From: an uncultured Chloroflexia bacterium
Lineage (GTDB): Bacteria; Chloroflexota; Chloroflexia; Thermomicrobiales; CFX8
Length of the DNA: 64,000 nucleotides
Assembly (NCBI GenBank): GCA_963729445.1
Contig: CAVSNU010000002.1
Coordinates: 1,143,925 to 1,207,924, forward strand
Reading direction: 5' to 3'
In this document: positions 1 through 64,000 of the stretch, piece after piece
Layout of the letters: each line of letters opens with the position of its first letter
How positions within the stretch are numbered: position 1 is the first letter of the stretch
The notes under the pieces: model-generated
What the model saw: the letters and a program-made list of their open reading frames with translations, nothing else
Database searches by the model: none
What the model was told of the DNA's origin: nothing
Translations under genes and position numbers: made by a program

Positions 1-14
1 TCACCCCGTAAGCG

Positions 15-55
15 AACGATCGTTTGGTACCTAAATGTAAACGATCGTTCGGTAC
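15..55. repeat. Two direct copies (15-30 and 40-55) of AACGATCGTT(T/C)GGTAC, each containing the 10-bp palindrome AACGATCGTT; possible operator pair
   Basis: Read directly as aacgatcgtttggtac and aacgatcgttcggtac with a 25-nt period. It lies at the window edge, so the neighbouring gene is not visible. Confidence 0.3.
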
Positions 56-157
56 GCTACCAGAGGCTTTTGAGAGGGTAGTCTTCGTTCGAGCGGACCG
101 GGTCCATCGTTATTCTGACTATGACCGACGGGGCGTGGAACAGATCCATTCGGCTGC

Positions 158-321
158 GCTCAGTACTCGACCACGATGATGGTGAGACCCCCGTAGGGGA
201 GGAGCTCGTCTCCTCCCAAAACCCCGGTCCGCTCGAGGCGGGAGGAGACGAGCTCCTCCCCTACCAACAGGCGCAACCCCGGCGCGTGACAACTCCCCTG
301 TGGTCCAGTACTCAGGATGAC
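158..321 (-). repeat. MITE-like composite element, copy 1, inverted relative to the copy at 48063-48220
   Basis: Imperfect terminal inverted repeats GCTCAGTACTCGACCAC (158-174) and GTGGTCCAGTACTCAGG (300-316), matching 14/17. The internal hairpin is perfect: arms GGGGAGGAGCTCGTCTCCTCCC (196-217) and GGGAGGAGACGAGCTCCTCCCC (240-261), with a 22-nt loop. The reverse complement aligns with 48063-48220. Confidence 0.6.
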
Positions 322-462
322 CCAGTTGAGGCTGCGTTGCCGAACACAGCGAACGGTCCGCAGATTCTGTTCGAGGAACAGAAATGCGGACCGTTCGCGA
401 TCTGGCCATAGAGGGAGGCTGCCGTAACCTGGACGAGCACCTAGGGTAAGGAGGAAGACCCC

Positions 463-3400
463 TTACTCGTAGCGCAAGGCCTCAGCAATCGGCACTGATG
501 ATGCATTGCGCGCCGGAATGATCGTCATCACGGCCGCAGACACGAGCGACAGCACCGTAAAGAAGATCACCTCGCCCCAGGGAACGGCAAACCCGCTGAT
601 CTCACCGGTATCCGAGAACGCCTCGGAGTTAATCAGGTTGTAGGAGAGGATCAGGGCGAGAACCACCCCGGTCAGCACTCCTAGTCCCGCGATCACCAGT
701 GATTCGATGAGGAACGACGCCGCCACCATATTGCGTTTGAAGCCAATTGCCCGCAACATTCCGATCTGCTGCCGGCGCTCAACCACCGCACGGAACGAGA
801 TCACCCCCAGCGCGGCGATGCCGACCAGCAAGCCGAGTCCCATGAAGCCCTGAATCAGCTGCAGGAAGCCCTGGTTGGCGCTCGCCAGCTCCTCCAGCTG
901 TGCCTGGGTCGACTCGGCCACGACACCGCGGTCGAACAGCGCCTGCTCAATCGACTTGGCAATCTCCTCGCTGTTGTCCTTCTGCTCCGGGGCGACCTTC
1001 ACGAAGAGCGTCTCCTCATCCGCCGCGTGGAAGATATCGACCAGGGATTGTTGGTTCAGGTAGACGCCGAAGGCCATACTGACTTTGCTATCGATGACGC
1101 CGATCACCGTCACCGTGCGTGTCTCACCGGTGCCCGGATCACGGACCTCGATATCGATGGGCGTCATCGGCACAGACGACACCTCTGGAACCCCCAGGAA
1201 GAACTGGTTCGGATCGTTACCAAACCCGCCCGGACCGGCGGTGAACTGGTCGACCACGGCCAGGTTCGGATCCGATGCCAGTGCCTGCCAGACCTCTTCC
1301 GTGCTGTCGTAGCCCACTGCGACATTGACGAGGGGCATCTCGGTATTGGTTGCGAATTCCTGATCGACGCCGTTCACGAACATGCGCTTCCACTCGGCGT
1401 CGGGAGCGTCTGTTCTCCGGATCTGTGTATTGCCGAACGTGATAGCCTGCACCCGGCCGACGGCCGTCACATCGCTGAGATCCGTCTCACTTCCAACCTC
1501 TTCGCGCAGATCCGCAATTGGATTGGCCGGGCTGGTCTCCACCGCAATATCCCAGCCACCGGTCGCTTCCTCGCTCGTGAAGAGATTCGCAAAGTTGGCG
1601 TTGATCGTGCCCATCACAACGAGAGAGAAGATGATGAGCGCAAACATCGCCAGCGTCATCCCGGTCTTGGCTTTTGAAGCCAGCGGGTAGGCCACCGCCA
1701 TTTTGACCGCCGGCACCCAGCGGGAGAATGCCTTGCCGAAGAGCGAGGAGATCCAGACGATGACATCGGCGTTCCACATGATCAACAGGGTTGCGTAGGT
1801 GACCATCATGATGCCTGAGACGAAGAACATCTCAAAGTCACCCGTAATCTCATCCGGATAGAGCCAATCGAATGTCCCCTCGGGCGCGAGCCAGTAGAAG
1901 AGCACGATGGCCGAGATGATGGTAAAGAGCGGGCGCTTTGGAAGCCAGCGCTGCAGCAGCAACATTAGGCCGAAGCCGAGCAACGAGATGCCCATTGAGA
2001 AGAAAAAGAGACTCCAGCGCCCGCCCTGCGCACCTTGCAGCATCATGAGCAAACCGACTGGCGTGAGCAACGGTCCCCAGAGACGGTAGTAGCCGATCAG
2101 ACCAAAGACGTATTTCCAGAAAGCGATCGGCCTCAAGTTACGCCAGCGCCAGCGTGGCCGCTTCCGGCCGCTGTCGCCATGATCCGGCAGGTCGCGGATG
2201 GCCTCCACGATGTTGAGCCGTGCCGCTCGCACTGAGGCAAAGATAATCGTGACAAAGGTGACCGCCACGCCCAGCGAATAGGCAACGGCCATCGAGCGAA
2301 ACGTGAACGTCGGCTTGATATCGAAACCTTCTCCGAGCAGGTCGCCCATGAAGATCACCATAATGGACGCAACGCCCACGCCGAGCACCGCGCCGATCAG
2401 CGCCGCGCCGAGGTCGTACGCCGTCCCTTCCGCCAGGAACTGCTGCACCAGGTGGCGCTGCTTCATGCCCACGGCACGCGCCATACCCATTTCTGCGCGT
2501 CGCTCAGCGGCCAGCATCATAAAGATCAGGAAGATCAAGAGAATACCGGCAGCCACCGAGAACATGCCCAGCACAATGAACAGACTCATCAGCAGACTCG
2601 CCAGAAAGCCCGCGTCCGCGATAGCACGCTGCTTGATGTCAGCAACACCGAGTTGCTGGCCTTCGAGCGCACTCTCAAGCGTTGCCACCACGGCGTCGGA
2701 CCGCTCGACACCGCTCTGAACGTCACCAACGTTGCTCACGGCGATGAACCGTGCCTGGCCCTCGAGCCCGGTCAGGTTCTGAACCCACTCGATGGGCATC
2801 GCCAGACCGTTGCTCTCGGGCGGGCCGTTGGTAACGAAGTTGGTGCCGGTCAAAAGACCATTCTGGGAGATCGCGCCGACCGTGAGGTCATGCGGTTCAT
2901 TCTGATAGAAGATCGTGATCTGGCTGCCAACATCGGCGTTGATCCGCTCTGCAAGGGATTCTGAGATGATCGCCGTGTCTCCGCTGAGAGGATCGTCAAT
3001 CACGTCTCCGCCCGGGTCCCGGAGTCCACCAAAGCCCTCTAGCCGGCTGGTGTCAATGCCGGACAGAATGACCGACGGCTGGTTCAGTCGCTCGGCGGTA
3101 TTGACCACCGGTACCTCAACCGTGAGTATGGGCATGAACCCTTGAATATCCGGATCATTTTGCAGCTGGGTCTCAAGGTCATCCACGATGCTGACCGGGA
3201 TCGGCTCGTTGTTGACCGAGGTTGTGCCTCGATCGTCGGATTGACCGACAAACGAGATGACCTCATCGACTTCACCGAGCGACTCATAGCTTGACGTCGT
3301 GATGAAGCTGTCGATCGTGTCGCCCGTGGTGAGCGCCGCAGAGATAATCAGGGTTGCCAGCATGAGGCCAACCATGATCAGGATCGACTGGGTCTTGCGA

Positions 3401-3540
3401 CGAGGAATGTTCCGCAGCGCCATCTTGAATACGACCCGGTTGCGCCAGGCGATATAACCGACTGAGAGCAAACACAGGCCAACAATCACAAGCAACACGT
3501 AGAGGATGCTCATGATCGAGATCCCAAAGATGTTATCCAT
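463..3540 (-). CDS. ABC transporter permease, FtsX/MacB-like with two FtsX domains (1025 aa)
   Basis: Intact 1025-aa ORF. Two FtsX-type 4-TM modules are present (..AERRAEMGMARAVGMKQRHL.. and ..VERRQQIGMLRAIGFKRNMV..) with large extracytoplasmic domains. An ABC ATPase lies immediately upstream. Confidence 0.85.
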   Translation of the reverse strand: MDNIFGISIMSILYVLLVIVGLCLLSVGYIAWRNRVVFKMALRNIPRRKTQSILIMVGLMLATLIISAALTTGDTIDSFITTSSYESLGEVDEVISFVGQSDDRGTTSVNNEPIPVSIVDDLETQLQNDPDIQGFMPILTVEVPVVNTAERLNQPSVILSGIDTSRLEGFGGLRDPGGDVIDDPLSGDTAIISESLAERINADVGSQITIFYQNEPHDLTVGAISQNGLLTGTNFVTNGPPESNGLAMPIEWVQNLTGLEGQARFIAVSNVGDVQSGVERSDAVVATLESALEGQQLGVADIKQRAIADAGFLASLLMSLFIVLGMFSVAAGILLIFLIFMMLAAERRAEMGMARAVGMKQRHLVQQFLAEGTAYDLGAALIGAVLGVGVASIMVIFMGDLLGEGFDIKPTFTFRSMAVAYSLGVAVTFVTIIFASVRAARLNIVEAIRDLPDHGDSGRKRPRWRWRNLRPIAFWKYVFGLIGYYRLWGPLLTPVGLLMMLQGAQGGRWSLFFFSMGISLLGFGLMLLLQRWLPKRPLFTIISAIVLFYWLAPEGTFDWLYPDEITGDFEMFFVSGIMMVTYATLLIMWNADVIVWISSLFGKAFSRWVPAVKMAVAYPLASKAKTGMTLAMFALIIFSLVVMGTINANFANLFTSEEATGGWDIAVETSPANPIADLREEVGSETDLSDVTAVGRVQAITFGNTQIRRTDAPDAEWKRMFVNGVDQEFATNTEMPLVNVAVGYDSTEEVWQALASDPNLAVVDQFTAGPGGFGNDPNQFFLGVPEVSSVPMTPIDIEVRDPGTGETRTVTVIGVIDSKVSMAFGVYLNQQSLVDIFHAADEETLFVKVAPEQKDNSEEIAKSIEQALFDRGVVAESTQAQLEELASANQGFLQLIQGFMGLGLLVGIAALGVISFRAVVERRQQIGMLRAIGFKRNMVAASFLIESLVIAGLGVLTGVVLALILSYNLINSEAFSDTGEISGFAVPWGEVIFFTVLSLVSAAVMTIIPARNASSVPIAEALRYE

Positions 3541-3635
3541 CGCTCGGGGTTACTCCTTTTAATGGATCGCGAGTGGGCAAAGCATCAGCATCGCGTGTCA
3601 TTTGCCCCCGGCCACCGACGAGAATGGCGCCTGGC

Positions 3636-4385
3636 TTAGTGCGCCGGGTCGTTACTCGTCTTCTCGTCTGACACAATGACGCCATCCTTCATACGGATGA
3701 TTCGACTGGTCATCGCGGCAATCCTCGGGTCGTGGGTCACAATGACGAACGACTGCTGGTTACGGCGGTTGAGATCGACCATCAGGCCCATGACTTCGTC
3801 GGCGGTCTCTGAGTCCAGGTCACCGGTAGGTTCGTCGGCCCAGACGATGGCAGGCTCGTTGACGAGCGCCCGCGCGATCGTGACCCGCTGGCGCTGTCCA
3901 CCGGACAGCTCAGCCGGCTTGTGGGTGGACCAATCGCTCAAGCCGACCTGCTCCAGGCCCTTCAACGCCTGCTGACGCGCCTGCTTCGGGTTGACGCCGC
4001 TCACGACCAGGGGCAGCTCGACGTTCTCGACGGCCGAGAGCACCGGCAGCAGGTTATAGAACTGGAAGATAAACCCCATGTTCTTCGCACGATACTCGGT
4101 GCGGTCATTGTCTGAGAGGGAGGCGAGATCGTTGCCCCCGATTTTGATGATGCCGCTGGCAATCGTGTCCAGGCCGGACAGGCAGTTGAGCAGGGTTGTC
4201 TTTCCACAGCCCGACGGCCCCATGATGGCGACCATTTCACCGCGCCCAACGTGCAGGCTGACGCCGCGCAGGGCGTTGACACGGATTTTTCCAGTGTCAT
4301 AGGTCTTGACAACGTCAATCGCTTCGATTGCTGATTGGGTCAATTGGTCGCGCTTGGCCGTTGCTTGAGAAACGGACACGGACAT
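3636..4385 (-). CDS. ABC transporter ATP-binding protein (MacB/LolD-like)
   Basis: Walker [10 protein letters not shown], signature [15 protein letters not shown] and Walker [13 protein letters not shown]. Confidence 0.9.
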
Positions 4386-4589
4386 CGTGAAACCACCTTC
4401 TTCTATGCGTCGATCGTCACTGACCGGGCGTTTATCCCCGACAGTCTTCCCTGACTGGTCGGCGGCACGAGACAGGTCCCCAGCTTGCTATCTTCCTGCC
4501 TGAAACCGGATGCGATTGGTAAGTAAATCATAGAAGTCGAACGGTTGTTTGGTTAGTAGATGACGATTTATTAACCCCATACAAGGCGG

Positions 4590-4605
4590 TGTTTCACGTG
4601 AAACA
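4590..4605. other. parS: parS centromere-like site, perfect consensus TGTTTCACGTGAAACA
   Basis: Exact 16-bp palindrome read at 4590-4605, in the intergenic region between the ABC ATPase start and the PRC-barrel gene end. Confidence 0.75.
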
Positions 4606-4743
4606 CAGAGGCGCGCCGGGGTGACCACCGGAGATCGTTCCGGAGGTCACGGAGACCGGTGAAGATGCGCTTGGGCTATCTGTCGCACCGGTGCAGCGGC
4701 GTCACTCCTGCCTCAGGATGACGTCCAGGTATTCTCTCTCGCG

Positions 4744-5232
4744 CTACTCGCCCCGCGTGTCGATGCGTGGATTGGCGTGTGGCTGATGCGGATCGTCGTC
4801 AAACTGTTCCGGGCGCATCGAGTGGGTTTCTCCCGGCCGTTCCGTGAGCGGATCACGCACAGCCGGCGGTTTGGTCCAGTGATAGGGGAGGTTCCAGTAG
4901 CCGGCCAGCGCCGTCTCGTACTCCTCGCTGAACGGCACCGACGGATCGTGTTCAGGGGCGTCGTGCAGTTCCTCTTTAGCAGCATCCACGACAATGGGGT
5001 TGTTGGTTACCTGATCCCAGCGCAGCGGCGCGACCAGATACGTGCGACCCAGGCCAAGGAACCCGTCTGTTTCGAGTTCCAGGAAGCAATTCTGGGTGTG
5101 AAACTGGTCGATCAACAGATCAACGATGTGACCGAGCTTCTCGCCATCGCGGTCAACGACCTCGCGCCCTTGTAGACCCTCAATCTCCCGCGGTAGCGCA
5201 GTCTGCGCCTGGCTCGCTCGAATGTACTGCAT
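4744..5232 (-). CDS. PRC-barrel domain protein
   Basis: The N-terminal half (GREVVDRDGEKLGHIVDLLIDQ...YLVAPL) is PRC-barrel-like. The start is chosen at the internal ATG 5232, preceded by GAAGGGGGA; the ORF extends to 5289. Confidence 0.6.
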   Translation of the reverse strand: MQYIRASQAQTALPREIEGLQGREVVDRDGEKLGHIVDLLIDQFHTQNCFLELETDGFLGLGRTYLVAPLRWDQVTNNPIVVDAAKEELHDAPEHDPSVPFSEEYETALAGYWNLPYHWTKPPAVRDPLTERPGETHSMRPEQFDDDPHQPHANPRIDTRGE

Positions 5233-5305
5233 GCTTCCCCCTTCGGACAGGTGCACTGGTACAGCAGGGTTTATTCCACTATACGCCAACCGAGGGAAGC
5301 TACTA

Positions 5306-6358
5306 CTATTCGATCGCTTCTTCGCGCTGAATCTCGCGCCAGGAGAGACTCTCGCGCCACCAGAAGAAGAACCCCAGCATCGTTACCGGGAAGTAGAGCG
5401 CGGCGTGCGTGACCACGGCGTAGGAGAGCGCCGTCTCGCGCTGGATATCAAGTGCGCCGGCCAGCACCAGTACGACACCAGCCTCGAAGGGTCCGACATA
5501 GCCCGGTGAGGAGGGGATGAGCGTCGCCAGGTTCGCGACCGCCGTGACCATGAGAATGGCAGAGGGCGACAGGTTCAGGTCGAACCCCTCGGCGATCAGG
5601 TAATACGTCGACGCTTCGAGCGACCAGGCCAGTACCGATGCAGCCGCCACGATGGCCAGGTCCTGACGCCGGCGCAAGATCCCGAGCCCCTCAATAAATG
5701 AGTGCGCCATGTGTTCCACCCGCGAACCAACGCGATCAGGCAGGAACCCGACTGCCAGCGACAGCAGGCGGACCCGGATATCAGCTGCAAATACCATGAA
5801 GAAGAGCACGAGCGAACCCACCACAAACAGCCCGGTCGCGACGAGGAAGAGGTTGCGCAGATCGGTTGTGAGGGCGATCGAGAGCGAGGCGATCAGCATA
5901 AACAGCACCATCGTCAGGCCGTCGAACACGCGCTCGACGGCGATGGTCGCCAATGAACCCGTCTTGCGCACGTTGAATCGGGCCGAGAGCGCGTAGGAGC
6001 GCACGACCTCCCCGGCGCGCAGCGGCAGGACGTTGTTGGCCATGTAACCAATGACAACCACCGGGAACAGCTTCTTCGGCGGAATCGTCTGGATTGGCCG
6101 TAGGAGATAGGCCCAGCGCACCGCCCGCACGCCGACGCCGGCAAAATAGGCCGCCAGAGCCGGTAGAAGCCAACGATAGTTCGCGCTGCGCAGCGATTCA
6201 GCGATGAGGTTGAAATCCTGACCTCGCACGGCGAAGTAGATGAAGATCAGGCTGATGCCAAAGCCGATCCACACCCGCCACGACGACCGCATGGTCACGA
6301 TTACCCCCAGACGTCTGCGGAGTCTCTGGCTCTGGTCTACGGTCAAGATCCTCACCAA
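5306..6358 (-). CDS. UPF0104 / lysylphosphatidylglycerol-synthase-TM-region-like membrane protein
   Basis: 350-aa polytopic ORF with a conserved-looking RAVRWAYLL...NNVLPLRAGEVVR segment typical of flippase-like UPF0104 proteins. The start is uncertain (alternative M at 6292). Confidence 0.6.
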   Translation of the reverse strand: MVRILTVDQSQRLRRRLGVIVTMRSSWRVWIGFGISLIFIYFAVRGQDFNLIAESLRSANYRWLLPALAAYFAGVGVRAVRWAYLLRPIQTIPPKKLFPVVVIGYMANNVLPLRAGEVVRSYALSARFNVRKTGSLATIAVERVFDGLTMVLFMLIASLSIALTTDLRNLFLVATGLFVVGSLVLFFMVFAADIRVRLLSLAVGFLPDRVGSRVEHMAHSFIEGLGILRRRQDLAIVAAASVLAWSLEASTYYLIAEGFDLNLSPSAILMVTAVANLATLIPSSPGYVGPFEAGVVLVLAGALDIQRETALSYAVVTHAALYFPVTMLGFFFWWRESLSWREIQREEAIE

Positions 6359-6513
6359 CCCGACACTACCCTGTTACCTGGCACACAGCGCGAAAGGATA
6401 CCACCAGCCTTTCGCCCCCAACCCGGCCGGCAACCTCTTTCGTCAACCGGCGGCTAGTGGTACTCTGCTCGGTAGCTGTACAAGAGAATCGATGCGACAC
6501 ACAAGGAGCAAAC

Positions 6514-8843
6514 ATGGTTTACCGCGCGATGATGGGCGCCCCGGTGCGGCGCAAAGAGGACCCGCGTCTCATCACCGGCTCGTCGATGTACGTCGGCGAT
6601 CTGAAACTGCCCGGCATGCTGCATGCCATCTTCCTGCGTTCCCCGTTCGCCCACGCGCGCATCAACGGCATCCACACCGAGGCCGCGATAGTCCGCACCG
6701 GGCGTTGTCGCCGTCTACACCAACGAAGAGCTGCGTCAATTCTGCGGCCCGATGCCGGGCGGCAGCGGCGGCGAGGGCGAGGCCGAGTCGGACGACATCG
6801 TCACCCCGACGCAGGAGCCGCTCGCGTCTGACAAAGTACGCTGGGCCGGCCAGGCGGTTGCCGTTGTCCTGGCCGAAAACGAGCAGCTTGGCCGCGACGC
6901 CGCAGACCTGATCGAGGTGGACTGGGAAGAGCTGCCGGCCGTCGTTGACCCACTGCAGGCCATGCAAGACGGTGCCCCGCTGATCTGGGAGCAGGTCAAG
7001 AACAACATCGGACTGGAGCACAGCCGCACGAGCGGCGATGTCGAGGGTGCGTTCGCGAGCGCCGACGTCACCATCTCCGAGCGCATCATCTCCCAGCGAC
7101 TGGTGCCGCTGGCGATGGAGGGGCGCGCCGTCGCGGCATCGCCGGACCCGCTCACCGGTGGGCTGACCGTCTGGGTCTCGACCCAGGGTCCCCACGGCTG
7201 GCGCAACGCCGCCGCGCCGCAACTTGGATTGAAGCAGTCGCAGCTGCGGGTGATCGCGCCGGAGGTCGGCGGCGGATTCGGCAGCAAGTTCGGCGTCTAC
7301 CACGAGGAATTGATCGTCGCGGCCATCGCGAAGCATCTGAAGCGCCCGGTGCGATGGGTCGAGACGCGCTCCGAGAACTTCCTGGCGACCAACCACGGCC
7401 GCGACCAGATCGCCGACATCGAGCTGGCCGCGACAAAGGACGGCAAGATCACCGGCTTGCGACTGCAGGTCATTCAGGACGGCGGAGCCTATCCGAAAGG
7501 CGCTGGGGCTGCCGTATCTGCACCGCGACCATGGCCGTCGGCTGCTACGACATCCCGGCCGTTGATCTCGGCATCAAGGCCGTCTACACCAACACGATGG
7601 CGAACGGCGCCTACCGTGGCGCCGGCCGGCCGGAAGCCGCCTATTACATCGAGCGCGCGATCGACATGCTGGCCAACAAGCTGGGCAATGGACCCGGCAG
7701 AGCTCCGCAGGCTCAACTTCATCGAGCCCGAGGCGTTCCCCGTTACAACCGCCACCGGCGAGAAATACGACACCGGCGAGTACGCGAAGGCGCTTGACAA
7801 GGCGCTCGAAGTCTCCGGCTACGCAGCAGCTGCGCAAGGAGCAGGAGGAAGCCCGCAAGGCAGGGCAAGCTCTACGGGTATCGGCATGGCTCCTACGTCG
7901 AGATCTGCGGCTTCGGCCCGTGGGAGAGCAGCACCGTCAAGAGTCGAGCCGGGCGGCGCGGTCAGCGTCTACACCGGCATCTCGCCGCACGGCCAGGGCC
8001 AGGAGACGACCTTCGCCCAGATCGTGGCCGACAAGATCGGCGCGGACTTCGACGACATCGTCGTCCACCACGGCGACACCGACAACACCGCGCAGGGCAA
8101 CGGCACCGGCGGCAGCCGCGGGCTGGTCGTCGGCGGCGGCGCGCTGCTCCTCTCCCTTGCCAAGATCCGCGAGAAGGCCGACAACATCGCCGCGCACCTG
8201 CTGGAAGTCGCCCCGGAAGACATCGAGCTGGCCGGCCAGAAGTATCCAGGTGAAGGGTACGCCTGACCGCTCGGTGACGCTGGCAGAGATCGCCGGCGCG
8301 GCCTATGGCGGCGGGCTGCCAGACGGACATCGAAGCCGGCCTGGACACGACCGAATACTTCAGCCCGGCCGACGAGACCTTCCCGTTCGGCACCCACATC
8401 GCGGTGGTGGAGATCGACCCGGAGAGCGGCACGGTCAAGCTCACCGAACTACTTCTCGATCGACGACTGCGGCAACGTCGTCAGCCCGCTGCTGCTCGCC
8501 GGCCAGGTCCACGGCGGGCTGGCGCAGGGCATCGCCCAGGCGCTCTGGGAAGAGGCCGTCTACGACGAATCCGGCCAGTTGATCACCGCGACGCTGATGG
8601 ACTACGCCATGCCAAAGGCCGAGTTCTTCCCGCCGTTCGAGCTGGACCGCACGGTCACCACGTCGCCACTCAACCCGCTCGGCGCCAAGGGCATCGGCGA
8701 GGCCGCGACGATCGGCTCGACCCCGGCCGTCGCCAACGCGGTGGTCGACGCGCTGCTCCCCGCTGGGCATCACCCACATCGACATCCCGGCCACGGCGCC
8801 GAAGGTGTGGAGCGCGATTATGCAGGCCAAGATGGACGGATAA
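6514..8843 (+). pseudogene. Xanthine dehydrogenase family / form-II CoxL-like molybdopterin-binding large subunit, copy 1, at least 12 frame changes
   Basis: AAGGAG RBS precedes ATG 6514. N-terminus MVYRAMMGAPVRRKEDPRLITG and the AYRGAGRPEAAYYIER loop are present. The homologous reading hops frames near 6694, 7502-7521, 7687, 7826, 7866, 7879, 7890, 7942, 8246, 8324, 8449 and 8756. The stop TAA at 8841-8843 is reached only after the corrections. Confidence 0.8.
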
Positions 8844-8875
8844 CGCCCACCACAATCAAACGACGCACACCAACA

Positions 8876-8897
8876 GGGCCGGCACTCATGCCGGCCC
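8876..8897 (+). terminator. GC-rich hairpin after CoxL-like copy 1
   Basis: GGGCCGGCA ctca TGCCGGCCC (9-bp stem, 4-nt loop) followed by TGTTT. It abuts the second parS. Confidence 0.5.
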
Positions 8898-8913
8898 TGT
8901 TTCACGTGAAACA
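8898..8913. other. parS: parS centromere-like site, perfect consensus TGTTTCACGTGAAACA
   Basis: Exact 16-mer read at 8898-8913, between the two CoxL-like copies. Confidence 0.75.
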
Positions 8914-8993
8914 ATCTCGCTCACCTTTCGGCGAAGTGGTGGTACTCTGGAACGTAGATAGCCAGCATCTGCAATAGCGCCGAAGGAGGGACC

Positions 8994-11317
8994 ATGGTTC
9001 GCAGTGCGATGATGGGCGCGCGAGTGCGCCGCAAGGAAGATCCCCGGCTCATCACCGGCTCATCCATCTATGTCGACGACCTGCAGCTACGAGGCATGAC
9101 TCACGCGGCCTTCTATCGGTCCCCCTTCGCGCATGCCACGATCACCAACATCGATACCTCCGCTGCCCGCGCTGCTCCCGGCGTCATCGCCGTCTATACC
9201 AACGAGGAGCTGCGCGAGTTTTGCGGCACGATGATTGACAAGGTTGGCAGCGAGGGCGTGCCTCCTGAAGAAGACCCTCCGATCCCAACACCGGAAGTGC
9301 AACCCATGGCCCAGGGGAAAGTACGCTGGGTTGGCGAGCCGGTCGTCGTTGTGCTCGCCGAGAGTGCGGCTCAAGCTCGGGATGCCGTCGAGCTCATCTC
9401 GATCGATTTTGAGGAACTGCCGGCCGCTATCAATTGCGAAGCCGCCATGGCTGACGGCGCACCGCAAATCTGGGAAGAAGTCAAGAACAACATCGGGGTA
9501 CACAAGATCCACACCACGGGCGATGTTGACGCAGCGTTCCGTGACGCAGACGTCACCATCTCGCAACGGATCATCTCACAACGGGTGATTCCGCTGGCGA
9601 TGGAGGGGCGGGCAACCACCGTCGCACCAGACCCGCTCACGGGCGGCCTCACCGCCTGGACTTCCACGCAGGCTCCGCACTGGTGGCGGAATGAGATCGC
9701 CGGCCGGATTGGACTGAGCCAGTCCAAGTTTCGGGTGATTGCCCCGGAGGTGGGCGGCGGGTTCGGCAGCAAGATCAGCTCGTACCAGGACGATCTGGTG
9801 GTCTCGGCGCTGGCCAACAAGCACAAACGCACCGTGAAGTGGATCGAAGACCGCACCGAGAACATGGTGGGCACCCACCATGGGCGCGCCCAGATCGCGG
9901 ACATCGAGCTGGCCGCCACCAACGACGGGAAGATCACCGGGATGCGGCTGCACGTCATCCAGGACGCGGGCGGATACCAGCGCGGGCTCGATCTGGTCGA
10001 ATTCACCGCGACGATGGCGTGCGGCTGCTACGCCATTCCAGCACTCATGACGGACGTCAAGGCGGTCTACACCAATACCATGGCGGTGGGCGCGTATCGT
10101 GGCGCCGGCCGGCCGGAAGCCGCCTACTACATCGAACGCGGCATCGACATCCTGGCCGCAGAAGCTCGGCAAAGATCCCGCCGAGGTACGCAAGATCAAC
10201 TTCATCGCCCCCGATCAGTTCCCCTTCACCACCGCGACCGGCGAGAAATATGACACGTGGGGAGTACGCTCGAGCGCTGGATAAAGCCCTGGACGTTTCG
10301 AACTACGCGCAGCTGCGCCAGGAGCAAGCAGAAGCACGCGAACAGGGGCGGCTCTACGGCATCGGTCATGGCCTCCTACGTCGAGATCTGTGGCTTCGGA
10401 CCGTTCGAGAGCAACGCCGTCAAGGTGGAGCCGAGCGGTGCGGTGAGCGTCTATACCGGCATCTCGCCACATGGCCAGGGCCAGGAAACGACGTTTGCGC
10501 AGATCGTGGCCGATCAGCATCGGCGCCAATTTCGATGAGGTGGTGGTTCACCACGGCGACACCGACAACACCGCGCAGGGCAACGGCACCATGGGTAGCC
10601 GCGGTCTGGTCGTTGGCGGCGGCGCATTGATGCTCTCGCTCGACAAGATCCGGGAGAAAATCAACAGGATCGCCGCCCACATGCTGGAGGTCGCAGTCGA
10701 AGACATCGAGCTCGTCAACGACAGGTACCAGGTGAAAGGTACGCCGGATCGCTCGGTCGACGCTGGCGCAGGTTGCCGAGGAAGCCTACGGCGGCAACAT
10801 CCCGAAGGGAATGGAGCCGGGACTTAACACGACCGACTACTTCGAGCCGCCCGACGAGACCTTCCCGTTCGGCACGCACGTCGTTGCCTGCGAGATCGAT
10901 CGCGACACTGGCAACGTGACGCTCCTCAAATACTTCTCGATCGACGACTGTGGCACTGTCGTCAGTCCTCTGCTGGTAGCGGGTCAGATCCACGGCGGTC
11001 TCGCCCAGGGTATTGCGCAAGCACTCTGGGAAGAGGCGGTCTACGACGAGACCGGCCAGCTCGTCACGGCGACGCTGATGGACTACGCCATGCCGAAAGC
11101 CGATTTCTTCCCGCAGTTCGTTTTGGACAGTACCGTCACCACGTCGCCGCTGAATCCGCTCGGCGCCAAGGGAATCGGTGAAGCGGCGACGATCGGCTCG
11201 ACGCCGGCCGTCGCCAACGCCGTGCTGGATGCCCTCTCGCCACTGGGCATCACCCACCTGGATATCCCGTTAATTGCGCCGAAGGTCTGGGCAGCGATCA
11301 ACACATCACCGCAATAA
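8994..11317 (+). pseudogene. Xanthine dehydrogenase family / form-II CoxL-like molybdopterin-binding large subunit, copy 2, 5 frame changes
   Basis: GAAGGAGGG RBS precedes ATG 8994. The sequence is colinear with copy 1 (MVRSAMMGARVRRKEDPRLITG ... AYRGAGRPEAAYYIER ... GEAATIGSTPAVANAV). The frame moves F3>F1>F2>F3>F1>F2 near 10160, 10258, 10367, 10518 and 10758. Confidence 0.8.
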
Positions 11318-11345
11318 CCCCTCATGAGGGCGGACTAGATATAAG

Positions 11346-11388
11346 TTTTGGCAACCGAACTTTGTCGGCCAAAGTTCGGTTGCCAAAA
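11346..11388. repeat. Perfect 18-bp inverted repeat with 7-nt loop (TTTTGGCAACCGAACTTT gtcggcc AAAGTTCGGTTGCCAAAA)
   Basis: Read directly. It lies 29 nt after the CoxL-like copy 2 stop and 77 nt before the Xre antitoxin start. It could be a terminator or an operator. Confidence 0.6.
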
Positions 11389-11464
11389 TCTGTCGTCGGG
11401 CGTATTCTTAGCGTATCGATCCTGAGTTGCCCGCTCTTCTGGCCCATAGACAGGATTAGCCACC

Positions 11465-11815
11465 ATGGTCATGATCGACATTACACCGCGTCAAGCTCTT
11501 GAGCAGCTTGAGTATGATCTCGCGCTAACGCCAGCTGACCTAGCTAATGCATTAGGCGTTTCCCGACGCACGCTTGAGAGGTGGCGATCCGGCGAGGCAT
11601 ATCCTCAGCGCGAGTCACGAGAGAAGCTGGCTGAGCTTATTGAGCTTGATGAGCATCTACGTGAGGCGTTCAAAGCAATCGAGGACGTCCGAGAATGGAT
11701 GCATACTGAAGCTCGCTACCTCGGATGGGCTACTCCGGCAGACATGGTCCGTCTCGGAAGAACGGATCGTGCAAGGGCCACGATCGAAGTTCTTGAATCC
11801 GGCATCTTCATTTAA
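11465..11815 (+). CDS. Xre-family antitoxin with C-terminal RES-toxin-binding (DUF2384/MbcA/ParS-like) domain
   Basis: HTH-like LANALGVSRRTLERWRSGEAYP and a C-terminal WMHTEARYLGWATPADMVRLGRTDRARATIEVLESGIF. It lies directly upstream of the RES gene. Confidence 0.8.
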   Translation: MVMIDITPRQALEQLEYDLALTPADLANALGVSRRTLERWRSGEAYPQRESREKLAELIELDEHLREAFKAIEDVREWMHTEARYLGWATPADMVRLGRTDRARATIEVLESGIFI

Positions 11816-11827
11816 CGACCTATCTAC

Positions 11828-12382
11828 GTGAACGCCGCCGACGCGCCGCACCCCGAAGACTTGCTTCGCAGATGCCCTATCGTCGACTGGCGCGGCACCG
11901 CTTGGCGTGCACACGGTCGAATGTACCCTGGGTTAGATCCTGGAGGGGCACGAAAGAATTCAGGTCGCTTTCATCGTGCACCCGACTGTTTTCCAGAGCA
12001 CGCTACATGGACTGCACTCTATCTCGGCCTTGCCCCCGAAATCTGCCTTGGCGAGATCCTGCGACATACACCACCGAGAATGATGTCACGTCTCAATATC
12101 TATCGGATCAGCGAAATAGATGTCGAGCTTAATGCGGTCATCGACTGCCGCGAGATCGCGGCGCTAGGAATCTGCCTCGACGCTCTCCTGAACGACCTTG
12201 ACTACACTGTTCCACAACGCATTGCCGCGGCAGCACTCGCTACAGGTGCAGAAGGCCTGCTCGTGCCATCCGCTACCCGGCTGGGGGACAACCTCGTCGT
12301 CTTCCCCGACCAGCTTCATCCTGATTCACGTCTCGAAATCGTTGGCAGCCGCGATCCGGTGCTCTATGTTGAGCGCTCGTAG
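11828..12382 (+). CDS. RES domain toxin (MbcT/ParT family)
   Basis: GTG start. R-E-S signature context: GRFHRAP, ALYLGLAPEICLGE and LLVPSATRLGDNLVVFP. It is paired with the upstream Xre/DUF2384 gene. Confidence 0.8.
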   Translation: MNAADAPHPEDLLRRCPIVDWRGTAWRAHGRMYPGLDPGGARKNSGRFHRAPDCFPEHATWTALYLGLAPEICLGEILRHTPPRMMSRLNIYRISEIDVELNAVIDCREIAALGICLDALLNDLDYTVPQRIAAAALATGAEGLLVPSATRLGDNLVVFPDQLHPDSRLEIVGSRDPVLYVERS

Positions 12383-12384
12383 AG

Positions 12385-12984
12385 ATGAAGCTGCTGATCG
12401 GCACCCAGAACCCGGCAAAGTTTGCGCGTTACAGGACCATCCTCAACGAGATTCCAGGGCTGGAAGTCGTCTCACCGGCAGACATCGGCGTGATACTCTC
12501 AATTGCCGAAGATGGCGCGACCGCCGAAGCCAACGCGCGGATCAAGGCACGCGCTTATGTGCAGGCGACCGGACTCCCCACGCTTAGCATCGATGAAGCA
12601 CTCTATGTCGACGCATTCCCACCCGGCGACCAACCAGGGACGCATGTGCGCCGCCTTTTGGGACGCACTGCATCGGATGAGGAGCTGCTGGCCGCTTTTC
12701 TGGAGCGTACGAAACACCTCTCACCTGGCGAGCGTGGTGTGACCTGGATCTATGCTATCTGCCTGGCGCTGCCAGACGGTCCTGAGCTCCACGACCAGGT
12801 GGAAATTCCCGCGGTGCTTGTCGATCGTGCTGTGCTGCCGATTCTGCCGGGCTATCCACTCAGCTCGATCCTACTCAACCCCGAGTTTGGCAAGGTCCAC
12901 CGCGAGCTCTCACCATGCGAAGAGCGGCAGCGGCTTAGGGTACTCTACGAAAAGGTCCACTCCCTAGCGTCGCAGATGCTCTAA
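12385..12984 (+). CDS. Divergent Ham1/RdgB (ITPase)-like non-canonical NTP pyrophosphatase family protein
   Basis: MKLLIGTQNPAKF compares with the ATGNxGK motif, EDGATAEANARIKA with the ETGxTFxENAxxKA motif, and SIDEALYVD with the ADDSGLxVD motif. The GFGYDP and SHR motifs are not recognisable. The ATG lies 2 nt after the RES stop. Confidence 0.5.
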   Translation: MKLLIGTQNPAKFARYRTILNEIPGLEVVSPADIGVILSIAEDGATAEANARIKARAYVQATGLPTLSIDEALYVDAFPPGDQPGTHVRRLLGRTASDEELLAAFLERTKHLSPGERGVTWIYAICLALPDGPELHDQVEIPAVLVDRAVLPILPGYPLSSILLNPEFGKVHRELSPCEERQRLRVLYEKVHSLASQML

Positions 12985-13955
12985 CTATTAAGCAGCCTGA
13001 GATCCCGCATGATCGATTCCACAGCGTGATGATCGTGGAAACTGCGCTCAGGGAACCTGACGATCGTGCGTGCCAGCCAGCGAACGCCAATCAGCAGGCT
13101 TGAGAAGCTGATGCGCCGCTTGTGGTCCGGTGGGAGCGGCGTCACTTGCCCGTAGCCCTCCAGCAGATAGGGCAGCACCATGTCCGGCAGTGTCTCGCCA
13201 TCGTGGAGCCTGAAGTGTCCGAGGTCATAGAACAGATCGCCACCACGGATCTCTCCGAAGTCGATGATGCCGGTGTAGCGACCGTCCTGCTGGAAGATAG
13301 GAGTCACATCGAAATCGCCGTGAGCAAGCCACGCCCGATCGACATCGAGCCAGCTATCATAACGCTCTATCGTCTCGTGGATGGCGGTGATTTCTCCGCC
13401 CCTGAAGAGACTCCCCATAGCTGAGAGACGCGCGTCGAAGTCTTCGAGAGCGAAGGCTCTGAAGCTGCCCTGGTCCGCCTCCAGGTCGACAGCCTCTGCG
13501 CGTTCGCGCTTGATCCAGCCAAAACCGTTTACCTGAACACTGTTGATTATCGCCAGATCGCGGCCGGCTTCGATGAGAACGTTTCTTGTGTCACGATCCA
13601 CAGTCCGCCGGCCGACGTGCTCACCGGCAATCTCAGTCGTCACCATGACCGAGTGCCCTACAATCTCATTGAAGTGGTCAACGTAGACGACCTCGGGAAC
13701 CTTGACTCCGCGCTCACGCAACAACTCATGCACGCGCGCTTCTGGCACGAAGCTGGCACCTTCCTCGGGCAGGATGCGCAGATAGAAAACCTCGTTCTCC
13801 CCGACGATCCGGTAGACATACGTGGAGACGCCTTCTTCGACCCGCTTTACGGAGTAGGCGAATGCGCCAGGGAAGATCCGCTTGACAAGCGTTCTGACTT
13901 CCTCGGAGACGGGGGCGCCTAATACGTCCGTCATCGGTTTAGTCAGCAACCTCAA
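12981..13955 (-). CDS. Phosphotransferase enzyme family (APH/choline-kinase-like) protein
   Basis: LAHGDFDVTPIF (HxD catalytic loop, but the usual N is absent) followed by IIDFGEIRGGDLFYDLG (DFG-like). The N-lobe is kinase-like. Its stop overlaps the Ham1-like gene by 4 nt, convergently. Confidence 0.7.
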   Translation of the reverse strand: MRLLTKPMTDVLGAPVSEEVRTLVKRIFPGAFAYSVKRVEEGVSTYVYRIVGENEVFYLRILPEEGASFVPEARVHELLRERGVKVPEVVYVDHFNEIVGHSVMVTTEIAGEHVGRRTVDRDTRNVLIEAGRDLAIINSVQVNGFGWIKRERAEAVDLEADQGSFRAFALEDFDARLSAMGSLFRGGEITAIHETIERYDSWLDVDRAWLAHGDFDVTPIFQQDGRYTGIIDFGEIRGGDLFYDLGHFRLHDGETLPDMVLPYLLEGYGQVTPLPPDHKRRISFSSLLIGVRWLARTIVRFPERSFHDHHAVESIMRDLRLLNS

Positions 13956-13972
13956 TCAGCCGAGACTCGGCG

Positions 13973-14182
13973 TTACTCGGCAGGAAGGTCAGTCGAAGTG
14001 GTTGGCTCTGGATTGGGAATGCCAAACACTGCCATCGCTTCAAGGTGGACCTCGACCGCTTCATGCATATTGGCAATGGCCTCATCGACCGTCTCGCCAG
14101 TCGTAATGCACCCTGGCAAATCCGGTATGTATGCGGAATAGTTGTTGTGGGCCTTCTCAACGATGACAGCAAAGCGCTTCAT
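13973..14182 (-). CDS. HicB-family (UPF0150) antitoxin-like protein, no hicA partner visible
   Basis: MKRFAVIVEKAHNNYSAYIPDLPGCITTGETVDEAIANMHEAVEVHLE. The start is set at ATG 14182 after GAAGG; the ORF extends to 14272. Confidence 0.7.
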   Translation of the reverse strand: MKRFAVIVEKAHNNYSAYIPDLPGCITTGETVDEAIANMHEAVEVHLEAMAVFGIPNPEPTTSTDLPAE

Positions 14183-14275
14183 TCTGTGCCTTCGTCTTTC
14201 CAACCCGCCTGCTTCTGAATACTGTTCCAAGAGGCCCGGCCGGCTACTAAGTAGCCGGCCGGATTCATCCACAGG

Positions 14276-17200
14276 CTACGCGCTAACCGGAGTGACCTTG
14301 GCCTCTGCGATCTTCTCGTTCAGGGCCGAAAGGTCGGTGTTTAGCAACTCGTCGAGCTCAGCAAGGGCGGTATCAACCCGGCCGGAGAGGTCCTCGAAGA
14401 GCTCCTGCGACTGCCGGTTGGGCTTGCCTTCGGCGCTGGCGACAACACCCGCCAGGCTGGCCAGCTTGGAGTTCAGCATGACCGGGAACTTCAGGCGGTC
14501 CTTGGGTCCCTTGGCGCGGGTCTGCACGATCTGGCCCTCAACTCCGGACAGCTTCTCCTTGAAGTCCCTGGCTGCGCTCTTGAACGACTCATCGTCGATG
14601 CGCTCTTCCCAGGCTTCGATCTGTTTGGTGATGGCGCGGATCTTGCCGACGCCCTCGTGGGCGGCCGAGATCTTGTCACGGATCTGCTTCTGCAGCGCGA
14701 ACTGGGCATCGAAGTCGGCCTGGGTCGATCCCACCCGCGGGTCCCCGAGGATCTGGAACGACTCGGTCAGGGTCTTGTCGCCGACTTTCAGCTGCACCTG
14801 GTACTCGCCGGGAGCGACCTTCGGGCCACCGACAAACGTCTTACTGACCTCGTCGCCCTCAATCAGGGTTGCGTCGGCAATGCGCATGTTCCAGACGAAG
14901 CGATTCGTCCCGGCCTCGGTCTTGACCCGCTTTTCCTTCTTCTTCTCGTCCTTCTGCGAGGAGAATGACTTGATCTCGTTGCCCTCCTTGTCGAGGAAGG
15001 TCAGAGTGACCTCGCCGCCCGGCTGCTCCTTGAAGGAGTAGTGCACGATCACGCCGTCCGGTGGGTTGTTCCCGGCATCGAGAAAGAAGATCTCCGTCTC
15101 ACCATCCGGGTTGGTCGTCTGTTTGTACGTCACGTTCAGACCATTCGCGGCCTTCAGGTTCTTACCCTGAATCGCCTGGTGTCCGAAGCCCTCTTTTCCT
15201 GCGAATCGCGTCGTGTCTCTGGGCTTGAAGAGGTGCACGTCCTTGCAGAGCACCTCGTCTACCATCTGCCGCAGCGGCGAGATGTCGTCCAGGATCCAGA
15301 ACGAGCGCCCGTGGGTTGCCACGACGAGATCGCTGCCGTGGATAACGAAGTCATGGATCGGCACGAGCGGCATGTTGAGCTGCAACCGTTGCCAGTTCTC
15401 GCCGTCATCGAACGAGACATAAATCCCAGTCTCGGTACCGGCGAACAGGAGTCCGCGCCGCTGGGGATCTTCCCGAATCACCCGGGTGAAATCATCCTCG
15501 GGGATGCCGTTGACGATCGTGGTCCAGGTCTTGCCGTAGTCGCTGGTCTTGAACAGGTACGGCTTGTTGTCGTGGCTCTTGTAGCGTGTGGCGGCCACGT
15601 AGGCCGTTGCAGCGTCATGCGGCGAGGCTTCGATGATGCTGATGAGCGCCCAGTCCGGCAGCTCTGGTGGATTCACGTTTTCCCAGTTCTCACCGCCGTC
15701 GCGGGTGAGGTGGAGCAGACCATCATCCGAGCCGGCCCAGATGACGCCGCCCTCAACCGGGGACTCCGCCACCGCGAAGATCGTGCCGTAGAACTCGGCC
15801 CCGGTCATGTCCTTTGTCACGGGACCACCCGACGGACCCATCGTCTCAGGATCGGCACGCGTCAGGTCGGGACTGATCGGGTCCCAGCTCTGGCCATCGT
15901 CGTTCGAGCGAAAGAGCAGGTTGCCGGCTGTATAGAGCACACCCGGCTTGTGCGGTGAGAGCAGGGTGGGCGAGGTCCACTGGAAGCGGTATCTGGTCTC
16001 GCTCGCGGCATGCCCGGAAACATTCTCCGGCCAGACGGTGATGTTCTTCTGCAACCCGGTGGACCGATCGTAGCGGGTGAGCAAGCCCTGGTAGCTGCCG
16101 GCGAACACAATATCGGGGTTGTCGGGCCGCACCGCGATGTAGCCGCTCTCACCCCCGCCGATCTCGTCCCACTCGGTGAAATTGATCGCCACCGCGTTCG
16201 ACCGGCTGGGCAGGCTCAACGTCGTGTTGTCCTGCTGGGCACCGTACACCCGGTAGGGCGTCTGGTTGTCGGTGATGACGTGATAGAACTCGGCCGTCGG
16301 CTGGTTATAAAGCGTCGACCAGGTCTCACCGCCGTTGTAGCTGACACAGGCGCCGCCGTCGTTGCCCATCATCATGCGCTCGGGATCCGCCGGGTCAAAC
16401 CAGAGATCGTGGTTGTCAACGTGCGGTGTCGAGACGACCTGGTACGTAGTGCCACCATCAACTGATTTCCAGAGCTCGAAGTTCGGCACCCAGACCGTGT
16501 CGGGGTCCTGTGGGTCGGCGGCGATGTGCATCCAGTACCAGGGGCGCTGGATCAGGTTGGCGTCGCCGGTCAGTTTCTTCCAGGTCTCGCCATAGTCTTC
16601 AGAGCGATAGACGCCAGATTCCTCGACGTGATCCACAATTGCCCAAACGCGGCCGGCCTTCGGGGCAGCGGCAAGCCCGATCTTGCCCAGCAGTCCTTCC
16701 TTGGGAAGTCCCGGGTTGCGGGTAATCTCGGTCCAGCTGTCGCCGCCGTCCTCGGTCTTGTAGATGCTGCTGTCTGGACCACCACTCTCCAGGCTGTAGG
16801 GTGTGCGATGCGCCTCCCAGAACGCGACATAAAGGATACGCGGGTTGGTCGGGTCCATCGTGATGTCGCAGACACCGGCCTTGTTGCTGCGAAACAGCAC
16901 CTTCTCCCAGCTCTGGCCGCCGTCCTGAGTGCGGTAGACGCCGCGCTCCTCGTTCCGCCCCCAGACATGCCCGAAACCACCGACGTAGGCGATGTCCGGG
17001 TTCGTGGGGTGAATCTCGATCTCGGAGATGTTCTGGGTGTCTTCCAGCCCGCAGTGCCGCCAGCTCTTGCCGGCGTCGCTGGATTTGTAGACGCCATCAC
17101 CAAGCGAGACATTGCCGCGGATGGTCGTCTCGCCCATGCCGGCGTAGATCACGTTCGGATCAGAGGGTGAAACAGCCAGCGCTCCTACTGAAGCGCGCTT

Positions 17201-17392
17201 GAAGTAACCATCCGAGACGTTCTCCCAGATCACACCCCCGTCGGTCGTCTTCCACACTCCACCACCGGTCGAGCCAAAATAGAAGACCCTGCGGTCTGAG
17301 GGATCGCCGGCAACAGCCACGACGCGGCCGCCACGATGCGGTCCGAGGAGGCGGTACTGCATTGATTTCAGCAGATCAGGGTTTACGCTCAA
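14276..17392 (-). CDS. Asp-box (BNR) repeat / sortilin-Vps10-like double beta-propeller protein, paralog 1 (1038 aa)
   Basis: About 10 SxDxGxTW-type Asp boxes (SSDAGKSW, TQDGGQSW, TEDGGDSW, SNDDGQSW, TRDGGENW, TSDYGKTW, SFDDGENW ...). TTG start after AAGGAG. No signal peptide. The C-terminal ~170 aa look helical. Confidence 0.8.
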   Translation of the reverse strand: MSVNPDLLKSMQYRLLGPHRGGRVVAVAGDPSDRRVFYFGSTGGGVWKTTDGGVIWENVSDGYFKRASVGALAVSPSDPNVIYAGMGETTIRGNVSLGDGVYKSSDAGKSWRHCGLEDTQNISEIEIHPTNPDIAYVGGFGHVWGRNEERGVYRTQDGGQSWEKVLFRSNKAGVCDITMDPTNPRILYVAFWEAHRTPYSLESGGPDSSIYKTEDGGDSWTEITRNPGLPKEGLLGKIGLAAAPKAGRVWAIVDHVEESGVYRSEDYGETWKKLTGDANLIQRPWYWMHIAADPQDPDTVWVPNFELWKSVDGGTTYQVVSTPHVDNHDLWFDPADPERMMMGNDGGACVSYNGGETWSTLYNQPTAEFYHVITDNQTPYRVYGAQQDNTTLSLPSRSNAVAINFTEWDEIGGGESGYIAVRPDNPDIVFAGSYQGLLTRYDRSTGLQKNITVWPENVSGHAASETRYRFQWTSPTLLSPHKPGVLYTAGNLLFRSNDDGQSWDPISPDLTRADPETMGPSGGPVTKDMTGAEFYGTIFAVAESPVEGGVIWAGSDDGLLHLTRDGGENWENVNPPELPDWALISIIEASPHDAATAYVAATRYKSHDNKPYLFKTSDYGKTWTTIVNGIPEDDFTRVIREDPQRRGLLFAGTETGIYVSFDDGENWQRLQLNMPLVPIHDFVIHGSDLVVATHGRSFWILDDISPLRQMVDEVLCKDVHLFKPRDTTRFAGKEGFGHQAIQGKNLKAANGLNVTYKQTTNPDGETEIFFLDAGNNPPDGVIVHYSFKEQPGGEVTLTFLDKEGNEIKSFSSQKDEKKKEKRVKTEAGTNRFVWNMRIADATLIEGDEVSKTFVGGPKVAPGEYQVQLKVGDKTLTESFQILGDPRVGSTQADFDAQFALQKQIRDKISAAHEGVGKIRAITKQIEAWEERIDDESFKSAARDFKEKLSGVEGQIVQTRAKGPKDRLKFPVMLNSKLASLAGVVASAEGKPNRQSQELFEDLSGRVDTALAELDELLNTDLSALNEKIAEAKVTPVSA

Positions 17393-17490
17393 CGTGTTTC
17401 TCCTTCATCTGGATATCATCCCGGTCCACTTGTCATCCCAACCGGGTACCCGCCTCGGAATGACGAGCGGCCTTTCGCGGTGCACTCCTG

Positions 17491-20400
17491 CTATCCCACC
17501 GGCGCCACACCCAGGGACGCGATCTTCGTGTTGAACTTGGCCACATCGGTGTCAATCACATGCTGCAGGGCATCGCGCTGGGCGTCAACCCGCGTCGCCA
17601 GCTGTGCAAACACCTCCAGCGATCCCTGGGTTGGGCGGGCATCGGCCTCGTCGACCATGAAGGCCAGGCTGGCCAGCTTCTCCTTGAGGCGGTTCGGGAA
17701 GCTGCGTGGATCCGAAAGCTGCACCTGAATCAGCTCGTCCTCGATCATCTTGAGCTTGGCCTTCAGCGCGATGGCCATCTCATGAATCTCAGCGTGCCGC
17801 TCGTGAGAGGCTGTCTTCTGTTCCCATTCGTCAATCTGTTTGACGATCGCCCGCAGGCGGTTGAGCGTGTCATGCAGCTCGGAGACCTTGTCTCGAATCT
17901 GTACCTTGAGGTCGAACTGCGCCTGAAGATCCTCCAGGCTTACCGACAAGCGCGGGTCAGGAGCGATCTCGAATGGCTGGGTCAACGTCTGGTTGCCAAC
18001 CGTCAATTGCACACGGTACTGTCCCGGCAACGCTCGCGGGGCCAGCGCCGGACCGATGAATGCCGAGAAGAGATCGCCCTCGGTCTCCTCCTTCAGCTTG
18101 GTTGCCGTGGGGTAGCGTAGATCCCAGACAAAGCGGTTCGCGCCAGCTTCCGCCGTGGGTTTCAGCTCGCCCTTCTCTTCGGTCAGGCTGGAGTACGAGA
18201 TAATCGGGTTGCCGTGATAGTCGAGGATGTTGATCTTCAGCTCGCCCTCGGGCTTGTCTTTCAGATAGTAATGCACGAGCACACCGTTGGGTGGATTCAC
18301 ACCGGCATCGAGGTTCGTTTGCTTACTATCCTTCTGCTTGTAGGCGTAGACCAACGGGCCGGTCATCTTGTAATTGACGAAGTCCTGCGTCGGAGTGTTG
18401 CCGTAGCCCTCGTAGATCCGGAACCGGAACGCAGGCTTGGGAGCGAACAAGTGCGCCGATTTACCCGCCAGGTCAGCCTGCATCTGCCGCAATGGGGCCA
18501 GGTCGTCCAGGGCCCAGAACGAGCGGCCATGGGTAGCGGCCACGAGCTCGTGGTCTTCCATCACCAGGTCATGGATTGGCGCGACAGGTAACCCGCCACC
18601 TTCAAGACGCTGCCAATTGCCCCCGTCATCAAACGAGACATAGACGCCGGTCTCGGTGCCGGCGAACAGCAGGCCCGGACGATCGGGGTTCTCCCGGATA
18701 ACCCGGGTGAAGTCATCCTCTGGAATCCCAGCAGTGATCTCGATCCAGGTCTGCCCGTAGTCGTTGGTCTTATACAGATAGGGCCTCGTGTCATCGTGCT
18801 TGTAGCGGGTCGCGGCGACGTAGACAGTGGCCGGGTCGTGCGGCGAGACCTCGATCACGCTGATTAAGGCCCATTCCGGCAGATCCGGTGGCGTGACATT
18901 CGTCCAGCTCTTCCCGTCGTCGCGCGAAATGTGGACCAGCCCGTCATCGGTGCCAACCCAGAACACGCCCCGTTCGTGCGGGGACTCTTTGAAGGCGAAG
19001 ATCGTGCAGTAGGCTTCAGCGCCGGTATTGTCGCGAGTGATCGGACCACCCGAGGCCCCCAGCTTGCTTGGATCGTTACGAGTAAGGTCCGGACTGATCT
19101 CTTCCCAGGTCGTACCATCGTCGGTTGACCGATGGACATGGTTGGAGGCCACGTAGAGCACATTGGGGTCGTGCGGAGAGAACTCGATCGGGAAGGTCCA
19201 CTGGAAGCGGTAGCGATGTGCGCCGGCACCCTCACCCATACCGTGCAGTTCCGGCCAGACGGTGACATTACGCTTCTGGCCGGTCTTGGGGTCATAGGCG
19301 ATGAGGCGTCCGTGCCCTAACCCGCTGCCAATTGCGCCGGCGAAGATCGTGTGGGGGGCAGTGGGTTTGATCGCGATGTAGCCACTCTCACCCCCGCCCG
19401 GCTCGAACCAGTTGCGCGGCGTGATCGCACCCTCGAACGACATGCTGGCCACCGCCAGGGCAGTGTTGTCCTGCTGCGAACCGTAGACGTTATACGGCAC
19501 CTTACCGTCGGTGGTCACATGATAGAACTGCGCCGTTGGCTGGTTATAGAGTGTCGACCACGTAATGCCCCCATTGAACGAGACACAGGCCCCGCCGTCG
19601 TTGCCCTCGATGATGCGGTTGCTGTCCTGCGGGTCGATCCAGAGACCGTGGTTGTCACCGTGCGGCGTCGGAACCTCGAAGAAAGTCTTGCCGCCGTCAA
19701 TCGACTTCTTGCAGGGCATGTTCAGGACCCAGACCGTGTCTGCATCCTGCGGATCGGCGAAGATGTGCATGTAGTACCAGGCGCGGGTGCGCAGATCGCG
19801 GTCCTCGCTGAGCCGCTGCCAGGTGTCGCCGCCGTCATCCGAGCGGAAGAGCGCGCCGTCGTCGGCTTCGACCAACGCCCAGACGCGGTCCCGCTGCGCA
19901 GGAGAGACCGCCACACCGATTTTGCCGAGCACCCCCTCGGGTAGCCCCGGGTTGCGAGTGATCTCGGTCCAGGTGTCGCCGCCGTCGGTCGTCTTCCAGA
20001 GACCGGAGTCCTCGCCGCCGCTCACCAGTTGGTGCGGATAACGCTGCGCCTGCCAGATCGAGGCGTAGATGATCCTCGGGTTGTTGGGGTCCATCGAGAT
20101 GTCGTGGCTGCCAGCCTTGTCGCTCTTGTAGAGCACCTTCTCCCAGGTTTGGCCGCCGTCCTTCGAGCGATAGACACCACGCTCCTTGTTCGGACCCCAG
20201 GCGTGGCCGAGCGCCGCGACGTAGACCAGGTCCGGGTTCCTGGGATGGATGGCGATATCGCCGATGTGACGCGTGTCCTTGAGTCCAACGTTCTTCCATG
20301 TGCGACCGCCGTCGGTTGACTTGTAGACGCCATCGCCGTGCGAGACATTGCCCCGGATCGCCGTCTCACCAGTGCCGACATAGATCACGTTCGGGTCCGA

Positions 20401-20625
20401 CTCCGACACGGCGATTGCCCCGACGGCTGATGTGTTAAAGAAACCGTCCGAGATGTTCTCCCAGTAGTCGCCACCGTCAATCGTCTTCCATACGCCACCG
20501 GCGCAGGCCCCGAAATAGAAGGTAGCCTTCTCCGTCGGATGGCCGGCGACCGCCACTACTCGTCCACCCCGATGCGGGCCAATCAGCCGCCATTCAAGTG
20601 ACTGCAGGAGGCTCGATTCAACCAT
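17491..20625 (-). CDS. Asp-box (BNR) repeat / sortilin-Vps10-like double beta-propeller protein, paralog 2 (1044 aa)
   Basis: Colinear with paralogs 1 and 3 and shares the same Asp boxes. N-terminus MVESSLLQSLEWRLIGPHRGGRVVAVAG. AGGGGA RBS. Confidence 0.8.
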   Translation of the reverse strand: MVESSLLQSLEWRLIGPHRGGRVVAVAGHPTEKATFYFGACAGGVWKTIDGGDYWENISDGFFNTSAVGAIAVSESDPNVIYVGTGETAIRGNVSHGDGVYKSTDGGRTWKNVGLKDTRHIGDIAIHPRNPDLVYVAALGHAWGPNKERGVYRSKDGGQTWEKVLYKSDKAGSHDISMDPNNPRIIYASIWQAQRYPHQLVSGGEDSGLWKTTDGGDTWTEITRNPGLPEGVLGKIGVAVSPAQRDRVWALVEADDGALFRSDDGGDTWQRLSEDRDLRTRAWYYMHIFADPQDADTVWVLNMPCKKSIDGGKTFFEVPTPHGDNHGLWIDPQDSNRIIEGNDGGACVSFNGGITWSTLYNQPTAQFYHVTTDGKVPYNVYGSQQDNTALAVASMSFEGAITPRNWFEPGGGESGYIAIKPTAPHTIFAGAIGSGLGHGRLIAYDPKTGQKRNVTVWPELHGMGEGAGAHRYRFQWTFPIEFSPHDPNVLYVASNHVHRSTDDGTTWEEISPDLTRNDPSKLGASGGPITRDNTGAEAYCTIFAFKESPHERGVFWVGTDDGLVHISRDDGKSWTNVTPPDLPEWALISVIEVSPHDPATVYVAATRYKHDDTRPYLYKTNDYGQTWIEITAGIPEDDFTRVIRENPDRPGLLFAGTETGVYVSFDDGGNWQRLEGGGLPVAPIHDLVMEDHELVAATHGRSFWALDDLAPLRQMQADLAGKSAHLFAPKPAFRFRIYEGYGNTPTQDFVNYKMTGPLVYAYKQKDSKQTNLDAGVNPPNGVLVHYYLKDKPEGELKINILDYHGNPIISYSSLTEEKGELKPTAEAGANRFVWDLRYPTATKLKEETEGDLFSAFIGPALAPRALPGQYRVQLTVGNQTLTQPFEIAPDPRLSVSLEDLQAQFDLKVQIRDKVSELHDTLNRLRAIVKQIDEWEQKTASHERHAEIHEMAIALKAKLKMIEDELIQVQLSDPRSFPNRLKEKLASLAFMVDEADARPTQGSLEVFAQLATRVDAQRDALQHVIDTDVAKFNTKIASLGVAPVG

Positions 20626-20874
20626 TCTGTCCCCTATCCGTTCTTGACTTCTCCATAAGCTTTACAAGCGCCTAACGCCGGATGAAGCGCCATCAGGTAG
20701 GTGAGAGACACCATCTGCTTCGCTCCCGTACAACCTTTCAATGAGCTCAATTTCGCATACATTAGCGCGACTACGGAATGTAGGCAATCGTGGGAGCGGG
20801 CGCGATTGAACCGCACCCCTAACCCCTAAGGAAGATGACCCGGCTACGACACGATTCGCGAGGATCGCCACATT

Positions 20875-20951
20875 GCGTACGGGCGTAATTCATTGCGCCC
20901 TGCCTGGCCGCCCCGGCGTCGAAGAGGGCGCAATAAATTACGCCCGTACGC
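20875..20951. repeat. Long hairpin: 27-bp arms (1 mismatch) with 23-nt loop
   Basis: GCGTACGGGCGTAATTCATTGCGCCCT (20875-20901) pairs with AGGGCGCAATAAATTACGCCCGTACGC (20925-20951). Confidence 0.6.
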
Positions 20952-21134
20952 AGATGAGGGAGCTGTCAATTACCGGATAGACTCAGACACTCCCATAACA
21001 GGTATAGGAACACACGCCGGAATTTCTGTACCCAAGATGGGTCTTTTGTGCCCCTCGTGGGCTTCGGGGGTTGGCTATTCTGAACAGAGAGGCTGACGAT
21101 GGGGTCGCTGGTACCCGAACAAGAAAGAGGCGCC

Positions 21135-22025
21135 ATGTATTTGCGTATGGACCGCATACCGATAGAGCTTCCAGAGCCAAAAGGCCCATCTCCAAACTCC
21201 GCTTCCGCGGTTCAGGAGCTGCTTGGCGGGAAATGTGGCGAGATGTCGACGCTGATGAACTACACGATGCAGTCCTTCAACTTCCGGGGCCGCAAAGAAT
21301 ATCGTCCCTTCTACGACCTGATCGCCAACATCGCCACGGAAGAGCTCAGCCATATCGAGCTCGTCTCCTACACGATCAATCTGCTGCTCAACGGCGCAAC
21401 CGAGCGCAACCCCGATCCGGTGGCAGCCCCACTCAAAAACGCGGTCGACGCTCGCAACCACTACCATTTCCTCGCCAGTGGTCAGCAAGCTCTGCCGGTC
21501 GATTCGATGGGCAATCCCTGGAATGGCACCTACGTCTTCTCAAGTGGCGATCTCAAGCTCGACCTGTTACATAACTTCTTTCTCGAGTGCGGCGCCAGAG
21601 CCAACAAGATCCGTGTCTACGAGATGGTCGACGATCCCGCGGCACGTGAGATGGTTGGTTATCTGCTAGTGCGTGGTGGTACCCATATCATCGCCTACGC
21701 CCGCGCGCTGGAGAAGCTGACCGGCGCGGACCTCGGTAAGCTCCTCCCCATCCCGGATATCAGCAACGCACGGTTTCCGGAGGCCCGCAAGTTTGAGGAG
21801 CGCGGACTCTACAACACGATGTTCCGCTTCAGCCCGGACGATTACCGGGAGATCAGCAAAATCTGGAATGGTCCCCACCCTGAAAACGGCGCCGAGCTGA
21901 CCGTCTCAGACGACATTCCGGAAGGATTCGCTCCACCAGACTTGCCGGCTGAACCGCAGCTGACTGCCCCGAGCGGCCTCGATCCACAAATGATCCAGGA
22001 GGTAGCCAAACGGCTCTCCGTCTAA
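21135..22025 (+). CDS. Manganese catalase
   Basis: MYLRMDRIPIELPEPKGPSPNSASAVQELLGGKCGEMSTLMNYTMQSF...ATEELSHIELV is typical of the Mn-catalase di-Mn site region. ATG 21135 is preceded by AAGAAAGAGG; the ORF extends to 21099. Confidence 0.85.
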   Translation: MYLRMDRIPIELPEPKGPSPNSASAVQELLGGKCGEMSTLMNYTMQSFNFRGRKEYRPFYDLIANIATEELSHIELVSYTINLLLNGATERNPDPVAAPLKNAVDARNHYHFLASGQQALPVDSMGNPWNGTYVFSSGDLKLDLLHNFFLECGARANKIRVYEMVDDPAAREMVGYLLVRGGTHIIAYARALEKLTGADLGKLLPIPDISNARFPEARKFEERGLYNTMFRFSPDDYREISKIWNGPHPENGAELTVSDDIPEGFAPPDLPAEPQLTAPSGLDPQMIQEVAKRLSV

Positions 22026-22046
22026 TCGCATGGACCACCAACGAGT

Positions 22047-22070
22047 GAGCCCGCCCCACAAGGCGGGCTC
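22047..22070 (+). terminator. Hairpin after the Mn catalase gene
   Basis: GAGCCCGCC ccacaa GGCGGGCTC, 22 nt after the stop. The T-tract is weak. Confidence 0.4.
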
Positions 22071-22218
22071 TATCGTGGGCCCTTCACCAGGGTAAAGAGG
22101 CGTCGTCCGTTGTCCCTGGGGATGACGTGTTTCACGCTAAAGGACCAGCGGGCCAGAAGAGAAGGGGTTAGATCTGCTCGTCAGCCTGGCCGGCGAGCTT
22201 GGTGTCAGGAGGTCTGAC

Positions 22219-23268
22219 CTAATCGGTTTGCAAGTATTGAATCTCAGCTAGATACGCTCCAAAGTCTACCGGCGGCGGTTGGTTCATTAAATGGGCGTCT
22301 TCATAACCAATCACCATTCGATTAAACCCGGATCTCTCCCAGTCCAGGTTTCTCCCTGCCATCTCGGCCGCTGGTTGGATCAAGTACTCCCAGTAGACCT
22401 CGGGGCCGGAGCCCGGTAGAAGCGGATCAATACCATACTCCAGCATTCGAATCTGAATACCGATTTCGGAATCCGGCTCGTAGATTGCGACATACACTTG
22501 TTCACTGGCTAGCTTAGCCATCGCGTCCCACTCTGCTTGCGAGCCAATCTGGTTGCGCAGATCGATGATCTGCTTGATCCAGGTCGCGAACTCAGTTGTG
22601 TCCGCATTGAAATGACCCAGGACTGCCGTTACCAGGTGGTATCCCTTAGTCATCGCAAGAGTGGAATTGTATATGCGTTGCACGATGGGATTAGCGGCAG
22701 TTGGATCGATACCAAGTTCCCGCATAGCGACGCGAACAGCGGCACTGGGATTCAGATATGCCAGGGACAGTGGAGGTACGGGAACAACGGTCGGAGAAGG
22801 GAAGCAAAAACCATACCAGTTCGCGGAGAGTTCCAAATTCGTCTCCGGGGGTCGATTGGCTAGGGCGCAGTACCCGGGATCCGAGGTGTCAGAGTTATGA
22901 ACATACCTGGTAGCCTCAGGAGCAGTGGGTATCGAAGTCGAACTAGCCGTACCTGTCACATTGGTTGGGGTTGAAGCCAATGCTGAAGTAGGACTAGCCG
23001 CGTGCTCCGTGTTCGTTGCGATTGAAGCCGGAAGCGCGGTGCCAGTTGTTACAGGTACCAGATCGCCGGGAGTACTCGATGGTATCGAGGTGTGGCTCAG
23101 CGTGGGTGTCGAATCACCTGAGCTTATAGCTTCTTCGATCCTAATACCGGTCGTCGGGTCTTGTGTCGAGTCTTGTACGGATGATTTTGAGTCCATATTG
23201 CTTGGTCCGCTACAAGCAACGAGCATAAGTCCCAATAGAGCCACGATCATGATCGTTAACCTGGCCAA
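22219..23268 (-). CDS. Hypothetical lipoprotein with S/T/P-rich linker
   Basis: Signal plus lipobox MARLTIMIVALLGLMLVACSG, then a long S/T/P-rich low-complexity stretch, then a ~200-aa domain I do not recognise. GC is lower than in the flanks. Confidence 0.6.
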   Translation of the reverse strand: MARLTIMIVALLGLMLVACSGPSNMDSKSSVQDSTQDPTTGIRIEEAISSGDSTPTLSHTSIPSSTPGDLVPVTTGTALPASIATNTEHAASPTSALASTPTNVTGTASSTSIPTAPEATRYVHNSDTSDPGYCALANRPPETNLELSANWYGFCFPSPTVVPVPPLSLAYLNPSAAVRVAMRELGIDPTAANPIVQRIYNSTLAMTKGYHLVTAVLGHFNADTTEFATWIKQIIDLRNQIGSQAEWDAMAKLASEQVYVAIYEPDSEIGIQIRMLEYGIDPLLPGSGPEVYWEYLIQPAAEMAGRNLDWERSGFNRMVIGYEDAHLMNQPPPVDFGAYLAEIQYLQTD

Positions 23269-23338
23269 AGACTTATCGCCATCCGCTCCACAGAAAGTGT
23301 GGAGGGCGAGGCATTGTGCCCCGCCCCCTCAACATCGT

Positions 23339-26300
23339 TTACGCAACCACCGGGGCGACCTTCTGCTCCTTGAGCTTGGCGTTGAAGGCCGCGACATCGG
23401 ACTTCAGAAGCTCCTGGTAGCAATTGATCTGCTCGTCAACCTGGCCGGAGAGCTTGTCGTAGACCTCGTACGACTGCTTCGTCGGGCGCATGTCGGCGTT
23501 GGCGATCAGGCCGGTCAGGGCGCCCAGCCGGTCATTGAGGCCGGAAGGGAACTGGCGTGGGCTGGCGGCTTCAGGGTTGACGAGCTCGCACTCGACGACC
23601 TTGAGCTTCTCGTCCAGCGACTTGGCCGCTTCCTTGACCGACTCGTCATCCACACGCTCGGCCCAGCTCGCGACCTGCTTGCGCACGTTGCGGATGTCAC
23701 GCGTGGTCTGATGCAGCTCGCTGAGCTTGTCACGAACCTTCAGCAGCAGGTCAAACTGCGCCTGCAGGTCGGCATGCGAAGCGTCGACCCGCGTGTCCTT
23801 CTCGATCTTGAACGTCTCCGTTAGCGTTGCGCCGTTCACCGTGAGCTGTGCCTTGTACGTGCCGGGAACTGCAACCGGCCCCACCAGGTTATCCTGCGCT
23901 CGTGGTCCGGAAGGTGCATCCTCTAGCCCCTGGGCATCCGGGTAGCGCATGTCCCAGACAAAGCGGTTCGAGCCGGCCTTCCTGGTGAGCTTGCGGCCGT
24001 TCTTGGTGCTACTGGAGAAGGTCTTGATCTCGTTGCCGCCCTCGTCCAGGATCGTCAACGTCACGTCCCCTTCGGGAGCGTCCTTCAGGTAGTAGTGGAT
24101 GACGACGCCGGACGGCGGATTCTTGCCGGCGTCCAGGAAATCAATACGGTTCTCGCCGGTCTCATCCTGCTTCTGGTAGCTGGTCACCAGCATGCCGCTT
24201 ACCCGGCCGTAGATCTTCTGGCCGTTCGAGCCCTGGTTGAAGCGCCCGAGGTTGCGGAAGCGGTATGCCTCGCCGGGTGTGAAGAGGTGGGCCGGCTTCT
24301 CGGCGACCTCGTCGCTGATCTGATACAGCGGCGTAAGGTCGTCCAGGATCCAGAACGCCCGGCCGTGGGTGGCGGCGATGAGATCCTTGTTCTTGATGTG
24401 CAGATCGTGGATCGGCGTGAGCGGCAGGTTCAACTGGAATTTCTGCCAGTTGCAGCCGTCGTCGAGCGAGACGTAGACGCCGGTCTCGGTACCCGCATAG
24501 AGGAGCCCACGCTTGTTGGGATCTTCGCGGATGGTCCGGGTAAAGTCATCCTCCGGCAACCCGTTGACGATTTCCGTCCAGCTCTTGCCGTAGTCGTTGG
24601 TTTTGTAGAGGTAGGGCTTGTTGTCATCGTGCTTGTAGCGGGTCGCGGCGACGTAGACCGTGGCCGGGTCGTGCGGCGAGACCTCAATCACGCTGATGAG
24701 CGCCCACTCCGGCAGGGCTGCGGGCGTGACGTTGTCCCAGTTCTTGCCGCCATCGCGGCTGATGTGGATCAAACCGTCGTCGCTGCCGGCCCAGAAGACA
24801 CCCTGCTCGTGCGGAGACTCGTGGAAGGCGAAGATCGTGCAGTAGGCCTCTGCGCCGGTGTTGTCGTTGGTGATCGGGCCGCCCGAGGGACCCAGCTTAC
24901 TCGGGTCGTTGCGGGTGAGATCGGGGCTGATGACCTCCCAGCTCATCCCCTCGTCGGTCGACTTGTGGACGTGGTTCGAGGTTACGTAGAGCGTGTTTGG
25001 ATCGAAGGGGGAGAGCTCGATCGGGAAGGTCCACTGGAAGCGGTACTTCAACGCCTCGGCGCCGCGCCCCATGCCGGTCACTTCCGGCCACACATTGATC
25101 GCGCGCTCTTCAAAGGTCTCGTGGTCGTAGCGCAGGAGGCGTCCATTGCCGGCGCCGCTGCCGATCGCGCCACCGTACACAATATTGGGGTTGTCCGGGC
25201 GGATCGCGATGTAGCCACTCTCGCCGCCGCCGGGCTGGTACCACTCCTGGGTCGTGATCGCGCCATTGGCCGAGCGGCTAGGCAGGGCCAGCGCGGTGTT
25301 GTCTTGCTGCGAGCCATAGACACGGTACGGGTGCCGGTTGTCGGCAATGGCGTGATAGAACTGCGCGGTCGGCTGGTTGTAGATGCTCGACCAGGTTTCG
25401 GCGCCGTTCAAGGTGACGTTCGCGCCGCCGTCGTTGCCCTCGATCATGCGGTTGCTGTCCTGCGGGTCGATCCAGAGATCCTGGTTGTCACCGTGCGGCG
25501 TCGGGATGGCGGAGAACGTCTTGCCGCCGTCGATCGACTTCCAGCACTGCAAGTTCAGCACCCAGACGGTGTCGGCGTCGGATGGATCGGCGTAGATGTG
25601 CATGTAGTACCAGGCGCGCCGGCGGAGGTCGCCGTTGTCCGAGACCATCTGCCAGGTGTCGCCACCATCGTCTGAGCGGAAGAGCGCCCCGTCCTCAGCC
25701 TCGACCAGCGCCCAGATACGGCCAGACTTGGCCGGCGAGATGGCAACGCCAATCTTGCCGAGCACACCCTTGGGGAGTCCCGGGTTGCGGGTAATGTCCT
25801 CCCAGGTGTCGCCGCCGTCGGTCGAGCGCCAGATGCTGGAATCGTCACCACCGCTCCGCAGCGCGTGCGGGTAGCGCTGGGCATCCCACAGCGCCGCGAC
25901 GAGAATGCGTGGGTTGTTGGGATCCATGGTGAGGTCGATCGCACCGGCCTTGTCGCTCTTGTAGAGGACCTTCTCCCAGCTCTGGCCGCCGTCGGTCGTA
26001 CGGAAAACGCCGCGCTCTTCGTTCGTGCCCCAGATATGGCCGAGCGCCGAGACGTAGACGAGGTCCGGGTTGTTGGGGTGAATCCGTACCCGGCTAATGT
26101 GGCGGGTGTCCTTCAGACCGACGTTTTTCCAGGTCTTGCCGCCGTCGGTGGACTTGTAGACGCCGTCACCGTGTGAGACATTTCCGCGGATACTCGTCTC
26201 ACCCATGCCGGCGTAAATAACATTTGGATCCGACTCGGAAACAGCCAGAGCGCCGACTGCCGACGTGTTGAAATAGCCGTCGGAAATGTTCTCCCAGTAG

Positions 26301-26470
26301 ACGCCGGCATCGGTGGTTTTCCAGACACCGCCACCAACCGCACCGAAGTAGAAGGTGGCCTTCGCGGTCGGATGCCCTGCGACTGCGACGACTCTACCAC
26401 CACGAAATGGACCGATCAGACGCCATTCAAGTGACTGAAATAGCCCGGGATTTATGGTCCCGTTCGACAT
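23339..26470 (-). CDS. Asp-box (BNR) repeat / sortilin-Vps10-like double beta-propeller protein, paralog 3 (about 1043 aa)
   Basis: Colinear with paralog 2, with long identical runs. The start is set at ATG 26470 after AGAGGAGGGG; the ORF extends to 26506. Confidence 0.8.
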   Translation of the reverse strand: MSNGTINPGLFQSLEWRLIGPFRGGRVVAVAGHPTAKATFYFGAVGGGVWKTTDAGVYWENISDGYFNTSAVGALAVSESDPNVIYAGMGETSIRGNVSHGDGVYKSTDGGKTWKNVGLKDTRHISRVRIHPNNPDLVYVSALGHIWGTNEERGVFRTTDGGQSWEKVLYKSDKAGAIDLTMDPNNPRILVAALWDAQRYPHALRSGGDDSSIWRSTDGGDTWEDITRNPGLPKGVLGKIGVAISPAKSGRIWALVEAEDGALFRSDDGGDTWQMVSDNGDLRRRAWYYMHIYADPSDADTVWVLNLQCWKSIDGGKTFSAIPTPHGDNQDLWIDPQDSNRMIEGNDGGANVTLNGAETWSSIYNQPTAQFYHAIADNRHPYRVYGSQQDNTALALPSRSANGAITTQEWYQPGGGESGYIAIRPDNPNIVYGGAIGSGAGNGRLLRYDHETFEERAINVWPEVTGMGRGAEALKYRFQWTFPIELSPFDPNTLYVTSNHVHKSTDEGMSWEVISPDLTRNDPSKLGPSGGPITNDNTGAEAYCTIFAFHESPHEQGVFWAGSDDGLIHISRDGGKNWDNVTPAALPEWALISVIEVSPHDPATVYVAATRYKHDDNKPYLYKTNDYGKSWTEIVNGLPEDDFTRTIREDPNKRGLLYAGTETGVYVSLDDGCNWQKFQLNLPLTPIHDLHIKNKDLIAATHGRAFWILDDLTPLYQISDEVAEKPAHLFTPGEAYRFRNLGRFNQGSNGQKIYGRVSGMLVTSYQKQDETGENRIDFLDAGKNPPSGVVIHYYLKDAPEGDVTLTILDEGGNEIKTFSSSTKNGRKLTRKAGSNRFVWDMRYPDAQGLEDAPSGPRAQDNLVGPVAVPGTYKAQLTVNGATLTETFKIEKDTRVDASHADLQAQFDLLLKVRDKLSELHQTTRDIRNVRKQVASWAERVDDESVKEAAKSLDEKLKVVECELVNPEAASPRQFPSGLNDRLGALTGLIANADMRPTKQSYEVYDKLSGQVDEQINCYQELLKSDVAAFNAKLKEQKVAPVVA

Positions 26471-26571
26471 ATTGCCCCTCCTCTGGATGCCTCCGTTGTC
26501 CGTCATACGCGAGGGCTAATGTCGCATAGATCAACGAAGGGCACAAGAGAGGGAGCGGGTAGGGGACCGGG

Positions 26572-26871
26572 CTAGCGCACAGTCTCAGCAGGGATAGATG
26601 CGACAAACGCCGCGAGATCGGCCGCGAAGTCCTCCATCTGGTAGCCGGTCTCGGGGTGGTTGGAATCACCGTGACCGCGCTGTGTCAGGGCGAATGCATG
26701 GATAGACGCGGGCAAGTGGGGGAGCACTTCTGAATAGGACTGGAGAGAATCCACGTAGCCATGTAGCAGCAGGACCGGGACGCCTTCTGGATCGCCCTGT
26801 TCAATGTACTGGAGCGTCACGCCGTTAGGTAGCGTCGCGGATTGCGGAGCGGATGTGGTCTCACCTACCAT
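26572..26871 (-). pseudogene. N-terminal fragment of an alpha/beta hydrolase (truncated before the nucleophile elbow)
   Basis: GVPVLLLHGYVDSLQSYSEVLPHL...AFALTQRGHGDSNHP...DFAADLAAFV, then a stop. No GxSxG follows in any frame. The fragment ends 102 nt upstream of the paralog 3 start. Confidence 0.55.
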
Positions 26872-26998
26872 CGCTGTAGCTCCTTTCGGAGAGTATGGAG
26901 AGTCACCATTGCAGTGAACCGCGGAGTACGTCGCATTGTACGAGCCGTGAGATGACAACTACCCACCCTCTGGCAGGAACTTGATGATGAGTTGCTCA

Positions 26999-27631
26999 TC
27001 ATCGTGAACAGCCGCCGTCGCATACCGCGGATACACCGAGGATCGAGGCGGCAAGACGCGTGCGCTCCGGATCGTCAACCGGAGCCAGGTAGAAGCCCCC
27101 CGCACGCATGGGATGGAGCTTGCCGACCAGTTGAAACCCGGCTCTGAGAATCCCACGCCCCGAGGCAACGTTCGAGAAATCGTGGCCGACCCAGAAACGG
27201 ACGACGTCGCGTTCAGCCCCGATGATGGCCTGCAAGAGCTGTGGATAGATGCCGCGCCCGCGCCACTCCGGAAGGGTGACGAAATCCCAGACATAGCGGT
27301 TGCCGGGCGGCACGACAATGTTCAGCCCCAGCTCACCGATCGACGCGGTTGAGGTTGCCGACCAGCCCCAGCCAACAACGTCGTCAGCGACGCGAGCGAG
27401 GTACAGACGATGCCCCTGACTGACCCGTGCCCGGATCTCGTGCGCGGCCAGCGCAATGCCCGCGCTGGCCGCCCGATCGCCCTCCACAGGCTCGATCGAG
27501 AGCCCGGGCAAAATGGGAAGCTCGGGCAGAGGATCGCCTCGCCACCACGTATAGAAGAGCCCAAAGGGATCCGGGTGAGCCGAAGAGGACGACTCGCGGT
27601 CGCCCTCCCGTTGATCTGGAGCATGGTCCAT
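26999..27631 (-). CDS. GNAT family N-acetyltransferase
   Basis: VTLPEWRGRGIYPQLLQAII (acetyl-CoA binding R/Q-x-x-G-x-G/A motif context). Confidence 0.75.
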   Translation of the reverse strand: MDHAPDQREGDRESSSSAHPDPFGLFYTWWRGDPLPELPILPGLSIEPVEGDRAASAGIALAAHEIRARVSQGHRLYLARVADDVVGWGWSATSTASIGELGLNIVVPPGNRYVWDFVTLPEWRGRGIYPQLLQAIIGAERDVVRFWVGHDFSNVASGRGILRAGFQLVGKLHPMRAGGFYLAPVDDPERTRLAASILGVSAVCDGGCSR

Positions 27632-27645
27632 AAAACGAATCGTCG

Positions 27646-28188
27646 CTAGTCTACTGAGGCAGGCTGCAGCTGCTCGATTGCCGCGTTCAGGTGCCTCTCG
27701 TCAATGTTGTAGTCACCCCGCTCAAGACGTAGCTTGTGGGCTTTGGCGAGAATCTCAGCGTGGGTGTGCCCTGGAGGTGGCGCGAATGTATAGGTAGCGA
27801 GCTCAAGGCGCAACCCGTTGGGGTCACGGAAGTAGAGCGAGTCCATAAACCCGCGGTCGACACGCCCGGTGTTGGGATAGCCTGCCGCCTGCAACCCTTG
27901 CTCCGCACGGTCGAACGTCTCGCGCGACACCGCGTAGGCAATGTGGTGCACGCTCCCAATAGCCTCGGGAACCGGGGTGGGGTCCGTCGTCCGGCTCTCG
28001 CGAATGAAGAACGTAATCAGACAACCGTCTCCGGGGTCGAAGTAGATGTGCACATCGTCCGGCACGTCCAGATTGGGTTGCTCGAAGACAAACGGCATCC
28101 CGAGGATACCCTCGTAGAAATCGATCGTGTCTTTCCGGTTGGATCCGATGAGGGTGATGTGATGCATACCAGTCGTTGGGATCTGCAT
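27646..28188 (-). CDS. VOC family (glyoxalase/bleomycin resistance/ring-cleavage dioxygenase-like) protein
   Basis: MHHITLIGSNRKDTIDFYEGILGMPFVFEQ and a second HHIAYAV half-domain. Confidence 0.75.
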   Translation of the reverse strand: MQIPTTGMHHITLIGSNRKDTIDFYEGILGMPFVFEQPNLDVPDDVHIYFDPGDGCLITFFIRESRTTDPTPVPEAIGSVHHIAYAVSRETFDRAEQGLQAAGYPNTGRVDRGFMDSLYFRDPNGLRLELATYTFAPPPGHTHAEILAKAHKLRLERGDYNIDERHLNAAIEQLQPASVD

Positions 28189-28398
28189 AGGTCCTCCGTT
28201 CGCATGCGCGGGAGATCAGTCAGGGAAGCGCGTCGTTGCTGTGCAACTGAGCGGACCTTCCTTTGTATAAGACGATACTACTATGCTGCCTATTCCCTGC
28301 CCGCGGGCAGCTCATGCAGAACGCGGCAGCACGAGACGCGCCAGGCCGGCTTCAGCTCGCCACAAGGTGTCCTTCAAGAGAGTACACCCGGGTATCTG

Positions 28399-30078
28399 TC
28401 AGGGTGTTACTCCCATCTCATCGCGCTCCGGCGGGAGCGTCGCCTTGAGAACAAAGTAGGCCGTCACGCCGGCCACAACCGACCCGATCAGAATTCCGAT
28501 CCGCGCAGAGTCAGCGACCGGGCTGTCCCCGAAGGCGAGCTCCAGGATGAAGAGGGACATCGTGAAGCCGATGCCACCCAGACATGCCACACTGAAAACA
28601 TGCTTCCAGGCTATGGCGGCGGGCAGCAAGGCGATGCCGCTACGCACCGCCAGCGATGCGAACAGCGTGATTCCCAGCGGTTTGCCGATCACCAGACCAG
28701 CCACCACGCCCCAGGTCACCGAGCTGGTGAGCGCGTCACCGATCCCGCTCGTGAGCGGGATGCCGGCGTTGGCGAACGCGAAGATCGGTAGCACCCCATA
28801 AGCGACCCAGAGGTTGAGCTGGTGCTGAAAATGCGTCATCGGGGTTTCCACCTCTTCGGTGAGTCGCTCCAGCGCCTGCGTCGCCTGCTGCTGGGGTTCG
28901 TTGCTGAGAATCGTATCCGTGAAATAACAGGCGCGTTCAAAATCGTCCATGAGCTCCCGGCCGCGCACGAGAAACTCGCTGGGGTTGATCCAGGACCGGG
29001 CAGGCACCGTCATTGCTACCAACACTCCCGCGAGCGTCCCGTGCACCCCGGATTCGAAGACCGCAAGCCAGAGGGCCAGTCCCAGGATGGCATATACCGG
29101 CCAGCGGTGGAAGCCCGCGCGATTCGCGACGACGAGGGCCGCCAGCAGGGCGACTCCAACGCCGAGAGCGGGCCAGGAGATCGTATCGGTATAGAACACC
29201 GCGATCACCAGTACCGCCAGGATGTCGTCAACGATTGCGAACGCGGTGAGGAAGACGAGGAGCAGGGGCCGGACTCTGCTACCCAACAGGCTCATGATCC
29301 CGAGCGAGAACGCGGTGTCCGTGCCGATCGGGATTCCCCAGCCATGCACTTCCTCCCCGCCCAGGTTGAACGTCGTGTAGATCAACGCCGGCACGAGAGC
29401 GCCCCCTAGCGCGGCGGCGATGGGAAGCGCCGCCTGGCGCGGGTAACGCAGCTCACCTACAAGCACCTCGCGTTTGATTTCAAGACCAACGATAAAGAAG
29501 AACAGCGCCATCAGCCCGTCGTTGACCCAGTGCCGGAGCGACTCGGTAATGCCGAAGCTTCCAACCCCAACGGTCAGCTCAGTCTCCCAGAAGCGCTCGT
29601 AGGCGCCCGAGAGCGGGGAGTTCGCCAGCACGATCGCCAGAATGGTGCCCGCCAGCAGGAGACCGATGCCCGAGACGCTGGCCTGCACGAAACCTTGCAG
29701 GGGCGTCAGGGCCAGATAGAGGGGCTGCTCGCGCGCGGTGCCGGTAATGTTTGCGGCACGAGGCGGCTCTTCGGAGAGTTCTTCTCCTCGCGCAGACCAG
29801 ATTTGCCGCTCCTCCGACTCCCGCCAGAGCCTGAGATTGCTCTCGCGGTCGAAGCGCAACACGACCCTGTATTGTCTACCCCCTCGCGCTGGACGAATGA
29901 CCCGGGAGTTGACGTAACCAGGGAAGCTGGACGCTGCGTCGATAATGCCCCGGAGGACCTCCTCGAACTCCTGCTCTCGACCAGGGCGGACGAAGAGGGT
30001 AATGCCGATCGTTACCGCAGGATCGTCCCGTTCTTCGGCATCCGTCGACGGGTTCATCTGCCGTACCTCTCCGACCAT
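28399..30078 (-). CDS. nhaA: Na+/H+ antiporter NhaA with an N-terminal ~110-aa ABM/Dabb-like domain
   Basis: NhaA core LRHWVNDGLMALFFFIVGLEIKREVLVGEL...AFAIVDDILAVLVIAVFYT. The N-terminus ITLFVRPGREQEFEEVLRGIIDAASSFPGYVNSRVIRP...YRVVLRFDRESNLRLWRESEER is ABM-like. Confidence 0.8.
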   Translation of the reverse strand: MVGEVRQMNPSTDAEERDDPAVTIGITLFVRPGREQEFEEVLRGIIDAASSFPGYVNSRVIRPARGGRQYRVVLRFDRESNLRLWRESEERQIWSARGEELSEEPPRAANITGTAREQPLYLALTPLQGFVQASVSGIGLLLAGTILAIVLANSPLSGAYERFWETELTVGVGSFGITESLRHWVNDGLMALFFFIVGLEIKREVLVGELRYPRQAALPIAAALGGALVPALIYTTFNLGGEEVHGWGIPIGTDTAFSLGIMSLLGSRVRPLLLVFLTAFAIVDDILAVLVIAVFYTDTISWPALGVGVALLAALVVANRAGFHRWPVYAILGLALWLAVFESGVHGTLAGVLVAMTVPARSWINPSEFLVRGRELMDDFERACYFTDTILSNEPQQQATQALERLTEEVETPMTHFQHQLNLWVAYGVLPIFAFANAGIPLTSGIGDALTSSVTWGVVAGLVIGKPLGITLFASLAVRSGIALLPAAIAWKHVFSVACLGGIGFTMSLFILELAFGDSPVADSARIGILIGSVVAGVTAYFVLKATLPPERDEMGVTP

Positions 30079-30156
30079 CGCGACTAGCGAACCGTCTTCC
30101 CGGCTTCGGTAGCGTTTCCTGAGGGGCGAGCGCTTGGTACTCTGGCCTGTTTCTCG

Positions 30157-30432
30157 CTAGCGCCCCGGCCGCATCGAGACCTCATCCAAGTAGCACCACA
30201 TCCAGTCCTCCCCTCGTTCCAACGACTGGATAATGGGATGGCTGGTATCGTGGAAATGCCTGGTGGCGTGTTTGTTTTTCGAAGCGTCGCAGCAGCCGAC
30301 ATGGCCGCAGATCAGGCAGAGTCGCAGGTGGACCCAGGTGTCGCCAATCTTCAAGCAATCTTCACAGCCCTGCGCGCTGGGGGTGACATCGCGAATCTGA
30401 TCCAGATGGGTGCACTGCTGTCGCTGAGCCAT
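30157..30432 (-). CDS. UBP-type zinc-finger domain protein (about 91 aa)
   Basis: CTHLDQI...CEDCLKIGDTWVHLRLCLICGHVGCCDASKNKHATRHFHDTSHP. ATG 30432 is preceded by GGAAAGGA; the ORF extends to 30573. Confidence 0.7.
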   Translation of the reverse strand: MAQRQQCTHLDQIRDVTPSAQGCEDCLKIGDTWVHLRLCLICGHVGCCDASKNKHATRHFHDTSHPIIQSLERGEDWMWCYLDEVSMRPGR

Positions 30433-30728
30433 GCTTCGTGTCCTTTCCGTAGGCCCATGAACCTGCTGGCGGATAGATTGCGGGGCGTGAACGGCTCCAT
30501 CCGGCACAATTTGCCGCGATGGCAGCGAAGACATCATCAACATCGAACATGCGCTTGAGCTCAGGCTCGGCACGATCTCGATGAACGCTCAGTAGTTACG
30601 AAGTGCAACCTTAAGCTGCAAGAACTGGCTCGACGATCGTCTCAGGCCAAACCTCGGACGCGACGAAGGACATACTCCGGCATCTCCCGTTCATGGGAGC
30701 TCTTTGAGCTTACCGGGTGGTCGAAGCA

Positions 30729-30755
30729 GAGATCCTTCGCTGCGTTCAGGATGAC
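30729..30755. repeat. Solo copy of the GAGATCCTTCGCTGCG(C/T)TCAGGATGAC repeat module
   Basis: gagatccttcgctgcgttcaggatgac was read directly. The same modules occur in the 48-kb and 59-kb clusters. Confidence 0.6.
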
Positions 30756-30985
30756 TGTTAGAGCGCACGCGCCGCCCAATGATTCCTGAACGTGATGCGT
30801 ATGGGGCGTGCTCCGGCATCCATGTCGTAGTCCCTACACGCAGGTAGACGGGTTGATCCTGCTCAACAACCCCCGCGGCTCCACGCCGTAACGTTCGACG
30901 GTGGCAAGGTACGGCATGAATCCGAGTCGCGCCGGTTTACGATCGTATGCGTTGCCCAGACGTTCGCCAGCCTGTTTCAACCGCC

Positions 30986-32503
30986 CTATTCGACATTATC
31001 ATCGGTGGCCAGTTTCCAGCCGCGCTTGCGCTGGACGTAGTTCTGGATCTGGGGACTAAAGAGTGAAAGGAGCGCCAGGACCCAGAGCACGTTGATCAGC
31101 GCGCCGGTGAAGAAAATAGACGCATCTCCATTACTCAGGGACATTGCGCGCCGGAAGTTCAGCTCCATGCCCGGGCCGAGCACCATGGCCAGGATCACCG
31201 GCGCGGCCGGGATCTCGTAGCGGCGCATGAAGTAGCCCAGCACGCCGAACCCGAGCAGCATCAGCACATCGATCGTCGAACGGTTGACGCCGTAGACACC
31301 GATGATTGAGAAGACCAGCACCAGAGGGAAGAGAATCGTCGGTCGGATGTCGATGAGCCTGGCGAAGAGCCCGACCAGGGGCAGGTTCAGCACCAGCAAC
31401 ATCACGTTTCCGACGTACATGCTGGCGATCAGCGCCCAGGCAAAATCAGCATGCTGCTCGAAGAGCAACGGGCCCGGCTGGAGACCGAAGGTCAGGAACG
31501 CCGCCATCAGGACGGCCGTCGTCCCGGAACCTGGAATGCCAAGCGTCATCATCGGGATCATGGCGCCACCGACCGAGGCGTTGTTGGCGGCCTCGGGGCC
31601 GGCGACCCCTTCGATGGCGCCCTTGCCAAACTCCTCAGGGTGCTTCGAAATCCGTTTCTCCATGCCGTACGAGAGGAAGGAAGCGACGGTCGCCCCGGCA
31701 CCGGGCAGGATCCCGACAAGAAATCCGAGGAACGAGCCACGGAACCAGGGACCCCGGCTACGCCGCATGTCCTCTCGGCTGAGCCACGCACGGCCTTTGA
31801 ACTCGCCGCGTTGGATCTGGTCCCGCTTCATCGTCGCGACCGTCCAGAACACTTCGCCGACCGCGAACAACCCGATGGCGACGATCAGGAAATCGATGCC
31901 GTCATAGAGCTCGATGCGGTCGAAGGTGAAGCGCGGCCAGCCGCCGGAGTCGAGACCAATCGTCGCGAGCCCCAGACCGAAGAGCATTGCCATCAACGAC
32001 TTCGGCACCGAGCTGCTTGTCAGGCTGCTTACCGTCGTCAGCCCGAGAACCATAATGACGAAGTATTGCGCCGGCCCGAAGCGGAGCGCGAAGGTCGCGA
32101 GCAACGGAGCAAACAGCATGAGCCCGGCGGTGCTGATGGTGCCGGCGATGAACGAGCCAATGGCAGCCGTTGCCAGGGCGGGCGCGGCTCTCCCCTGGCG
32201 TGTCATCTGATAGCCATCCAGCGTTGTGACGACCGCAGACGACTCGCCCGGAGTGTTCACGAGGATGGAGGCCGTCGAGCCACCGTACATCGCGCCGTAG
32301 TAGACGCCACCCATCATAATAATCCCCGGCGTCGGATCCATGCCGAACGTGATCGGGATGAGCAGAGCCACGGTCGCGACGGAGCCGATGCCCGGCAGCA
32401 CGCCGATCAACGTCCCGATCACACAACCGAGCAAAGCGAAAAAGAGGTTCTCCGGCGTCAGCGCAGTCCCGAAGCCGGATGCGATATTCGAAAAGACGTC
32501 CAT
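30986..32503 (-). CDS. tctA: Tripartite tricarboxylate transporter large permease TctA
   Basis: 505-aa polytopic ORF. N-terminus MDVFSNIASGFGTALTPENLFFALLGCVIGTLIGVLPGIG is typical of TctA. It is adjacent to tctB and tctC. Confidence 0.85.
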   Translation of the reverse strand: MDVFSNIASGFGTALTPENLFFALLGCVIGTLIGVLPGIGSVATVALLIPITFGMDPTPGIIMMGGVYYGAMYGGSTASILVNTPGESSAVVTTLDGYQMTRQGRAAPALATAAIGSFIAGTISTAGLMLFAPLLATFALRFGPAQYFVIMVLGLTTVSSLTSSSVPKSLMAMLFGLGLATIGLDSGGWPRFTFDRIELYDGIDFLIVAIGLFAVGEVFWTVATMKRDQIQRGEFKGRAWLSREDMRRSRGPWFRGSFLGFLVGILPGAGATVASFLSYGMEKRISKHPEEFGKGAIEGVAGPEAANNASVGGAMIPMMTLGIPGSGTTAVLMAAFLTFGLQPGPLLFEQHADFAWALIASMYVGNVMLLVLNLPLVGLFARLIDIRPTILFPLVLVFSIIGVYGVNRSTIDVLMLLGFGVLGYFMRRYEIPAAPVILAMVLGPGMELNFRRAMSLSNGDASIFFTGALINVLWVLALLSLFSPQIQNYVQRKRGWKLATDDNVE

Positions 32504-32545
32504 CCAAACCCCTTTTGTATGCCTGTTGCGGGCGGCGGGCGCGAT

Positions 32546-33001
32546 CTAGATGATGAATCCCGAAGGAAGCGTGATCCCCAGGAGCTCGTCGAACAGGAAA
32601 AAGACGCCAAAACTCGTGGCCACGGCAACGACAATCGTGCGCAGCCAGTGCTTGTGGCCTGTTTCGAGGGCGGCGATCGTAAAGACGAGGAAGACGACGG
32701 TCGTGGTGAAGTACCCGAGCCTGTCGAGCAGCAGACCGTAGCCAAGCAAGCCAGCAAACACGGCGCCCATTGACCAGTAATCAGGGTCGCGCGGCTCGAG
32801 CTCTCGGTCGGGCTCACGGGATCGGGTCGCCTCGACGAACAGCCAGACGGCACACACCATCAGACCAAGGGCAATGCCGATGGGGAACACCTCCGGACCG
32901 ACCGATTGGCGCATGATCGGCGGCTTGAGATTCAGGGCCATCACGCAGTAGACCGCACCGAGGACGAACACACTGACGGCGATTATGTGATCACGCTTCA
33001 T
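32546..33001 (-). CDS. tctB: Tripartite tricarboxylate transporter small permease TctB
   Basis: 151-aa 4-TM protein lying between tctC and tctA. Confidence 0.7.
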   Translation of the reverse strand: MKRDHIIAVSVFVLGAVYCVMALNLKPPIMRQSVGPEVFPIGIALGLMVCAVWLFVEATRSREPDRELEPRDPDYWSMGAVFAGLLGYGLLLDRLGYFTTTVVFLVFTIAALETGHKHWLRTIVVAVATSFGVFFLFDELLGITLPSGFII

Positions 33002-33127
33002 TCCCGCGACTTCCTCGTCATCTCAACGATTACAGGAGGCGGCACGCAGTGAAGGAGGGACGATGGACGAAGAAACCAGCAGGAGACAACGATTCTGCTG
33101 CTGGTTTCTTGCTGTGCACCACGGGGG

Positions 33128-34132
33128 CTACAGCGCCCCTGCTTCTTCGAGTATGGTGCGGATCTCCTCCTGCCGCTCACCCAGGAACTCTTCGAAACCG
33201 TCGATCATGAAGGATTCACCCCAGATGAAGCGATCGAGCATCTCCTGCCAGGTCTCGGTCTCAACCATCTCGGCAAAGGTGTCTTGCCACCACTGCACGG
33301 TCTCCTCGGGCATGTCCGGCGGAGCGACGAAGCCACGCCAGTTCTCCCAGACGGCATCGACGCCCTGTTCCTTGACCGTTGGAATGTCCGGCAAGCGATC
33401 GAGACGCTCGGGCGAGGTGATCGCCAGCGCGCGCATCTCACCGGCCTCGATCTGCGCCAGGAACTCACCGATGCCGGAGATGCCGACGTCGGCATGCCCG
33501 CCGAGCACCGCCGTGGCGATTTCCGCGCCGCCACTAAAACCTGCGTAGGTCAGGTTGTTGAAATCGATCTCGGCTTTGCGGAAGACTGCCGCAGCAGCCA
33601 CCCAGTCATCCGATCCGGGATCGGAACCGGCGATGCGCACCGACTTGGGGTCCGCTTGCAAGCGGCTGATGAAGTCTTCAAAATCGACGATGTCCGACTG
33701 CGCATCCACCGCGAAGATGTAATAGTCAGCGATCAGGCGGGCGACGGGGATCGTGTCACCGAACCCAAGCTGGGAGACGCCGGTGAGCTCGTTCGAGAGA
33801 ATCGGTGTCGAGGTCACCTGGAGAATGTAGGGGTTGTCCGCTTCCTGGTTCACCAACCGGTTGAGCGCCTCGGTGCCGCTCCCGCCGGGGATGTTCTCAA
33901 CTACCGGTGCGGCCTCCAAAAATTCTTCCTGGGCCAGGGTCTCGGCAACCGCGCGAGCAGTCTGATCCCATCCACTACCGGGATTCGAACCCGCAAAGAA
34001 TGTGATCGCCTCACCGGAGGGATAGTTTTCGGCGCTGCCACCGTCACCCTCATCATCGCCGCAGGCGGCAAGCAGCCCTGATACGAGCAGCAGGCAGAGG
34101 AGCAGGGATATCGACTTCCGCATCTTGAACAT
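33128..34132 (-). CDS. tctC: Tripartite tricarboxylate transporter substrate-binding protein TctC (Bug family), lipoprotein
   Basis: Lipobox LLVSGLLAACG. Size and position match the Bug family. It contains GGSGTEALN and AGFSGGAEIATAVLGGHADV segments. Confidence 0.8.
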   Translation of the reverse strand: MFKMRKSISLLLCLLLVSGLLAACGDDEGDGGSAENYPSGEAITFFAGSNPGSGWDQTARAVAETLAQEEFLEAAPVVENIPGGSGTEALNRLVNQEADNPYILQVTSTPILSNELTGVSQLGFGDTIPVARLIADYYIFAVDAQSDIVDFEDFISRLQADPKSVRIAGSDPGSDDWVAAAAVFRKAEIDFNNLTYAGFSGGAEIATAVLGGHADVGISGIGEFLAQIEAGEMRALAITSPERLDRLPDIPTVKEQGVDAVWENWRGFVAPPDMPEETVQWWQDTFAEMVETETWQEMLDRFIWGESFMIDGFEEFLGERQEEIRTILEEAGAL

Positions 34133-34146
34133 ATCGACTCTCTCCT

Positions 34147-35115
34147 TTACGCGAGTTTCCGCTGCGCGGTGACCTGTTCTTGAATCAGGTCACTACTCTT
34201 ACCGGCCCGCAAGATGTTGCTGTCGAGTTCATGATTGACGATTTCTTTGAGCCGGCGGGCAACGACAAGCAGCGCGTCGAGATCCACACCGGTCTCGATC
34301 CCCATCTCGTGCAGCATGTGCACCATGTCCTCAGTTGCGATGTTGCCGGTTGCTCCCGGCGCGTACGGGCAACCTCCCAGCCCCCCGACCGTGCCGTCGA
34401 ACTCGGTTACTCCAGCCTGAAGCCCGGCGATGATGTTCGGCATCGCCATCCGGCGGGTATCGTGGAGGTGCAGGCTGAACTCGACATCAGGAAACCGATC
34501 TCTCAGCCTGCTCAGCCGGTCATAGGTCAGTACCGGGTTGGCCATCCCAACGGTGTCCGCGATTGAAATCTTGCGGACGCCCCAGCTATAAAATCGCTCG
34601 ATTGCCCAGACGACGCGCTCAACCGGAGGGAACCCCTCGAATGGACAGCCCAGGGAGCAGGCAGTACCTCCGGTAACGGGAATACCCTTTGACGCAGCCA
34701 GTTTTGCGACGGGCTCCAGGTTGTCCAGGGCTTCTGCCGTGGTGCGGTTGGCATTGCTCAGGCTGTGTGAGTCGGTCACCGAGAGCAGCATGTTCAGCTC
34801 GTCAGCGCCGGCTTCGATCGCGCGCTCGGCGCCCTTCAAATTCGGTACCAGGGCGCGGTACTTCACGCCGGGAACCCGGTCGATCCCTTGCATCACCTCC
34901 GAGGCATCCTTGAGCTGCGGCACCGCCGCAGGGTGAACGAAGGCGGTCACCTGGATCTCCGGGATACCGGTGCGTGACAACATGTTGACGATCTCGATCT
35001 TCTCTTCGGTCGGGATGAAATAGCCAAATTCCATCTGGAACCCGTCACGAGGCGTCATGTCAACAATCTTGACGGACTTGGGTAAATCTGTGAGCATGCT
35101 GAATCTCCGATTCAA
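34147..35115 (-). CDS. HMG-CoA lyase family (HMGL-like, pyruvate carboxyltransferase fold) acyl-CoA lyase
   Basis: IVDMTPRDGFQ, ISIADTVGMANP and LHLHDTRRMAMPNIIAGLQAGV motifs. Confidence 0.85.
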   Translation of the reverse strand: MNRRFSMLTDLPKSVKIVDMTPRDGFQMEFGYFIPTEEKIEIVNMLSRTGIPEIQVTAFVHPAAVPQLKDASEVMQGIDRVPGVKYRALVPNLKGAERAIEAGADELNMLLSVTDSHSLSNANRTTAEALDNLEPVAKLAASKGIPVTGGTACSLGCPFEGFPPVERVVWAIERFYSWGVRKISIADTVGMANPVLTYDRLSRLRDRFPDVEFSLHLHDTRRMAMPNIIAGLQAGVTEFDGTVGGLGGCPYAPGATGNIATEDMVHMLHEMGIETGVDLDALLVVARRLKEIVNHELDSNILRAGKSSDLIQEQVTAQRKLA

Positions 35116-35152
35116 TGCACATGATTTCTGCCGGGGAGGTTTGGATTCCCTT

Positions 35153-36367
35153 TTATATGGTTCCCTCCTTTTGCAAACGGCTCACCTCTTCTGGACTGAG
35201 ACCCAGGAGACCGGACAAGACCTCTTCGTTGTGCTCCCCGAGCACCGGGCCAGCAAACTGGACCTCGCCGGGCGTGCGGGAGAACCTCGGCACGATGCCC
35301 GGCATCTTCAGATGTCCGAGCGTGGGGTGCTGGACTTCGATGATGTTCTGGCGAGACTGGTAGTGGGGATCCTCAAAGATATCTTGAATTGAATAGACGA
35401 GACTCACCGGGCAACCGGCGGCGTCCAGACTCGCCTGGGCGTCGCAACGGGATCGGCTGCCGAACCACTCCGTCAGAATCTCCATGAGCACGTCGTTGTT
35501 TTTAAGCCGGTCGGCGTTGGTCTTGAAGCGGGGGTCGTCAAGCAGCTCGGGCCGGCCGATCGCCGCCGGCAACCGCTGCCAGGTGCGCTCGGTGCTGGTG
35601 ACTAACACGAGCCATTTACCATCCTGTGTCTGAAAGGTACCAGCAGGGCTGGCGCCGCCAGACAATCCGGGAGTGCGCTCGCGCACGACACCGAGCTTGT
35701 CGTACTCGGCGACCAGAAACTCCAGCATGCGGAAGAGCGGCTCATACAGCGAGACATCCACCTCCTGGCCCTCTTCATCACGGTGCACGTCCCGGTGGTA
35801 GAGCGCCATGATGCCCGCGAGCGCCGCCATCATGCCGGCGACATAATCAGCCAGCGAGAAGGGTGGGCTCATCGGCGGTAACTCGGGATCGCCCATCAGA
35901 TAGGTGACGCCGCTGAACGCCGTGGCCGGGGTCCCAAATCCGGCCATCTCCCGGTTGGGGCCGGTCTGGCCGTAGCCGGAAATGTGGACCAGGATAATGC
36001 CGGGGTTCGCCGCCTTCAACGTCTCGTAATCGAGCCCCCAGCGGTCAAGCGTGCCCGGCCGAAAGTTCTCCATGACAATGTCGGACTTGGCGACGAGCTT
36101 GAGGAAGACGTCACGCCCGGCTTCTGACTTGAGGTCGAGGGTAATGCAGCGCTTGTTGCGGCTGAGGCTCGCCCAGCGGACCGAGACACCGTCTAGCTGT
36201 GGCATCAGGTTCCGGCTGCTATCGCCGCTGCCGGGCAGCTCGACTTTGATAACGTCCGCGCCAAAATCGGCCAGGAGGGACGCGCCGTAGGGCACGGCGA
36301 TCATCGTGCCAATGTCGAGAATGCGCACCCCCTGAAGTGGCCCAAAGCCCGATCCTGCTTCTGTCAT
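35153..36367 (-). CDS. Family III CoA-transferase (CaiB/BaiF family)
   Basis: GVRILDIGTMIAVPYGASLLADFGADVIKVE at the N-terminus; 404 aa. Confidence 0.85.
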   Translation of the reverse strand: MTEAGSGFGPLQGVRILDIGTMIAVPYGASLLADFGADVIKVELPGSGDSSRNLMPQLDGVSVRWASLSRNKRCITLDLKSEAGRDVFLKLVAKSDIVMENFRPGTLDRWGLDYETLKAANPGIILVHISGYGQTGPNREMAGFGTPATAFSGVTYLMGDPELPPMSPPFSLADYVAGMMAALAGIMALYHRDVHRDEEGQEVDVSLYEPLFRMLEFLVAEYDKLGVVRERTPGLSGGASPAGTFQTQDGKWLVLVTSTERTWQRLPAAIGRPELLDDPRFKTNADRLKNNDVLMEILTEWFGSRSRCDAQASLDAAGCPVSLVYSIQDIFEDPHYQSRQNIIEVQHPTLGHLKMPGIVPRFSRTPGEVQFAGPVLGEHNEEVLSGLLGLSPEEVSRLQKEGTI

Positions 36368-36687
36368 TCTCCCTCATCCTGCCTTTTCTCACAGCGAGAT
36401 CCCGTGAGCCTGCCTGCATCTATCCGAGCGTTACCAGACGTTGAGGAAACGGTCGATCATGCTCAGCCACTCGGGCAAAACGTACCGGTTGCGCAGCGTG
36501 CTGGTGGCTAAGCTGCTCGGAAAGTTGGTCTGGTCCTCGTAAGTGAATACGCTAGCATACCGTCCAGAGATGCGCCAGATATTTCCATGATAATTACTCA
36601 CCCTATAGCAAGAGACAGCGCGGAGGCGATGCTAGTAGGATTCAGCCAACATGGACGGCTATCTGCTGACGGAATAAGGGAGAACAC

Positions 36688-37866
36688 GTGATGGCGACGA
36701 CACCACTGCATTTCGCCGAGCGCATGTCCAGACTCGGCACCGAGAGCGCCTTCGACGTCATGGTGCGGGCCCGGGCGCTTGAGGCGCAGGGTCGCGACAT
36801 CATCCATCTCCAGCTCGGCGAGCCCGATTTCGACACACCGGCCCACATTATTGAGGCGGGGATCACGGCGCTGCGTCAGGGCGAGACGCACTACACCCCG
36901 CCGGCCGGCATTCCCCAGTTACGCGAGGCGATAGCGCACGAAGTCAGCCAGACGCGCGGAGTGACGATCGAGCCGGATCAGGTGGTTGTTACTCCAGGCG
37001 GCAAGCCGATCATGTTCTTCCTGATCCTTGCCCTGGCCGGTCCCGGCGACGAAGTGATCTACCCCGACACCGGGTTTCCGATCTATGGCTCGGTCGTCAA
37101 CTTTGCCGGAGCCACGCCGGTGCCGCTGCCGCTGCGTGAGGAGAACGATTTCCGCTTCGACCTCGACGAGCTGCGCGGCCTGATTTCGGACCGCACCCGG
37201 CTGGTGATCATCAACTCGCCGGCCAACCCGACCGGCGGAGTCCTGACCGACGAGGAACTCAGCGAGCTGGCCCGGTTGGCCGTCAAGCACGACTTCGTCG
37301 TGATGTCCGACGAGATCTACCGCAAGATCATCTACGGTGATTTCGAGCAGCCGAGCATCATCAGCTACCCCGGCATGCAGGAGCGCACCGTGATCCTGGA
37401 TGGTTTCTCCAAGACCTACGCGATGACCGGCTGGCGGCTCGGTTTCGGTGTCATGCCGCGCGATCTGGCGCTTCAGGTCACCCGGCTGGCGATCAACTGC
37501 AACTCCTGCACCTCCGGATTTACCCAGCTAGCCGGAGTTGCGGCGCTGACCGGTCCCCAGGAACCCGTTGAGCAGATGGTGGCCGAGTTCCAACGCCGGC
37601 GTGACGTCATTGTGGCGGGCTTGAACGACATTCCCGGCGTCACCTGCAACCTCCCTCTGGGTGCGTTCTACGTCTTCCCTAACGTCTCGCACTACGGCGA
37701 CAACATCGCGGACTACCTCCTCAACGAGGCCGGCGTCGCCATGGTCGACGGCACCAGCTTCGGTGACCAGGGCAAGGGCTACCTGCGTATCTCCTACGCC
37801 AATTCGCTTGAGAACATCGAGAACGCGTTGGAGCGCATGCGTGAGGCGCTGTTGAAGATGGGGTAG
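36688..37866 (+). CDS. Class I/II PLP-dependent aminotransferase (aspartate aminotransferase-like)
   Basis: NSPANPTGGVL and FSKTYAMTGWRLGF (PLP lysine). AAGGGAG RBS. The true start may be ATG 36691. Confidence 0.85.
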   Translation: MMATTPLHFAERMSRLGTESAFDVMVRARALEAQGRDIIHLQLGEPDFDTPAHIIEAGITALRQGETHYTPPAGIPQLREAIAHEVSQTRGVTIEPDQVVVTPGGKPIMFFLILALAGPGDEVIYPDTGFPIYGSVVNFAGATPVPLPLREENDFRFDLDELRGLISDRTRLVIINSPANPTGGVLTDEELSELARLAVKHDFVVMSDEIYRKIIYGDFEQPSIISYPGMQERTVILDGFSKTYAMTGWRLGFGVMPRDLALQVTRLAINCNSCTSGFTQLAGVAALTGPQEPVEQMVAEFQRRRDVIVAGLNDIPGVTCNLPLGAFYVFPNVSHYGDNIADYLLNEAGVAMVDGTSFGDQGKGYLRISYANSLENIENALERMREALLKMG

Positions 37867-37905
37867 GGTGCGGAAGAATCCTGCTAACCCGGACAGGAAC
37901 CCGGT

Positions 37906-38637
37906 ATGTCTATTGCCACGGTGCTCACCGAGATCATCGACCGAATCGTCCGGGAATTCCAGCCAGAAAAGATCATCCGCTTTGGTCCCCAGGCGCGCGG
38001 CAATGCGTTCCCGTACAGCGATGTCGAGCTGCTGGTCGTCATGCCGGAGGGCACGGACCGGCACGCGACGGCGGTCGCTATTCTCAAGCTCCTGGGTGAC
38101 CTCCCGGTAGCGAAAACCGTGATCGTGACGACGCCCGACGAGATCAGTCGCCGGGGCCAGATCGTGGGCAGTGCGCTCCGGCCTGCACTCCGCGAGGGCA
38201 GAGTGCTGTATGACCGAGAGAGTGAGGCGACGCACGAGCTCTGGGACTGGTTGCGTTTCGCGCGGGAGGATCTGCACGCGGCGACGCTCGTCGTGCAGCG
38301 TTCTGATGTTGCTCCACGCCAGGCTTGCTGGTTGGCGCAACAGTCGGCCGAAAAGGCGATCAAGTCAATTTTCGTCTTCTTGCAGCTCGATTTTCCGCAC
38401 GTCCACGATCTCACCCTGCTGCTCACCCTGGTTCCGGACGATTGGCAACTCAAGCACGATCCTCCCGACCTCTCGCAGCTAGCCAACTGGGCGGTGAATA
38501 CGCGCTACCCCGCGCCAAATGAACCAACCACCGAGGACGCCATCGTCGCCGTGCAAACCGCCAGCACCGTCTTCGAGACGGTCACCGCAGACCTGCTTCA
38601 ACGGGGCTACTCCCTTGATGAGAATGAGGATATTTAG
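37906..38637 (+). CDS. Fused minimal nucleotidyltransferase (MNT) plus HEPN domain protein
   Basis: N-terminal NTase motif [21 protein letters not shown]-terminal HEPN-like [32 protein letters not shown]. Single 243-aa ORF. Confidence 0.7.
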
Positions 38638-39377
38638 GCATAAACGAGTTCTTGTATCTCGTGAGAGTCAACGTGAGGAAACTCGTCCCACGTGCGGCCC
38701 TCGAGTAGGCGCCCGGATTTCTTTTTGTTCTGCCCACCCCACTGTTTGAAGAAGAACGGTACTTTCGACTCCAGGCACTGGTCACGGATATCAGTGACCC
38801 ATTCGGGGTCGATTGGCCGCGCCTTTGGACCAGACTCACCTCCAACGATGACCCAGTGAATACCCCTAAGGTCAAGATTGGGGAGGGGTCCAAGGAGGGG
38901 TTCTAGTGACAGGAATCGCGTCGCTGCATCCGCCAACCGGAGATGGTCAATTCGACTTACAACTCGCAGATCCTCGACGCTCGTACCCATCCAGATATTC
39001 TCCGGCCAAGAAAGCGCATCACTCATCTGTGCAACACGTTCTGGCCGCTTCGTGAGGACCTGAAATTGGTGTTGTGGGCAGCGAACCATCACATCGAACA
39101 CTCGATGGATGAACTCGTCCGGAACTTCAGGATGAAACAGATCACTCATTGAGTTGACGAAGACCTTGCGAGGTTTCTTCCACTTGAACGGCACCTCTAG
39201 CATGTGCTCGTGGAGCGTGATCTTAAAGCCATTCCGGTAGTTCGGGCTACCCATCGCTTGCAGCCGCTTCGCCATTCGATCGGCGTAGCAATACTTGCAA
39301 CCGGCACTCAATTTTGTGCAGCCGGTCAGTGGATTCCATGTGGCTTCAGTCCATTCTATGCCTGAATTATTGGCCAT
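38634..39377 (-). CDS. DUF5131 / phage Gp37-Gp68 family three-Cys-motif protein
   Basis: [36 protein letters not shown] (C-x6-C-x2-C). ...[14 protein letters not shown]...FFFKQWGG is typical of PF07505. GGGAG RBS lies in the 16-nt gap after tcmP. Confidence 0.8.
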
Positions 39378-39393
39378 TTTCCTAATCTCCCTA

Positions 39394-40551
39394 TTATGGA
39401 AATGACACCATTACTGGGTCACCAAAGGTCGGACTCCCATTACGCTTCTTTCGGCGTTGGGCGGGCGGGTTTGCAACGATCCGATGCTCCATCTCTAGTT
39501 GAGATAGAGCTTCCTTGTAATTCCGCTCGATATAGTTTGTTCCAACGTTATGCGAGTCGTATATCTCTCGCATTGACAACGTTTGTCCTCGAAATACTTT
39601 CAAGAGCTCCACCTTGAGCTCATCAAGAGGCCGCTCAAGCTCCAGTCTTGACTGCCGCGCTCGTGACGGATCGAATTCAAAACTGGGGACGCCTTGTGGA
39701 GAACTCGAGCTAAACTCACTCATGATGTCCTTCATTATGGCGTATCCGCGCACGTGCTTAGTGACCAAGATCAAATGATGGCTCGTCCGACTACCGCCGT
39801 CTGCTTTGAAGCAGAACGGCAATACATATCGACCACCGACCTCTTGGAGAGCCGCAGGCAACTCGTTAAGTATCTCCTGCTCCCGTTGTGCTTGTTTCAG
39901 TGCTGAAACTCGACTGCGTAAATCAGCGGCCCGTTGGCTGCCAAATATTTCGTTCATCCTAGCTACGACGCTGGGATTTGAGAGGCCCGGGTTTATCCGA
40001 TTGTAATTGAAAAAGAAGATGCAATCGCATCCCCAATCACGAATTGCGGCTCCCAACAACTCAAGAGACAGGCCTCTATAGCCCCATGGATCGATGAAAA
40101 ATAACGTTGGTGCGAACCGTGTCTCCTGAAGAAAAGCCACCACTTCAGTACTTACATCATATGAAGTAAATTGAGGCTCATACTTGAGGGTATCGATCCC
40201 TTCAATGGCTAACACCGCTTCGCGGAGTTGCTTGATATACCGTGGATTACCGTCGTTGAACCATGTCACGAGTTGTTCAGCAAGCGGCGGTGAAGAGATC
40301 GCATGCCTAAGTATCCAAAGAGGGGTAGACTCCGCACCATCGTCATAGGATCCCTGGCCCGAAAACAAATCAATATAGGAGACCTGTCTGTCGGACCCCA
40401 TGGCGCGAGGTAACATAATCTTCGACCAAGCACTGAAGTATTTGGCGACGATCCTTGTCTTTACGAGTGATGATTCCCGCTGCTCCTGAAAAAACCTCTC
40501 ACCTCTAGGTATCGACAATGGCGCCTCCTCAGATCGATCATAACAGAACAT
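39394..40551 (-). CDS. tcmP: Three-Cys-motif partner protein TcmP
   Basis: N-terminus [16 protein letters not shown]...[24 protein letters not shown] and FFIDPWGY are typical of TIGR04474-type proteins. It lies immediately upstream of the DUF5131 gene. GC is about 48-50% in hand-counted lines. Confidence 0.7.
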
Positions 40552-40671
40552 ATGTTCGTATCAATAACCTCAAACACCGTCGGTAGTCAAGGCAACCTAG
40601 TCTGAGTGGCCAGGTGACAATATCGAGAGCTAAAGAGCTACGAATGGCCAGACGTGAAACTCTCGGTCGCT

Positions 40672-41595
40672 CTACTCAAACGTCACCGACCACTCGCCAA
40701 CCGCCGTGACCTCGACCAGCGAGGTGTCGGACGGGATGATGACGCGGCCATCGTAGGGGTCGGTGGTGTTGACGGCCAGGTTGGAGCGACTACCGTAGGT
40801 GACGACGGCGAAGTGACGGCTGTCGGCGTTGCCGGTGATCACGGCTGTATCCATCTCGCCACGAACAAGGAAAACTTCGTCACCTGAGCCAGTGACCGCA
40901 CCGGGCGCATCAGCAACACGAGCTGAGAGCAATGGCCGAACCTCGATGTACCACTCGCCCTTCGACGTTACTTCCAAGCGTGTCGTTGTTTCACCTTCCC
41001 GAAAATCGAGCGCGACGATTCCTTCATAAACATCGGTGGTGTTCACCAACAAACCAGTTGACTCACCGGCGTCGTCATAGGCAGTAACAGCAAAGTGGCG
41101 TGCCTCTGCGTTACCACGCACATAGACCAAGACAGCATCGTCGGCTGCACCAGGCTTTTGTATTGACACAACATCATCGCCGAATCCCGAATAGGCTACC
41201 GGCACTGGTGCAGGTGTCGGAGTCGGTGGAACCGGCGTAGCCGTGGGCTCCGGTGTTGGGCTGGGAGTAGCGGTGGGCTCTGGCGTGGCTGTTGGCTCGG
41301 GAGTAGCTGTCGGTTCAGGTGTCGACGTTGGTTCGGGAGTCGCAGTTGGTTCTTGCGTAGCCGGCGGCTGCGGAGTGTTCGTGGGCGCAGTCGTGGCATC
41401 CGTCTCGGACGTAGTCGCAACGGTCGGGTTCGAGCCTTCGGCGGCTGTGTTCTCGTCATCTGTTTCGGCCCCACAGGCCACAAGCATCAGTGCCAGTACG
41501 GTCATGACGAGTAACACGCCATAGCGCGCAGCGCCCGTACCAGAAGTGAGCCATTGCAGCTTCCACATCAGTGATTCCTCCATTGATGAGACCAT
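40672..41595 (-). CDS. Hypothetical lipoprotein with (E)PTATP repeat linker and duplicated C-terminal beta-rich domain
   Basis: LALMLVACGAETDD lipobox. EPTATPEPTSTPEPTATPEPTATPEPTATPSPTPEPTATP linker. Two related ~85-aa modules (..NAEARHFAVTAYDDAG..LLVNTTDVYEGIV.. and ..NADSRHFAVVTYGSRS.NLAVNTTDPYDGRV..). Confidence 0.6.
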   Translation of the reverse strand: MVSSMEESLMWKLQWLTSGTGAARYGVLLVMTVLALMLVACGAETDDENTAAEGSNPTVATTSETDATTAPTNTPQPPATQEPTATPEPTSTPEPTATPEPTATPEPTATPSPTPEPTATPVPPTPTPAPVPVAYSGFGDDVVSIQKPGAADDAVLVYVRGNAEARHFAVTAYDDAGESTGLLVNTTDVYEGIVALDFREGETTTRLEVTSKGEWYIEVRPLLSARVADAPGAVTGSGDEVFLVRGEMDTAVITGNADSRHFAVVTYGSRSNLAVNTTDPYDGRVIIPSDTSLVEVTAVGEWSVTFE

Positions 41596-41758
41596 GCTCC
41601 TATATCGTCAGGTGCATCGTAAACCACATATTTGTTCAAGGACACAGGACTAATCGCCCACTTGTTACTCAAACGTCAGCGATCACTCACCAACCGCATC
41701 AGTGATTCCTTCATCGTGACACCATGCTTCGTCCCCCGGCAAGGGCAGACGAAACGAA

Positions 41759-41794
41759 CAGCGTCTCCCCCTTGTACCGGAGGGGAAGACGCTG
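41759..41794 (-). terminator. Probable intrinsic terminator of the DUF4097 gene
   Basis: On the minus strand, CAGCGTCTTCCCC..loop..GGGGGAGACGCTG (one bulge) is followed by TTCGTTTCGTC. It lies 28 nt after the stop. Confidence 0.45.
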
Positions 41795-41821
41795 CTTCTC
41801 TTTTACTGGGTGGTGACTGGT

Positions 41822-42619
41822 CTAGCTCGCGCGTCCTGCTTCCCGGATCGTCATGCCGCCGCTGATTGTCGCGACACGCAGGTGGAGCTTCACCCTGGAC
41901 GCGTCCCAGGCGTCATTGACGTAACCTCGGGCACCTCCGCGCGAGGATTCTCCGGTTTGCAGGTCGAGCCGGCCAGAGATAGTTGCGGTTTGCACCGCTA
42001 CGCCGACATTTGTGGGGATCGTCACGATCACGCCACCGGATACGGAGTCGATCTTCGCGTTCAGGTCGCGCAGCCAGTGGCCGCCAAGATCGACCTCCAG
42101 CGCGCCACTGGCACTCTTCGTTTCCAGACTGGCGAGCGAGCGGTAACGGCCGTTCAAGCGCAGGATGACGTCTCCACTGGCGGAATTGACGGTGACACGG
42201 CTGGCATAGGGCTGGTCTCCGCCGAGTCCGGCGGAGACGTCACCGCTGGCGGAGTCCAGATCCAGTGACGCGACGGTGACGCTATCCAGTGCAAGGGTGG
42301 CGTTCGCACTGGCAACGTTCACCTGAAGATCGAGGGGGATACGGTCATTCAGGCGGATGGTCCACGCATTTTCGGTCGCGTGGACGTTGTTGGTGGATGC
42401 CTGCTTGATGCTGAGCGCGCCTAGACGACCGGAAGCGTCATGTTCCACCAGGGGTTCAAGCTCTTCGTCGTAAATGAAATCAGCGTCCATCAGGCCAGTT
42501 GCGCCACCAGAGATGTGCAGCTCTCCGACCGCCATGCTGATTTCCACCCGGGCGGCTGCGATCCCGTCAGCCGGAACCGTCTCAGAGCGTTGCATCGTGT
42601 CGGGGTCCTTCCCTGCCAT
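41822..42619 (-). CDS. DUF4097 / toast-rack beta-strand repeat protein (LiaG-like putative adhesin)
   Basis: Repeated SASGDV / SASGAL / SVSGGV strands. The start is uncertain (42634, 42619 or 42595); every option overlaps the end of the upstream gene. Confidence 0.6.
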   Translation of the reverse strand: MAGKDPDTMQRSETVPADGIAAARVEISMAVGELHISGGATGLMDADFIYDEELEPLVEHDASGRLGALSIKQASTNNVHATENAWTIRLNDRIPLDLQVNVASANATLALDSVTVASLDLDSASGDVSAGLGGDQPYASRVTVNSASGDVILRLNGRYRSLASLETKSASGALEVDLGGHWLRDLNAKIDSVSGGVIVTIPTNVGVAVQTATISGRLDLQTGESSRGGARGYVNDAWDASRVKLHLRVATISGGMTIREAGRAS

Positions 42620-43610
42620 CGAGGATCGGCGCAAGCTCCTCGGTCATTGCGAACAGCACCGCTGTACCCCCAGTATGCAGGAAGACAACGGATTCGTCTG
42701 GCGAGTATGTCCCGCTCCGGATCTCGGCCAGCATCCCGGCGAATGCTTTTGCACTATAGATCGGCTCCAGCAGGATCGCCTCGGTGCGCGCCAGCAGGCG
42801 GATCGCGTCCAGCCCCTCGCTTGTGGGAACGGCGTAGGCCTCACCGACGAAACCGTCGACGCAGATGATGTCTTCCTGCGTGAGCGGGCAATCTATCCCC
42901 AGACGAGCGGCGGTCTGCTGAACGATCTTCCAGCTGCGCTCGGCTCCGATGGCGGCGTTGTCCTCGATCATGATGCCGCGCACCTGGTACTCGGATCCAT
43001 AGATAGCCGCGCCGAGCGCAACCCCGGCATGGGTTCCTCCGCCGCCATTCGGCAAGTAGAAGGCGCTGGGACTGATACCCTGTTCCCAGAGCTGGTAGTT
43101 CAGCTCCAGCATGGCCGCGACGTAGCCGAGTGCACCAACCTCGTTGGAGCCGCCGCCCGGGATAATGTAGGGCACACAGCCGCTCGCCTTCAACGCAGAC
43201 GCAATCTCCGCCATCTTCGCCGGCCGGTCACGCTCTTCGGGCACGCGATGGTACGCAATGCCAAAGATGTGATCCAGCAGGAAATTACCCTGAATCGGTG
43301 GGTTCGGATCGGTGGTATTGCTGACGATAACGGTTTCAAGGCCCATGAGCCGGGCGGCGGCAAGGGTCTGCCGGACGTGATTCGATTGGGGACCACCCTC
43401 GGTGATGAGGTGGGTCGCGCCCTGCTCCAGGGCGTCGGCGAGCAGGTATTCCAGCATGCGGGTTTTGTTCCCGCCCAGGGCGAGCCCGGTGAGGTCGTCT
43501 CGTTTAATGTAAATCCGAGGGCCACCGAGCTGCGCGGAGAGACGCTCGGCGAAATGCAGCGGCGTCGGAAAGGTTCCCAGTCGGATCCGAGGTTGTGCGG
43601 TTAATCCCAT
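42582..43610 (-). CDS. ACC deaminase / D-cysteine desulfhydrase family PLP enzyme
   Basis: FPTPLHFAERLSAQLGGPRIYIKRDDLTGLALGGNKTRMLEYLLADA (PLP lysine in GGNKTR). Confidence 0.8.
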   Translation of the reverse strand: MGLTAQPRIRLGTFPTPLHFAERLSAQLGGPRIYIKRDDLTGLALGGNKTRMLEYLLADALEQGATHLITEGGPQSNHVRQTLAAARLMGLETVIVSNTTDPNPPIQGNFLLDHIFGIAYHRVPEERDRPAKMAEIASALKASGCVPYIIPGGGSNEVGALGYVAAMLELNYQLWEQGISPSAFYLPNGGGGTHAGVALGAAIYGSEYQVRGIMIEDNAAIGAERSWKIVQQTAARLGIDCPLTQEDIICVDGFVGEAYAVPTSEGLDAIRLLARTEAILLEPIYSAKAFAGMLAEIRSGTYSPDESVVFLHTGGTAVLFAMTEELAPILDGREGPRHDATL

Positions 43611-43619
43611 CGCGGCTCT

Positions 43620-44117
43620 CTACCCCTTAACCGTTGCTCGAGCGCGGCGGATCTGGTCAGCGTGCTCGTGGGCGTGTGCCGCGTAGATCCCTAGCCAACC
43701 TTCAACGCTATAGCGGCCGCTCTCGCTGTGCGTTCCAGCTCGCGCCCACTCGGCAGCAGTCATACGGTCAAGGAGTTGGGCGGTCGATTCCCGGGCAAAT
43801 CGAAAGGCCTGGAGCGATGGCTCGATCGGCCGGTCGTAATACAGAATCCGGGCATACGCTTCCTGATCGTAACCGATGATTTCGGGGTTTTCCTCCGCCA
43901 GCAACCGGCGCAATCGAAGCGCCGAAGCCATCTCGCTGTCCGCAAGGTGGTGAATGACCTCGCGCGGTGACCACTCGTTCGGCCCCTCGCGCGCGTCCAT
44001 CTCGGCGTCGCTGATGCCCTCAAGCGACTCCGTAATAACTCGATAGCCGTCCTTATACTGCTCGATCATCTCGTTCCGGCTGCTGTCCACGCGTGGCCTC
44101 CCGCCCTGTCGCAACAC
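43620..44117 (-). CDS. DinB family (DinB_2) protein
   Basis: EVIHHLADSEM...IYAAHAHEHADQIRRA, a His triad typical of DinB/YfiT. The true start is possibly ATG 44069. Confidence 0.7.
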   Translation of the reverse strand: MLRQGGRPRVDSSRNEMIEQYKDGYRVITESLEGISDAEMDAREGPNEWSPREVIHHLADSEMASALRLRRLLAEENPEIIGYDQEAYARILYYDRPIEPSLQAFRFARESTAQLLDRMTAAEWARAGTHSESGRYSVEGWLGIYAAHAHEHADQIRRARATVKG

Positions 44118-44311
44118 TATCCACAGCGGATCATAGAGGATCGCGCAGGGTTCGTCAGCGTGCTCTCAGGGGAGTGGTAGACGCCGTCCTCAGCAGGTGT
44201 TACTCTCAATCCCTATTATTTTCATCATGATGCTTCAGACCACACATTTTCAGTCCAGAGGAACAAAGAGGCCATGATGCAGATGCGGTCGATTCTCAGG
44301 GGAAGAGGCGA

Positions 44312-45100
44312 ATGATAGCCACTATTGCGTCGCCGATTCACTCCACTATCGAGAGGGTTGCATCCCGATTCCAGCATCTAGGTGCGACATCGGGAGAACT
44401 ACCTGATGGCTGGCAGCTCTGCTCGGACATCGTGGCTGATCGGGTCGCGGTGAATGGTCTGATCGACACGGCTTGCGAGATCTACACGATGGACGACCGC
44501 CAGGTAGCCGCAAGCTTCCTGGTGCTGGGGTATTTCTGGCATCCCATGGTGACCGCCGTTGCCTGTTACCTGCTGGAACGCAGAGTGCCGGATCTGTCTC
44601 CGAGCAGCGTTGGCGTGCACCTACGAGATGGCGTTGCGTTCACAACGCCTCACTGCTGGAGCCTCCCTGATGACCCTGACGCCGGACACCCCGATGTGAC
44701 CGTTGTTGAAGATCTTCATGCACTGCGTGTCCAGATTGTCGAGCAACTGGAAGACCACGCCGGACCGCTGTTCGCAACCCTGCGCTCCGTCGCGCCGTAT
44801 GGAATGCCCGCCATGCGAGCGAACTACACCGATCGCCTCGCCAGCGCTGTGCTCTGGCTGGCGGAGCAGATGAGAGCCCCTGACATTGCTCGCCGCGAAG
44901 TTCCTGCCTTCGTCTCACTTGCGAGCCAGAAGTCGCGTAGCGGAGTCATCGAGATCGAGCACGAGGGACGTTCGGGGGTCTTCCTGCGACGCGGAGGTTG
45001 TTGCCTGAACTATCGCTTGCCTGAGCGGGAGAAGTGCGACACCTGTTCTCTGATTCCGCTGGACCAACGGCTTATACAGTTGCGCCGGCATCTTGAGTGA
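44312..45100 (+). CDS. FhuF-like ferric reductase / (2Fe-2S)-binding protein
   Basis: C-terminal CCLNYRLPEREKCDTCSL matches C-C-x10-C-x2-C of the FhuF C-terminal domain. Confidence 0.65.
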   Translation: MIATIASPIHSTIERVASRFQHLGATSGELPDGWQLCSDIVADRVAVNGLIDTACEIYTMDDRQVAASFLVLGYFWHPMVTAVACYLLERRVPDLSPSSVGVHLRDGVAFTTPHCWSLPDDPDAGHPDVTVVEDLHALRVQIVEQLEDHAGPLFATLRSVAPYGMPAMRANYTDRLASAVLWLAEQMRAPDIARREVPAFVSLASQKSRSGVIEIEHEGRSGVFLRRGGCCLNYRLPEREKCDTCSLIPLDQRLIQLRRHLE

Positions 45101-45171
45101 TGTCCTCATTGCGAACGGGACAACGACACGGCCAGCAACAACAACGCACTATAGACTGGAGCCAGGTAGAT

Positions 45172-46608
45172 CTACGGAACCGTTGCCTCGGTTCCTTTGG
45201 AGCTACGTTCTATCGATCCTCCAGCCGCGTTCCAGGCCTCGTAGCCGCCCACCAGGCTCGCAATCGGGGCAAAGCCATGCGCGTCGAGAATGCTGGTGGC
45301 GACTGACGAGCGGAATCCGCTGAGACAGTGGACGACGAGCGGCTTATCGTCCGGGATCTCGTCCAACCGCTCTTCCAGGTAGCCAAGCGGGATATGCACC
45401 GCCCCCGGAACGTGGCCTTCCTTATATTCAGATGAGCCCCGAACGTCCAGAATGGTGATCTCGCCCCTGTCCCAACGCTCTTTTGCGCTCGCGGCCATGA
45501 TCTGCTCAATCTTCGAGAGACCCTGATCCCAGCTGTTGACGACATCCGGGGTCCAGTAGCCCTTGATCTCGTCAAGGCCGATCAGACGCAGGTCGAGCAT
45601 TACCCGATCAAGGTTGGGCTCATCAACAATCAGGGCAAATGGCGCGTCATAGGGCAACAACCAGCCGGCCCAGGTGATGAACGCTTTGCCGAGCGGAATG
45701 TTGATCGTGCCAGGGATGTGGCCGGCAGCATACGCGTCGGCCGGGCGCGTATCGACAATCCTGAGTCCCGACTGTAGTTCCTGCTCGATGATCGTCGACG
45801 CCAACCGCGCCGGTTCTGCTGCCTCGCTGAGCCGCGGCACACCTTCTTTGTTCATGCGCTTCATCGCTTTGAAATACCTGGGCGGCTCCGGTTGGTCAGC
45901 CGTCACCTGTTTGACGAACTCTGCTTCGTTCGGGACATTGAGCGCCCAGTTGAAGAGCTTTTCGTAGCCGACCGTGCTCTGAGGAACCGCGCCGAGCGCC
46001 TTGCCGCACGCGCTGCCCGCTCCGTGGCCCGGCCAGACTTGCAGGTGGTCCGGCAGTTCTTTGAACCGCTCAAGCGACTGGTAGAGCTGCCTGGCGCCGC
46101 GCTCCATCATGCCTTTCATACCGGCGGCTGTCTCTAACAGGTCGGGTCTTCCGACATCGCCGACGAAAACGAAGTCACCCGTAAAGACGCCCATCGCCGT
46201 CTCAGCATTGGCGGCGTCGGTCAAGATGAACGAGAGGTGCTCCGGAGTGTGGCCGGGCGTGTGCATGACCTGGAGTGTGATCTTGCCAACATTGAACGTG
46301 TCACCGTCGTGCACGAATGTCGCGCCGGATTGGTCAGCAAACTCATATTTCCATTCGTCGTCACCCTCGCCGGAGAGGTAGAGCTGCGCGCCGGTGCGCT
46401 CCGCCAGCTCACCTGCTCCGGAGGCGAAATCGGCATGGATATGTGTTTCCGTAATCGCGGTGATCTGGAACCCTTCAGCAGCAATCAGGGCAAGGTACTG
46501 ATCGAAATTGCGATTGGGATCGATGATCAGAGCATCGCCGGTCGCCTGGCAAGCCACCACGTAACTGGCCTGGGCCAGCTTTTCGTCGTACAACATACGG
46601 AGAAACAC
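45172..46608 (-). CDS. MBL-fold hydrolase (persulfide-dioxygenase-like) fused to two rhodanese domains
   Basis: ITETHIHADF metal motif and MHTPGHTPEH. C-terminal rhodanese active-site loop VVHCLSGFRSS. Confidence 0.75.
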   Translation of the reverse strand: MFLRMLYDEKLAQASYVVACQATGDALIIDPNRNFDQYLALIAAEGFQITAITETHIHADFASGAGELAERTGAQLYLSGEGDDEWKYEFADQSGATFVHDGDTFNVGKITLQVMHTPGHTPEHLSFILTDAANAETAMGVFTGDFVFVGDVGRPDLLETAAGMKGMMERGARQLYQSLERFKELPDHLQVWPGHGAGSACGKALGAVPQSTVGYEKLFNWALNVPNEAEFVKQVTADQPEPPRYFKAMKRMNKEGVPRLSEAAEPARLASTIIEQELQSGLRIVDTRPADAYAAGHIPGTINIPLGKAFITWAGWLLPYDAPFALIVDEPNLDRVMLDLRLIGLDEIKGYWTPDVVNSWDQGLSKIEQIMAASAKERWDRGEITILDVRGSSEYKEGHVPGAVHIPLGYLEERLDEIPDDKPLVVHCLSGFRSSVATSILDAHGFAPIASLVGGYEAWNAAGGSIERSSKGTEATVP

Positions 46609-46741
46609 AGCTACCTCCCAGGTCAGTGAAGCAAACGCTGGCGTGTTGGCCGGAAAAGAGCGGTCATTGCTGAGTTTTGATCATGTCGTTTGTCATGTAT
46701 TGTAAGCCATCTTTTGCAGAATGATACTGAGAGGGTCGCAG

Positions 46742-48019
46742 ATGCCTGTGCGACGGATAGCGTTAATGCTGGTAATCATGCTCCTGGCCGCCAACCCGGT
46801 AGCCGGCCTGGCGGATGATGACGTGTTTCAGCGCACCTGGGCCCGCACCGACAAACCGGTCACCGACGGTCAGGTCTCCCGCACCTGGATGTGGGGGACT
46901 GAGAGTTTCACGGGCACGATAAGCGAGCAGTACCTCGAGTCGCCCGGCGGAACACGTGACGTTCAGTATTTTGACAAGGCGCGCATGGAGATCAGCGACC
47001 CGAGCGCGGCCGACGATGGGCTCTGGTACGTGACCAACGGACTGCTGGTGGTCGAGCTTATCAGCGGCAAGATGCAGATCGGTCACGATCGCTTTGAACC
47101 GCGTTTCCCGGCGGTAATCCCCGTCGCCGGTGACCGCGACGACCCGCATGGCCCTACCTATGCCACGTTCGCGGCGTTGCTTGATGCCAAGCCGGCCGCG
47201 TTTCGGGAATCGATCACCGAGCGTCTGGATAGAAACGGTCAGGTCACCCACGACCGGGCGCTTGGCGCGCTCGGAATTACCACCGTTCATACGGACGACG
47301 TCACGAACCACGCGATTGCCGAGCCCTTCTGGGCGTTCATGAACTCGACCGGCCTCGTGTGGCAAGACGGCGAGCTTGTGGAGGCAGCGCTGTTCGAGGA
47401 TCCGATTTTTGCAACTGGCCGGCCCATCACTGAACCCTACTGGGCGACAGTCAAAGTGGCGAACACCATTCAGGATGTGTTGGTGCAGTGCTTCGAGCGA
47501 CGCTGTCTAACCTACACGCCGGACAACCCCGAGGGCTGGCAGGTCGAGGCCGGCAACGTCGGCCGCCACTACCACGATTGGCGCCACCAGCAGACGACGC
47601 CGGGGCCAGGTCTCGTCTCTGTCTCCTCGGTTCGGGGCGAAGAGACGTCGGCCGGCAGTATCGACGGCGACACGCGCTATGGAGCGACCTTCGTCGGATC
47701 GGCGATAGGTGACGTTCCGGGCACGTTCAGGGCGACCCTCAACTACACACCCCCGTATCCGGGTGCGGGCGTGGCCAACACGATTGTGGGCGGTACCTGG
47801 TCAATTACCCATGCGACAGGAGCCGTCACCGGTATCTTCCAGGGCGGCGTCGTGCAGTGGGATGAAGCTAACGAATCTGCAACCATCAATGCAATCATGA
47901 AAGTGATGGCGCGTTCTGGCGCCTTCGACAATCTGCCGCGAGAGGCCCGATTGACCGGCGCTCTCAGCTATACCGCCGCCGGGATGCAGATCACGGCAAC
48001 GTTAGCCATTTATCCGTAG
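46742..48019 (+). CDS. Secreted hypothetical protein
   Basis: Signal peptide MPVRRIALMLVIMLLAANPVAGLADD. GAGAGGG RBS precedes ATG 46742. It contains Q(Y/C)F(D/E)(K/R)...P(D)NP modules shared with the 48814-51630 protein. Confidence 0.6.
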   Translation: MPVRRIALMLVIMLLAANPVAGLADDDVFQRTWARTDKPVTDGQVSRTWMWGTESFTGTISEQYLESPGGTRDVQYFDKARMEISDPSAADDGLWYVTNGLLVVELISGKMQIGHDRFEPRFPAVIPVAGDRDDPHGPTYATFAALLDAKPAAFRESITERLDRNGQVTHDRALGALGITTVHTDDVTNHAIAEPFWAFMNSTGLVWQDGELVEAALFEDPIFATGRPITEPYWATVKVANTIQDVLVQCFERRCLTYTPDNPEGWQVEAGNVGRHYHDWRHQQTTPGPGLVSVSSVRGEETSAGSIDGDTRYGATFVGSAIGDVPGTFRATLNYTPPYPGAGVANTIVGGTWSITHATGAVTGIFQGGVVQWDEANESATINAIMKVMARSGAFDNLPREARLTGALSYTAAGMQITATLAIYP

Positions 48020-48062
48020 GGGGTATACGAGGTACTTCTTCACGGTCATGTTGCGCGGCCCG

Positions 48063-48700
48063 GTCATCCTGAGTACTAGACCACAGGGGAGTTGTCACGC
48101 TCCCCGGTTCCGTCGGTCGGTCGGGGAGGAGCTCGTCTCCTCCCGCGTCGAGCGGACCGGGTTCGGGAGGAGATGAGCTCCTCCCCGACCGGGGTGACAC
48201 CACACATCGCCGTTCAAGCAGGACCATGGCATTCCTTGCGTCAGGATGACTAACCAGCGCAGGATGACGATCAAGCTCAGGACTGGCCCACCGGGCAGCT
48301 GGCACGTTTCGGGGTTCCTCCCCGACCGGGGTGACACCATCATCGTGGTCGAGTACTGAGCGGAAGCGAAGGATCTCTTGCCTGATTGCCGAGGCGTTTG
48401 ACGAGAGATCCTTCCTTGCGTCAGGATGACGATCAAACGCAGGATGACGAACAAGCTCAGGACTGGCCCACCGGGGAGTTGGCACGCTCCCGGGTTCCGC
48501 CCGTCGGGGGTGTCCCCATCATCGTGGTCGAGTGAACGGCGCTCGTCAGTCATCCTGAGCGTCAGCGAAGGATCTCTGCGTCAACCGCCTCGGGAGTCAA
48601 GCCAGAGATCCTTCCTTACGGGAAGGATGACTGATGAACGCTCAGGATGACTATCAAGCCAAGGATGGCTCTCTCTGCGCTCGGGATGACCGGAGAAGGC
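48063..48700. repeat. Cluster of mosaic palindromic repeats: hairpin element copy 2 plus about 2 tandem ~182-bp units
   Basis: 48063-48220 matches the reverse complement of 158-321, with stem arms at 48123-48144 and 48165-48186 (one G-T pair). 48231-48410 and 48411-48590 are tandem units built from GCGTCAGGATGAC, GGACTGGCCCACCGGG(C/G)AG(C/T)TGGCACG, CATCATCGTGGTCGAGT and GAAGGATCTC..GAGATCCTTCC. Confidence 0.7.
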
Positions 48701-48744
48701 GGCTGTTGGCCCTGCTGCCGCTTACGTTGATACCAATTGGGAAC

Positions 48745-48781
48745 AAAAAACAGCGCCCCATCCGATGTGGATGGGGCGCTG
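48745..48781 (-). terminator. Rho-independent terminator of the 48814-51630 gene
   Basis: On the minus strand, CAGCGCCCCATCC acatc GGATGGGGCGCTG (13-bp stem) is followed by TTTTTT. Confidence 0.8.
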
Positions 48782-48813
48782 CTGGATCTACCTGAGCTAG
48801 ACAGGCGTGAGCG

Positions 48814-51630
48814 TTACTCTACGACGCGCACGACCTGACTCATCTCCGGCACGACGCCGAAGTTGACGATGTACATCGTATCGTCAGCATCGATTGCCAG
48901 GCCGGTCGCGAAGAAGATACCCTCGTCGAGGTAGGTCTCCTGCGTGCCGTCCTGGGCAACCTTGATGACCGCACTCGCCGCTGCATCCGGGTTTTCCGGG
49001 CCAGCCATTTCGGCCTCAAGCAGGCCGCCGGAGGCGATCTCCAGCACGTAGAGGTTGCCCTCGCTGTCAAAGTCTATCGCGCCAATAGCGCTGAAGCCGT
49101 CCGCGTAGAGTTCCGCCTCTTCGCCCGGCATTACGCGCCAGACGCGCGCCATGTCCACGACGAACGGGAAACCGGTCAGCTCGCCCACGTAGTAGGCGCC
49201 ATCCGGTCCCTTGGTCACCGTTGTCGGAACCGCCTCCATCGGGATCTCGGTGCCTTCCGGCAGCTCCATGAACGCCGGGGCTTCGACCATCTGTGGGCTA
49301 AAGGTAGCCAGAACGGTGATCTCACCGGCAGGCGTGACCTGCAGCAGGCTGTTGCCGCCGGCATCAGCCACGATGAAGTTCTCGCCGTCCATGATCACCG
49401 CGTAAGGGTTCGAGTCGATCGCGGCCGTCTCGGGGTTATTCGCACCTTCGAAAGCCGCGAGGTCGGCGATCACCGTCCAGGAGCCGTCGTCCTCGAGCTT
49501 CGCCAGCGTACCGAGCGCAGCGACTCCCTCAGCCTCGAACAGGCCGCGGCCTTCCGGAGGACCACCCAGGCCGAAGAGCACGTAGGTCTCGCCCTCGGCA
49601 GTGACGATCACGTCGTGCGGGCCGGAACCATTACCCGACGGCAGGCCCGAAGCGATCTGCGCCGACACGCCGTCAGCGATCTGGGTCACTCCACCGGTCA
49701 GCCCGAAGCAGACTTCGAACTCTTCTTCGCCTTCGGTAACGGTGACGCACTCATCGCCATCCATGCCGGCTTCGGCAACGTAGAGGGCGCCATCGCCACC
49801 AACGCTGATGTGACGCGGCTGAACCAGTCCCTCGGCAACGACCTCAACGGCCGGGCCGGGAGCCGGCTCACCGGCAGCAGTCTCGTCGAGCAGGACGACC
49901 TGGCCCATGCCAGGGAAGACCGTCTGGTTCGTCGCGTAGATCGAACCATCCGCAGCGATCGCCAGACCTGTCGAGAAGAGCAGGCCGTTGGTCGCCAGGG
50001 TCGTCTGGGTGCCATCCGTGGCAATCTTGGTCACCGCGCTTGCCACCGTCGCCGGGTCGGTCGGATCAGCCGAGAGCAGTCCGCCGGCGATCATCTCCAG
50101 GACGTAGAGGCTGCCCGCGCCGTCGAAGGCGATGTCACTGATGTTGGTAAAGCCCTCTGCGAAGACTTCGGGGTCTCCACCCGGCATCACACGCCAGACA
50201 CTGGCGCCGTCGACCGGGAACGGGAAGCCGGTCAACTGACCAACGTAGTAGGCGCCGTCAGGGCCCTTCTCAACCGACGTCGGCACGGCATCCATCGGGA
50301 TCTCGGTGCCTTCGGGCAGCTCAAGGAACGCCGGAGCGGGCACCATCGTCGATGGGAAGATGGCCAGGGTCGTGATTTCGCCCTCTGGCGTCACCTGCAG
50401 CAAGGTATTCCCGCCGGCGTCAACCACGATGAAGTTCTCACCGTCGATGATCAGCGAGTAGGGGTTGCTGTCGAGTAATGCCGGCTCGGGGTTGTTAGCG
50501 ACCTCATAGCCAGCGATATCAGCAACTTCAGTCCAGCTGCCATCCGCTTCGATCTTGATCAGCAGACCGAAACCCAGGGCGGTTCCGCCAATCTCCTCGC
50601 GCACAGCCGGATCGATCTCAAGGCCGAGTCCGGTGACAGCATAGATCTCACCGTCCTCAGTCACCGCGACGTCATGCACACCAACGCCTTCTTCACCGGC
50701 GAGGAAGGATGGCAGGCCCGTTGCGACTTCTGTGGCCTGACCGTCGGCGATGCGGAGGATAGAACCGCTGGTGCCGATGCAGATCTCGAAATCTTCACCG
50801 GTTTCTGGATCCGTGCCAACCACGACACACTCGTCGCCGCCGTTCCCGGCAACCGCAACGTACATGGCGCCGTCAGCACCGTAACTGACGTGGCGCGGCT
50901 GCTCCAGGCCATCAGCAACCACCGTGAAGTCTGGTTCTGGCTGTGGCTCTTCGGTGTCGAGCACCTCAACACCAAGCAGGCCGAGGAGTATCTGCTGGCC
51001 TTCCGGGTTGTCCGGGTGGAACTCGAAGCGCGCGCGCTCGAACCACTGGGTGACGACGGTATGACCATTGCCGTTGGTCTCCACCTCAGCCTGCGAGATC
51101 GGGTAGCCAAAGAGCGCCAACGACTCGCGGAACGAGTAGCCCTCCTCATCGAAGTTCAGGCCGTGGTTCGACCAGTAGTCGATGAACTCGGGGGCAATGG
51201 CGAAGCCGGTCACGTCGACATAGTTCGGCTCACTCGGGTCACTCTTCGGGAAGGATTGCCAGTCGCGGCCCTGCATCAGCAGCACTTCGTTCCCGAGGCG
51301 GCCGAGGAGAACCTCGTAGACGGTGCCGGCGTTCTCCGGGTGCAGCTCGAAGCGCTCGCGCTCGAAGTACTGCACGGTGTACGTTTCACCGGTGTCCAGG
51401 TTTACTTCCTGGTACTCCTCGGTAATCGGGTAGCCAAAGACCGGCAGACCGCCGTTCGACTCCCAGTACTTAAGGAACGTGCCACACAGATTGTGACCGG
51501 TTTCTTCATAATAGTTACAGCCGTCGAGCGGCTCGACGGGGGTCTGGGACGGTATCGTCTGGGCCGCAGCCGCGCCGACACTGAACATCAACATTGCCAG
51601 CGTTACCAGCAATGCCATGAGTTTTCTCAT
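48814..51630 (-). CDS. Secreted protein: N-terminal repeated modules plus two tandem ScyD/ScyE-family-like beta-propeller domains
   Basis: Signal MRKLMALLVTLAMLMFSVGAAAAQ after AAGGAG. There are two colinear halves, each with LxQPRH(V/I)S.G.DGA(M/L)YVA.AG...DEC, DSNPY..I.DGENFIV.DAGGN.LLQVTP.GEIT and VPT.V.KGPDGAYYVG.LTGFPF. Confidence 0.55.
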   Translation of the reverse strand: MRKLMALLVTLAMLMFSVGAAAAQTIPSQTPVEPLDGCNYYEETGHNLCGTFLKYWESNGGLPVFGYPITEEYQEVNLDTGETYTVQYFERERFELHPENAGTVYEVLLGRLGNEVLLMQGRDWQSFPKSDPSEPNYVDVTGFAIAPEFIDYWSNHGLNFDEEGYSFRESLALFGYPISQAEVETNGNGHTVVTQWFERARFEFHPDNPEGQQILLGLLGVEVLDTEEPQPEPDFTVVADGLEQPRHVSYGADGAMYVAVAGNGGDECVVVGTDPETGEDFEICIGTSGSILRIADGQATEVATGLPSFLAGEEGVGVHDVAVTEDGEIYAVTGLGLEIDPAVREEIGGTALGFGLLIKIEADGSWTEVADIAGYEVANNPEPALLDSNPYSLIIDGENFIVVDAGGNTLLQVTPEGEITTLAIFPSTMVPAPAFLELPEGTEIPMDAVPTSVEKGPDGAYYVGQLTGFPFPVDGASVWRVMPGGDPEVFAEGFTNISDIAFDGAGSLYVLEMIAGGLLSADPTDPATVASAVTKIATDGTQTTLATNGLLFSTGLAIAADGSIYATNQTVFPGMGQVVLLDETAAGEPAPGPAVEVVAEGLVQPRHISVGGDGALYVAEAGMDGDECVTVTEGEEEFEVCFGLTGGVTQIADGVSAQIASGLPSGNGSGPHDVIVTAEGETYVLFGLGGPPEGRGLFEAEGVAALGTLAKLEDDGSWTVIADLAAFEGANNPETAAIDSNPYAVIMDGENFIVADAGGNSLLQVTPAGEITVLATFSPQMVEAPAFMELPEGTEIPMEAVPTTVTKGPDGAYYVGELTGFPFVVDMARVWRVMPGEEAELYADGFSAIGAIDFDSEGNLYVLEIASGGLLEAEMAGPENPDAAASAVIKVAQDGTQETYLDEGIFFATGLAIDADDTMYIVNFGVVPEMSQVVRVVE

Positions 51631-52124
51631 GGAGAGTATCTCCTTCTTACATTTTCCCAACGTACGGCTTGAACGGTTTCACGCTCCCTCCCACAGAGCA
51701 CGGCCCTGGTCCGTCGTCGCGATGCTTTCCCAGTACCCTGTGGCACGCCATCGATCGTGCCCCTGGGCCCGGCACCATCCACTGGTTATGCACAGTGAAC
51801 ATGTCCGGGAACCTCTCGCTCCCCATTCTCGGGCTGCGAATATGTACACAATTTTACCGAAACACACAGTGACACTATGATCAAATGACAGGCCACTTTC
51901 GGGGCCATGTTCGCCATAGCGCATCAGGCCGGCAGCAACCGGAGGAGCCACAATGTCTTCATTTCGGCACGGGCACGTCTACGCCCAGATAGACGCCGGG
52001 TTGACGCAGCGCGATCGATTCGGACACATAAAAATACGGGCAAGCGTCGCCCACCCTACTCACAATAATCGCATTCCACATGCCTGTCAACTAAAATTGT
52101 GGGTAATAGCACCTATCATGAAGG

Positions 52125-53234
52125 TTAGCCCCACACTCGATTCGCCGTCTCAACGATGGTCGAGAGTTTGCGCCGCTGGTCTGCGGCTGAGAGGTTGTTG
52201 CCACCGATCGATGTCGCGAAGCCACACTGCGGACTGAGGGCCAGCCGGTCGAGCGGAACGTAGCGGCTCGCCTCCGCAATGCGACTGGCGAGCTCGGCGG
52301 CCGTCTCCGCCCGGCCGGACTTGGTCGTCACCAGCCCCAGCACCACGATCTTGTCCTCCGGTACAGCAGCCAGGGGCTCGAAGGTGCCGGAACGGGCATC
52401 GTCATACTCCAGAAGCAAGCGTTGCGCGGTGATGTTCTCGAAGATCGGCCTGGCAATGAGGTCATAGCCCCCCTCAACCAGCCAGCGGCTACCCTGGTTG
52501 CCGCGGCAGAGGTGGAAGCCGAACGTCACCTGGGGGAAGCCATCCATCAGGGCATTGTCGAGCTCAATCCCGCGCGCAAGCCAGCGGCCGAGGTCCCAAC
52601 CCTGACGCTCGTAGAAGGCGCGGGTCTGCGGGTCGATCAGCAGGGGGTAGTGCGGCGCGTCGATCTGGATGTACTCGCAGCCGAGCCGGACGAGCTCGGT
52701 TACCTCATCGCGCAAAATGTCGACAACGTCGGCCAGGAAGCTGTCGAGCGTCGGGTAGGCTCCACGTGAATGTTCTTCCGACCAGAAGTTGGCCCACAAG
52801 CTCGGGCTGGGCAACGTCACCTTGGGGATACGGGTGGTGCGCGAGCGCATGTACGTAAACTCCTCGGAAGAGAGATGGCGCTTGCGGGTCAGCTTGTCGA
52901 CCACGCCAAGATTTGCCGGCCGGCTGGTGTTGCGGTCGCCAACCTGCTCGTCTCCGTGCCAGTCACCCCAGAGGAAGGCGTCGATGTCGTAATCCCCGAA
53001 GCCGGACACAGCCTCGGTCATCTGGCTCTGGAACGACAGCCGGCGCATCTCACCATCGGTGACAACATCGAGCCCGGCTTCCTCCTGGAGCTTGATCGCG
53101 CCGTCAACGGCCCGGTCTTCTATCCGTTTGAACTCAGCCTGGCTGATCCGCTTGTCCGCAACATCCCGCTGGGCTTGCAGCAGCTCCGCCGGCCGTAACA
53201 GGCTGCCAACGACATCGGTTCGTGCGGTAATCAT
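52125..53234 (-). CDS. Cobalamin-independent methionine synthase II (MetE C-terminal-like) family protein
   Basis: MITARTDVVGSLLRPAELL..., ...IQIDAPHY... and ...LSPQCGFA. The start is set at ATG 53234; the ORF extends to 53372. Confidence 0.75.
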   Translation of the reverse strand: MITARTDVVGSLLRPAELLQAQRDVADKRISQAEFKRIEDRAVDGAIKLQEEAGLDVVTDGEMRRLSFQSQMTEAVSGFGDYDIDAFLWGDWHGDEQVGDRNTSRPANLGVVDKLTRKRHLSSEEFTYMRSRTTRIPKVTLPSPSLWANFWSEEHSRGAYPTLDSFLADVVDILRDEVTELVRLGCEYIQIDAPHYPLLIDPQTRAFYERQGWDLGRWLARGIELDNALMDGFPQVTFGFHLCRGNQGSRWLVEGGYDLIARPIFENITAQRLLLEYDDARSGTFEPLAAVPEDKIVVLGLVTTKSGRAETAAELASRIAEASRYVPLDRLALSPQCGFATSIGGNNLSAADQRRKLSTIVETANRVWG

Positions 53235-53411
53235 GAAGGTCTCATTCCTACTCCGGTACGGCAATTTCACGAACGAACGCTCGACTCTGTCCAGTATAGG
53301 CCCGCTATCTCCGGTAAATCCTCTTGTGTGTCTCGCATTGCGTACGTACAATCGTCTGTGACAGAGTGACAACTACAGCTCTGGGTGGGGGAGCGGCGAA
53401 AGGGCAGCTGA

Positions 53412-53981
53412 ATGGCGTATGACACACTCGTCGAGTGGGGTGTTCCACTCCTGGCTGCGTTCGTGGGCGTTATTCTCGGCGGCCTGCTCACCTTCTGGTT
53501 TTCGAAACGAACGCTCAGCAAGTTTGCCGAAGCCAGGCAGCCACTACCCACAGGTAGCCCGCTGAATGTCTCTGAAGAAGAACGTGCGTCGCTGCGTTCC
53601 GTGGTCGGCGAGATGCGGTTGAACGCCCTGATGGTGGAGGAGACCTCCGTTATCTGGTCGTGGGCCCCGTTTGAGCGCCGGGCCATCGACAACGCCATCT
53701 GGCTGATCCCCAATATGCCGCCCGTCGTTGCCGAGGCCGTCGCCAGAGCGAACCGCAAAGTCACCGAGTACAACTCCGTTGCCGACTTCGCGAACCGCCA
53801 GGATCAGTACGTTCAGGAAGTCGCCCAGGACGCCCGCACCGCGCTCATTATCGCGGCCCAGCGACTGGAGGAGTACCTGACCGAATTCCAGCTCGACCAG
53901 GGCCGGCGTGGACTCCGCATTCCCCATCCGCGGCGCCGTAATGACCAGCATGAACATGCTGGCGATTGGATACCCTCCTAG
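53412..53981 (+). CDS. Hypothetical protein with one N-terminal TM helix
   Basis: 189-aa ORF with the TM segment VPLLAAFVGVILGGLLTFWF. I see no recognisable motifs. Confidence 0.4.
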   Translation: MAYDTLVEWGVPLLAAFVGVILGGLLTFWFSKRTLSKFAEARQPLPTGSPLNVSEEERASLRSVVGEMRLNALMVEETSVIWSWAPFERRAIDNAIWLIPNMPPVVAEAVARANRKVTEYNSVADFANRQDQYVQEVAQDARTALIIAAQRLEEYLTEFQLDQGRRGLRIPHPRRRNDQHEHAGDWIPS

Positions 53982-54115
53982 GTTCCATTCGGCAGCGCTC
54001 AGGAATCCACCACCGCGCACATCTGCCGTGGACCACGGCCAGGTGCCCTCGCGGCCCACGTTCAGTCTATGATGCCCGGCGACAACACGTCGCGCAGGAC
54101 TGAACAGGAGTCACG

Positions 54116-55963
54116 ATGTTGAACGCTACCGACCACTGGAGCACTGAGCCGGGCCGCTGGGACGCGGAGTTGGCGCCCGAGGCGTACGCGACCATCCCGA
54201 GAATCAGCGTCCCGCGCCTCTCTCCTGACCGTAAGCTGATCGCTTTTATCCGCAGCTACGACGGGCGCGCCGATGTCTGGGTCACGTCGCTCGACGGACC
54301 GGCCCTCCAGCTAACCGACCGCGTAACTCCACAGGGTGCTGACCCCGGCCAGCGCCAGGCATTCCCGCTCGCCTGGACGCCAGACAGCCAGACAGTTGTC
54401 TACGCTTCGACACAGGAGGGAAAGCTCTGGAGCGTCCCGGCGGCCGGAGGAGCGTCACAACCCATCGACGAGGGCCCCGGCAATCATCACTCGCCTGCTG
54501 TCTCGCCGGACGGGCAATCCGTTGCCTATGTTGCCGAGCGCGGTGAGACGATCGACATCTTCATCTCGTCACTCGACGGTACAAAAACGCGTCAGATCAG
54601 TGATCCGGCCGACGACGGCTATGTCAGCAACCCGCGCTGGTCACCGGACGGCGCGTCGCTGCTCTACGTGCGCTGGCCGCACTACGACATGCCCTGGGAC
54701 GAGATCGCCATCATCGTTGCCGACGTCAAGACTGGTGAGCGGCAGACCATCGCCGGCGGCAACCGCGTCGCAAACAACTGGCCAGACTGGTCGCCGGACG
54801 GAACGTCGATCGTCTTCCTCTCGGATCGCGACGGTGAGCACCCCAACCTGTGGCGCACGCGGCCCGACGGTTGTAATGCTGAGTGCCTGGTGAACGAACC
54901 TTCCGACCACCGCTCGCCGGCCTGGTCACCGGATGGATCGAAGATCGCCTATACTCGCAGCGCCAGTTGCGAGAGTCAGATCTGGGTCTGGGAAAATGGC
55001 GAGACACGCCAGATCACGCACGAGCCCGGTGTCTACGGCGACCTGGCCTGGGTTGACGACGAGCACCTCCTGTGTACCTTCGAGTCGCCGCTCGTGCCGC
55101 CCGATCTCTACGTCGTCGGTCTGGACGGGGCACGCCGGCAGCTCACCTTCAGTGCCACCGGCGGTGTCATTGGCGGGAACCTGACGTTGCCTGAGATCAT
55201 TTGCTGGACCTCGCGCGACGGGCTGACGATCGAGGGCATGCTCTTCACTCCCGAAGAAGAGCGAGCCGGTCGCCATCCACTGATTGTCCACATTCACGGC
55301 GGTCCGGTCGGTCAGGCAATGACCAACTGGACGCCCTGGATCCAATACCTTGTCCAGCGCGGCTACGTCGTTCTGGTGCCAAACTACCGCGGGTCGAAGG
55401 GCTATGGCCGCAGCTTCATGGAGGCGCTCTATGGAGACTGGGGCGGGGGCGATCTGGATGACTACATTACCGGAGCCGAGGCAGTCATCGCGCGTGGTCT
55501 GGTTGACGCCGGCAGAGTGGTGGCGACCGGTGGTTCCGCCGGCGGCTACAGCACACTGATCTGCATGACGAAGGCGCCGGAGTTCTTCAAGGCCGGCATT
55601 GCCCGCTACGGGATTGCCGACCTGTCCACCTTCCACGAGCGCACCTGGGTCTTCGAGCGTCACTACATCGCCAAGCTGATGGGTGGCACAGGTGGACAGC
55701 TGGCTGAGCTCTACCGCGACCGCTCGCCGATCAACTTCGTTGACAACGTCAAGAACCCGGTCCTGATCCTTCAAGGGGAATCAGACATCGTCTGCCACCC
55801 GTCCGAGATGAACAAGATGACGGCTGCCCTCGAGAAGGCCGGCAAGCACGTCGAATACCACACCTATCCCGGCGAGGGTCACGGCTGGAAGAAGGTCTCC
55901 ACCATCCTCGACGATGCCTACAAGAGCGACGATTTCCTGCTGCGGATGGTCTTGAACCGATAG
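54116..55963 (+). CDS. S9 family peptidase (prolyl oligopeptidase/acylaminoacyl peptidase-like) with TolB-like propeller
   Basis: Repeated WSPDG propeller blades. Catalytic triad context GGSAGGY, GESDIVC and GEGHGW. CAGGAG RBS. Confidence 0.85.
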   Translation: MLNATDHWSTEPGRWDAELAPEAYATIPRISVPRLSPDRKLIAFIRSYDGRADVWVTSLDGPALQLTDRVTPQGADPGQRQAFPLAWTPDSQTVVYASTQEGKLWSVPAAGGASQPIDEGPGNHHSPAVSPDGQSVAYVAERGETIDIFISSLDGTKTRQISDPADDGYVSNPRWSPDGASLLYVRWPHYDMPWDEIAIIVADVKTGERQTIAGGNRVANNWPDWSPDGTSIVFLSDRDGEHPNLWRTRPDGCNAECLVNEPSDHRSPAWSPDGSKIAYTRSASCESQIWVWENGETRQITHEPGVYGDLAWVDDEHLLCTFESPLVPPDLYVVGLDGARRQLTFSATGGVIGGNLTLPEIICWTSRDGLTIEGMLFTPEEERAGRHPLIVHIHGGPVGQAMTNWTPWIQYLVQRGYVVLVPNYRGSKGYGRSFMEALYGDWGGGDLDDYITGAEAVIARGLVDAGRVVATGGSAGGYSTLICMTKAPEFFKAGIARYGIADLSTFHERTWVFERHYIAKLMGGTGGQLAELYRDRSPINFVDNVKNPVLILQGESDIVCHPSEMNKMTAALEKAGKHVEYHTYPGEGHGWKKVSTILDDAYKSDDFLLRMVLNR

Positions 55964-55997
55964 AGGCGACTCGACGCGGACCGGAAGGAGAACCGCG

Positions 55998-56360
55998 ATG
56001 GCCGTGAAGGCGGACTTGATCCAATATGATGATGACCGGTTCGTTCACCTGGATTGGTATGTGGATCAGCCGCGCGTTCGCGCAACGGATGACTATCCAT
56101 CTCCAGGTTACGTTTCAGATGCCCGGATCTTCTTCTATTGGGACGATGAGAAGATTGAGGACCTCGGCGAGCATGAGCTCCTGGGTGTTGAGATCGTCGA
56201 CATCGGTATGTTGAGCGACAGGGATATCAGCGCAATCGAGAATCTGAACCCGCCGAGAATCGACCTTCCCGAAGAAGGCCTCTTCGATGCGCCGGTGGCT
56301 GACGCTCTACGGAAGGCGCGTGCAAAGCGGTTGGCGCACGCTAGTCACGTGCCCGCGTAG
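55998..56360 (+). CDS. Hypothetical protein (120 aa)
   Basis: GGAAGGAG RBS precedes the ATG and the gene has its own terminator. I recognise no motif. Confidence 0.5.
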   Translation: MAVKADLIQYDDDRFVHLDWYVDQPRVRATDDYPSPGYVSDARIFFYWDDEKIEDLGEHELLGVEIVDIGMLSDRDISAIENLNPPRIDLPEEGLFDAPVADALRKARAKRLAHASHVPA

Positions 56361-56389
56361 CGACGAGACCAACTGCTGAGGATTTCTAA

Positions 56390-56420
56390 GAGACGGCTCA
56401 GAGCCGTCTCCCTTTCTGTT
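56390..56420 (+). terminator. Rho-independent terminator
   Basis: GAGACGGCT cag AGCCGTCTC followed by CCTTTCTGTT. Confidence 0.7.
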
Positions 56421-56442
56421 CGGAGAAAACCCATCGTTTCGT

Positions 56443-56767
56443 CTATCCCCATGGGTCCGGTTATCCCCGTATATATTCTTTTTAAGTAAAAGAAATAGCA
56501 GTACGTAGTAGGCACTGTGGATTGTGCGGATAACCCTTGCCTCAGGCTTGCAGATGCCGAAAACAGGGCGCACAAGAGGTGGGATGACTTCTCCACATCT
56601 CCACCGGAGGGAATGTTGACAAATTTGTCACAGCTGCATTGTCCGGAATCCATCAACATTGGCAGGCCGCGTTCGCCTGCGCTTATCCAGATCGAGATGG
56701 GTGTACGTACACATGCCTGTCCCCATTACCCTCATGTTATCCACATTCCCTGGCGTAGTTATCCACA
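56443..56767. other. DnaA-box cluster with AT-rich tract (oriC-like region)
   Basis: Perfect TTATCCACA at 56737-56745 and 56759-56767. One-mismatch boxes are TTATCCAGA (56683-56691), TTCTCCACA (56589-56597) and TTATCCGCA (minus strand, 56525-56533). Two-mismatch boxes lie at 56443-56451, 56461-56469 and 56516-56524 (minus strand). The tract 56470-56499 is about 83% AT. Confidence 0.6.
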
Positions 56768-56823
56768 ATAAGGACGAATACGTGTCGAGGGTGCCCTATC
56801 TGTGACGCGCTGTCACCGCTCGC

Positions 56824-58029
56824 CTAGCCCGTGACGGGCAGCGCTTCCGGCTCTGCCTGTGGTGAGAGCTGGGCTCTGAGGAGGTACACGATCAAGGGGA
56901 GCGAGAGCGCGACCGCGACCACCAGCGGCAGGGCGGGCCAGATGTCGTAGAGCAATCCGGCAATGATCGGGGCAAGGGTGAAGCCCGCCACAATCAGAAT
57001 CTCACTCATCGTAAAGACGTGGTGATGGTTGCGGTCCGGCGTCACGTCGCCGAGCGCGGCTGAGAACAGAGAGAGCGACGAGAAGAGGCCACCGCGCAGG
57101 ATGAACCCCACGATAATGACGGGAAGCACGGTTGGTTGCAGGAAGAGCAGATAGCCAATACTCACCCCCGCTACCGCGATACCGGCTCCACGCAGCGGCG
57201 CGCTGGCGAAGCGCTGGCTGCGCACGACCAGCAAGCCAAACAAGATCGAGCCCACTGCCGAAAAGGACGTCAGCAGCGCGATCAGGTCGTCAGGGTGACC
57301 CCCAACCTGCCGTAGGTAGTTCGGAATGAACTGTGCCCCGAGACCGATGGCGAAGACCGTCAGGAATTTGAGCAAGAGCACCGAGCGCACCTGCGGAACG
57401 GCCAGCGCGGTCCGATAACTCTCTCCGGCCATCCCCTCGCGGCCCTCTTCAACCGGGAGGTTCTCGGGTTTGATACGCGAGAAGATCAGGATGGAGATGA
57501 ACGAAAACACCGCCGAGACGACGAACGGCGAGCGCAGACCGAACAGCGCGATGACCCCGCTGGAGATGAGCGGGGCGATCAGGAACGCCAGTGAGGGCCC
57601 AATCGTTACCACAAGGGCGAAGGCTCGCGCTCGCTCTTTACCGGCGTTCGTGGCGACGTGGGAAAGCACGATCGGGAACGCCATCGAGCCAGCCGCGATG
57701 CCAACCATTGCCGGCAGCAGCCATGGCCAGCTCGGGGCGAAGGCCGCCGTCCCGATTCCGACCAGGGCGATCGCGCGCGAAAGGATGAGCAGCGTTTTCG
57801 CGCCGAATTTCTTGGCAAGTGCTGCTGTGGGTAAGAGCACGAAGAACCGGATGACACCGCTGAAGCCCAGCAGCACACCGATCAACGTGATCGGCGCGCC
57901 GAGCTCCTCCATGAACAACGTCCAGATTGGCATGTACGCGGCAAACGAGCCTTCGAGGAAGACCATGCCCCAGAAGGCCAGACCGTTCTCGCGCCCCAAG
58001 CCAAAGTACCACCGTGGACCTTCGTACAC
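56824..58029 (-). CDS. MFS transporter
   Basis: 401-aa ORF with about 12 TM segments and the typical two-halves organisation. Confidence 0.75.
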   Translation of the reverse strand: MYEGPRWYFGLGRENGLAFWGMVFLEGSFAAYMPIWTLFMEELGAPITLIGVLLGFSGVIRFFVLLPTAALAKKFGAKTLLILSRAIALVGIGTAAFAPSWPWLLPAMVGIAAGSMAFPIVLSHVATNAGKERARAFALVVTIGPSLAFLIAPLISSGVIALFGLRSPFVVSAVFSFISILIFSRIKPENLPVEEGREGMAGESYRTALAVPQVRSVLLLKFLTVFAIGLGAQFIPNYLRQVGGHPDDLIALLTSFSAVGSILFGLLVVRSQRFASAPLRGAGIAVAGVSIGYLLFLQPTVLPVIIVGFILRGGLFSSLSLFSAALGDVTPDRNHHHVFTMSEILIVAGFTLAPIIAGLLYDIWPALPLVVAVALSLPLIVYLLRAQLSPQAEPEALPVTG

Positions 58030-58306
58030 CCGGATTCCTCACAGCCATAGCAGCCTGTAGACGCGCGATGGCCCACGCTGTTGCTTCAACGTGGGCTCGA
58101 AAATCTATTCTATGCTAGATCGGGCTAGGCATTACGACTATTTCAAAGATTCTCGTTGCGTTGTCACGCGACGTGGTTCTCAGACATCCAGTGGGTTGTC
58201 GCTCACCCCTCGATCGCCGAACGGTTCCCGGCCGAGGAGCACGAGCCAGCCACTTCCGGATAGAATCAAGGAGATTGGACGATCTTCTGGGCACGGAGGG
58301 GTGAGC

Positions 58307-58582
58307 ATGGCTGAGACAGGGGTAGTCGTTTTCTATGATGAGCGGAACAACTATGGCTTTATCGCGCCAGACGATGACTCTGGCGATTTGATCTTTTCCC
58401 TCGTTCCGGGCGAGGGGCAGGTGACGGTTGGTGACAACGTGACATTTGACCGCCTGCCGACGCCTGCTGTCACACCCGTTGGCCCAACCGCCTATCACGT
58501 CCGCCGCGCGGGGTTTACTCCCATGCAACCCCAGGTCGAGCCTGAGCCAGTGGCTGAGAAGAGCGTCGTCCAGGGCTCCTGA
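58307..58582 (+). CDS. Cold-shock-domain-like small protein
   Basis: MAETGVVVFYDERNNYGFIAPDDDSGDLIF parallels the CspA segment [33 protein letters not shown] RBS precedes ATG 58307; the ORF extends to 58091. Confidence 0.55.
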   Translation: MAETGVVVFYDERNNYGFIAPDDDSGDLIFSLVPGEGQVTVGDNVTFDRLPTPAVTPVGPTAYHVRRAGFTPMQPQVEPEPVAEKSVVQGS

Positions 58583-58750
58583 ACCCCAGTCTTTCCCGTC
58601 TATGTTCGGGCGGCTCCCTGAGCTGCCCCATTCCCCAACATAAGCGGCATCAGGGCCAACCGCGGCCCGCTGCGGTCACTCTGCGCCCGACCAGTCATCT
58701 TTACGTAAGGAAGGGCTTGCCTTGAGCGCCTTGACGGTCATCCGGCGCTC

Positions 58751-59420
58751 GTGAGTCACCCTAAGCGCCTGATAGTCATCCTGACCGCCAATCAGTCACC
58801 CAGAGCGTTCATCGTCATCCAGAGCGTTCATCAGTCATCCAGAGCGTTCATCAGTCATCCTGAGCGTTTATCAGTCATCCTGAGTAGTGGACCACAGTGG
58901 AGTTGTCAGGCCCCGGGATTCCGTCGGTCGGTCGGGGAGGACACCATCAGCGTGGTCGCGTACCGACACTCATTAGCGAAGACATGGGTTGAGCGGTGCA
59001 TGACTGCCTGGAGCGGCGCCTCTCCAATAACCCAGAGGAGCTACCCAGTCATCCTGAGCGCAGGCGAAGGATCTCGTGCCTGACACCCGAGGCGTTGGAC
59101 CAGAGATCCTTCCTTGCGTCAGGATGACTAACCAGCGCAGGACTGGCCCACCAGGCAGTTGTCACGATTCGGGGTTTCTACCGAGTGTGACACCAGCATC
59201 GTGGTCGAGTACGGAGCGGAAGCGAAGGATCTCTGGCTTGACACCGGAGACGTTTGACGCAGAGATCCTTCGCTTGCGCTCAGGATGACTATCAAGCGCT
59301 CAGGGTCACTATCAAGGCGCTCAGGGCGACTGAGTTGGGCGCTCAGGGCGACTGAGTTGGACGCTCAGGACGACTGGTTGGGCGCTCAGGATGACTGAGT
59401 TGGCGCTCGGAATGGCCCGT
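58751..59420. repeat. Repeat cluster bracketed by inverted tandem arrays of 20-22-nt units
   Basis: The left array (58775-58885) has about 6 units of GTCAYCC(W)GAGCGTTCATCA. The right array (59276-59402) has about 6 units of CGCTCAGGRYGACT...GG, whose core is the reverse complement of the left unit. The centre carries the same modules as the 48-kb cluster (GGACTGGCCCACCAGGCAGTTGTCACG, CATCGTGGTCGAGTAC, GAAGGATCTC..GAGATCCTTC). Confidence 0.7.
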
Positions 59421-59631
59421 TTTGCGCAGGGTGGGCGTTTCGTCCCTCTCGATGAGATGGCCACCTGAGCGGTCCATGTTGCCCAATGCTTCCTGACGTT
59501 GATGCTCAGGGGACGGCTTAGGGATCCGTTGCAACCCTTTCCAAACGGGAGTGAAGTGTGCCCCCGCCGGGCTCCGGGAGAGGCTGCGTCCAGCAGTAAC
59601 TGGCAGCCTTGCTATCAATTTTGCAATCAAC

Positions 59632-59659
59632 TTGCGCTCAGGCGCGCGTCAGTTATAAT
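59632..59659 (+). promoter_or_regulatory. Candidate sigma70-type promoter for the peptide ABC operon
   Basis: TTGCGC, a 16-nt spacer, then TATAAT (59654-59659), 110 nt upstream of ATG 59770. Confidence 0.35.
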
Positions 59660-59769
59660 GCCGCTACTAATTCATCCGAACCAGAACAGTTGACGCTGAC
59701 CCCGGGGCAGGGACGGCCCTCTAAACAGCCCGGGAGCCGTGAAAAATAAAAGAAGGGCTAGCGCCCAGG

Positions 59770-60780
59770 ATGGTTCTCCACCTGATCATTAGGAGACTCT
59801 TCTTTCTGGTATTCGTCGTCGTTGCCCTGTCAGTCGTGACGTTTATTCTCATGCACATCGTGCCGAGCGACCCTGCCCGGAATATTGCTGGACCGCGAGC
59901 GAGTCCCGCTGCCGTCCAGCAGATCCGGGACGACTACGGGCTCGATGACCCTGTCGTGGAGCGCTATGTCTCCTACATGACCGGAATTCTCCAGTTGGAT
60001 TTCGGCGACTCACTCAGCTCTCGCCGTCCGGTTACCGAGGACCTCAAACGTTATATCCCGGCAACGCTGGAGCTGGCGCTGGTCGCGATGGCGTTTTCGA
60101 TTGTCGTTGGGGTTCCCCTGGGGGTTGTCTCGGCGGTGAGAAAGAATTCAGGTATTGATGCCTTCGGGCGGATTATCTCGGTTATCGGGCTATCGATGCC
60201 GTCATTCTGGCTGGCGATCGTCTTACAGTTCGTCTTCTTTGCCCAGCTTGGCTTGCTGCCGGACGGCCAGCGCTTACCGATCGGTGTCGAAGCGCCACGG
60301 ACAATCACGACTCTCTACAGTGTTGACGCCCTGCTCACGCTCAACTTTGATGTCTTCTTCACCACCCTGAAGCACCTGGCCATGCCGGCCTTCGTGCTCG
60401 GCTTCATCTCGCTCGCGCCTGTGACCCGCATGATCCGTTCCGCCATGCTCGAAGTGCTGAACCAGGATTACGTCCGCACCGCCCGTGCCAAAGGGTTGAA
60501 GAACAACATTGTGATCTACCGGCATGCATTGAAGAATGCGCTCTTGCCGGCCATCACCGTCACCGGTCTGCAACTGGGCTTGCTGCTCAGCGGCACCGTT
60601 CTGGTGGAGATTGTGTTCTCGTGGCCTGGTATCGGCCGCTACGCCTTCCAGTCTATCCAGAATCAGGATCCCAATTCGTTGATTTCGGTGACGCTCGTGA
60701 TCGGGTTTTTCTACGTGCTGGCAAACATGATTGTGGATATCGCCTATATCTTCCTTGACCCAAGGATTCGTGTCACATGA
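59770..60780 (+). CDS. ABC transporter permease (DppB/OppB family)
   Basis: N-terminus LIIRRLFFLVFVVVALSVVTFILMHIVPSDPA and an EAA-like loop YVRTARAKGLKNNIVIYRHALKNA. Confidence 0.85.
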   Translation: MVLHLIIRRLFFLVFVVVALSVVTFILMHIVPSDPARNIAGPRASPAAVQQIRDDYGLDDPVVERYVSYMTGILQLDFGDSLSSRRPVTEDLKRYIPATLELALVAMAFSIVVGVPLGVVSAVRKNSGIDAFGRIISVIGLSMPSFWLAIVLQFVFFAQLGLLPDGQRLPIGVEAPRTITTLYSVDALLTLNFDVFFTTLKHLAMPAFVLGFISLAPVTRMIRSAMLEVLNQDYVRTARAKGLKNNIVIYRHALKNALLPAITVTGLQLGLLLSGTVLVEIVFSWPGIGRYAFQSIQNQDPNSLISVTLVIGFFYVLANMIVDIAYIFLDPRIRVT

Positions 60781-61700
60781 GCACACAAGAAACGGTCAGC
60801 AGCACCCCTCCAGCAGCAGGACAGCTACAGGCGCAGGTCAAAGCACCGTCGAGGCGGACTGGGTTCCGCTACTTCATCAAGCGCTTTTCCAGAGAGAGTC
60901 CGCTGAACGTCGTTGCTCTCGGGCTCATAGTCGTCTTCTTCTTTATCTGTATCTTCGGAACGATGCTCGCTCCATACGATCCACTCAGGCCGGCGATTCA
61001 GGACAAGCTCGTTGGGCCGTCCTCGGCGCACCTGCTCGGGACAGATGAACTCGGCCGCGATGTGCTGAGCCGGGTGATGGCGGGCGCGCGGATTTCGCTC
61101 GGCATCGCGACGCTGATTCTGATCATCGCTATCCCGGTGGGCACGCTCGTGGGCGTGTTCGCGGGCTATTATGGCGGGCTGCTTGATGAAATGTTGATGC
61201 GGGTGACCGATATTTTTCTGGCCTTCCCTGCCATCATCCTGGCTATGGCGATTGCCGCCGCACTGGGTCCTAATTTGCGCAATACGGTCATCGCGCTGAC
61301 GCTCGTGTATTGGCCCTGGTATGCCCGGTTGATTCGCGGCCAGGTACTACAGATTAAAGAGCGTGACTACGTTGATGCCGGTAGAGCGATCGGTGTTGGC
61401 ACTCCGAGGCTCATCATGCGCCACATCTTGCCGAACGCCGTTGCCCCGATCATCATCCAGGCCACGATCGACGTTGGGTTCGCGGTGCTGGCGACTGCCG
61501 GACTTTCCTTTATTGGGCTTGGTGCCCAGCCCCCCTCGCCCGAGTGGGGCGCCATGATTTCGAATTCGCGTACCTATTTTCGAGAAGCCTGGTGGTACTT
61601 CACCTTCCCGGGCGTCGCTCTGACGTTAACGGTCATTGGGTTCAACCTGCTTGGTGATGGTCTGCGCGATTACTTTGATCCGCGCACACGAGGTAGCTAA
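60777..61700 (+). CDS. ABC transporter permease (DppC/OppC family)
   Basis: HLLGTDELGRDVLSRV and DYVDAGRAIGVGTPRLIMRHILPNA. Its start overlaps the upstream stop by 4 nt. Confidence 0.85.
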   Translation: MSTQETVSSTPPAAGQLQAQVKAPSRRTGFRYFIKRFSRESPLNVVALGLIVVFFFICIFGTMLAPYDPLRPAIQDKLVGPSSAHLLGTDELGRDVLSRVMAGARISLGIATLILIIAIPVGTLVGVFAGYYGGLLDEMLMRVTDIFLAFPAIILAMAIAAALGPNLRNTVIALTLVYWPWYARLIRGQVLQIKERDYVDAGRAIGVGTPRLIMRHILPNAVAPIIIQATIDVGFAVLATAGLSFIGLGAQPPSPEWGAMISNSRTYFREAWWYFTFPGVALTLTVIGFNLLGDGLRDYFDPRTRGS

Positions 61701-61836
61701 GCAGCCTGGACATCAACGCGAACCACTGGCAAAGGAGGTATGGCGCGACAGGCCGTGTTTCACAACAGGGGAGTGGGTGTGGACACACCAGCCGACCGAC
61801 GCTTGCTGACGTTATTTTTAAAGAAGGAGCCCCAGA

Positions 61837-63645
61837 ATGCCTCAGGAAGAAAACCGGGAGTTTCTGAACCTCATCATGGGCGTGCGCGCCGGTGCGCTTA
61901 CCCGTCGGCAAGTACTCAAACGAGGTCTGGCCCTCGGCTTGTCGACGCCGGTCATCATGTCGTTGCTGGCCGCCTGTGGCGGTGAGGAGAGTGGTGACGG
62001 CGGTGGTGAAACGCCTCAGTCCGCACCTGCCGGCCCAACGAACACCCGCGTGCCGGTTGTTTCCGCCACCAGTACCCCGGGTACGGGTGCCAGCGCCGGC
62101 GAGCCAAGCCCCACGACTGGCGAGCGAGGGGCTGTTTCGGACGACCGCGAGTTCGTCATGCTCTTCACTGGTGGCGTCCCAGACCTCGACCCACAATCCG
62201 CATACGACAACCAGGCAAGTAGTCTCTTTCTAGCCGCCTACGAGATGTTGCTGCGCTTCGACGGCGAGAGCACCTTTGAGTTCCAGCCGATGCTTGCGAA
62301 CTCCTGGGAGTCCAACGACGACCTGACCGAGTTCACCTTCACCATCGACGAAGGCATCAAGTTCCATGACGGCTCGGATTGTGATGCCCAGGCCGTTGTC
62401 GATTCGCTCACGCGCTTCATCGAGATGGGGCGTGGCCCGGTTGACGTGCTCAAGCGCTTCGTCCCTGATCCCAGCAACATGGAAGCAGTCGACGCCACGA
62501 CGATCAAGTTCACCATGACCAAGCCGGAGCCGCTCTTCCTGTCCGCGATGGCCTCCGAATACGGCCCGCTCATCGTCTCGCCGGCTGCCATGGAGGCCAA
62601 CAAGACCGACGCCGATCCATACGCCCACGAGTGGTTTGCCCTCAACATGGTTGGCACCGGACCCTACATGGTCACCGAAGCTGAGGCACAAGAACGCTTC
62701 GTGCTGGACCGTTTCGAGGATTTCCATGGTCCGGAGCACTTCTTTGACCGCGTCGTCGCGCGCGTCGTGCCGGAGGATGTCACCCGCCGGCAGCTGATCG
62801 AATCCGGTGATGCCGATGGTGTCGCCGTGTTGCCGGCCGAGGATCTAATTGCACTCCGTTCGAATCCAGCGGTGCAGGTTGTCGAATATGAGACCACTCA
62901 GTGCGACTGGATTCGATTGAACTATGCCCGCCTTACGCCGGAGGCTCGCCAGGGACTCTGTTACGCTTTCCCCTATGACGATGTGATTGACCAAGTGTTG
63001 CGAGGGTTCGCCAAGAAGCAGGGTCCCATCGCGGATACCGTGATTGGCTTCGACCCAAGCATCGAACTGTACAGCACTGATCTCGAACGTGCCCGCGAGC
63101 TGCTGACCGCAGGTGGCATTACCGAGAGCGACGAGATTGAGTACATGCTGGCGAGTGGTGATGCCGATGATAGCGCCATTGCCGAGCTCTACCAGGCAAG
63201 TCTGGCTGAAATTGGCTTCAATCTGGTGCTCACCCAGGTTGACCGCTCGCAGCTTGTGGACATGGCCTATGGCGATTCACCGCCGGAGGAGCGGCCGCAC
63301 ATGACGTCCAGTGGCTGGTGGCCTGACTATAACGACTCCTACAACCAGCTGTTCCCGAACTTCCACCCGGATTCTGCTGGTAGCGCTGGATCGAACTCGA
63401 TGTTCTATGGCAACGAAGAAGTCGGCCAGTTGCTCGACCAGGCACGTGACGCCGAAACCGAAGAGGAACTGATAGATCTCACCGGTCAGATCCTCCAGAT
63501 CATGATCCAGGATGACCCGGCCGCGGTCTTCTACGCACAGATCACCCGCGCGCAAGTTCTCAGTGCTGACATCCGCGGCTTCAGACCGAACGGCATCTAC
63601 ATCGCGTCGTATAACTTCCACGAGATGTGGCGCGAGGCGACGTAA
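61837..63645 (+). CDS. ABC transporter substrate-binding protein, family 5 (peptide/nickel), Tat-lipoprotein signal
   Basis: LTRRQVLKRGLALGLSTPVIMSLLAACGG. 602 aa, family-5 SBP size. AAGGAG RBS. Confidence 0.8.
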   Translation: MPQEENREFLNLIMGVRAGALTRRQVLKRGLALGLSTPVIMSLLAACGGEESGDGGGETPQSAPAGPTNTRVPVVSATSTPGTGASAGEPSPTTGERGAVSDDREFVMLFTGGVPDLDPQSAYDNQASSLFLAAYEMLLRFDGESTFEFQPMLANSWESNDDLTEFTFTIDEGIKFHDGSDCDAQAVVDSLTRFIEMGRGPVDVLKRFVPDPSNMEAVDATTIKFTMTKPEPLFLSAMASEYGPLIVSPAAMEANKTDADPYAHEWFALNMVGTGPYMVTEAEAQERFVLDRFEDFHGPEHFFDRVVARVVPEDVTRRQLIESGDADGVAVLPAEDLIALRSNPAVQVVEYETTQCDWIRLNYARLTPEARQGLCYAFPYDDVIDQVLRGFAKKQGPIADTVIGFDPSIELYSTDLERARELLTAGGITESDEIEYMLASGDADDSAIAELYQASLAEIGFNLVLTQVDRSQLVDMAYGDSPPEERPHMTSSGWWPDYNDSYNQLFPNFHPDSAGSAGSNSMFYGNEEVGQLLDQARDAETEEELIDLTGQILQIMIQDDPAAVFYAQITRAQVLSADIRGFRPNGIYIASYNFHEMWREAT

Positions 63646-63772
63646 GGTAGCGACTGCTGCAGCGTGCCCCGGCGCGGAGAACCATTCCGCGCCGGGCTGT
63701 CCCAATATTCTCGGATGCCCATCCCCTGTACTGATGAGGAGCGGTATCCCTCTCTTGATGGAGACAGTTCCA

Positions 63773-64000
63773 ATGGAAGAAGATATCAAGAGACGCACGC
63801 TCGAACTCATGCTAGGCGTTCGTGGCGGACGGCTGACCCGCCGCCAGGTGCTCGCGCGCGGTCTCGCGCTCGGCCTGTCGTCACCGGTGATTATGGCGTT
63901 GCTTGCTGCCTGCGGCAGTGATGATACCGACGGTGACGAGGGCAGCAGTGCTGGCGCCGAGGCCAGCCCGGCGGCAACGAGAGTGCCGGTCGTGGTCGCC
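63773..64000 (+). CDS. Second family-5 substrate-binding protein, 5-prime partial (runs off the window)
   Basis: MEEDIKRRTLELMLGVRGGRLTRRQVLARGLALGLSSPVIMALLAACGSDD is paralogous to the N-terminus of the 61837 gene. There is no stop before the window end. Confidence 0.7.
   Translation, partial: MEEDIKRRTLELMLGVRGGRLTRRQVLARGLALGLSSPVIMALLAACGSDDTDGDEGSSAGAEASPAATRVPVVVA

Follow-up and report, generated by a model that had tools for sequence, protein, structure and literature searches.

Two exact parS sites and a candidate DnaA-box origin in a soil Thermomicrobiales genome

Genes and palindromes at the left of the window

The 64-kb stretch of DNA analysed here (the window) carries near its left end an ABC-transporter operon, a PRC-barrel gene with a neighbouring LPG_synthase_TM gene, and two CoxL-like genes. 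The 16-mer TGTTTCACGTGAAACA occurs exactly at two places among them, 4.3 kb apart (Table 1). The initial annotation of this sequence had described the pair as perfect, intergenic copies of the canonical ParB/Spo0J binding site, and each part of that description is borne out: both matches are exact, the 16-mer equals the published chromosomal parS consensus (PMC7022226), site 1 lies 138 bp past the stop codon of the PRC-barrel gene, with 205 bp between it and the start codon (ATG) of the ABC ATPase gene, and site 2 comes 54 bp past the stop codon of CoxL-like copy A, 80 bp short of the point where copy B starts with its ATG.

When both strands of the window were scanned, no further parS-like 16-mer was found at up to three mismatches, and allowing a fourth mismatch adds just one half-site, at 22128. 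The annotation's view that a perfect 16-mer is not expected by chance in 64 kb is well founded. In 100 dinucleotide-preserving shuffles of the window the mean number of matches at up to three mismatches was 0.09 and no shuffle had two, while an estimate from base composition (~60% GC) gives ~5e-6 exact copies per 64 kb. We looked for flanking sequence common to the two sites, as a sign of a mobile element or repeat, and found none.

Table 1. Features of the parS region and of the candidate origin region (window coordinates)
Feature	Position	Strand	Remarks
MacB/FtsX permease and ABC ATPase operon	463-4385	-	downstream of site 1; synteny shared with L047 and L001
ABC ATPase gene	3636-4385	-	
parS site 1	4590-4605	.	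exact 16-bp consensus; palindrome reaches 18 bp (4589-4606)
Hairpin	4621-4650	-	arms of 12 nt with 92% complementarity; 15 bp from parS site 1, past the end of the PRC-barrel gene
PRC-barrel and LPG_synthase_TM protein genes	4744-6358	-	between the parS sites
PRC-barrel gene	4744-5289	-	
CoxL-like copy A (molybdopterin-binding large subunit)	6502-8843	+	out of frame at ~11 places; left of parS site 2
Hairpin	8872-8901	+	perfect 13-bp stem (8872-8884 / 8889-8901), after CoxL-like copy A
parS site 2	8898-8913	.	exact 16-bp consensus
CoxL-like copy B	8994-11317	+	ATG at 8994; 5 single-base insertions; right of parS site 2; missing here in L047
Candidate DNA-unwinding element	56470-56509	.	77.5% AT, most AT-rich 40-mer of the window; directly adjoins the inverted box pair
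DnaA-box cluster of putative oriC	56516-56767	.	
Abutting DnaA boxes	56516-56524, 56525-56533	-	2 mismatches and 1 mismatch, respectively
One-mismatch DnaA boxes	56589, 56683		
Perfect DnaA boxes	56737, 56759		TTATCCACA; 22 bp apart

Two details of the earlier description of site 2 need qualification. It was said to abut a terminator hairpin, and there is indeed a hairpin, the 3' arm of which overlaps the first 4 nt of the site, but it is without a T-run and was not called by the terminator scan. It was also said to sit between two broken CoxL-like copies; the position is right and both copies are out of frame, but together they hold 16 single-base insertions against 1 deletion, a pattern that looks as much like a local assembly error as like gene decay.

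A candidate origin and the question of a second replicon

Near the other end of the window, at 56.4-56.8 kb, a non-coding segment has 5 DnaA boxes at no more than one mismatch, 2 of them perfect, within ~250 bp, along with a sixth box at two mismatches. Over the whole window we counted 21 DnaA boxes against 5.4 expected, and, apart from those of the relatives L163 and L165, no other such cluster was found in the 1.9 Mb scanned. The order of the blocks making up this element is kept in L163 and L165, near an S9-peptidase orthologue and with different neighbouring genes each time; the candidate unwinding element aligns to AT-rich DNA in both, though more weakly in L165. The slope of GC skew changes from -10 per kb to the left of the element to -2.7 per kb to its right. 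This change is not significant, 22% of equal-sized windows scoring as high, and with only 7 kb available on the right the skew is weakly consistent with an origin and says little. By a count on the ORF map, ~72% of coding sequence to the left is on the minus strand, while in the 7 kb to the right it is mostly on the plus strand. The conserved DnaA boxes and AT-rich DNA make the element a likely and good candidate for an oriC of the DnaA-box type that is unlinked to dnaA. The candidate lies 48-52 kb from the parS sites, a distance below 5% of the replicon, whose length is 1.28 Mb or more, and a predicted origin ~50 kb away lends support to the initial suggestion that the sites are origin-proximal.

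The annotation's remark that the window has neither parA nor parB holds as well, and the same is true of dnaA. Pfam scans of ~55 ORFs and tblastn searches with Spo0J, Soj and DnaA queries (themselves confirmed against Pfam as positive controls) detected no ParA, ParB or DnaA gene in the 64 kb, such that linkage of the putative oriC to dnaA or dnaN was not found there; nor was a ParA or ParB gene found in any of the related loci fetched. In Thermomicrobium roseum, of the same order, dnaN, dnaA, gyrA/B, Spo0J and gidA are described as "dispersed throughout the genome" (PMC2615216). Because of this dispersal, an oriC unlinked to dnaA is to be expected for the order, and the par and dnaA genes missing from the window are explained in the same way; their absence nearby is no evidence against the parS reading.

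Another question is whether the sites, if they are true ParB centromeres, belong to a secondary replicon (a chromid or second chromosome of ~1.28 Mb) instead of the main chromosome. We consider this unlikely, although several observations would suit it. Sphaerobacter thermophilus has a second replicon of ~1.25 Mb. The genes of the window are of an accessory type (transporters, CoxL-like proteins, toxin-antitoxin pairs and peptidases), and scans of its 64 kb found no housekeeping genes, tRNA genes or RNAs of Rfam families. The source contig, at 1,279,973 bp, is near the size of the second replicons of the order, such as that of T. roseum at 0.92 Mb (PMC2615216), although the contig may be just part of a chromosome. 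Multipartite genomes, however, are reported to carry canonical parS on a single replicon, the chromosome, with one exception only (bioRxiv 10.1101/264945; PMC7022226), and the origin candidate nearby is of the chromosomal DnaA-box type. On the T. roseum megaplasmid, by comparison, neither DnaA boxes nor parS occur in the region of the GC-skew origin, and its first 20 kb and last 50 kb contain no parS, DnaA-box cluster or annotated ParB. Neither the FtsX gene nor the S9-peptidase gene of the window has a close relative among the plasmids in PLSDB, the T. roseum megaplasmid included: the database gave no nucleotide match to 3500-12000, no homologue of FtsX, and for the S9 peptidase only distant matches, at less than 32% identity. 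These PLSDB results rule out the window as a known plasmid. Housekeeping genes, moreover, adjoin the orthologous elements in relatives, NadA in L047 and a riboflavin operon in L164.

Were the 1.28-Mb contig a complete second replicon, with a DnaA-box origin of chromosome type as well as canonical parS, it would be the product of chromosome fission or duplication, not a plasmid-derived chromid, and it would break the rule by which only the primary chromosome carries canonical parS. We think this quite unlikely. More likely than a second replicon is a lineage in which there is no linkage among centromere, origin, par genes and dnaA, and in which parS turnover is fast between close relatives.

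Conservation of the sites in relatives

Using the PRC-barrel and LPG_synthase_TM genes as an anchor, we collected 160 orthologous loci from genome and metagenome scans, and parS is present in the two closest relatives only. The first of these, L047, is syntenic with the window at ~75% nucleotide identity. It has two exact copies of parS at the position of site 2, just past the coxL stop, one on each side of a hairpin (GGGCCGG...GCCGGCCC) that resembles the one at 8872-8901, and the intergenic DNA around these copies cannot be aligned to the window except at the hairpin. Site 1 is missing from L047, though the ABC operon and the block upstream of it are kept. In the closest relative, L001, the sequence GGTTTCACGTGAAACG is found at the position of site 1; it matches at 14 of 16 positions, and the inner 14 bp are kept. 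Relatives with LPG-synthase identity of 68% or less have no parS within 6-10 kb.

Across ~1.8 Mb of related Chloroflexota DNA, these three sites (two in L047 and one in L001) are the only ones at up to two mismatches, and all three are orthologous to those of the window. Such rarity argues that the motif is not a dispersed repeat. The sites thus appear, from their retention at orthologous positions while the flanks have diverged, to be under selection, with few genomes carrying them. Their positions show a modest turnover among close relatives, site 1 having been gained or lost and site 2 doubled in L047.

The comparison with L047 also bears on whether the palindromes might be ordinary transcription-factor operators, serving the ABC-transporter operon and CoxL-like copy B, in place of ParB sites. 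Each does lie upstream of a gene start, at the distances given above, and site 1 is followed by a block of non-coding DNA that is conserved. In L047, however, the copies of the palindrome fall between convergent genes, with the radical SAM stop at 3377 and the coxL stop at 3472, and are thus not in a promoter, nor would one be expected between such 3' ends; copy B, one of the supposed targets, is missing there. The same relative keeps the ABC operon, along with the block upstream of it, and yet has no site at that place, the two downstream genes in the window are unrelated in function, and identity with the parS consensus at all 16 positions, twice over, would have to be a coincidence. We find the operator reading very unlikely, and reject it mainly on the position of the L047 copies between convergent genes. 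That the palindromes are chance or relic sequences with no present function, such as leftovers of rearrangement or parts of hairpin terminators, is likewise very unlikely: site 2 does overlap a hairpin by 4 nt, at a synteny breakpoint beside two out-of-frame genes, and the sites are not kept in more distant relatives, but chance expectation is negligible, L047 keeps the exact sequence between flanks that no longer align, L001 keeps the inner 14 bp, and the motif occurs nowhere else in the ~1.8 Mb of related DNA.

A probable chromosomal centromere and its known counterparts

The explanation we favor, with a probability of about 85%, is that both 16-mers are genuine chromosomal parS, that is, loading sites for ParB/Spo0J in the origin-proximal domain of the chromosome of a soil member of the Thermomicrobiales (Chloroflexota). 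Judging from the sequence comparisons, the pair is probably functional. If the homologous systems are a guide, ParB dimers would bind each palindrome through their helix-turn-helix domains, and binding of CTP would shut them into clamps that slide onto the adjoining DNA; because of this sliding, two sites 4.3 kb apart could nucleate a single partition complex over the region. ParA would then move the complex, which would also load SMC, and the new origin regions would be separated as a result. The genes for ParB, ParA and DnaA would be located elsewhere on the replicon, as they are in T. roseum.

As a textbook feature that most bacterial chromosomes can be expected to have, the pair is a fresh instance of a known element; it leaves models of ParABS unchallenged. 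Its interest is as a landmark. The authors of the T. roseum genome located its origin by GC skew alone (PMC2615216), and the usual origin markers (dnaA, dnaN, parAB and gidA) are dispersed in the Thermomicrobiales. The parS pair, together with the DnaA-box and putative unwinding element 50 kb off, may therefore serve as a sequence anchor for the origin region in an uncultured member of the order, and the signature of the candidate oriC is recognisable and can be searched for in related genomes. Literature searches found no work on ParB/parS, experimental data included, that is specific to the Chloroflexi, the Chloroflexota or T. roseum, and the comparisons that follow are with other groups.

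The same 16-bp palindrome, tGTTNCACGTGAAACa, is the parS of the Spo0J/ParB systems of Bacillus subtilis, Thermus thermophilus, Caulobacter crescentus, Mycobacterium and others, and the chromosomal consensus, given as "mainly TGTTNCACGTGAAACA", occurs on chromosomes that are single or primary, in most cases inside the ori domain (PMC7022226). Both sites in the window match this consensus at 16 of 16 positions. Like known chromosomal parS, they are several, close together and evolutionarily retained, and they lie in the ori domain if the candidate oriC is right. Unlike the situation in most bacteria, where oriC is the place at which parAB and the majority of parS sites are grouped, the window is without a par operon or dnaA. 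The two sites are, moreover, both intergenic and beside hairpins, whereas most of the parS sites in B. subtilis are inside genes.

In Hyphomonas neptunium, an alphaproteobacterium with an essential ParB, the whole centromere of the chromosome consists of two parS sites, both of them TGTTTCACGTGAAACA (PMC7022226, Table 1). The window likewise has two perfect copies, although the two in H. neptunium are its total, while the pair described here is counted in 64 kb only. Chromosome 1 of Vibrio cholerae has three parS1 sites within a few kb, ~65 kb from oriC1, and the second chromosome of that organism has its own distinct parS2. Although the phyla differ, the parS1 group and the pair in the window are both small, tight clusters of the canonical site, tens of kb off the origin (for the window, the candidate origin). 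The parS of P1, sopC of F, the site on Burkholderia chrII and the Noc-binding site (NBS), which is ATTTCCCGGGAAAT, are likewise palindromes bound by members of the ParB superfamily, but their sequences differ from those in the window. The Burkholderia chrII site, for example, is gTTTATGCGCATAAAc (PMC7022226, Table 1). Since the sites in the window agree fully with the chromosomal consensus, neither the NBS nor the centromeres of plasmids and secondary chromosomes are the best fit to them.

parS matches in the window and its relatives

A scan of the 64-kb window finds two exact matches to the 16-mer TGTTTCACGTGAAACA, sites 1 and 2, at the coordinates that the initial annotation had given for them. 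There is no third copy in the window at up to 3 mismatches, and relaxing the scan to 4 adds one half-site at 22128 and nothing else. Dinucleotide-preserving shuffles gave a mean of 0.09 matches at up to 3 mismatches and never reached two, in keeping with the annotation's view that a perfect 16-mer is beyond chance. Its reading of both 16-mers as canonical chromosomal parS is supported by the consensus match, these statistics and the conservation of the sites, and we treat both as predicted ParB sites.

We considered conservation in about 1.8 Mb of DNA, made up of 160 loci around orthologues of the LPG-synthase gene and a few further ones. The best relatives of that gene all come from metagenome-assembled genomes of Thermomicrobiales or other Chloroflexota, mostly from soil. 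Only three sites at up to 2 mismatches are present in this DNA, all orthologous to the window's sites, while the chance expectation is about 0.3-0.5 (an estimate for uniform base composition). The closest relative, locus L001 (87% identity), reads GGTTTCACGTGAAACG at the position of site 1, with the inner 14 bp intact. A second locus, L047 (77% identity in LPG synthase, about 75% at the nucleotide level), has in common with the window the gene order CoxL, LPG synthase, PRC, ABC, FtsX; site 1 is missing from it, and two exact parS copies, 67 bp apart, lie directly past the coxL stop, flanked by the 3' ends of the convergent radical SAM and coxL genes. The site is thus duplicated in L047, one copy on either side of a GGGCCGG...GCCGGCCC hairpin, in otherwise unalignable intergenic DNA. 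Site 2 coincides with a synteny breakpoint: past its parS pair (L047 2241-3480, compared with window 8843-8994), L047 encodes a radical-SAM protein and NadA instead of the second CoxL (copy B), which is absent there. Neither site was found in relatives at 68% identity or less among the loci collected. By these alignments, conservation of the sites holds across short evolutionary distances and gives way to turnover at longer ones.

Gene surroundings

Features around the two sites, in the candidate origin and in the low-GC island (window coordinates)
Feature	Position	Strand	Remark
MacB/FtsX permease gene	463-3540	minus	after site 1
ABC ATPase gene	3636-4385	minus	after site 1
parS site 1	4590-4605		exact match
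12-nt-arm hairpin	4621-4650		15 bp from site 1
PRC-barrel gene	4744-5289	minus	precedes site 1
LPG_synthase_TM gene	5306-6358	minus	precedes site 1
CoxL-like copy A	about 6502-8843	plus	end 54 bp short of site 2
Perfect 13-bp-stem hairpin	8872-8901		4-nt overlap with site 2
parS site 2	8898-8913		exact match
CoxL-like copy B	8994-11317	plus	start 80 bp past site 2
Nucleotidyltransferase-HEPN fusion	37906-38637		low-GC island
DUF5131 phage-type protein	38634-39377		low-GC island
GMT-like wHTH-domain protein	39394-40551		low-GC island
Repetitive acidic protein	40672-41595		low-GC island
Intergenic gap with DnaA-box cluster	56358-56826		470 bp; 5 boxes within about 250 bp
Most AT-rich 40-mer of window	56470-56509		77.5% AT, adjoining inverted pair
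Inverted box pair	56516-56533		includes abutting 2-mismatch box

On the map built from ORF calls and Pfam scans, both sites are intergenic, as had been claimed. The reported lack of parA and parB was also borne out: Pfam scans, together with tblastn using Spo0J, Soj and DnaA queries verified as valid family members, found no ParA, ParB or DnaA homologue in the window. The description of site 2 as abutting a terminator hairpin stood only in part, as the hairpin is present and overlaps the site, but a T-run is absent from this hairpin and from the one near site 1, and a consensus terminator scan called neither. Site 1 adjoins a non-coding block (4400-4560) 5' of the ABC ATPase gene that is kept in the window, L001 and L047, with shared stretches including CTGACTGGTCGG and GTAAGTAAATCA; it probably serves the ABC/FtsX operon as promoter or leader.

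Site 2 lies between the two CoxL-like copies that the initial annotation had called broken, and alignment to three intact orthologues (L047, L005 and L011) confirmed the frame disruptions. Copy A has about 11 single-base insertions and one deletion and copy B has five single-base insertions, none of these indels being in homopolymers; the copies are 74% identical to each other in nucleotide sequence. Bacterial pseudogenes do not usually decay in this way, with a 16:1 excess of +1 insertions limited to 4.8 kb, and every remaining long gene of the window is intact, four ORFs above 1000 codons among them. A poor local consensus, arising where a metagenome assembly meets paralogous genes, may be behind the frame breaks; the pattern points to an error of assembly or consensus as much as to true pseudogenes. 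The parS calls, which L047 corroborates, are unaffected.

By analogy with the family, ParB dimers would bind each palindrome, and CTP-dependent clamp closure would let ParB slide onto flanking DNA, so that two sites 4.3 kb apart could nucleate one partition complex, which would be segregated by ParA and would load SMC onto the origin region. More speculatively, fewer collisions with transcription may result from having both sites, and likewise the pair in L047, right at the 3' ends of genes and next to hairpins.

Several other genes deserve mention. Directly past copy B is a type II toxin-antitoxin pair (11465-12382), in which an Xre-family antitoxin with an Xre_MbcA_ParS_C domain precedes a RES-domain toxin. 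Three paralogous Sortilin-Vps10/BNR-repeat proteins of ~1040 aa are encoded on the minus strand (14276-17392, 17491-20625 and 23339-26506), with a Mn-catalase gene between the second and third. An NhaA Na+/H+ antiporter with an N-terminal ABM (monooxygenase-like) domain, an unusual combination, is encoded in 28399-30588, adjoined by a small zf-UBP zinc-finger protein (30160-30588). A mobile or defence island may lie in the stretch 37900-42000, where the GC content is 0.55, compared with about 0.60.

A candidate origin of replication

DnaA boxes (TTATCCACA, at most 1 mismatch) number 21 in the window, with 5.4 expected; this roughly fourfold excess of box-like 9-mers extends window-wide, beyond the cluster near 56.5 kb. 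The cluster itself, in the candidate origin at 56420-56800, comprises two perfect boxes, 22 bp apart, and three with one mismatch; in the 1.9 Mb scanned, no further stretch of 350 bp holds 4 or more boxes. In loci retrieved with orthologues of the S9 peptidase encoded nearby, the element recurs in L163 (78% identity; 3670-4040) and L165 (69%; 7430-7830, reverse strand), with block order kept: AT-rich stretch, TGTGGATtGtGgGGATAA, TGACa..TtTGtCAC, GCGTACGTACACA, then GTTATCCACA, 13 nt and TTATCCACAA. The flanking genes differ in each of the three genomes. As the element is autonomous, conserved and of the DnaA-box/DUE type, oriC is its simplest reading, and on sequence grounds we consider it rather likely that the element at 56.4-56.8 kb is the origin. 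Weaker support comes from gene-strand bias, which fits an origin: left of the element ~72% of coding sequence lies on the minus strand, right of it most lies on the plus strand. The GC-skew shift at the element does not reach significance, just 7 kb of the window being left on the right-hand side. The candidate is not linked to dnaA, as expected in this order given that in Thermomicrobium roseum dnaN, dnaA, gyrA, gyrB, Spo0J and gidA are "dispersed throughout the genome" and its origin had to be located from GC skew (PMC2615216). Of the by-products of the analysis, the most useful is this candidate oriC signature for the Thermomicrobiales clade concerned.

The distance between this element and the parS pair is 48-52 kb, less than 5% of the replicon, whose length is 1.28 Mb or more. 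The ori domain, the 20% around oriC, holds most chromosomal parS sites (PMC7022226); taking the predicted oriC as the origin, the pair would be well inside it.

Alternative readings and known systems

It is improbable that the pair is instead the centromere of a secondary replicon, even though the contig carrying the window's proteins (1,279,973 bp, NCBI/ENA) is of compatible size and the window's gene content is purely accessory. In all but one multipartite genome, canonical parS is confined to the primary chromosome (10.1101/264945; PMC7022226), the nearby origin candidate is of chromosome type, and housekeeping genes adjoin the orthologous elements in relatives. The T. roseum megaplasmid has neither DnaA boxes nor parS in its start region and no close homologues of the window's FtsX and S9-peptidase genes, and a nucleotide search with 3500-12000 found no match in PLSDB. 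Less probable still is that the palindromes are operators of an ordinary transcription factor, as the downstream genes are unrelated to each other and the position of the L047 pair between convergent 3' ends argues against a promoter-operator role. Chance or relic palindromes, the least probable reading, are for practical purposes ruled out by the statistics and by conservation.

Compared with canonical chromosomal parS systems, the differences are contextual: the window's sites are unlinked to parAB or dnaA, they are intergenic and beside hairpins, and they belong to a phylum that is unstudied in this respect. In Vibrio cholerae, chromosome 1 has a small parS cluster that is set off from oriC by some tens of kb, and the window would resemble it if the candidate oriC is the origin. 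The closest analogues are genomes that carry few perfect sites, Hyphomonas neptunium with its two identical parS being an example (PMC7022226). The parS pair described here is another instance of this already known type of feature.

Follow-up and report, generated by a model that had tools for sequence, protein, structure and literature searches.

Single-nucleotide indels in two tandem CoxL-like genes of an uncultured Chloroflexia bacterium, probably consensus errors of the assembly

Bacterial pseudogenes with several frameshifting indels per gene and intact flanks have been described in leaf-nodule Burkholderia. In these curated pseudogenes, 300 insertions were counted against 396 deletions, the indel sizes follow a power law, and substitutions and stop codons accompany the indels (PMC6054270). 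Frameshifted ORFs can also have a technical origin. In collapsed long-read assemblies, INDEL errors arise where reads are misaligned because of allelic variants close by; in Trypanosoma brucei Lister 427, frameshifted consensus ORFs were attributed to such misalignment, and the genes were intact after separation of the haplotypes (PMC8445201). Typical residual errors of long reads are homopolymer indels, mostly deletions in high-GC genomes, and more than 70% of the published residual PacBio errors are located in homopolymers (PMC8574707).

The window analysed here (the whole stretch of 64 kb) is part of a 1.28-Mb contig of an uncultured Chloroflexia bacterium and harbors two tandem CoxL-like genes interrupted by 18 indels (17 insertions and one deletion). 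Elsewhere in the window, the assembly appears to be of high quality. As in the Burkholderia pseudogenes, several frameshifts per gene are found between intact flanks, but the ratio of insertions to deletions is 17:1, all events are 1 nt long and stop codons are absent. With T. brucei the locus shares the frameshifted consensus ORFs, and the extra bases are found at apparently variable silent sites. In comparison, the errors are exceptionally dense and local, being restricted to two genes. Furthermore, T. brucei is a diploid eukaryote for which reads were phased, whereas a mixture of bacterial strains is suggested here by the sequence alone.

The gene pair and the catalogue of indels

Both genes are encoded on the forward strand, with 72% amino acid and 74% nucleotide sequence identity to each other. 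The ribosome binding sites (RBSs) and start codons, read directly from the sequence, are undamaged in both copies, as given in the preliminary description of this DNA.

6503-6516, + strand: RBS AAGGAG (6503-6508) and ATG of copy 1, both undamaged
6514-8843, + strand: CoxL-like gene copy 1, xanthine dehydrogenase family Mo-binding subunit, 13 single-base indels, 772 aa when corrected
8841-8843, + strand: stop codon TAA of copy 1
8876-8912, + strand: intergenic GC-rich hairpin (8876-8897), then palindrome GTTTCACGTGAAAC (8899-8912)
8982-8996, + strand: RBS GAAGGAGG (8982-8989) and ATG of copy 2, both undamaged
8994-11317, + strand: CoxL-like gene copy 2, 5 single-base insertions, 772 aa when corrected

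Molybdopterin-binding large subunits of the xanthine dehydrogenase family were recognized by an N-terminal Ald_Xan_dh_C domain (a/b hammerhead), MoCoBD_1 and MoCoBD_2 in a protein of approximately 750-800 aa. Both gene products are assigned to this family by sequence: the intact orthologues have this domain set (precomputed Pfam matches to PF01315, PF02738 and PF20256, available for the ORF fragments of the window and for the intact orthologues), and the NCBIfam family models align end to end with both corrected 772-aa proteins. The best PDB matches of the corrected proteins are CoxL/CutL chains (E = 1e-150 to 1e-170), the nearest solved chains being 8uem_A, 1ffu_B and 1n5w_B. Both copies carry GAYRGAGRPE, which is a motif of the "form II" type (AYRGAGRPE). 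In this motif, in the domain set of the orthologues, in the corrected length and in the PDB matches, the genes resemble form II "CoxL-like" large subunits. The active-site loop of form I CoxL reads AYXCSFR (AYRCSFR), and its cysteine binds Cu. Form I CoxL sensu stricto was rejected for the two genes, as the motif is without the active-site cysteine, the corrected copies score 676 and 639 bits with TIGR02416 (equivalog cut-off 991 bits), and coxMSL partners do not adjoin. They also differ from glyceraldehyde dehydrogenase alpha, for which 710 and 695 bits were obtained (NCBIfam cut-off 790 bits). No CoxM or CoxS domain proteins were found among the window ORFs scanned, in line with the preliminary description; the FAD and 2Fe-2S partner subunits may be encoded elsewhere in the genome.

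For locating the indels, a frameshift-aware protein-to-DNA alignment was written, with seven intact homologues, the frame-corrected paralogue and the closest orthologues as references. Nucleotide alignments to intact orthologues (76-83% identity) agree with its result. Compared to the intact orthologues, copy 1 has 12 insertions and one deletion and copy 2 has five insertions, each of exactly 1 nt. Earlier, 12 and 5 events with 15 insertions had been counted; the indels and the excess of insertions stand, while alignment to intact homologues raises the count to 13 and 5 events with 17 insertions. The sites named as examples (8324, 8449, 10367 and 10518) are all correct as 1-nt insertions, the five shifts of copy 2 are indeed all insertions by orthologue alignment, and the reported cluster of five indels is found at 7823-7943. 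In the following list, candidate extra bases are set in square brackets or as a capital among small letters.

6689-6692, + strand: copy 1, insertion, best placed at T6689; a two-allele reading is incompatible
7501-7502, + strand: copy 1, insertion, GG[C]G CTG, Gly wobble C/G
7521, + strand: copy 1, insertion, CTG[C]ACC
7686-7688, + strand: copy 1, insertion, GGC[A]ATG
7823-7826, + strand: copy 1, insertion, TAC[G]CAG or GCA[G]CAG
7861-7866, + strand: copy 1, insertion, GGG[C]AAG
7873-7879, + strand: copy 1, insertion, GGG[T]ATC
7889-7891, + strand: copy 1, deletion after 7890, Ala wobble base absent (ATG GC- TCC), three orthologues with C, T and A
7942-7943, + strand: copy 1, insertion, AAG A[G]TC, orthologues ATC or GTG; possibly the two alleles of an Ile/Val site
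8245-8247, + strand: copy 1, insertion, TA[T]C CAG, Tyr wobble T/C
8323-8328, + strand: copy 1, insertion, gac gga C atc
8447-8449, + strand: copy 1, insertion, gaa C tac
8755-8762, + strand: copy 1, insertion in or adjoining a CCCC run, the sole event in a run of at least 3
10156-10159, + strand: copy 2, insertion at about 10158, GCC[G]CAG
10257-10258, + strand: copy 2, insertion, AC[G]T GGG
10366-10367, + strand: copy 2, insertion, GG[T][C]ATG, one orthologue with GGT, the other with GGC
10516-10519, + strand: copy 2, insertion, C[A]GC ATC or CAG[C]ATC
10758-10759, + strand: copy 2, insertion, GT[C]G ACG, Val wobble C/G

The first event follows 175 nt into copy 1, and the last one precedes the end of copy 2 by 559 nt. 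With 18 indels in about 4 kb, the density is approximately 1 per 259 nt, and the events form two patches (6689-8762 and 10156-10759) with a clean gap of 1.4 kb between them (P = 0.02 for a gap that large under a uniform distribution). With the same method, no frameshift was detected in 19 other genes of the window (approximately 21.7 kb), where about 84 would be expected at the indel rate of the CoxL-like genes (P ~4e-37), and the Pfam profile matches of the other window ORFs are essentially full-length. The effect is therefore local, as had been noted before; the surroundings and the orthologous loci are clean, which is the situation expected for an artefact.

Coding constraint and related loci

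The frame-corrected copies are free of in-frame stops, in accordance with the earlier statement that no nonsense codon was seen in the segments reconstructed by hand, and the coding signal is perfectly preserved on either side of every shift. At 117 columns conserved to at least 95%, two and three mismatches are found in the two copies, compared to an average of 3.3 in intact homologues. The dN/dS values of the window genes against their orthologues are 0.08-0.17, those between intact orthologues 0.07-0.12; this calculation on the corrected genes, which the preliminary description had called for, gives no relaxed selection, with values around 0.1 as between intact orthologues. In the window genes, 94 and 205 nucleotide changes are unique to the lineage, compared to 89-104 and 231-242 in the orthologues. 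Copy 1 shows 26 unique amino acid changes compared to 13-21 in orthologues, and a dN/dS of approximately 0.12 on the window branch compared to 0.06-0.10 (a three-taxon estimate from ortholog distances). At a substitution:indel ratio of 10, about five stops would be expected (P = 0.005 for none), and the implied ratio is below approximately 1. Neutral decay would be recognized by raised dN/dS, stops and lost conserved residues, none of which is observed; with no stops, a dN/dS of about 0.1 and retained conserved residues, the verdict "not an old pseudogene" holds. Since the genes look fully functional once the indels are removed, the breaks are most likely consensus errors and not gene decay.

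The same syntenic locus is present on two related metagenome contigs (L083 and L084), where both tandem genes are intact; alignment to orthologues, proposed earlier as a check, confirmed the indels against intact genes. Neither contig has CoxM or CoxS adjoining the orthologues. Very recent decay of orphan large subunits had been listed as one possibility; as the pair is undamaged in these syntenic relatives, where it likewise lacks adjoining partner genes, decay does not follow from orphan status. Elements comparable to the hairpin and palindrome occur in the spacers of L083 and L084, the palindrome being found with one mismatch in L083 and twice in L084. Other relatives (L085 and L001) have one copy only, and an extra ORF is found in one locus. 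Since the locus structure varies in this way among relatives, strain heterogeneity at this locus is plausible. Several genes of the L001 contig are split into fragments by the gene calls, among them its CoxL-like gene, which has a +1 insertion. The source names of the homologues point to a soil bacterium as the owner of the window, probably one of the Chloroflexota (Thermomicrobiales-like). An independent assembly of the same species was found neither in the protein database (best orthologue 88% identical) nor among the JGI metagenome contigs.

Origin of the indels

In natural bacterial indel spectra, deletions equal or outnumber insertions, sizes cover a range and slippage contexts are common; the indels described here deviate in all three respects. 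With curated bacterial pseudogenes as a baseline, the probability of at least 17 insertions among 18 events is 6.5e-6 (PMC6054270). The extra base duplicates a neighbour in 7 of the 17 insertions (8.8 expected for random insertions), and no slippage signature was found among these insertions, with only one event in a run of at least 3. A different property was examined with a two-allele test, in which an insertion was counted as compatible if either the extra base or an adjoining, different base could be kept with an equally good match to the orthologue proteins. Three tolerance settings were applied. Under the strict criterion, 12 of 17 insertions are compatible (null expectation 7.4, P = 0.017), and with mild tolerance 15 are (9.4 expected, P ~0.003); the loosest setting gives 16 (13.3 expected), which is not significant (P = 0.087). 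At 10366-10367 and 7942-7943, the pair of bases corresponds to the alleles that occur among the orthologues. The enrichment fits the consensus of a collapsed strain mixture.

We consider it probable (about 0.8) that the 18 indels are consensus errors in the deposited assembly and not mutations of the organism. In the cell, both genes would most likely encode intact 772-aa "form II CoxL-like" Mo-binding subunits, as in the relatives. A technical cause is what we infer from the pattern, and the following mechanism is suggested as the most likely one. Reads of at least two co-occurring strain haplotypes, differing at many mostly silent sites, may have been assembled together here; the consensus step would sometimes have written both alleles of a variable site in succession, giving a 1-nt insertion, and once have dropped a variable site, giving the single deletion. 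The pattern is unlike typical homopolymer errors, so that a less common failure mode must be invoked. The preliminary description had left decay, an artefact of the paralogous repeat and hypermutation unranked. An artefact is best supported among these; confusion of the paralogues as its cause is unlikely, given a nucleotide sequence identity of just 74% and a longest common exact stretch of 42 nt. For decay or hypermutation, one would have to assume a process restricted to 1-nt insertions with almost no substitutions.

A technical origin could also lie in low-coverage or unpolished patches at 6689-8762 and 10156-10759, in which random read errors survived and the insertion bias came from the chemistry or from a heaviest-path consensus. 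Uneven read support would fit the density of the indels and their two patches with a clean gap, the indels are not linked to homopolymers, a substitution excess is lacking, and the fragmented genes of L001 suggest that such indel errors exist in metagenome assemblies of this group. We nevertheless regard this origin as clearly the less likely one: random errors should not favour silent, two-allele-compatible positions (P = 0.003-0.017), a drop in coverage in just these two genes of an otherwise clean 64-kb window would be unexplained, and the published residual PacBio errors are predominantly those of homopolymers (PMC8574707).

The restriction of the indels to two genes also speaks against a technical origin, since nothing in a technical process would keep errors within genes, and untouched neighbours are what purifying selection would leave if two genes that can be lost together were dead. 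Very recent pseudogenes of this kind would be dispensable paralogues hit by an insertion-biased process, e.g. double-strand-break repair adding a single nucleotide. The one-copy relatives, which show that gene content at the locus changes, and the slightly higher dN/dS and number of unique amino acid changes in copy 1 are in line with this. Real pseudogenes are still improbable in view of a 17:1 bias of exclusively 1-nt events unlike measured pseudogene spectra, the lack of slippage contexts, and an implied substitution:indel ratio below approximately 1, compared to at least 5-10 in natural spectra. Intact conserved residues, the absence of stops, intact RBSs and the hairpin and palindrome in place speak against them as well, and a mutational origin would give no reason for the enrichment at silent two-allele-compatible sites. 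Real insertions would imply that an insertion-only, single-nucleotide process struck adjacent paralogues 17 times within a very short time and with almost no substitutions, which we consider very improbable; candidates for such a process would be targeted DNA breaks that recur and are mended by adding one base, or a local mutator. We know of no mutational spectrum limited to 1-nt insertions with almost no substitutions. Programmed recoding, in which ribosomal +1 frameshifting, transcriptional slippage or RNA editing would restore the frame site by site, draws its sole support from the preserved coding signal around each shift and is hardly credible: the 18 sites have no common motif, slippery run, stop or rare codon at the shift, and in the orthologues one uninterrupted frame suffices for the same proteins. 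To our knowledge, frame correction at so many sites outside repeats has been described for no bacterial system.

Real indels would be a sign of a highly local, insertion-specific mutational mechanism of a new kind. If they are consensus errors, the finding has little biological importance and some practical value, as it clearly illustrates how false frameshifts can be densely packed in one patch of an otherwise clean long contig. Similar patches could be flagged without reads by their signature, i.e. insertions only, 1 nt only, sites that look silent and variable, and no substitution load. Owing to such a patch, two functional genes for oxidoreductases would be annotated as pseudogenes by automatic pipelines, and gene decay in uncultured lineages would be overestimated.

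Layout and family of the CoxL-like gene pair

The two tandem genes within 6440–11320 both encode molybdopterin-binding large subunits, and each of them appears in the raw sequence as a set of several overlapping ORFs in differing frames.

Features of the gene pair and its spacer (window positions)
6503–6508, forward strand: good ribosome-binding site of copy 1, AAGGAG; ATG start present
6514–8843, forward strand: CoxL-like copy 1, Mo-binding large subunit, xanthine dehydrogenase/aerobic CO dehydrogenase family
8876–8897: GC-rich hairpin in the spacer between the copies
8899–8912: palindrome GTTTCACGTGAAAC in the same spacer, just 3' of the hairpin
8982–8989, forward strand: good ribosome-binding site of copy 2, GAAGGAGG; ATG start present
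8994–11317, forward strand: CoxL-like copy 2, Mo-binding large subunit of the same family

Once the extra bases are removed, each copy yields a 772-aa protein free of stop codons, in agreement with the preliminary description, in which no nonsense codon had been seen in the segments reconstructed by hand. Against the aerobic CO dehydrogenase large-subunit model, the corrected proteins align over their full length and score 676 and 639 bits (curated cut-off 991); against the glyceraldehyde dehydrogenase alpha model, again full-length, they score 710 and 695 bits (curated cut-off 790). The active-site loop reads AYRGAGRPE in both, in place of the Cys-containing motif of form I CO dehydrogenases. 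The nearest solved chains are CoxL/CutL proteins (8uem_A, 1ffu_B and 1n5w_B). On the basis of the scores below the cut-offs, the loop and the closest chains, the copies are classed as "form II CoxL-like" subunits. The earlier CoxL-like assignment is therefore retained at the superfamily level, but not in the sense of bona fide CO dehydrogenase subunits, from which the copies differ in score and loop.

A protein search with corrected copy 1 retrieved intact 772-aa orthologues at 85–88% identity. A scan of genome contigs reached only relatives with at most 52%. When a 385-aa fragment served as query, the listed matches comprised only truncated database proteins (all <670 aa), and the intact copy-2 orthologue, which shares 80% identity with the corrected gene across its whole length, was missed; orthologues were recovered with the full-length corrected query. 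A query that carries frameshifts can thus conceal its nearest relatives. Neither the protein search nor the metagenome contigs, which were queried with a degenerate pattern for the start of copy 2 and an exact intergenic 34-mer, yielded an independent assembly from this species.

Single-base indels and the coding signal

For the indel catalogue, a frameshift-aware protein-to-DNA aligner was written, and seven intact homologues from public genome contigs were used as references. Copy 2 required five +1 corrections whichever homologue was chosen. Copy 1 required 10 to 11 corrections with these distant homologues and 13 with the corrected paralogue or a close orthologue as reference and a lowered frameshift penalty. 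The events were placed by nucleotide alignment of copy 1 with three intact orthologues (81–83% nucleotide identity) and of copy 2 with two (76%), which gave 12 insertions and one deletion in copy 1 and five insertions in copy 2, all 18 events being exactly 1 nt in size. The count given before (12 and 5 events, 15 of them insertions) was slightly low compared to the present 13 and 5 with 17 insertions; the example sites reported with it are confirmed, as is the cluster of five indels (7823–7943).

The same aligner, in the sensitive setting, found no frameshift in 19 other window genes with orthologues in related contigs (approx. 21.7 kb), where about 84 would be expected at the rate of the CoxL-like genes (one per 259 nt; P ~4e-37). 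Pfam profile coverage of the remaining window ORFs is essentially full-length, so that the reported confinement of the effect to this region holds. The indel observation is confirmed far beyond chance. Within the pair, the events fall into two patches (6689–8762 and 10156–10759) separated by a clean gap of 1.4 kb (P ~0.02 under uniformity), a patchiness that fits uneven read support or mosaic strain divergence and is proof of neither.

The corrected genes carry a regular coding signal. The 117 alignment columns conserved to at least 95% among 43 intact homologues contain two mismatches in copy 1 and three in copy 2, compared to a leave-one-out mean of 3.3 for the intact homologues. The dN/dS values, proposed as a check in the preliminary description, range from 0.08 to 0.12 for copy 1 and from 0.10 to 0.17 for copy 2 against orthologues, and from 0.07 to 0.12 between intact orthologues; relaxed selection is not indicated. 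Lineage-unique nucleotide changes number 94 in copy 1 (89–104 in its orthologues) and 205 in copy 2 (231–242), and no substitution excess was found within the indel-dense patches. In copy 1, the share of changes at first and second positions is only slightly raised, with 26 unique amino acid changes compared to 13–21 in orthologues, a slight excess that may partly reflect the choice of the base removed. The 18 indels are thus not accompanied by a detectable matching excess of substitutions.

Origin of the insertions

Among 696 indels in curated bacterial pseudogenes, 396 are deletions and 300 insertions; indel sizes are distributed as a power law, with just 131 of these deletions being 1 nt long (PMC6054270). 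In contrast to this mixed spectrum with its surplus of deletions, 17 of the 18 events in the window copies are insertions (P = 6.5e-6 with the pseudogene baseline, 7e-5 at 50:50) and all have the same size. Of the 17 inserted bases, 7 are copies of an adjoining base, where random insertion would give 8.8, so no signature of slippage is seen; only one event touches a run of at least three bases. Roughly 3% of random substitutions would introduce a stop into these genes, so at a substitution:indel ratio of 10 approx. five stops would be expected and none is observed (P = 0.005); the lineage-specific substitution counts allow at most a few additional changes. The window copies do not conform to natural decay. 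Insertion-only mutagenesis as a real process would be interesting, and the confinement to two genes plausibly lost together would also be expected of real pseudogenes; nevertheless, the spectrum of 1-nt insertions lacking slippage, stops and substitution excess makes such a process quite improbable. Programmed recoding is essentially excluded: the inspected contexts of the shift sites share no common motif, which recoding or a restriction-type target would need.

Several technical errors also match the data poorly. Residual errors in PacBio assemblies lie to >70% in homopolymers and consist of C/G deletions in high-GC genomes (PMC8574707), a pattern at variance with the mostly non-homopolymer insertions of the window. 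A homopolymer or slippage error was rejected on the same run and duplication counts as biological slippage. Repeat collapse or cross-mapping between the copies is not the main cause either, as they share 72% amino acid, 74% nucleotide and 55% third-codon-position identity with a longest exact common run of 42 nt; the suggestion of an artefact confined to the paralogous repeat is, with respect to cross-copy confusion, unlikely.

For each insertion it was determined whether either the extra base or a different adjoining base could be removed with equal fit to the orthologue proteins; the null was obtained by simulating random insertions in both copies. The outcome depends on the tolerance chosen: 12 of 17 insertions pass the strict criterion (7.4 ± 2.1 simulated, P = 0.017), 15 pass with mild (9.4 ± 2.1, P = 0.003) and 16 with loose tolerance (13.3, P = 0.087). 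At 10366–67, the bases T and C are the alleles of the two copy-2 orthologues, and at 7942–43, A and G match ATC and GTG codons among orthologues. The single deletion in copy 1 is a lost Ala wobble base, at which the three orthologues differ (C, T and A). A model with every insertion at a wobble position is too strict, because the insertions at 6689, 7943 and 10516 fit best between the first and the second base of a codon. A consensus of mixed haplotypes would favour such two-allele-compatible positions; a mutational process would not, as there is no reason for this preference in an already frameshifted gene. In a collapsed long-read assembly, reads misaligned around neighbouring allelic variants are a documented source of INDEL errors (PMC8445201). 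At the CoxL-like locus, strain haplotypes would have been collapsed into one consensus, and the two alleles of a polymorphic silent site would have been written in succession, each time producing a 1-nt insertion. Judged from these patterns, a local artefact in the consensus of the deposited assembly is the best explanation (probability roughly 0.8). Its most likely cause would be collapsed strain haplotypes, with a local patch of poor read support, which would also fit the two event patches and the clean gap, as the alternative.

The locus in related organisms

Further features of the window
11465–12382: Xre-like antitoxin (Xre_MbcA_ParS_C) and RES-domain toxin, directly downstream of the CoxL-like pair
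14276–17392, 17491–20625 and 23339–26506, reverse strand: three paralogous ~1040-aa proteins with BNR/Sortilin-Vps10 repeats, all intact
37906–41000: low-GC stretch (0.51–0.52, window 0.61) with DUF5131 and GMT-wHTH beside nucleotidyltransferase-HEPN

The low-GC stretch may represent a small mobile islet or defence islet; DUF5131, GMT-wHTH and a HEPN gene occur in the same order on a relative's contig (L082). A hairpin with a 19-bp stem 3' of copy 2 (11346–11388) probably acts as a bidirectional terminator. The window holds two copies of the perfect 14-nt palindrome GTTTCACGTGAAAC (4591–4604 and 8899–8912; 0.01 expected by chance), and the motif is found again in intergenic spacers in two relatives, once with one mismatch in L083 (12319–12470; soil metagenome, NCBI GCA_965609545.1) and twice in L084 (12319–12565; farmland scaffold, ENA ERZ1761213). 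Possible interpretations of the motif are an operator and a REP-like element.

The window, L083 and L084 have a common gene order of FtsX, ABC ATPase, PRC-barrel, LPG-synthase TM and two CoxL-like genes, followed 3' by the Xre antitoxin and RES toxin in the same position, a few contig-specific genes and the BNR proteins, the first of which (14276–17392) shares 86% identity with the orthologue in L083. Two other related contigs carry a single CoxL-like gene (L085, 1716–4040; L001, 10001–12317) and L083 has an additional 844-aa ORF without Pfam hit upstream of copy 1 (7302–9836), so the structure of the locus varies among related organisms. On L001 (ENA ERZ25039539, contig_73763), a +1 insertion lies within the CoxL-like gene at 11315 (GGA[t]TAC), and ECH_1 is found in three pieces and biotin carboxylase and CN_hydrolase in two each (examples at 4021–4756, 4813–6702 and 20785–21625), which suggests a generally error-prone assembly.

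No CoxM-like or CoxS-like protein is encoded among the scanned window ORFs; the preliminary description had noted the lack of adjacent partner genes. The same applies to the genes adjoining the CoxL-like pair in L083 and L084, where both genes are intact (772 and 772 aa, and 772 and 770 aa, respectively), which weakens the proposed decay of orphan large subunits. Judging from these relatives, the orphan status is the normal conserved state of the pair and does not imply decay.

Follow-up and report, generated by a model that had tools for sequence, protein, structure and literature searches.

Replication origins of B. subtilis, T. thermophilus and D. radiodurans adjoin dnaA-dnaN. E. coli oriC, by comparison, is located between gidA/mnmG and mioC and is not adjacent to dnaA; its DNA unwinding element (DUE) uses 13-mers, and the prediction of a basal unwinding system (BUS) for this species is weak. 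DnaA boxes serve as operators in many promoters, and sites that titrate or reactivate DnaA need boxes only; to our knowledge, no unwinding module of trios plus DUE is carried by E. coli datA, DARS1-2 or the B. subtilis DnaA-box clusters.

The published BUS search rule calls for a DnaA box with no more than two mismatches, an optional tandem second box with no more than four, no more than 16 bp (13 being commonest) between first box and first trio, and, as does B. subtilis genetics, at least three consecutive 3'-NAN-5' DnaA-trios (PMC8287927). Table S1 of that paper writes the trio strand 3' to 5', and the same format was applied to the homologues described below. In this format, the B. subtilis entry reads AATAGGTGT TTAGGTGT CCGG GATGATAAT... 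and the D. radiodurans entry AAAAGGTGT CATAGGTGT CCGG GATGATGAC..., the stretch after CCGG opening with GATGAT in both, and the T. thermophilus entry reads AATAGGTGT AAAGGTGT CCGG GATGATGAT (Table S1, PMC8287927).

For Thermomicrobiales and Chloroflexi origins, the only specific sources in the literature were the T. roseum genome paper and a DoriC-based table, and no experimental characterization of an origin from Chloroflexota or Thermomicrobiales was found there. In T. roseum, dnaN, dnaA, gyrA, gyrB, spo0J and gidA are dispersed, which left skew as the means of locating the origin (PMC2615216); from this dispersal, an orphan oriC is to be expected in Thermomicrobiales. Predictions for T. roseum are weak or contradictory: the DoriC prediction for the chromosome (ORI92730242, ~1.7777 Mb), entered in Table S1 of PMC8287927 with one box only, GAAAGGTGT, trios that are weak and a spacer of 9 nt, is at odds with base 1 as the genome paper set it from skew (PMC2615216).

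The element described here was found in a 64-kb stretch of DNA, the whole of which is referred to as the window, and is very probably the DnaA-dependent chromosomal oriC of an uncultured member of the Thermomicrobiales (Chloroflexota), situated away from dnaA/dnaN. As an oriC it would be of an ordinary kind; separation from dnaA has precedents in E. coli and other bacteria and is expected in this order. The element occupies most of a 463-bp spacer (56361-56823) between the 3' ends of a 120-aa ORF and an MFS transporter gene, and the features of the region, in window coordinates, are as follows.

54116-55963, pointing toward the element: S9 peptidase gene
55998-56360, plus strand, pointing toward the element: 120-aa ORF
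56390-56410 (hairpin, with a T-rich tail to 56420), plus strand: intrinsic terminator of the upstream 120-aa ORF, with a 9-bp stem, six G-C pairs and the tail CCTTTCTGTT
56435-56806, plus strand: conserved non-coding element, candidate oriC core; nhmmer E = 5e-93 with a profile of three homologues
56470-56499: AT-rich tract TATATATTCTTTTTAAGTAAAAGAAATAGC, 83% AT, candidate DUE
56506-56511, plus strand: two putative DnaA-trios, TAGTAG = 3'-GAT GAT-5'; AGTAG invariant in all six homologues
56512-56515: 4-nt G/C-rich spacer GCAC from the trios to the tandem boxes, with the length and position of CCGG in the published entries
56516-56524, minus strand: DnaA box CAATCCACA, two mismatches, second member of the tandem pair
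56525-56533, minus strand: DnaA box TTATCCGCA, one mismatch, upstream member of the tandem pair
56589-56605, plus strand: DnaA box TTCTCCACA, one mismatch (56589-56597), then head-to-tail TCTCCACC; pattern TT..CC.CATCTCC.C invariant
56683-56691, plus strand: DnaA box TTATCCAGA, one mismatch, aligned with GTTATCGAC in relatives; TTAT invariant
56699-56727: non-box motif GGGTGTACGTACACA, 6 nt, TCCCCATT, invariant in all six homologues
56737-56745, plus strand: perfect DnaA box TTATCCACA, with TTGTCCACA or TTATCCACA in the same alignment column in relatives
56759-56767, plus strand: perfect DnaA box TTATCCACA, invariant in all six homologues
56802-56816: inverted repeat GTGAC-N5-GTCAC at the right edge of the element, with GTTGACAnnCTGTCAAC at the aligned position in relatives
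56824-58029, minus strand: MFS transporter gene, right neighbour, with its stop at 56824

The initial annotation of this DNA had placed in the spacer two perfect DnaA boxes in the same orientation and three boxes with one mismatch, and all of these were recovered at the positions listed above. The starts of the two perfect boxes are 22 bp apart, and no other perfect box occurs in the window; the number expected by chance, put at fewer than one by the annotation, came to 0.11 when determined by dinucleotide shuffles. Its three boxes with two mismatches, at 56443 (plus), 56461 (plus) and 56516 (minus), were likewise found, together with two that it had left unlisted, at 56614 (minus) and 56726 (plus). 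The box at 56461 is part of an 18-nt tandem duplication specific to the window and is not conserved. Counting boxes with at most one mismatch, the cluster holds five in 350 bp, with a weighted score of 9, whereas none of 200 simulated first-order Markov sequences went beyond two boxes or a score of 4. The GC content of the window, given as about 63% in the annotation, was measured at 60.6%. The terminator that had been proposed at 56390-56420 has both the hairpin and the T-rich tail; it marks the left boundary and is outside the origin.

For the search for homologues, an nhmmer profile was built on three of them, metagenomes were scanned with a signature pattern, and a six-way alignment was then made. 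The element, of about 340-370 bp, was found in the window and in five homologues from Thermomicrobiales/Chloroflexia MAGs and metagenomes, with E-values from 1e-39 to 1e-108, at the following positions.

L008, 2464-2804: full-length homologue (nhmmer)
L029, 13479-13820: full-length homologue (nhmmer)
L033, 3325-3667: full-length homologue (nhmmer), from the metagenome pattern scan
L036, 4719-5055: full-length homologue (nhmmer), from the metagenome pattern scan
L031, 93-406, minus strand: more divergent homologue, covering profile positions 25-308 of 344, from the metagenome pattern scan

Besides these three true homologues, the metagenome scan returned five chance matches, four of which were mutually similar coding stretches and one an AT-rich non-coding stretch. 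Viral contigs searched with two signature patterns gave no matches. In the six-way alignment, the DnaA boxes keep their register, and the strongest of them do not vary. From left to right, the invariant blocks are AGTAG, the tandem-pair motif TGTGGATnGnGnGGATAAC (56516-56533, boxes on the minus strand; six of six homologues), TT..CC.CATCTCC (a plus-strand box and, head-to-tail with it, a second half), TGAC...CAC, TTAT (a weak box), GGGTGTACGTACACA, TCCCCATT, GTTnTCCACA and TTATCCACA, and between them the sequence is variable, with indels that are not multiples of three. Box-to-box spacings of 64 nt and 147-148 nt are kept in the window, L008 and L029, the 56589 box beginning 64 nt after the 56525 box in each.

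A protein-coding reading of the element was rejected, as no open reading frame runs through it and several stops interrupt each of the six frames in each of the six copies. A structured non-coding RNA was also considered and rejected: no Rfam match was obtained for the whole window at the gathering score, and the RNAalifold consensus of the six-way alignment pairs only inverted DnaA boxes, with a covariation term of +2.23, i.e. a penalty. A tRNA scan of the window found none. Iterons were absent from the element, in which only DnaA boxes repeat. Because it is non-coding, gives no RNA-structure signal and holds no repeats beyond the boxes, the element reads as conserved protein-binding DNA in which DnaA boxes are dominant.

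The left end of the element is supported by the alignment as having a BUS-like layout. Written 3' to 5', the window copy reads AATAGGCGT GTTAGGTGT CACG GAT GAT GCA TGA CGA TAA AGA AAA..., running into the AT-rich tract; the copies in L008, L029, L033 and L036 read AATAGGGGT G(A/T)TAGGTGT GGGA GAT GAG/GAC AAT/TAT, and that in L031, with the layout kept, AATAGGTGC GATAGGTGT AGGA GAT GAT TGC.... Set against the published rule, the first box, TTATCCGCA, has one mismatch and the second, CAATCCACA, has two, and the 9-nt second box plus the 4-nt GCAC places the first trio at a distance of 13. This first trio, 3'-GAT-5', is invariant. Three consecutive 3'-NAN-5' trios are present in four of the six homologues (L008, L029, L033 and L036) and two in the window and L031, the third triplet of the window being 3'-GCA-5'; the window copy therefore remains outside the rule when it is strictly applied. 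The same copy has a 16-nt insertion at the trio position, with the 18-nt tandem duplication further to the left. The AT-rich tract had been described in the annotation as about 83% AT, which was borne out; no other 30-mer of the window reaches 25 A/T. At the homologous position, all relatives have 64-71% AT over 45 nt.

This arrangement is shared with the BUS of B. subtilis, T. thermophilus and D. radiodurans (PMC6669920, PMC8287927): tandem head-to-tail boxes of which the upstream one is the better, a 4-nt G/C-rich spacer, a first trio 3'-GAT-5' and then an AT-rich tract, on the same strand and in the same orientation. The 9-nt box period is that of the D. radiodurans entry. Unlike B. subtilis, which has many more trios, there are two in the window and three in four relatives, and outside the boxes the element has no sequence similarity to these three origins. 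In layout, the nearest matches are the Deinococcus-Thermus and Bacillus modules. T. roseum belongs to the same taxonomic order, in which, with the replication genes dispersed, origins are predicted from skew and boxes alone; compared with its entry, the putative unwinding module of the element is far more canonical. Because the module of the DoriC entry is so much poorer, the element may serve the group better as an origin model. E. coli oriC is matched in another respect, as it too stands apart from dnaA and combines a DUE at its edge with a DnaA-oligomerization region of about 250 bp in which strong and weak boxes occur in both orientations; the neighbouring genes are different, and neither GATC clustering nor IHF or Fis sites were noted in the element.

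A box cluster apart from dnaA is also what E. coli datA and DARS1-2 and the B. subtilis DnaA-box clusters present, and the initial annotation had listed a DnaA titration or reactivation locus among its alternatives. The element would then be a non-origin cluster, with the true oriC elsewhere, for example near dnaA; the conservation of the cluster with no replication gene nearby agrees with this, as do the restriction of the window copy to two clean trios and the weak skew switch described below. We nevertheless regard this as unlikely, since a trio-plus-DUE module is not needed by such a locus and, in contrast to datA/DARS, the element carries a conserved one: six lineages have retained the tandem pair, the 4-nt spacer, the 3'-GAT-5' trio and the AT-rich tract, oriented as in characterized modules, the tract is the extreme of the window, and ~340 bp are conserved as a single unit.

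Evidence on the scale of the replicon was drawn from partition sites, skews and gene strand. The annotation had reported two parS sites 48-52 kb from the element, and both were found as perfect copies.

4590-4605: perfect parS site TGTTTCACGTGAAACA, canonical sequence
8898-8913: perfect parS site TGTTTCACGTGAAACA, canonical sequence

By chance, 0.09 perfect sites would be expected in the window. A GC-skew analysis had been proposed as a check, and on the short flanks available its outcome was divided: the direction stood, each of the four loci with two flanks having a higher GC skew and a lower AT skew on the right than on the left, and the size of the shift was weak, the effect being small and measured on a right flank of 7-8 kb. 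Over the window, cumulative G-C flattens with no upturn, with only 7 kb lying to the right, and the per-gene GC3 and AT3 skews show no clean switch. The claim that genes lie mostly on the minus strand to the left and on the plus strand to the right was upheld among Pfam-supported genes, 23 of 32 being on the minus strand on the left and four of five on the plus strand on the right.

Neither dnaA nor dnaN was detected by Pfam scans, which covered essentially every long ORF of the window as well as the genes next to the homologues; unlike at the three BUS origins above, no replication gene was found within the window. The annotation's proposal of an origin not adjacent to dnaA is accordingly supported on three counts: boxes conserved in register, the layout of the unwinding module and the lack of dnaA/dnaN nearby. 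Its further suggestion was the origin of a second replicon, which in a Thermomicrobiales bacterium would be a second chromosome, a chromid or a megaplasmid. This has in its favour that T. roseum and Sphaerobacter thermophilus have several replicons and that the genes of the window are of accessory type, with no core replication genes. It is nonetheless an unlikely reading. The parS sites have the canonical chromosomal sequence; no iterons lie near the element, and the ORFs scanned, both those of the window and those next to the homologues, gave no rep-like domain; blastn against PLSDB, which includes the T. roseum megaplasmid, gave no match. Furthermore, the skew-defined origin (junction) region of that megaplasmid has neither a DnaA box cluster nor parS, in S. 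thermophilus the secondary replicons cluster with ParA/ParB and Rep families of plasmid-like type, and tblastn of the S9 peptidase against plasmids returned only matches below 32% identity.

The inheritance of the element was examined through its neighbours. Relatives of the S9 peptidase at 55-78% identity were found only in Thermomicrobiales/Chloroflexia MAGs. When 30 S9-peptidase loci were scanned for boxes, L008 and L029 had clusters just downstream of the peptidase; the element was absent from 25 of the 30, including L001 and L003, the closest to the window, and for this reason linkage of peptidase and element is not general. In five of the six homologues the left neighbour is the S9 peptidase, the exception being L031 with a DUF3352 protein, and this peptidase is the only neighbour in common. 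On the right, the window has the MFS transporter, L008 and L029 have LuxR-family STAND regulators, and L036 has an ECF sigma factor. In the S9 peptidase tree, L008, L036, L033 and L029 form one clade, and the window belongs to a sister clade with L001 and L003. As the element-bearing loci thus fall in two sister peptidase clades, the data fit vertical inheritance of the element with one-sided rearrangements, L001 and L003 having lost the adjacency. One-sided rearrangement is common at origins. The S9 peptidase gene and the 120-aa ORF, since both point toward the element, would be head-on to a leftward fork.

That the spacer is instead a DnaA-controlled transcriptional regulatory region, or a chance cluster of boxes, is scarcely credible, for although the right-hand gene in relatives diverges from the element, both flanking genes in the window end at the spacer (as the annotation had pointed out in setting promoters aside), no sigma-70-like promoter was found in it, the right-hand neighbour differs between lineages, and chance is excluded by the simulations together with the conservation.

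Returning to the element as a chromosomal oriC, we infer that DnaA binds and unwinds it and that it is the sole origin on the primary replicon. In the proposed sequence of events, DnaA-ATP would bind first to the strong boxes at 56737 and 56759 and would next fill the array of weaker boxes over about 250 bp, comprising 56683, 56589-56605 and degenerate sites; it would also occupy the oppositely oriented tandem pair at 56516-56533. From this pair, a DnaA filament would grow over the 4-nt GC spacer, engage the plus-strand 3'-GAT-5' trios (56506-56511) and proceed into the AT-rich tract (56470-56499), leading to melting and then to helicase loading.

An element of this kind would give one clade of uncultured Thermomicrobiales a clean, conserved model of its origin, with boxes, trios and DUE, of use in orienting MAG contigs and in placing the origin for growth-rate (peak-to-trough) estimates, and would add further support for the BUS layout reaching Chloroflexota. 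The general understanding of bacterial initiation is unchanged by it.

The element also offers a candidate site for an origin-binding factor. The block GGGTGTACGTACACA-N6-TCCCCATT exceeds most of the DnaA boxes in conservation. The core of GGGTGTACGTACACA is the perfect 10-bp palindrome TGTACGTACA, of which the window has a single exact copy, and among Thermomicrobiales loci this palindrome occurs only inside the element. From its conservation, we tentatively suggest that the block may be bound by a lineage-specific origin regulator controlling initiation in these Chloroflexota, although the chances are rather against it; such a regulator would be analogous but unrelated to CtrA, SeqA and Spo0A. 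The block might be recognized by a dimeric DNA-binding protein or by a methylation/sequestration system directed at GTAC.

Apart from its DnaA boxes, the candidate origin element (56435-56806) carries a non-box block and, at its right edge, an inverted repeat:

56699-56727, GGGTGTACGTACACA, then 6 nt, then TCCCCATT (window sequence)
56802-56816, inverted repeat GTGAC-N5-GTCAC (window sequence)

The GGGTGTACGTACACA part of the block contains a perfect palindrome, TGTACGTACA, in which GTAC occurs twice. No variation was seen in the block across the six lineages; it is more conserved than most of the DnaA boxes, and among Thermomicrobiales loci it was confined to the candidate origin element. At the right edge, GTTGACAnnCTGTCAAC takes the place of the window's repeat at the aligned position in four related loci (L033, L036, L008 and L029); the arms differ between the window and its relatives with complementarity retained, and the repeat could serve as an operator or form a hairpin.

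Two changes at the left end of the element are private to the window. An 18-nt tandem duplication at 56430-56465 (CCCATCGTTTCGTCTATC / CCCATGGGTCCGGTTATC) creates the two-mismatch box at 56461, which is not conserved, and a 16-nt insertion adjoins the DnaA-trios. In L001, a closely related S9-peptidase locus without the element, an array of ~21-nt tandem repeats (CTGTCATCCCGAGAGTTCAAA; L001 11940-12035) lies 3' of the peptidase gene, the place occupied by the origin element in other lineages.

In the whole window outside the spacer, there are 16 sites that differ from the 9-mer TTATCCACA at no more than one position, a number in the top 2.8% when compared with base-permuted 9-mers (mean approximately 5.3). 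Either a slight excess of DnaA boxes near the candidate origin or a codon effect may account for this surplus.

For T. roseum, the chromosomal origin predictions conflict: the DoriC-derived oriC lies at ~1,777,700, with a weak unwinding module in the DoriC entry (PMC8287927 Table S1), and the genome paper placed base 1 at the skew switch near dnaX (PMC2615216). On the megaplasmid (NC_011961), the record junction (L040 plus L039) is base 1 as set by GC skew; neither a DnaA-box cluster nor a canonical parS was found within 6 kb on either side of it. A large AAA ATPase gene adjoins this junction.

Elsewhere in the window, xanthine dehydrogenase/CoxL-type molybdopterin genes at 6752-10253 appear as three ORFs with partial domains, a splitting that may reflect frameshifts or pseudogenes; the second parS site, at 8898, falls within the middle fragment. 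These ORFs and three paralogous proteins of about 1040 amino acids are as follows:

6752-8266, molybdopterin-gene ORF
8305-8961, molybdopterin-gene ORF (middle fragment)
8994-10253, molybdopterin-gene ORF
14276-17392, minus strand, Sortilin/BNR-repeat protein
17491-20625, minus strand, Sortilin/BNR-repeat protein
23339-26506, minus strand, Sortilin/BNR-repeat protein

A RES-domain protein encoded at 11828-12382 is possibly the toxin of a RES-Xre toxin-antitoxin pair. GC content dips to 0.52-0.55 (versus 0.61) at 38000-42000, and this island, with HEPN, DUF5131 and GMT-wHTH genes, was probably acquired horizontally as a defence or mobile region.
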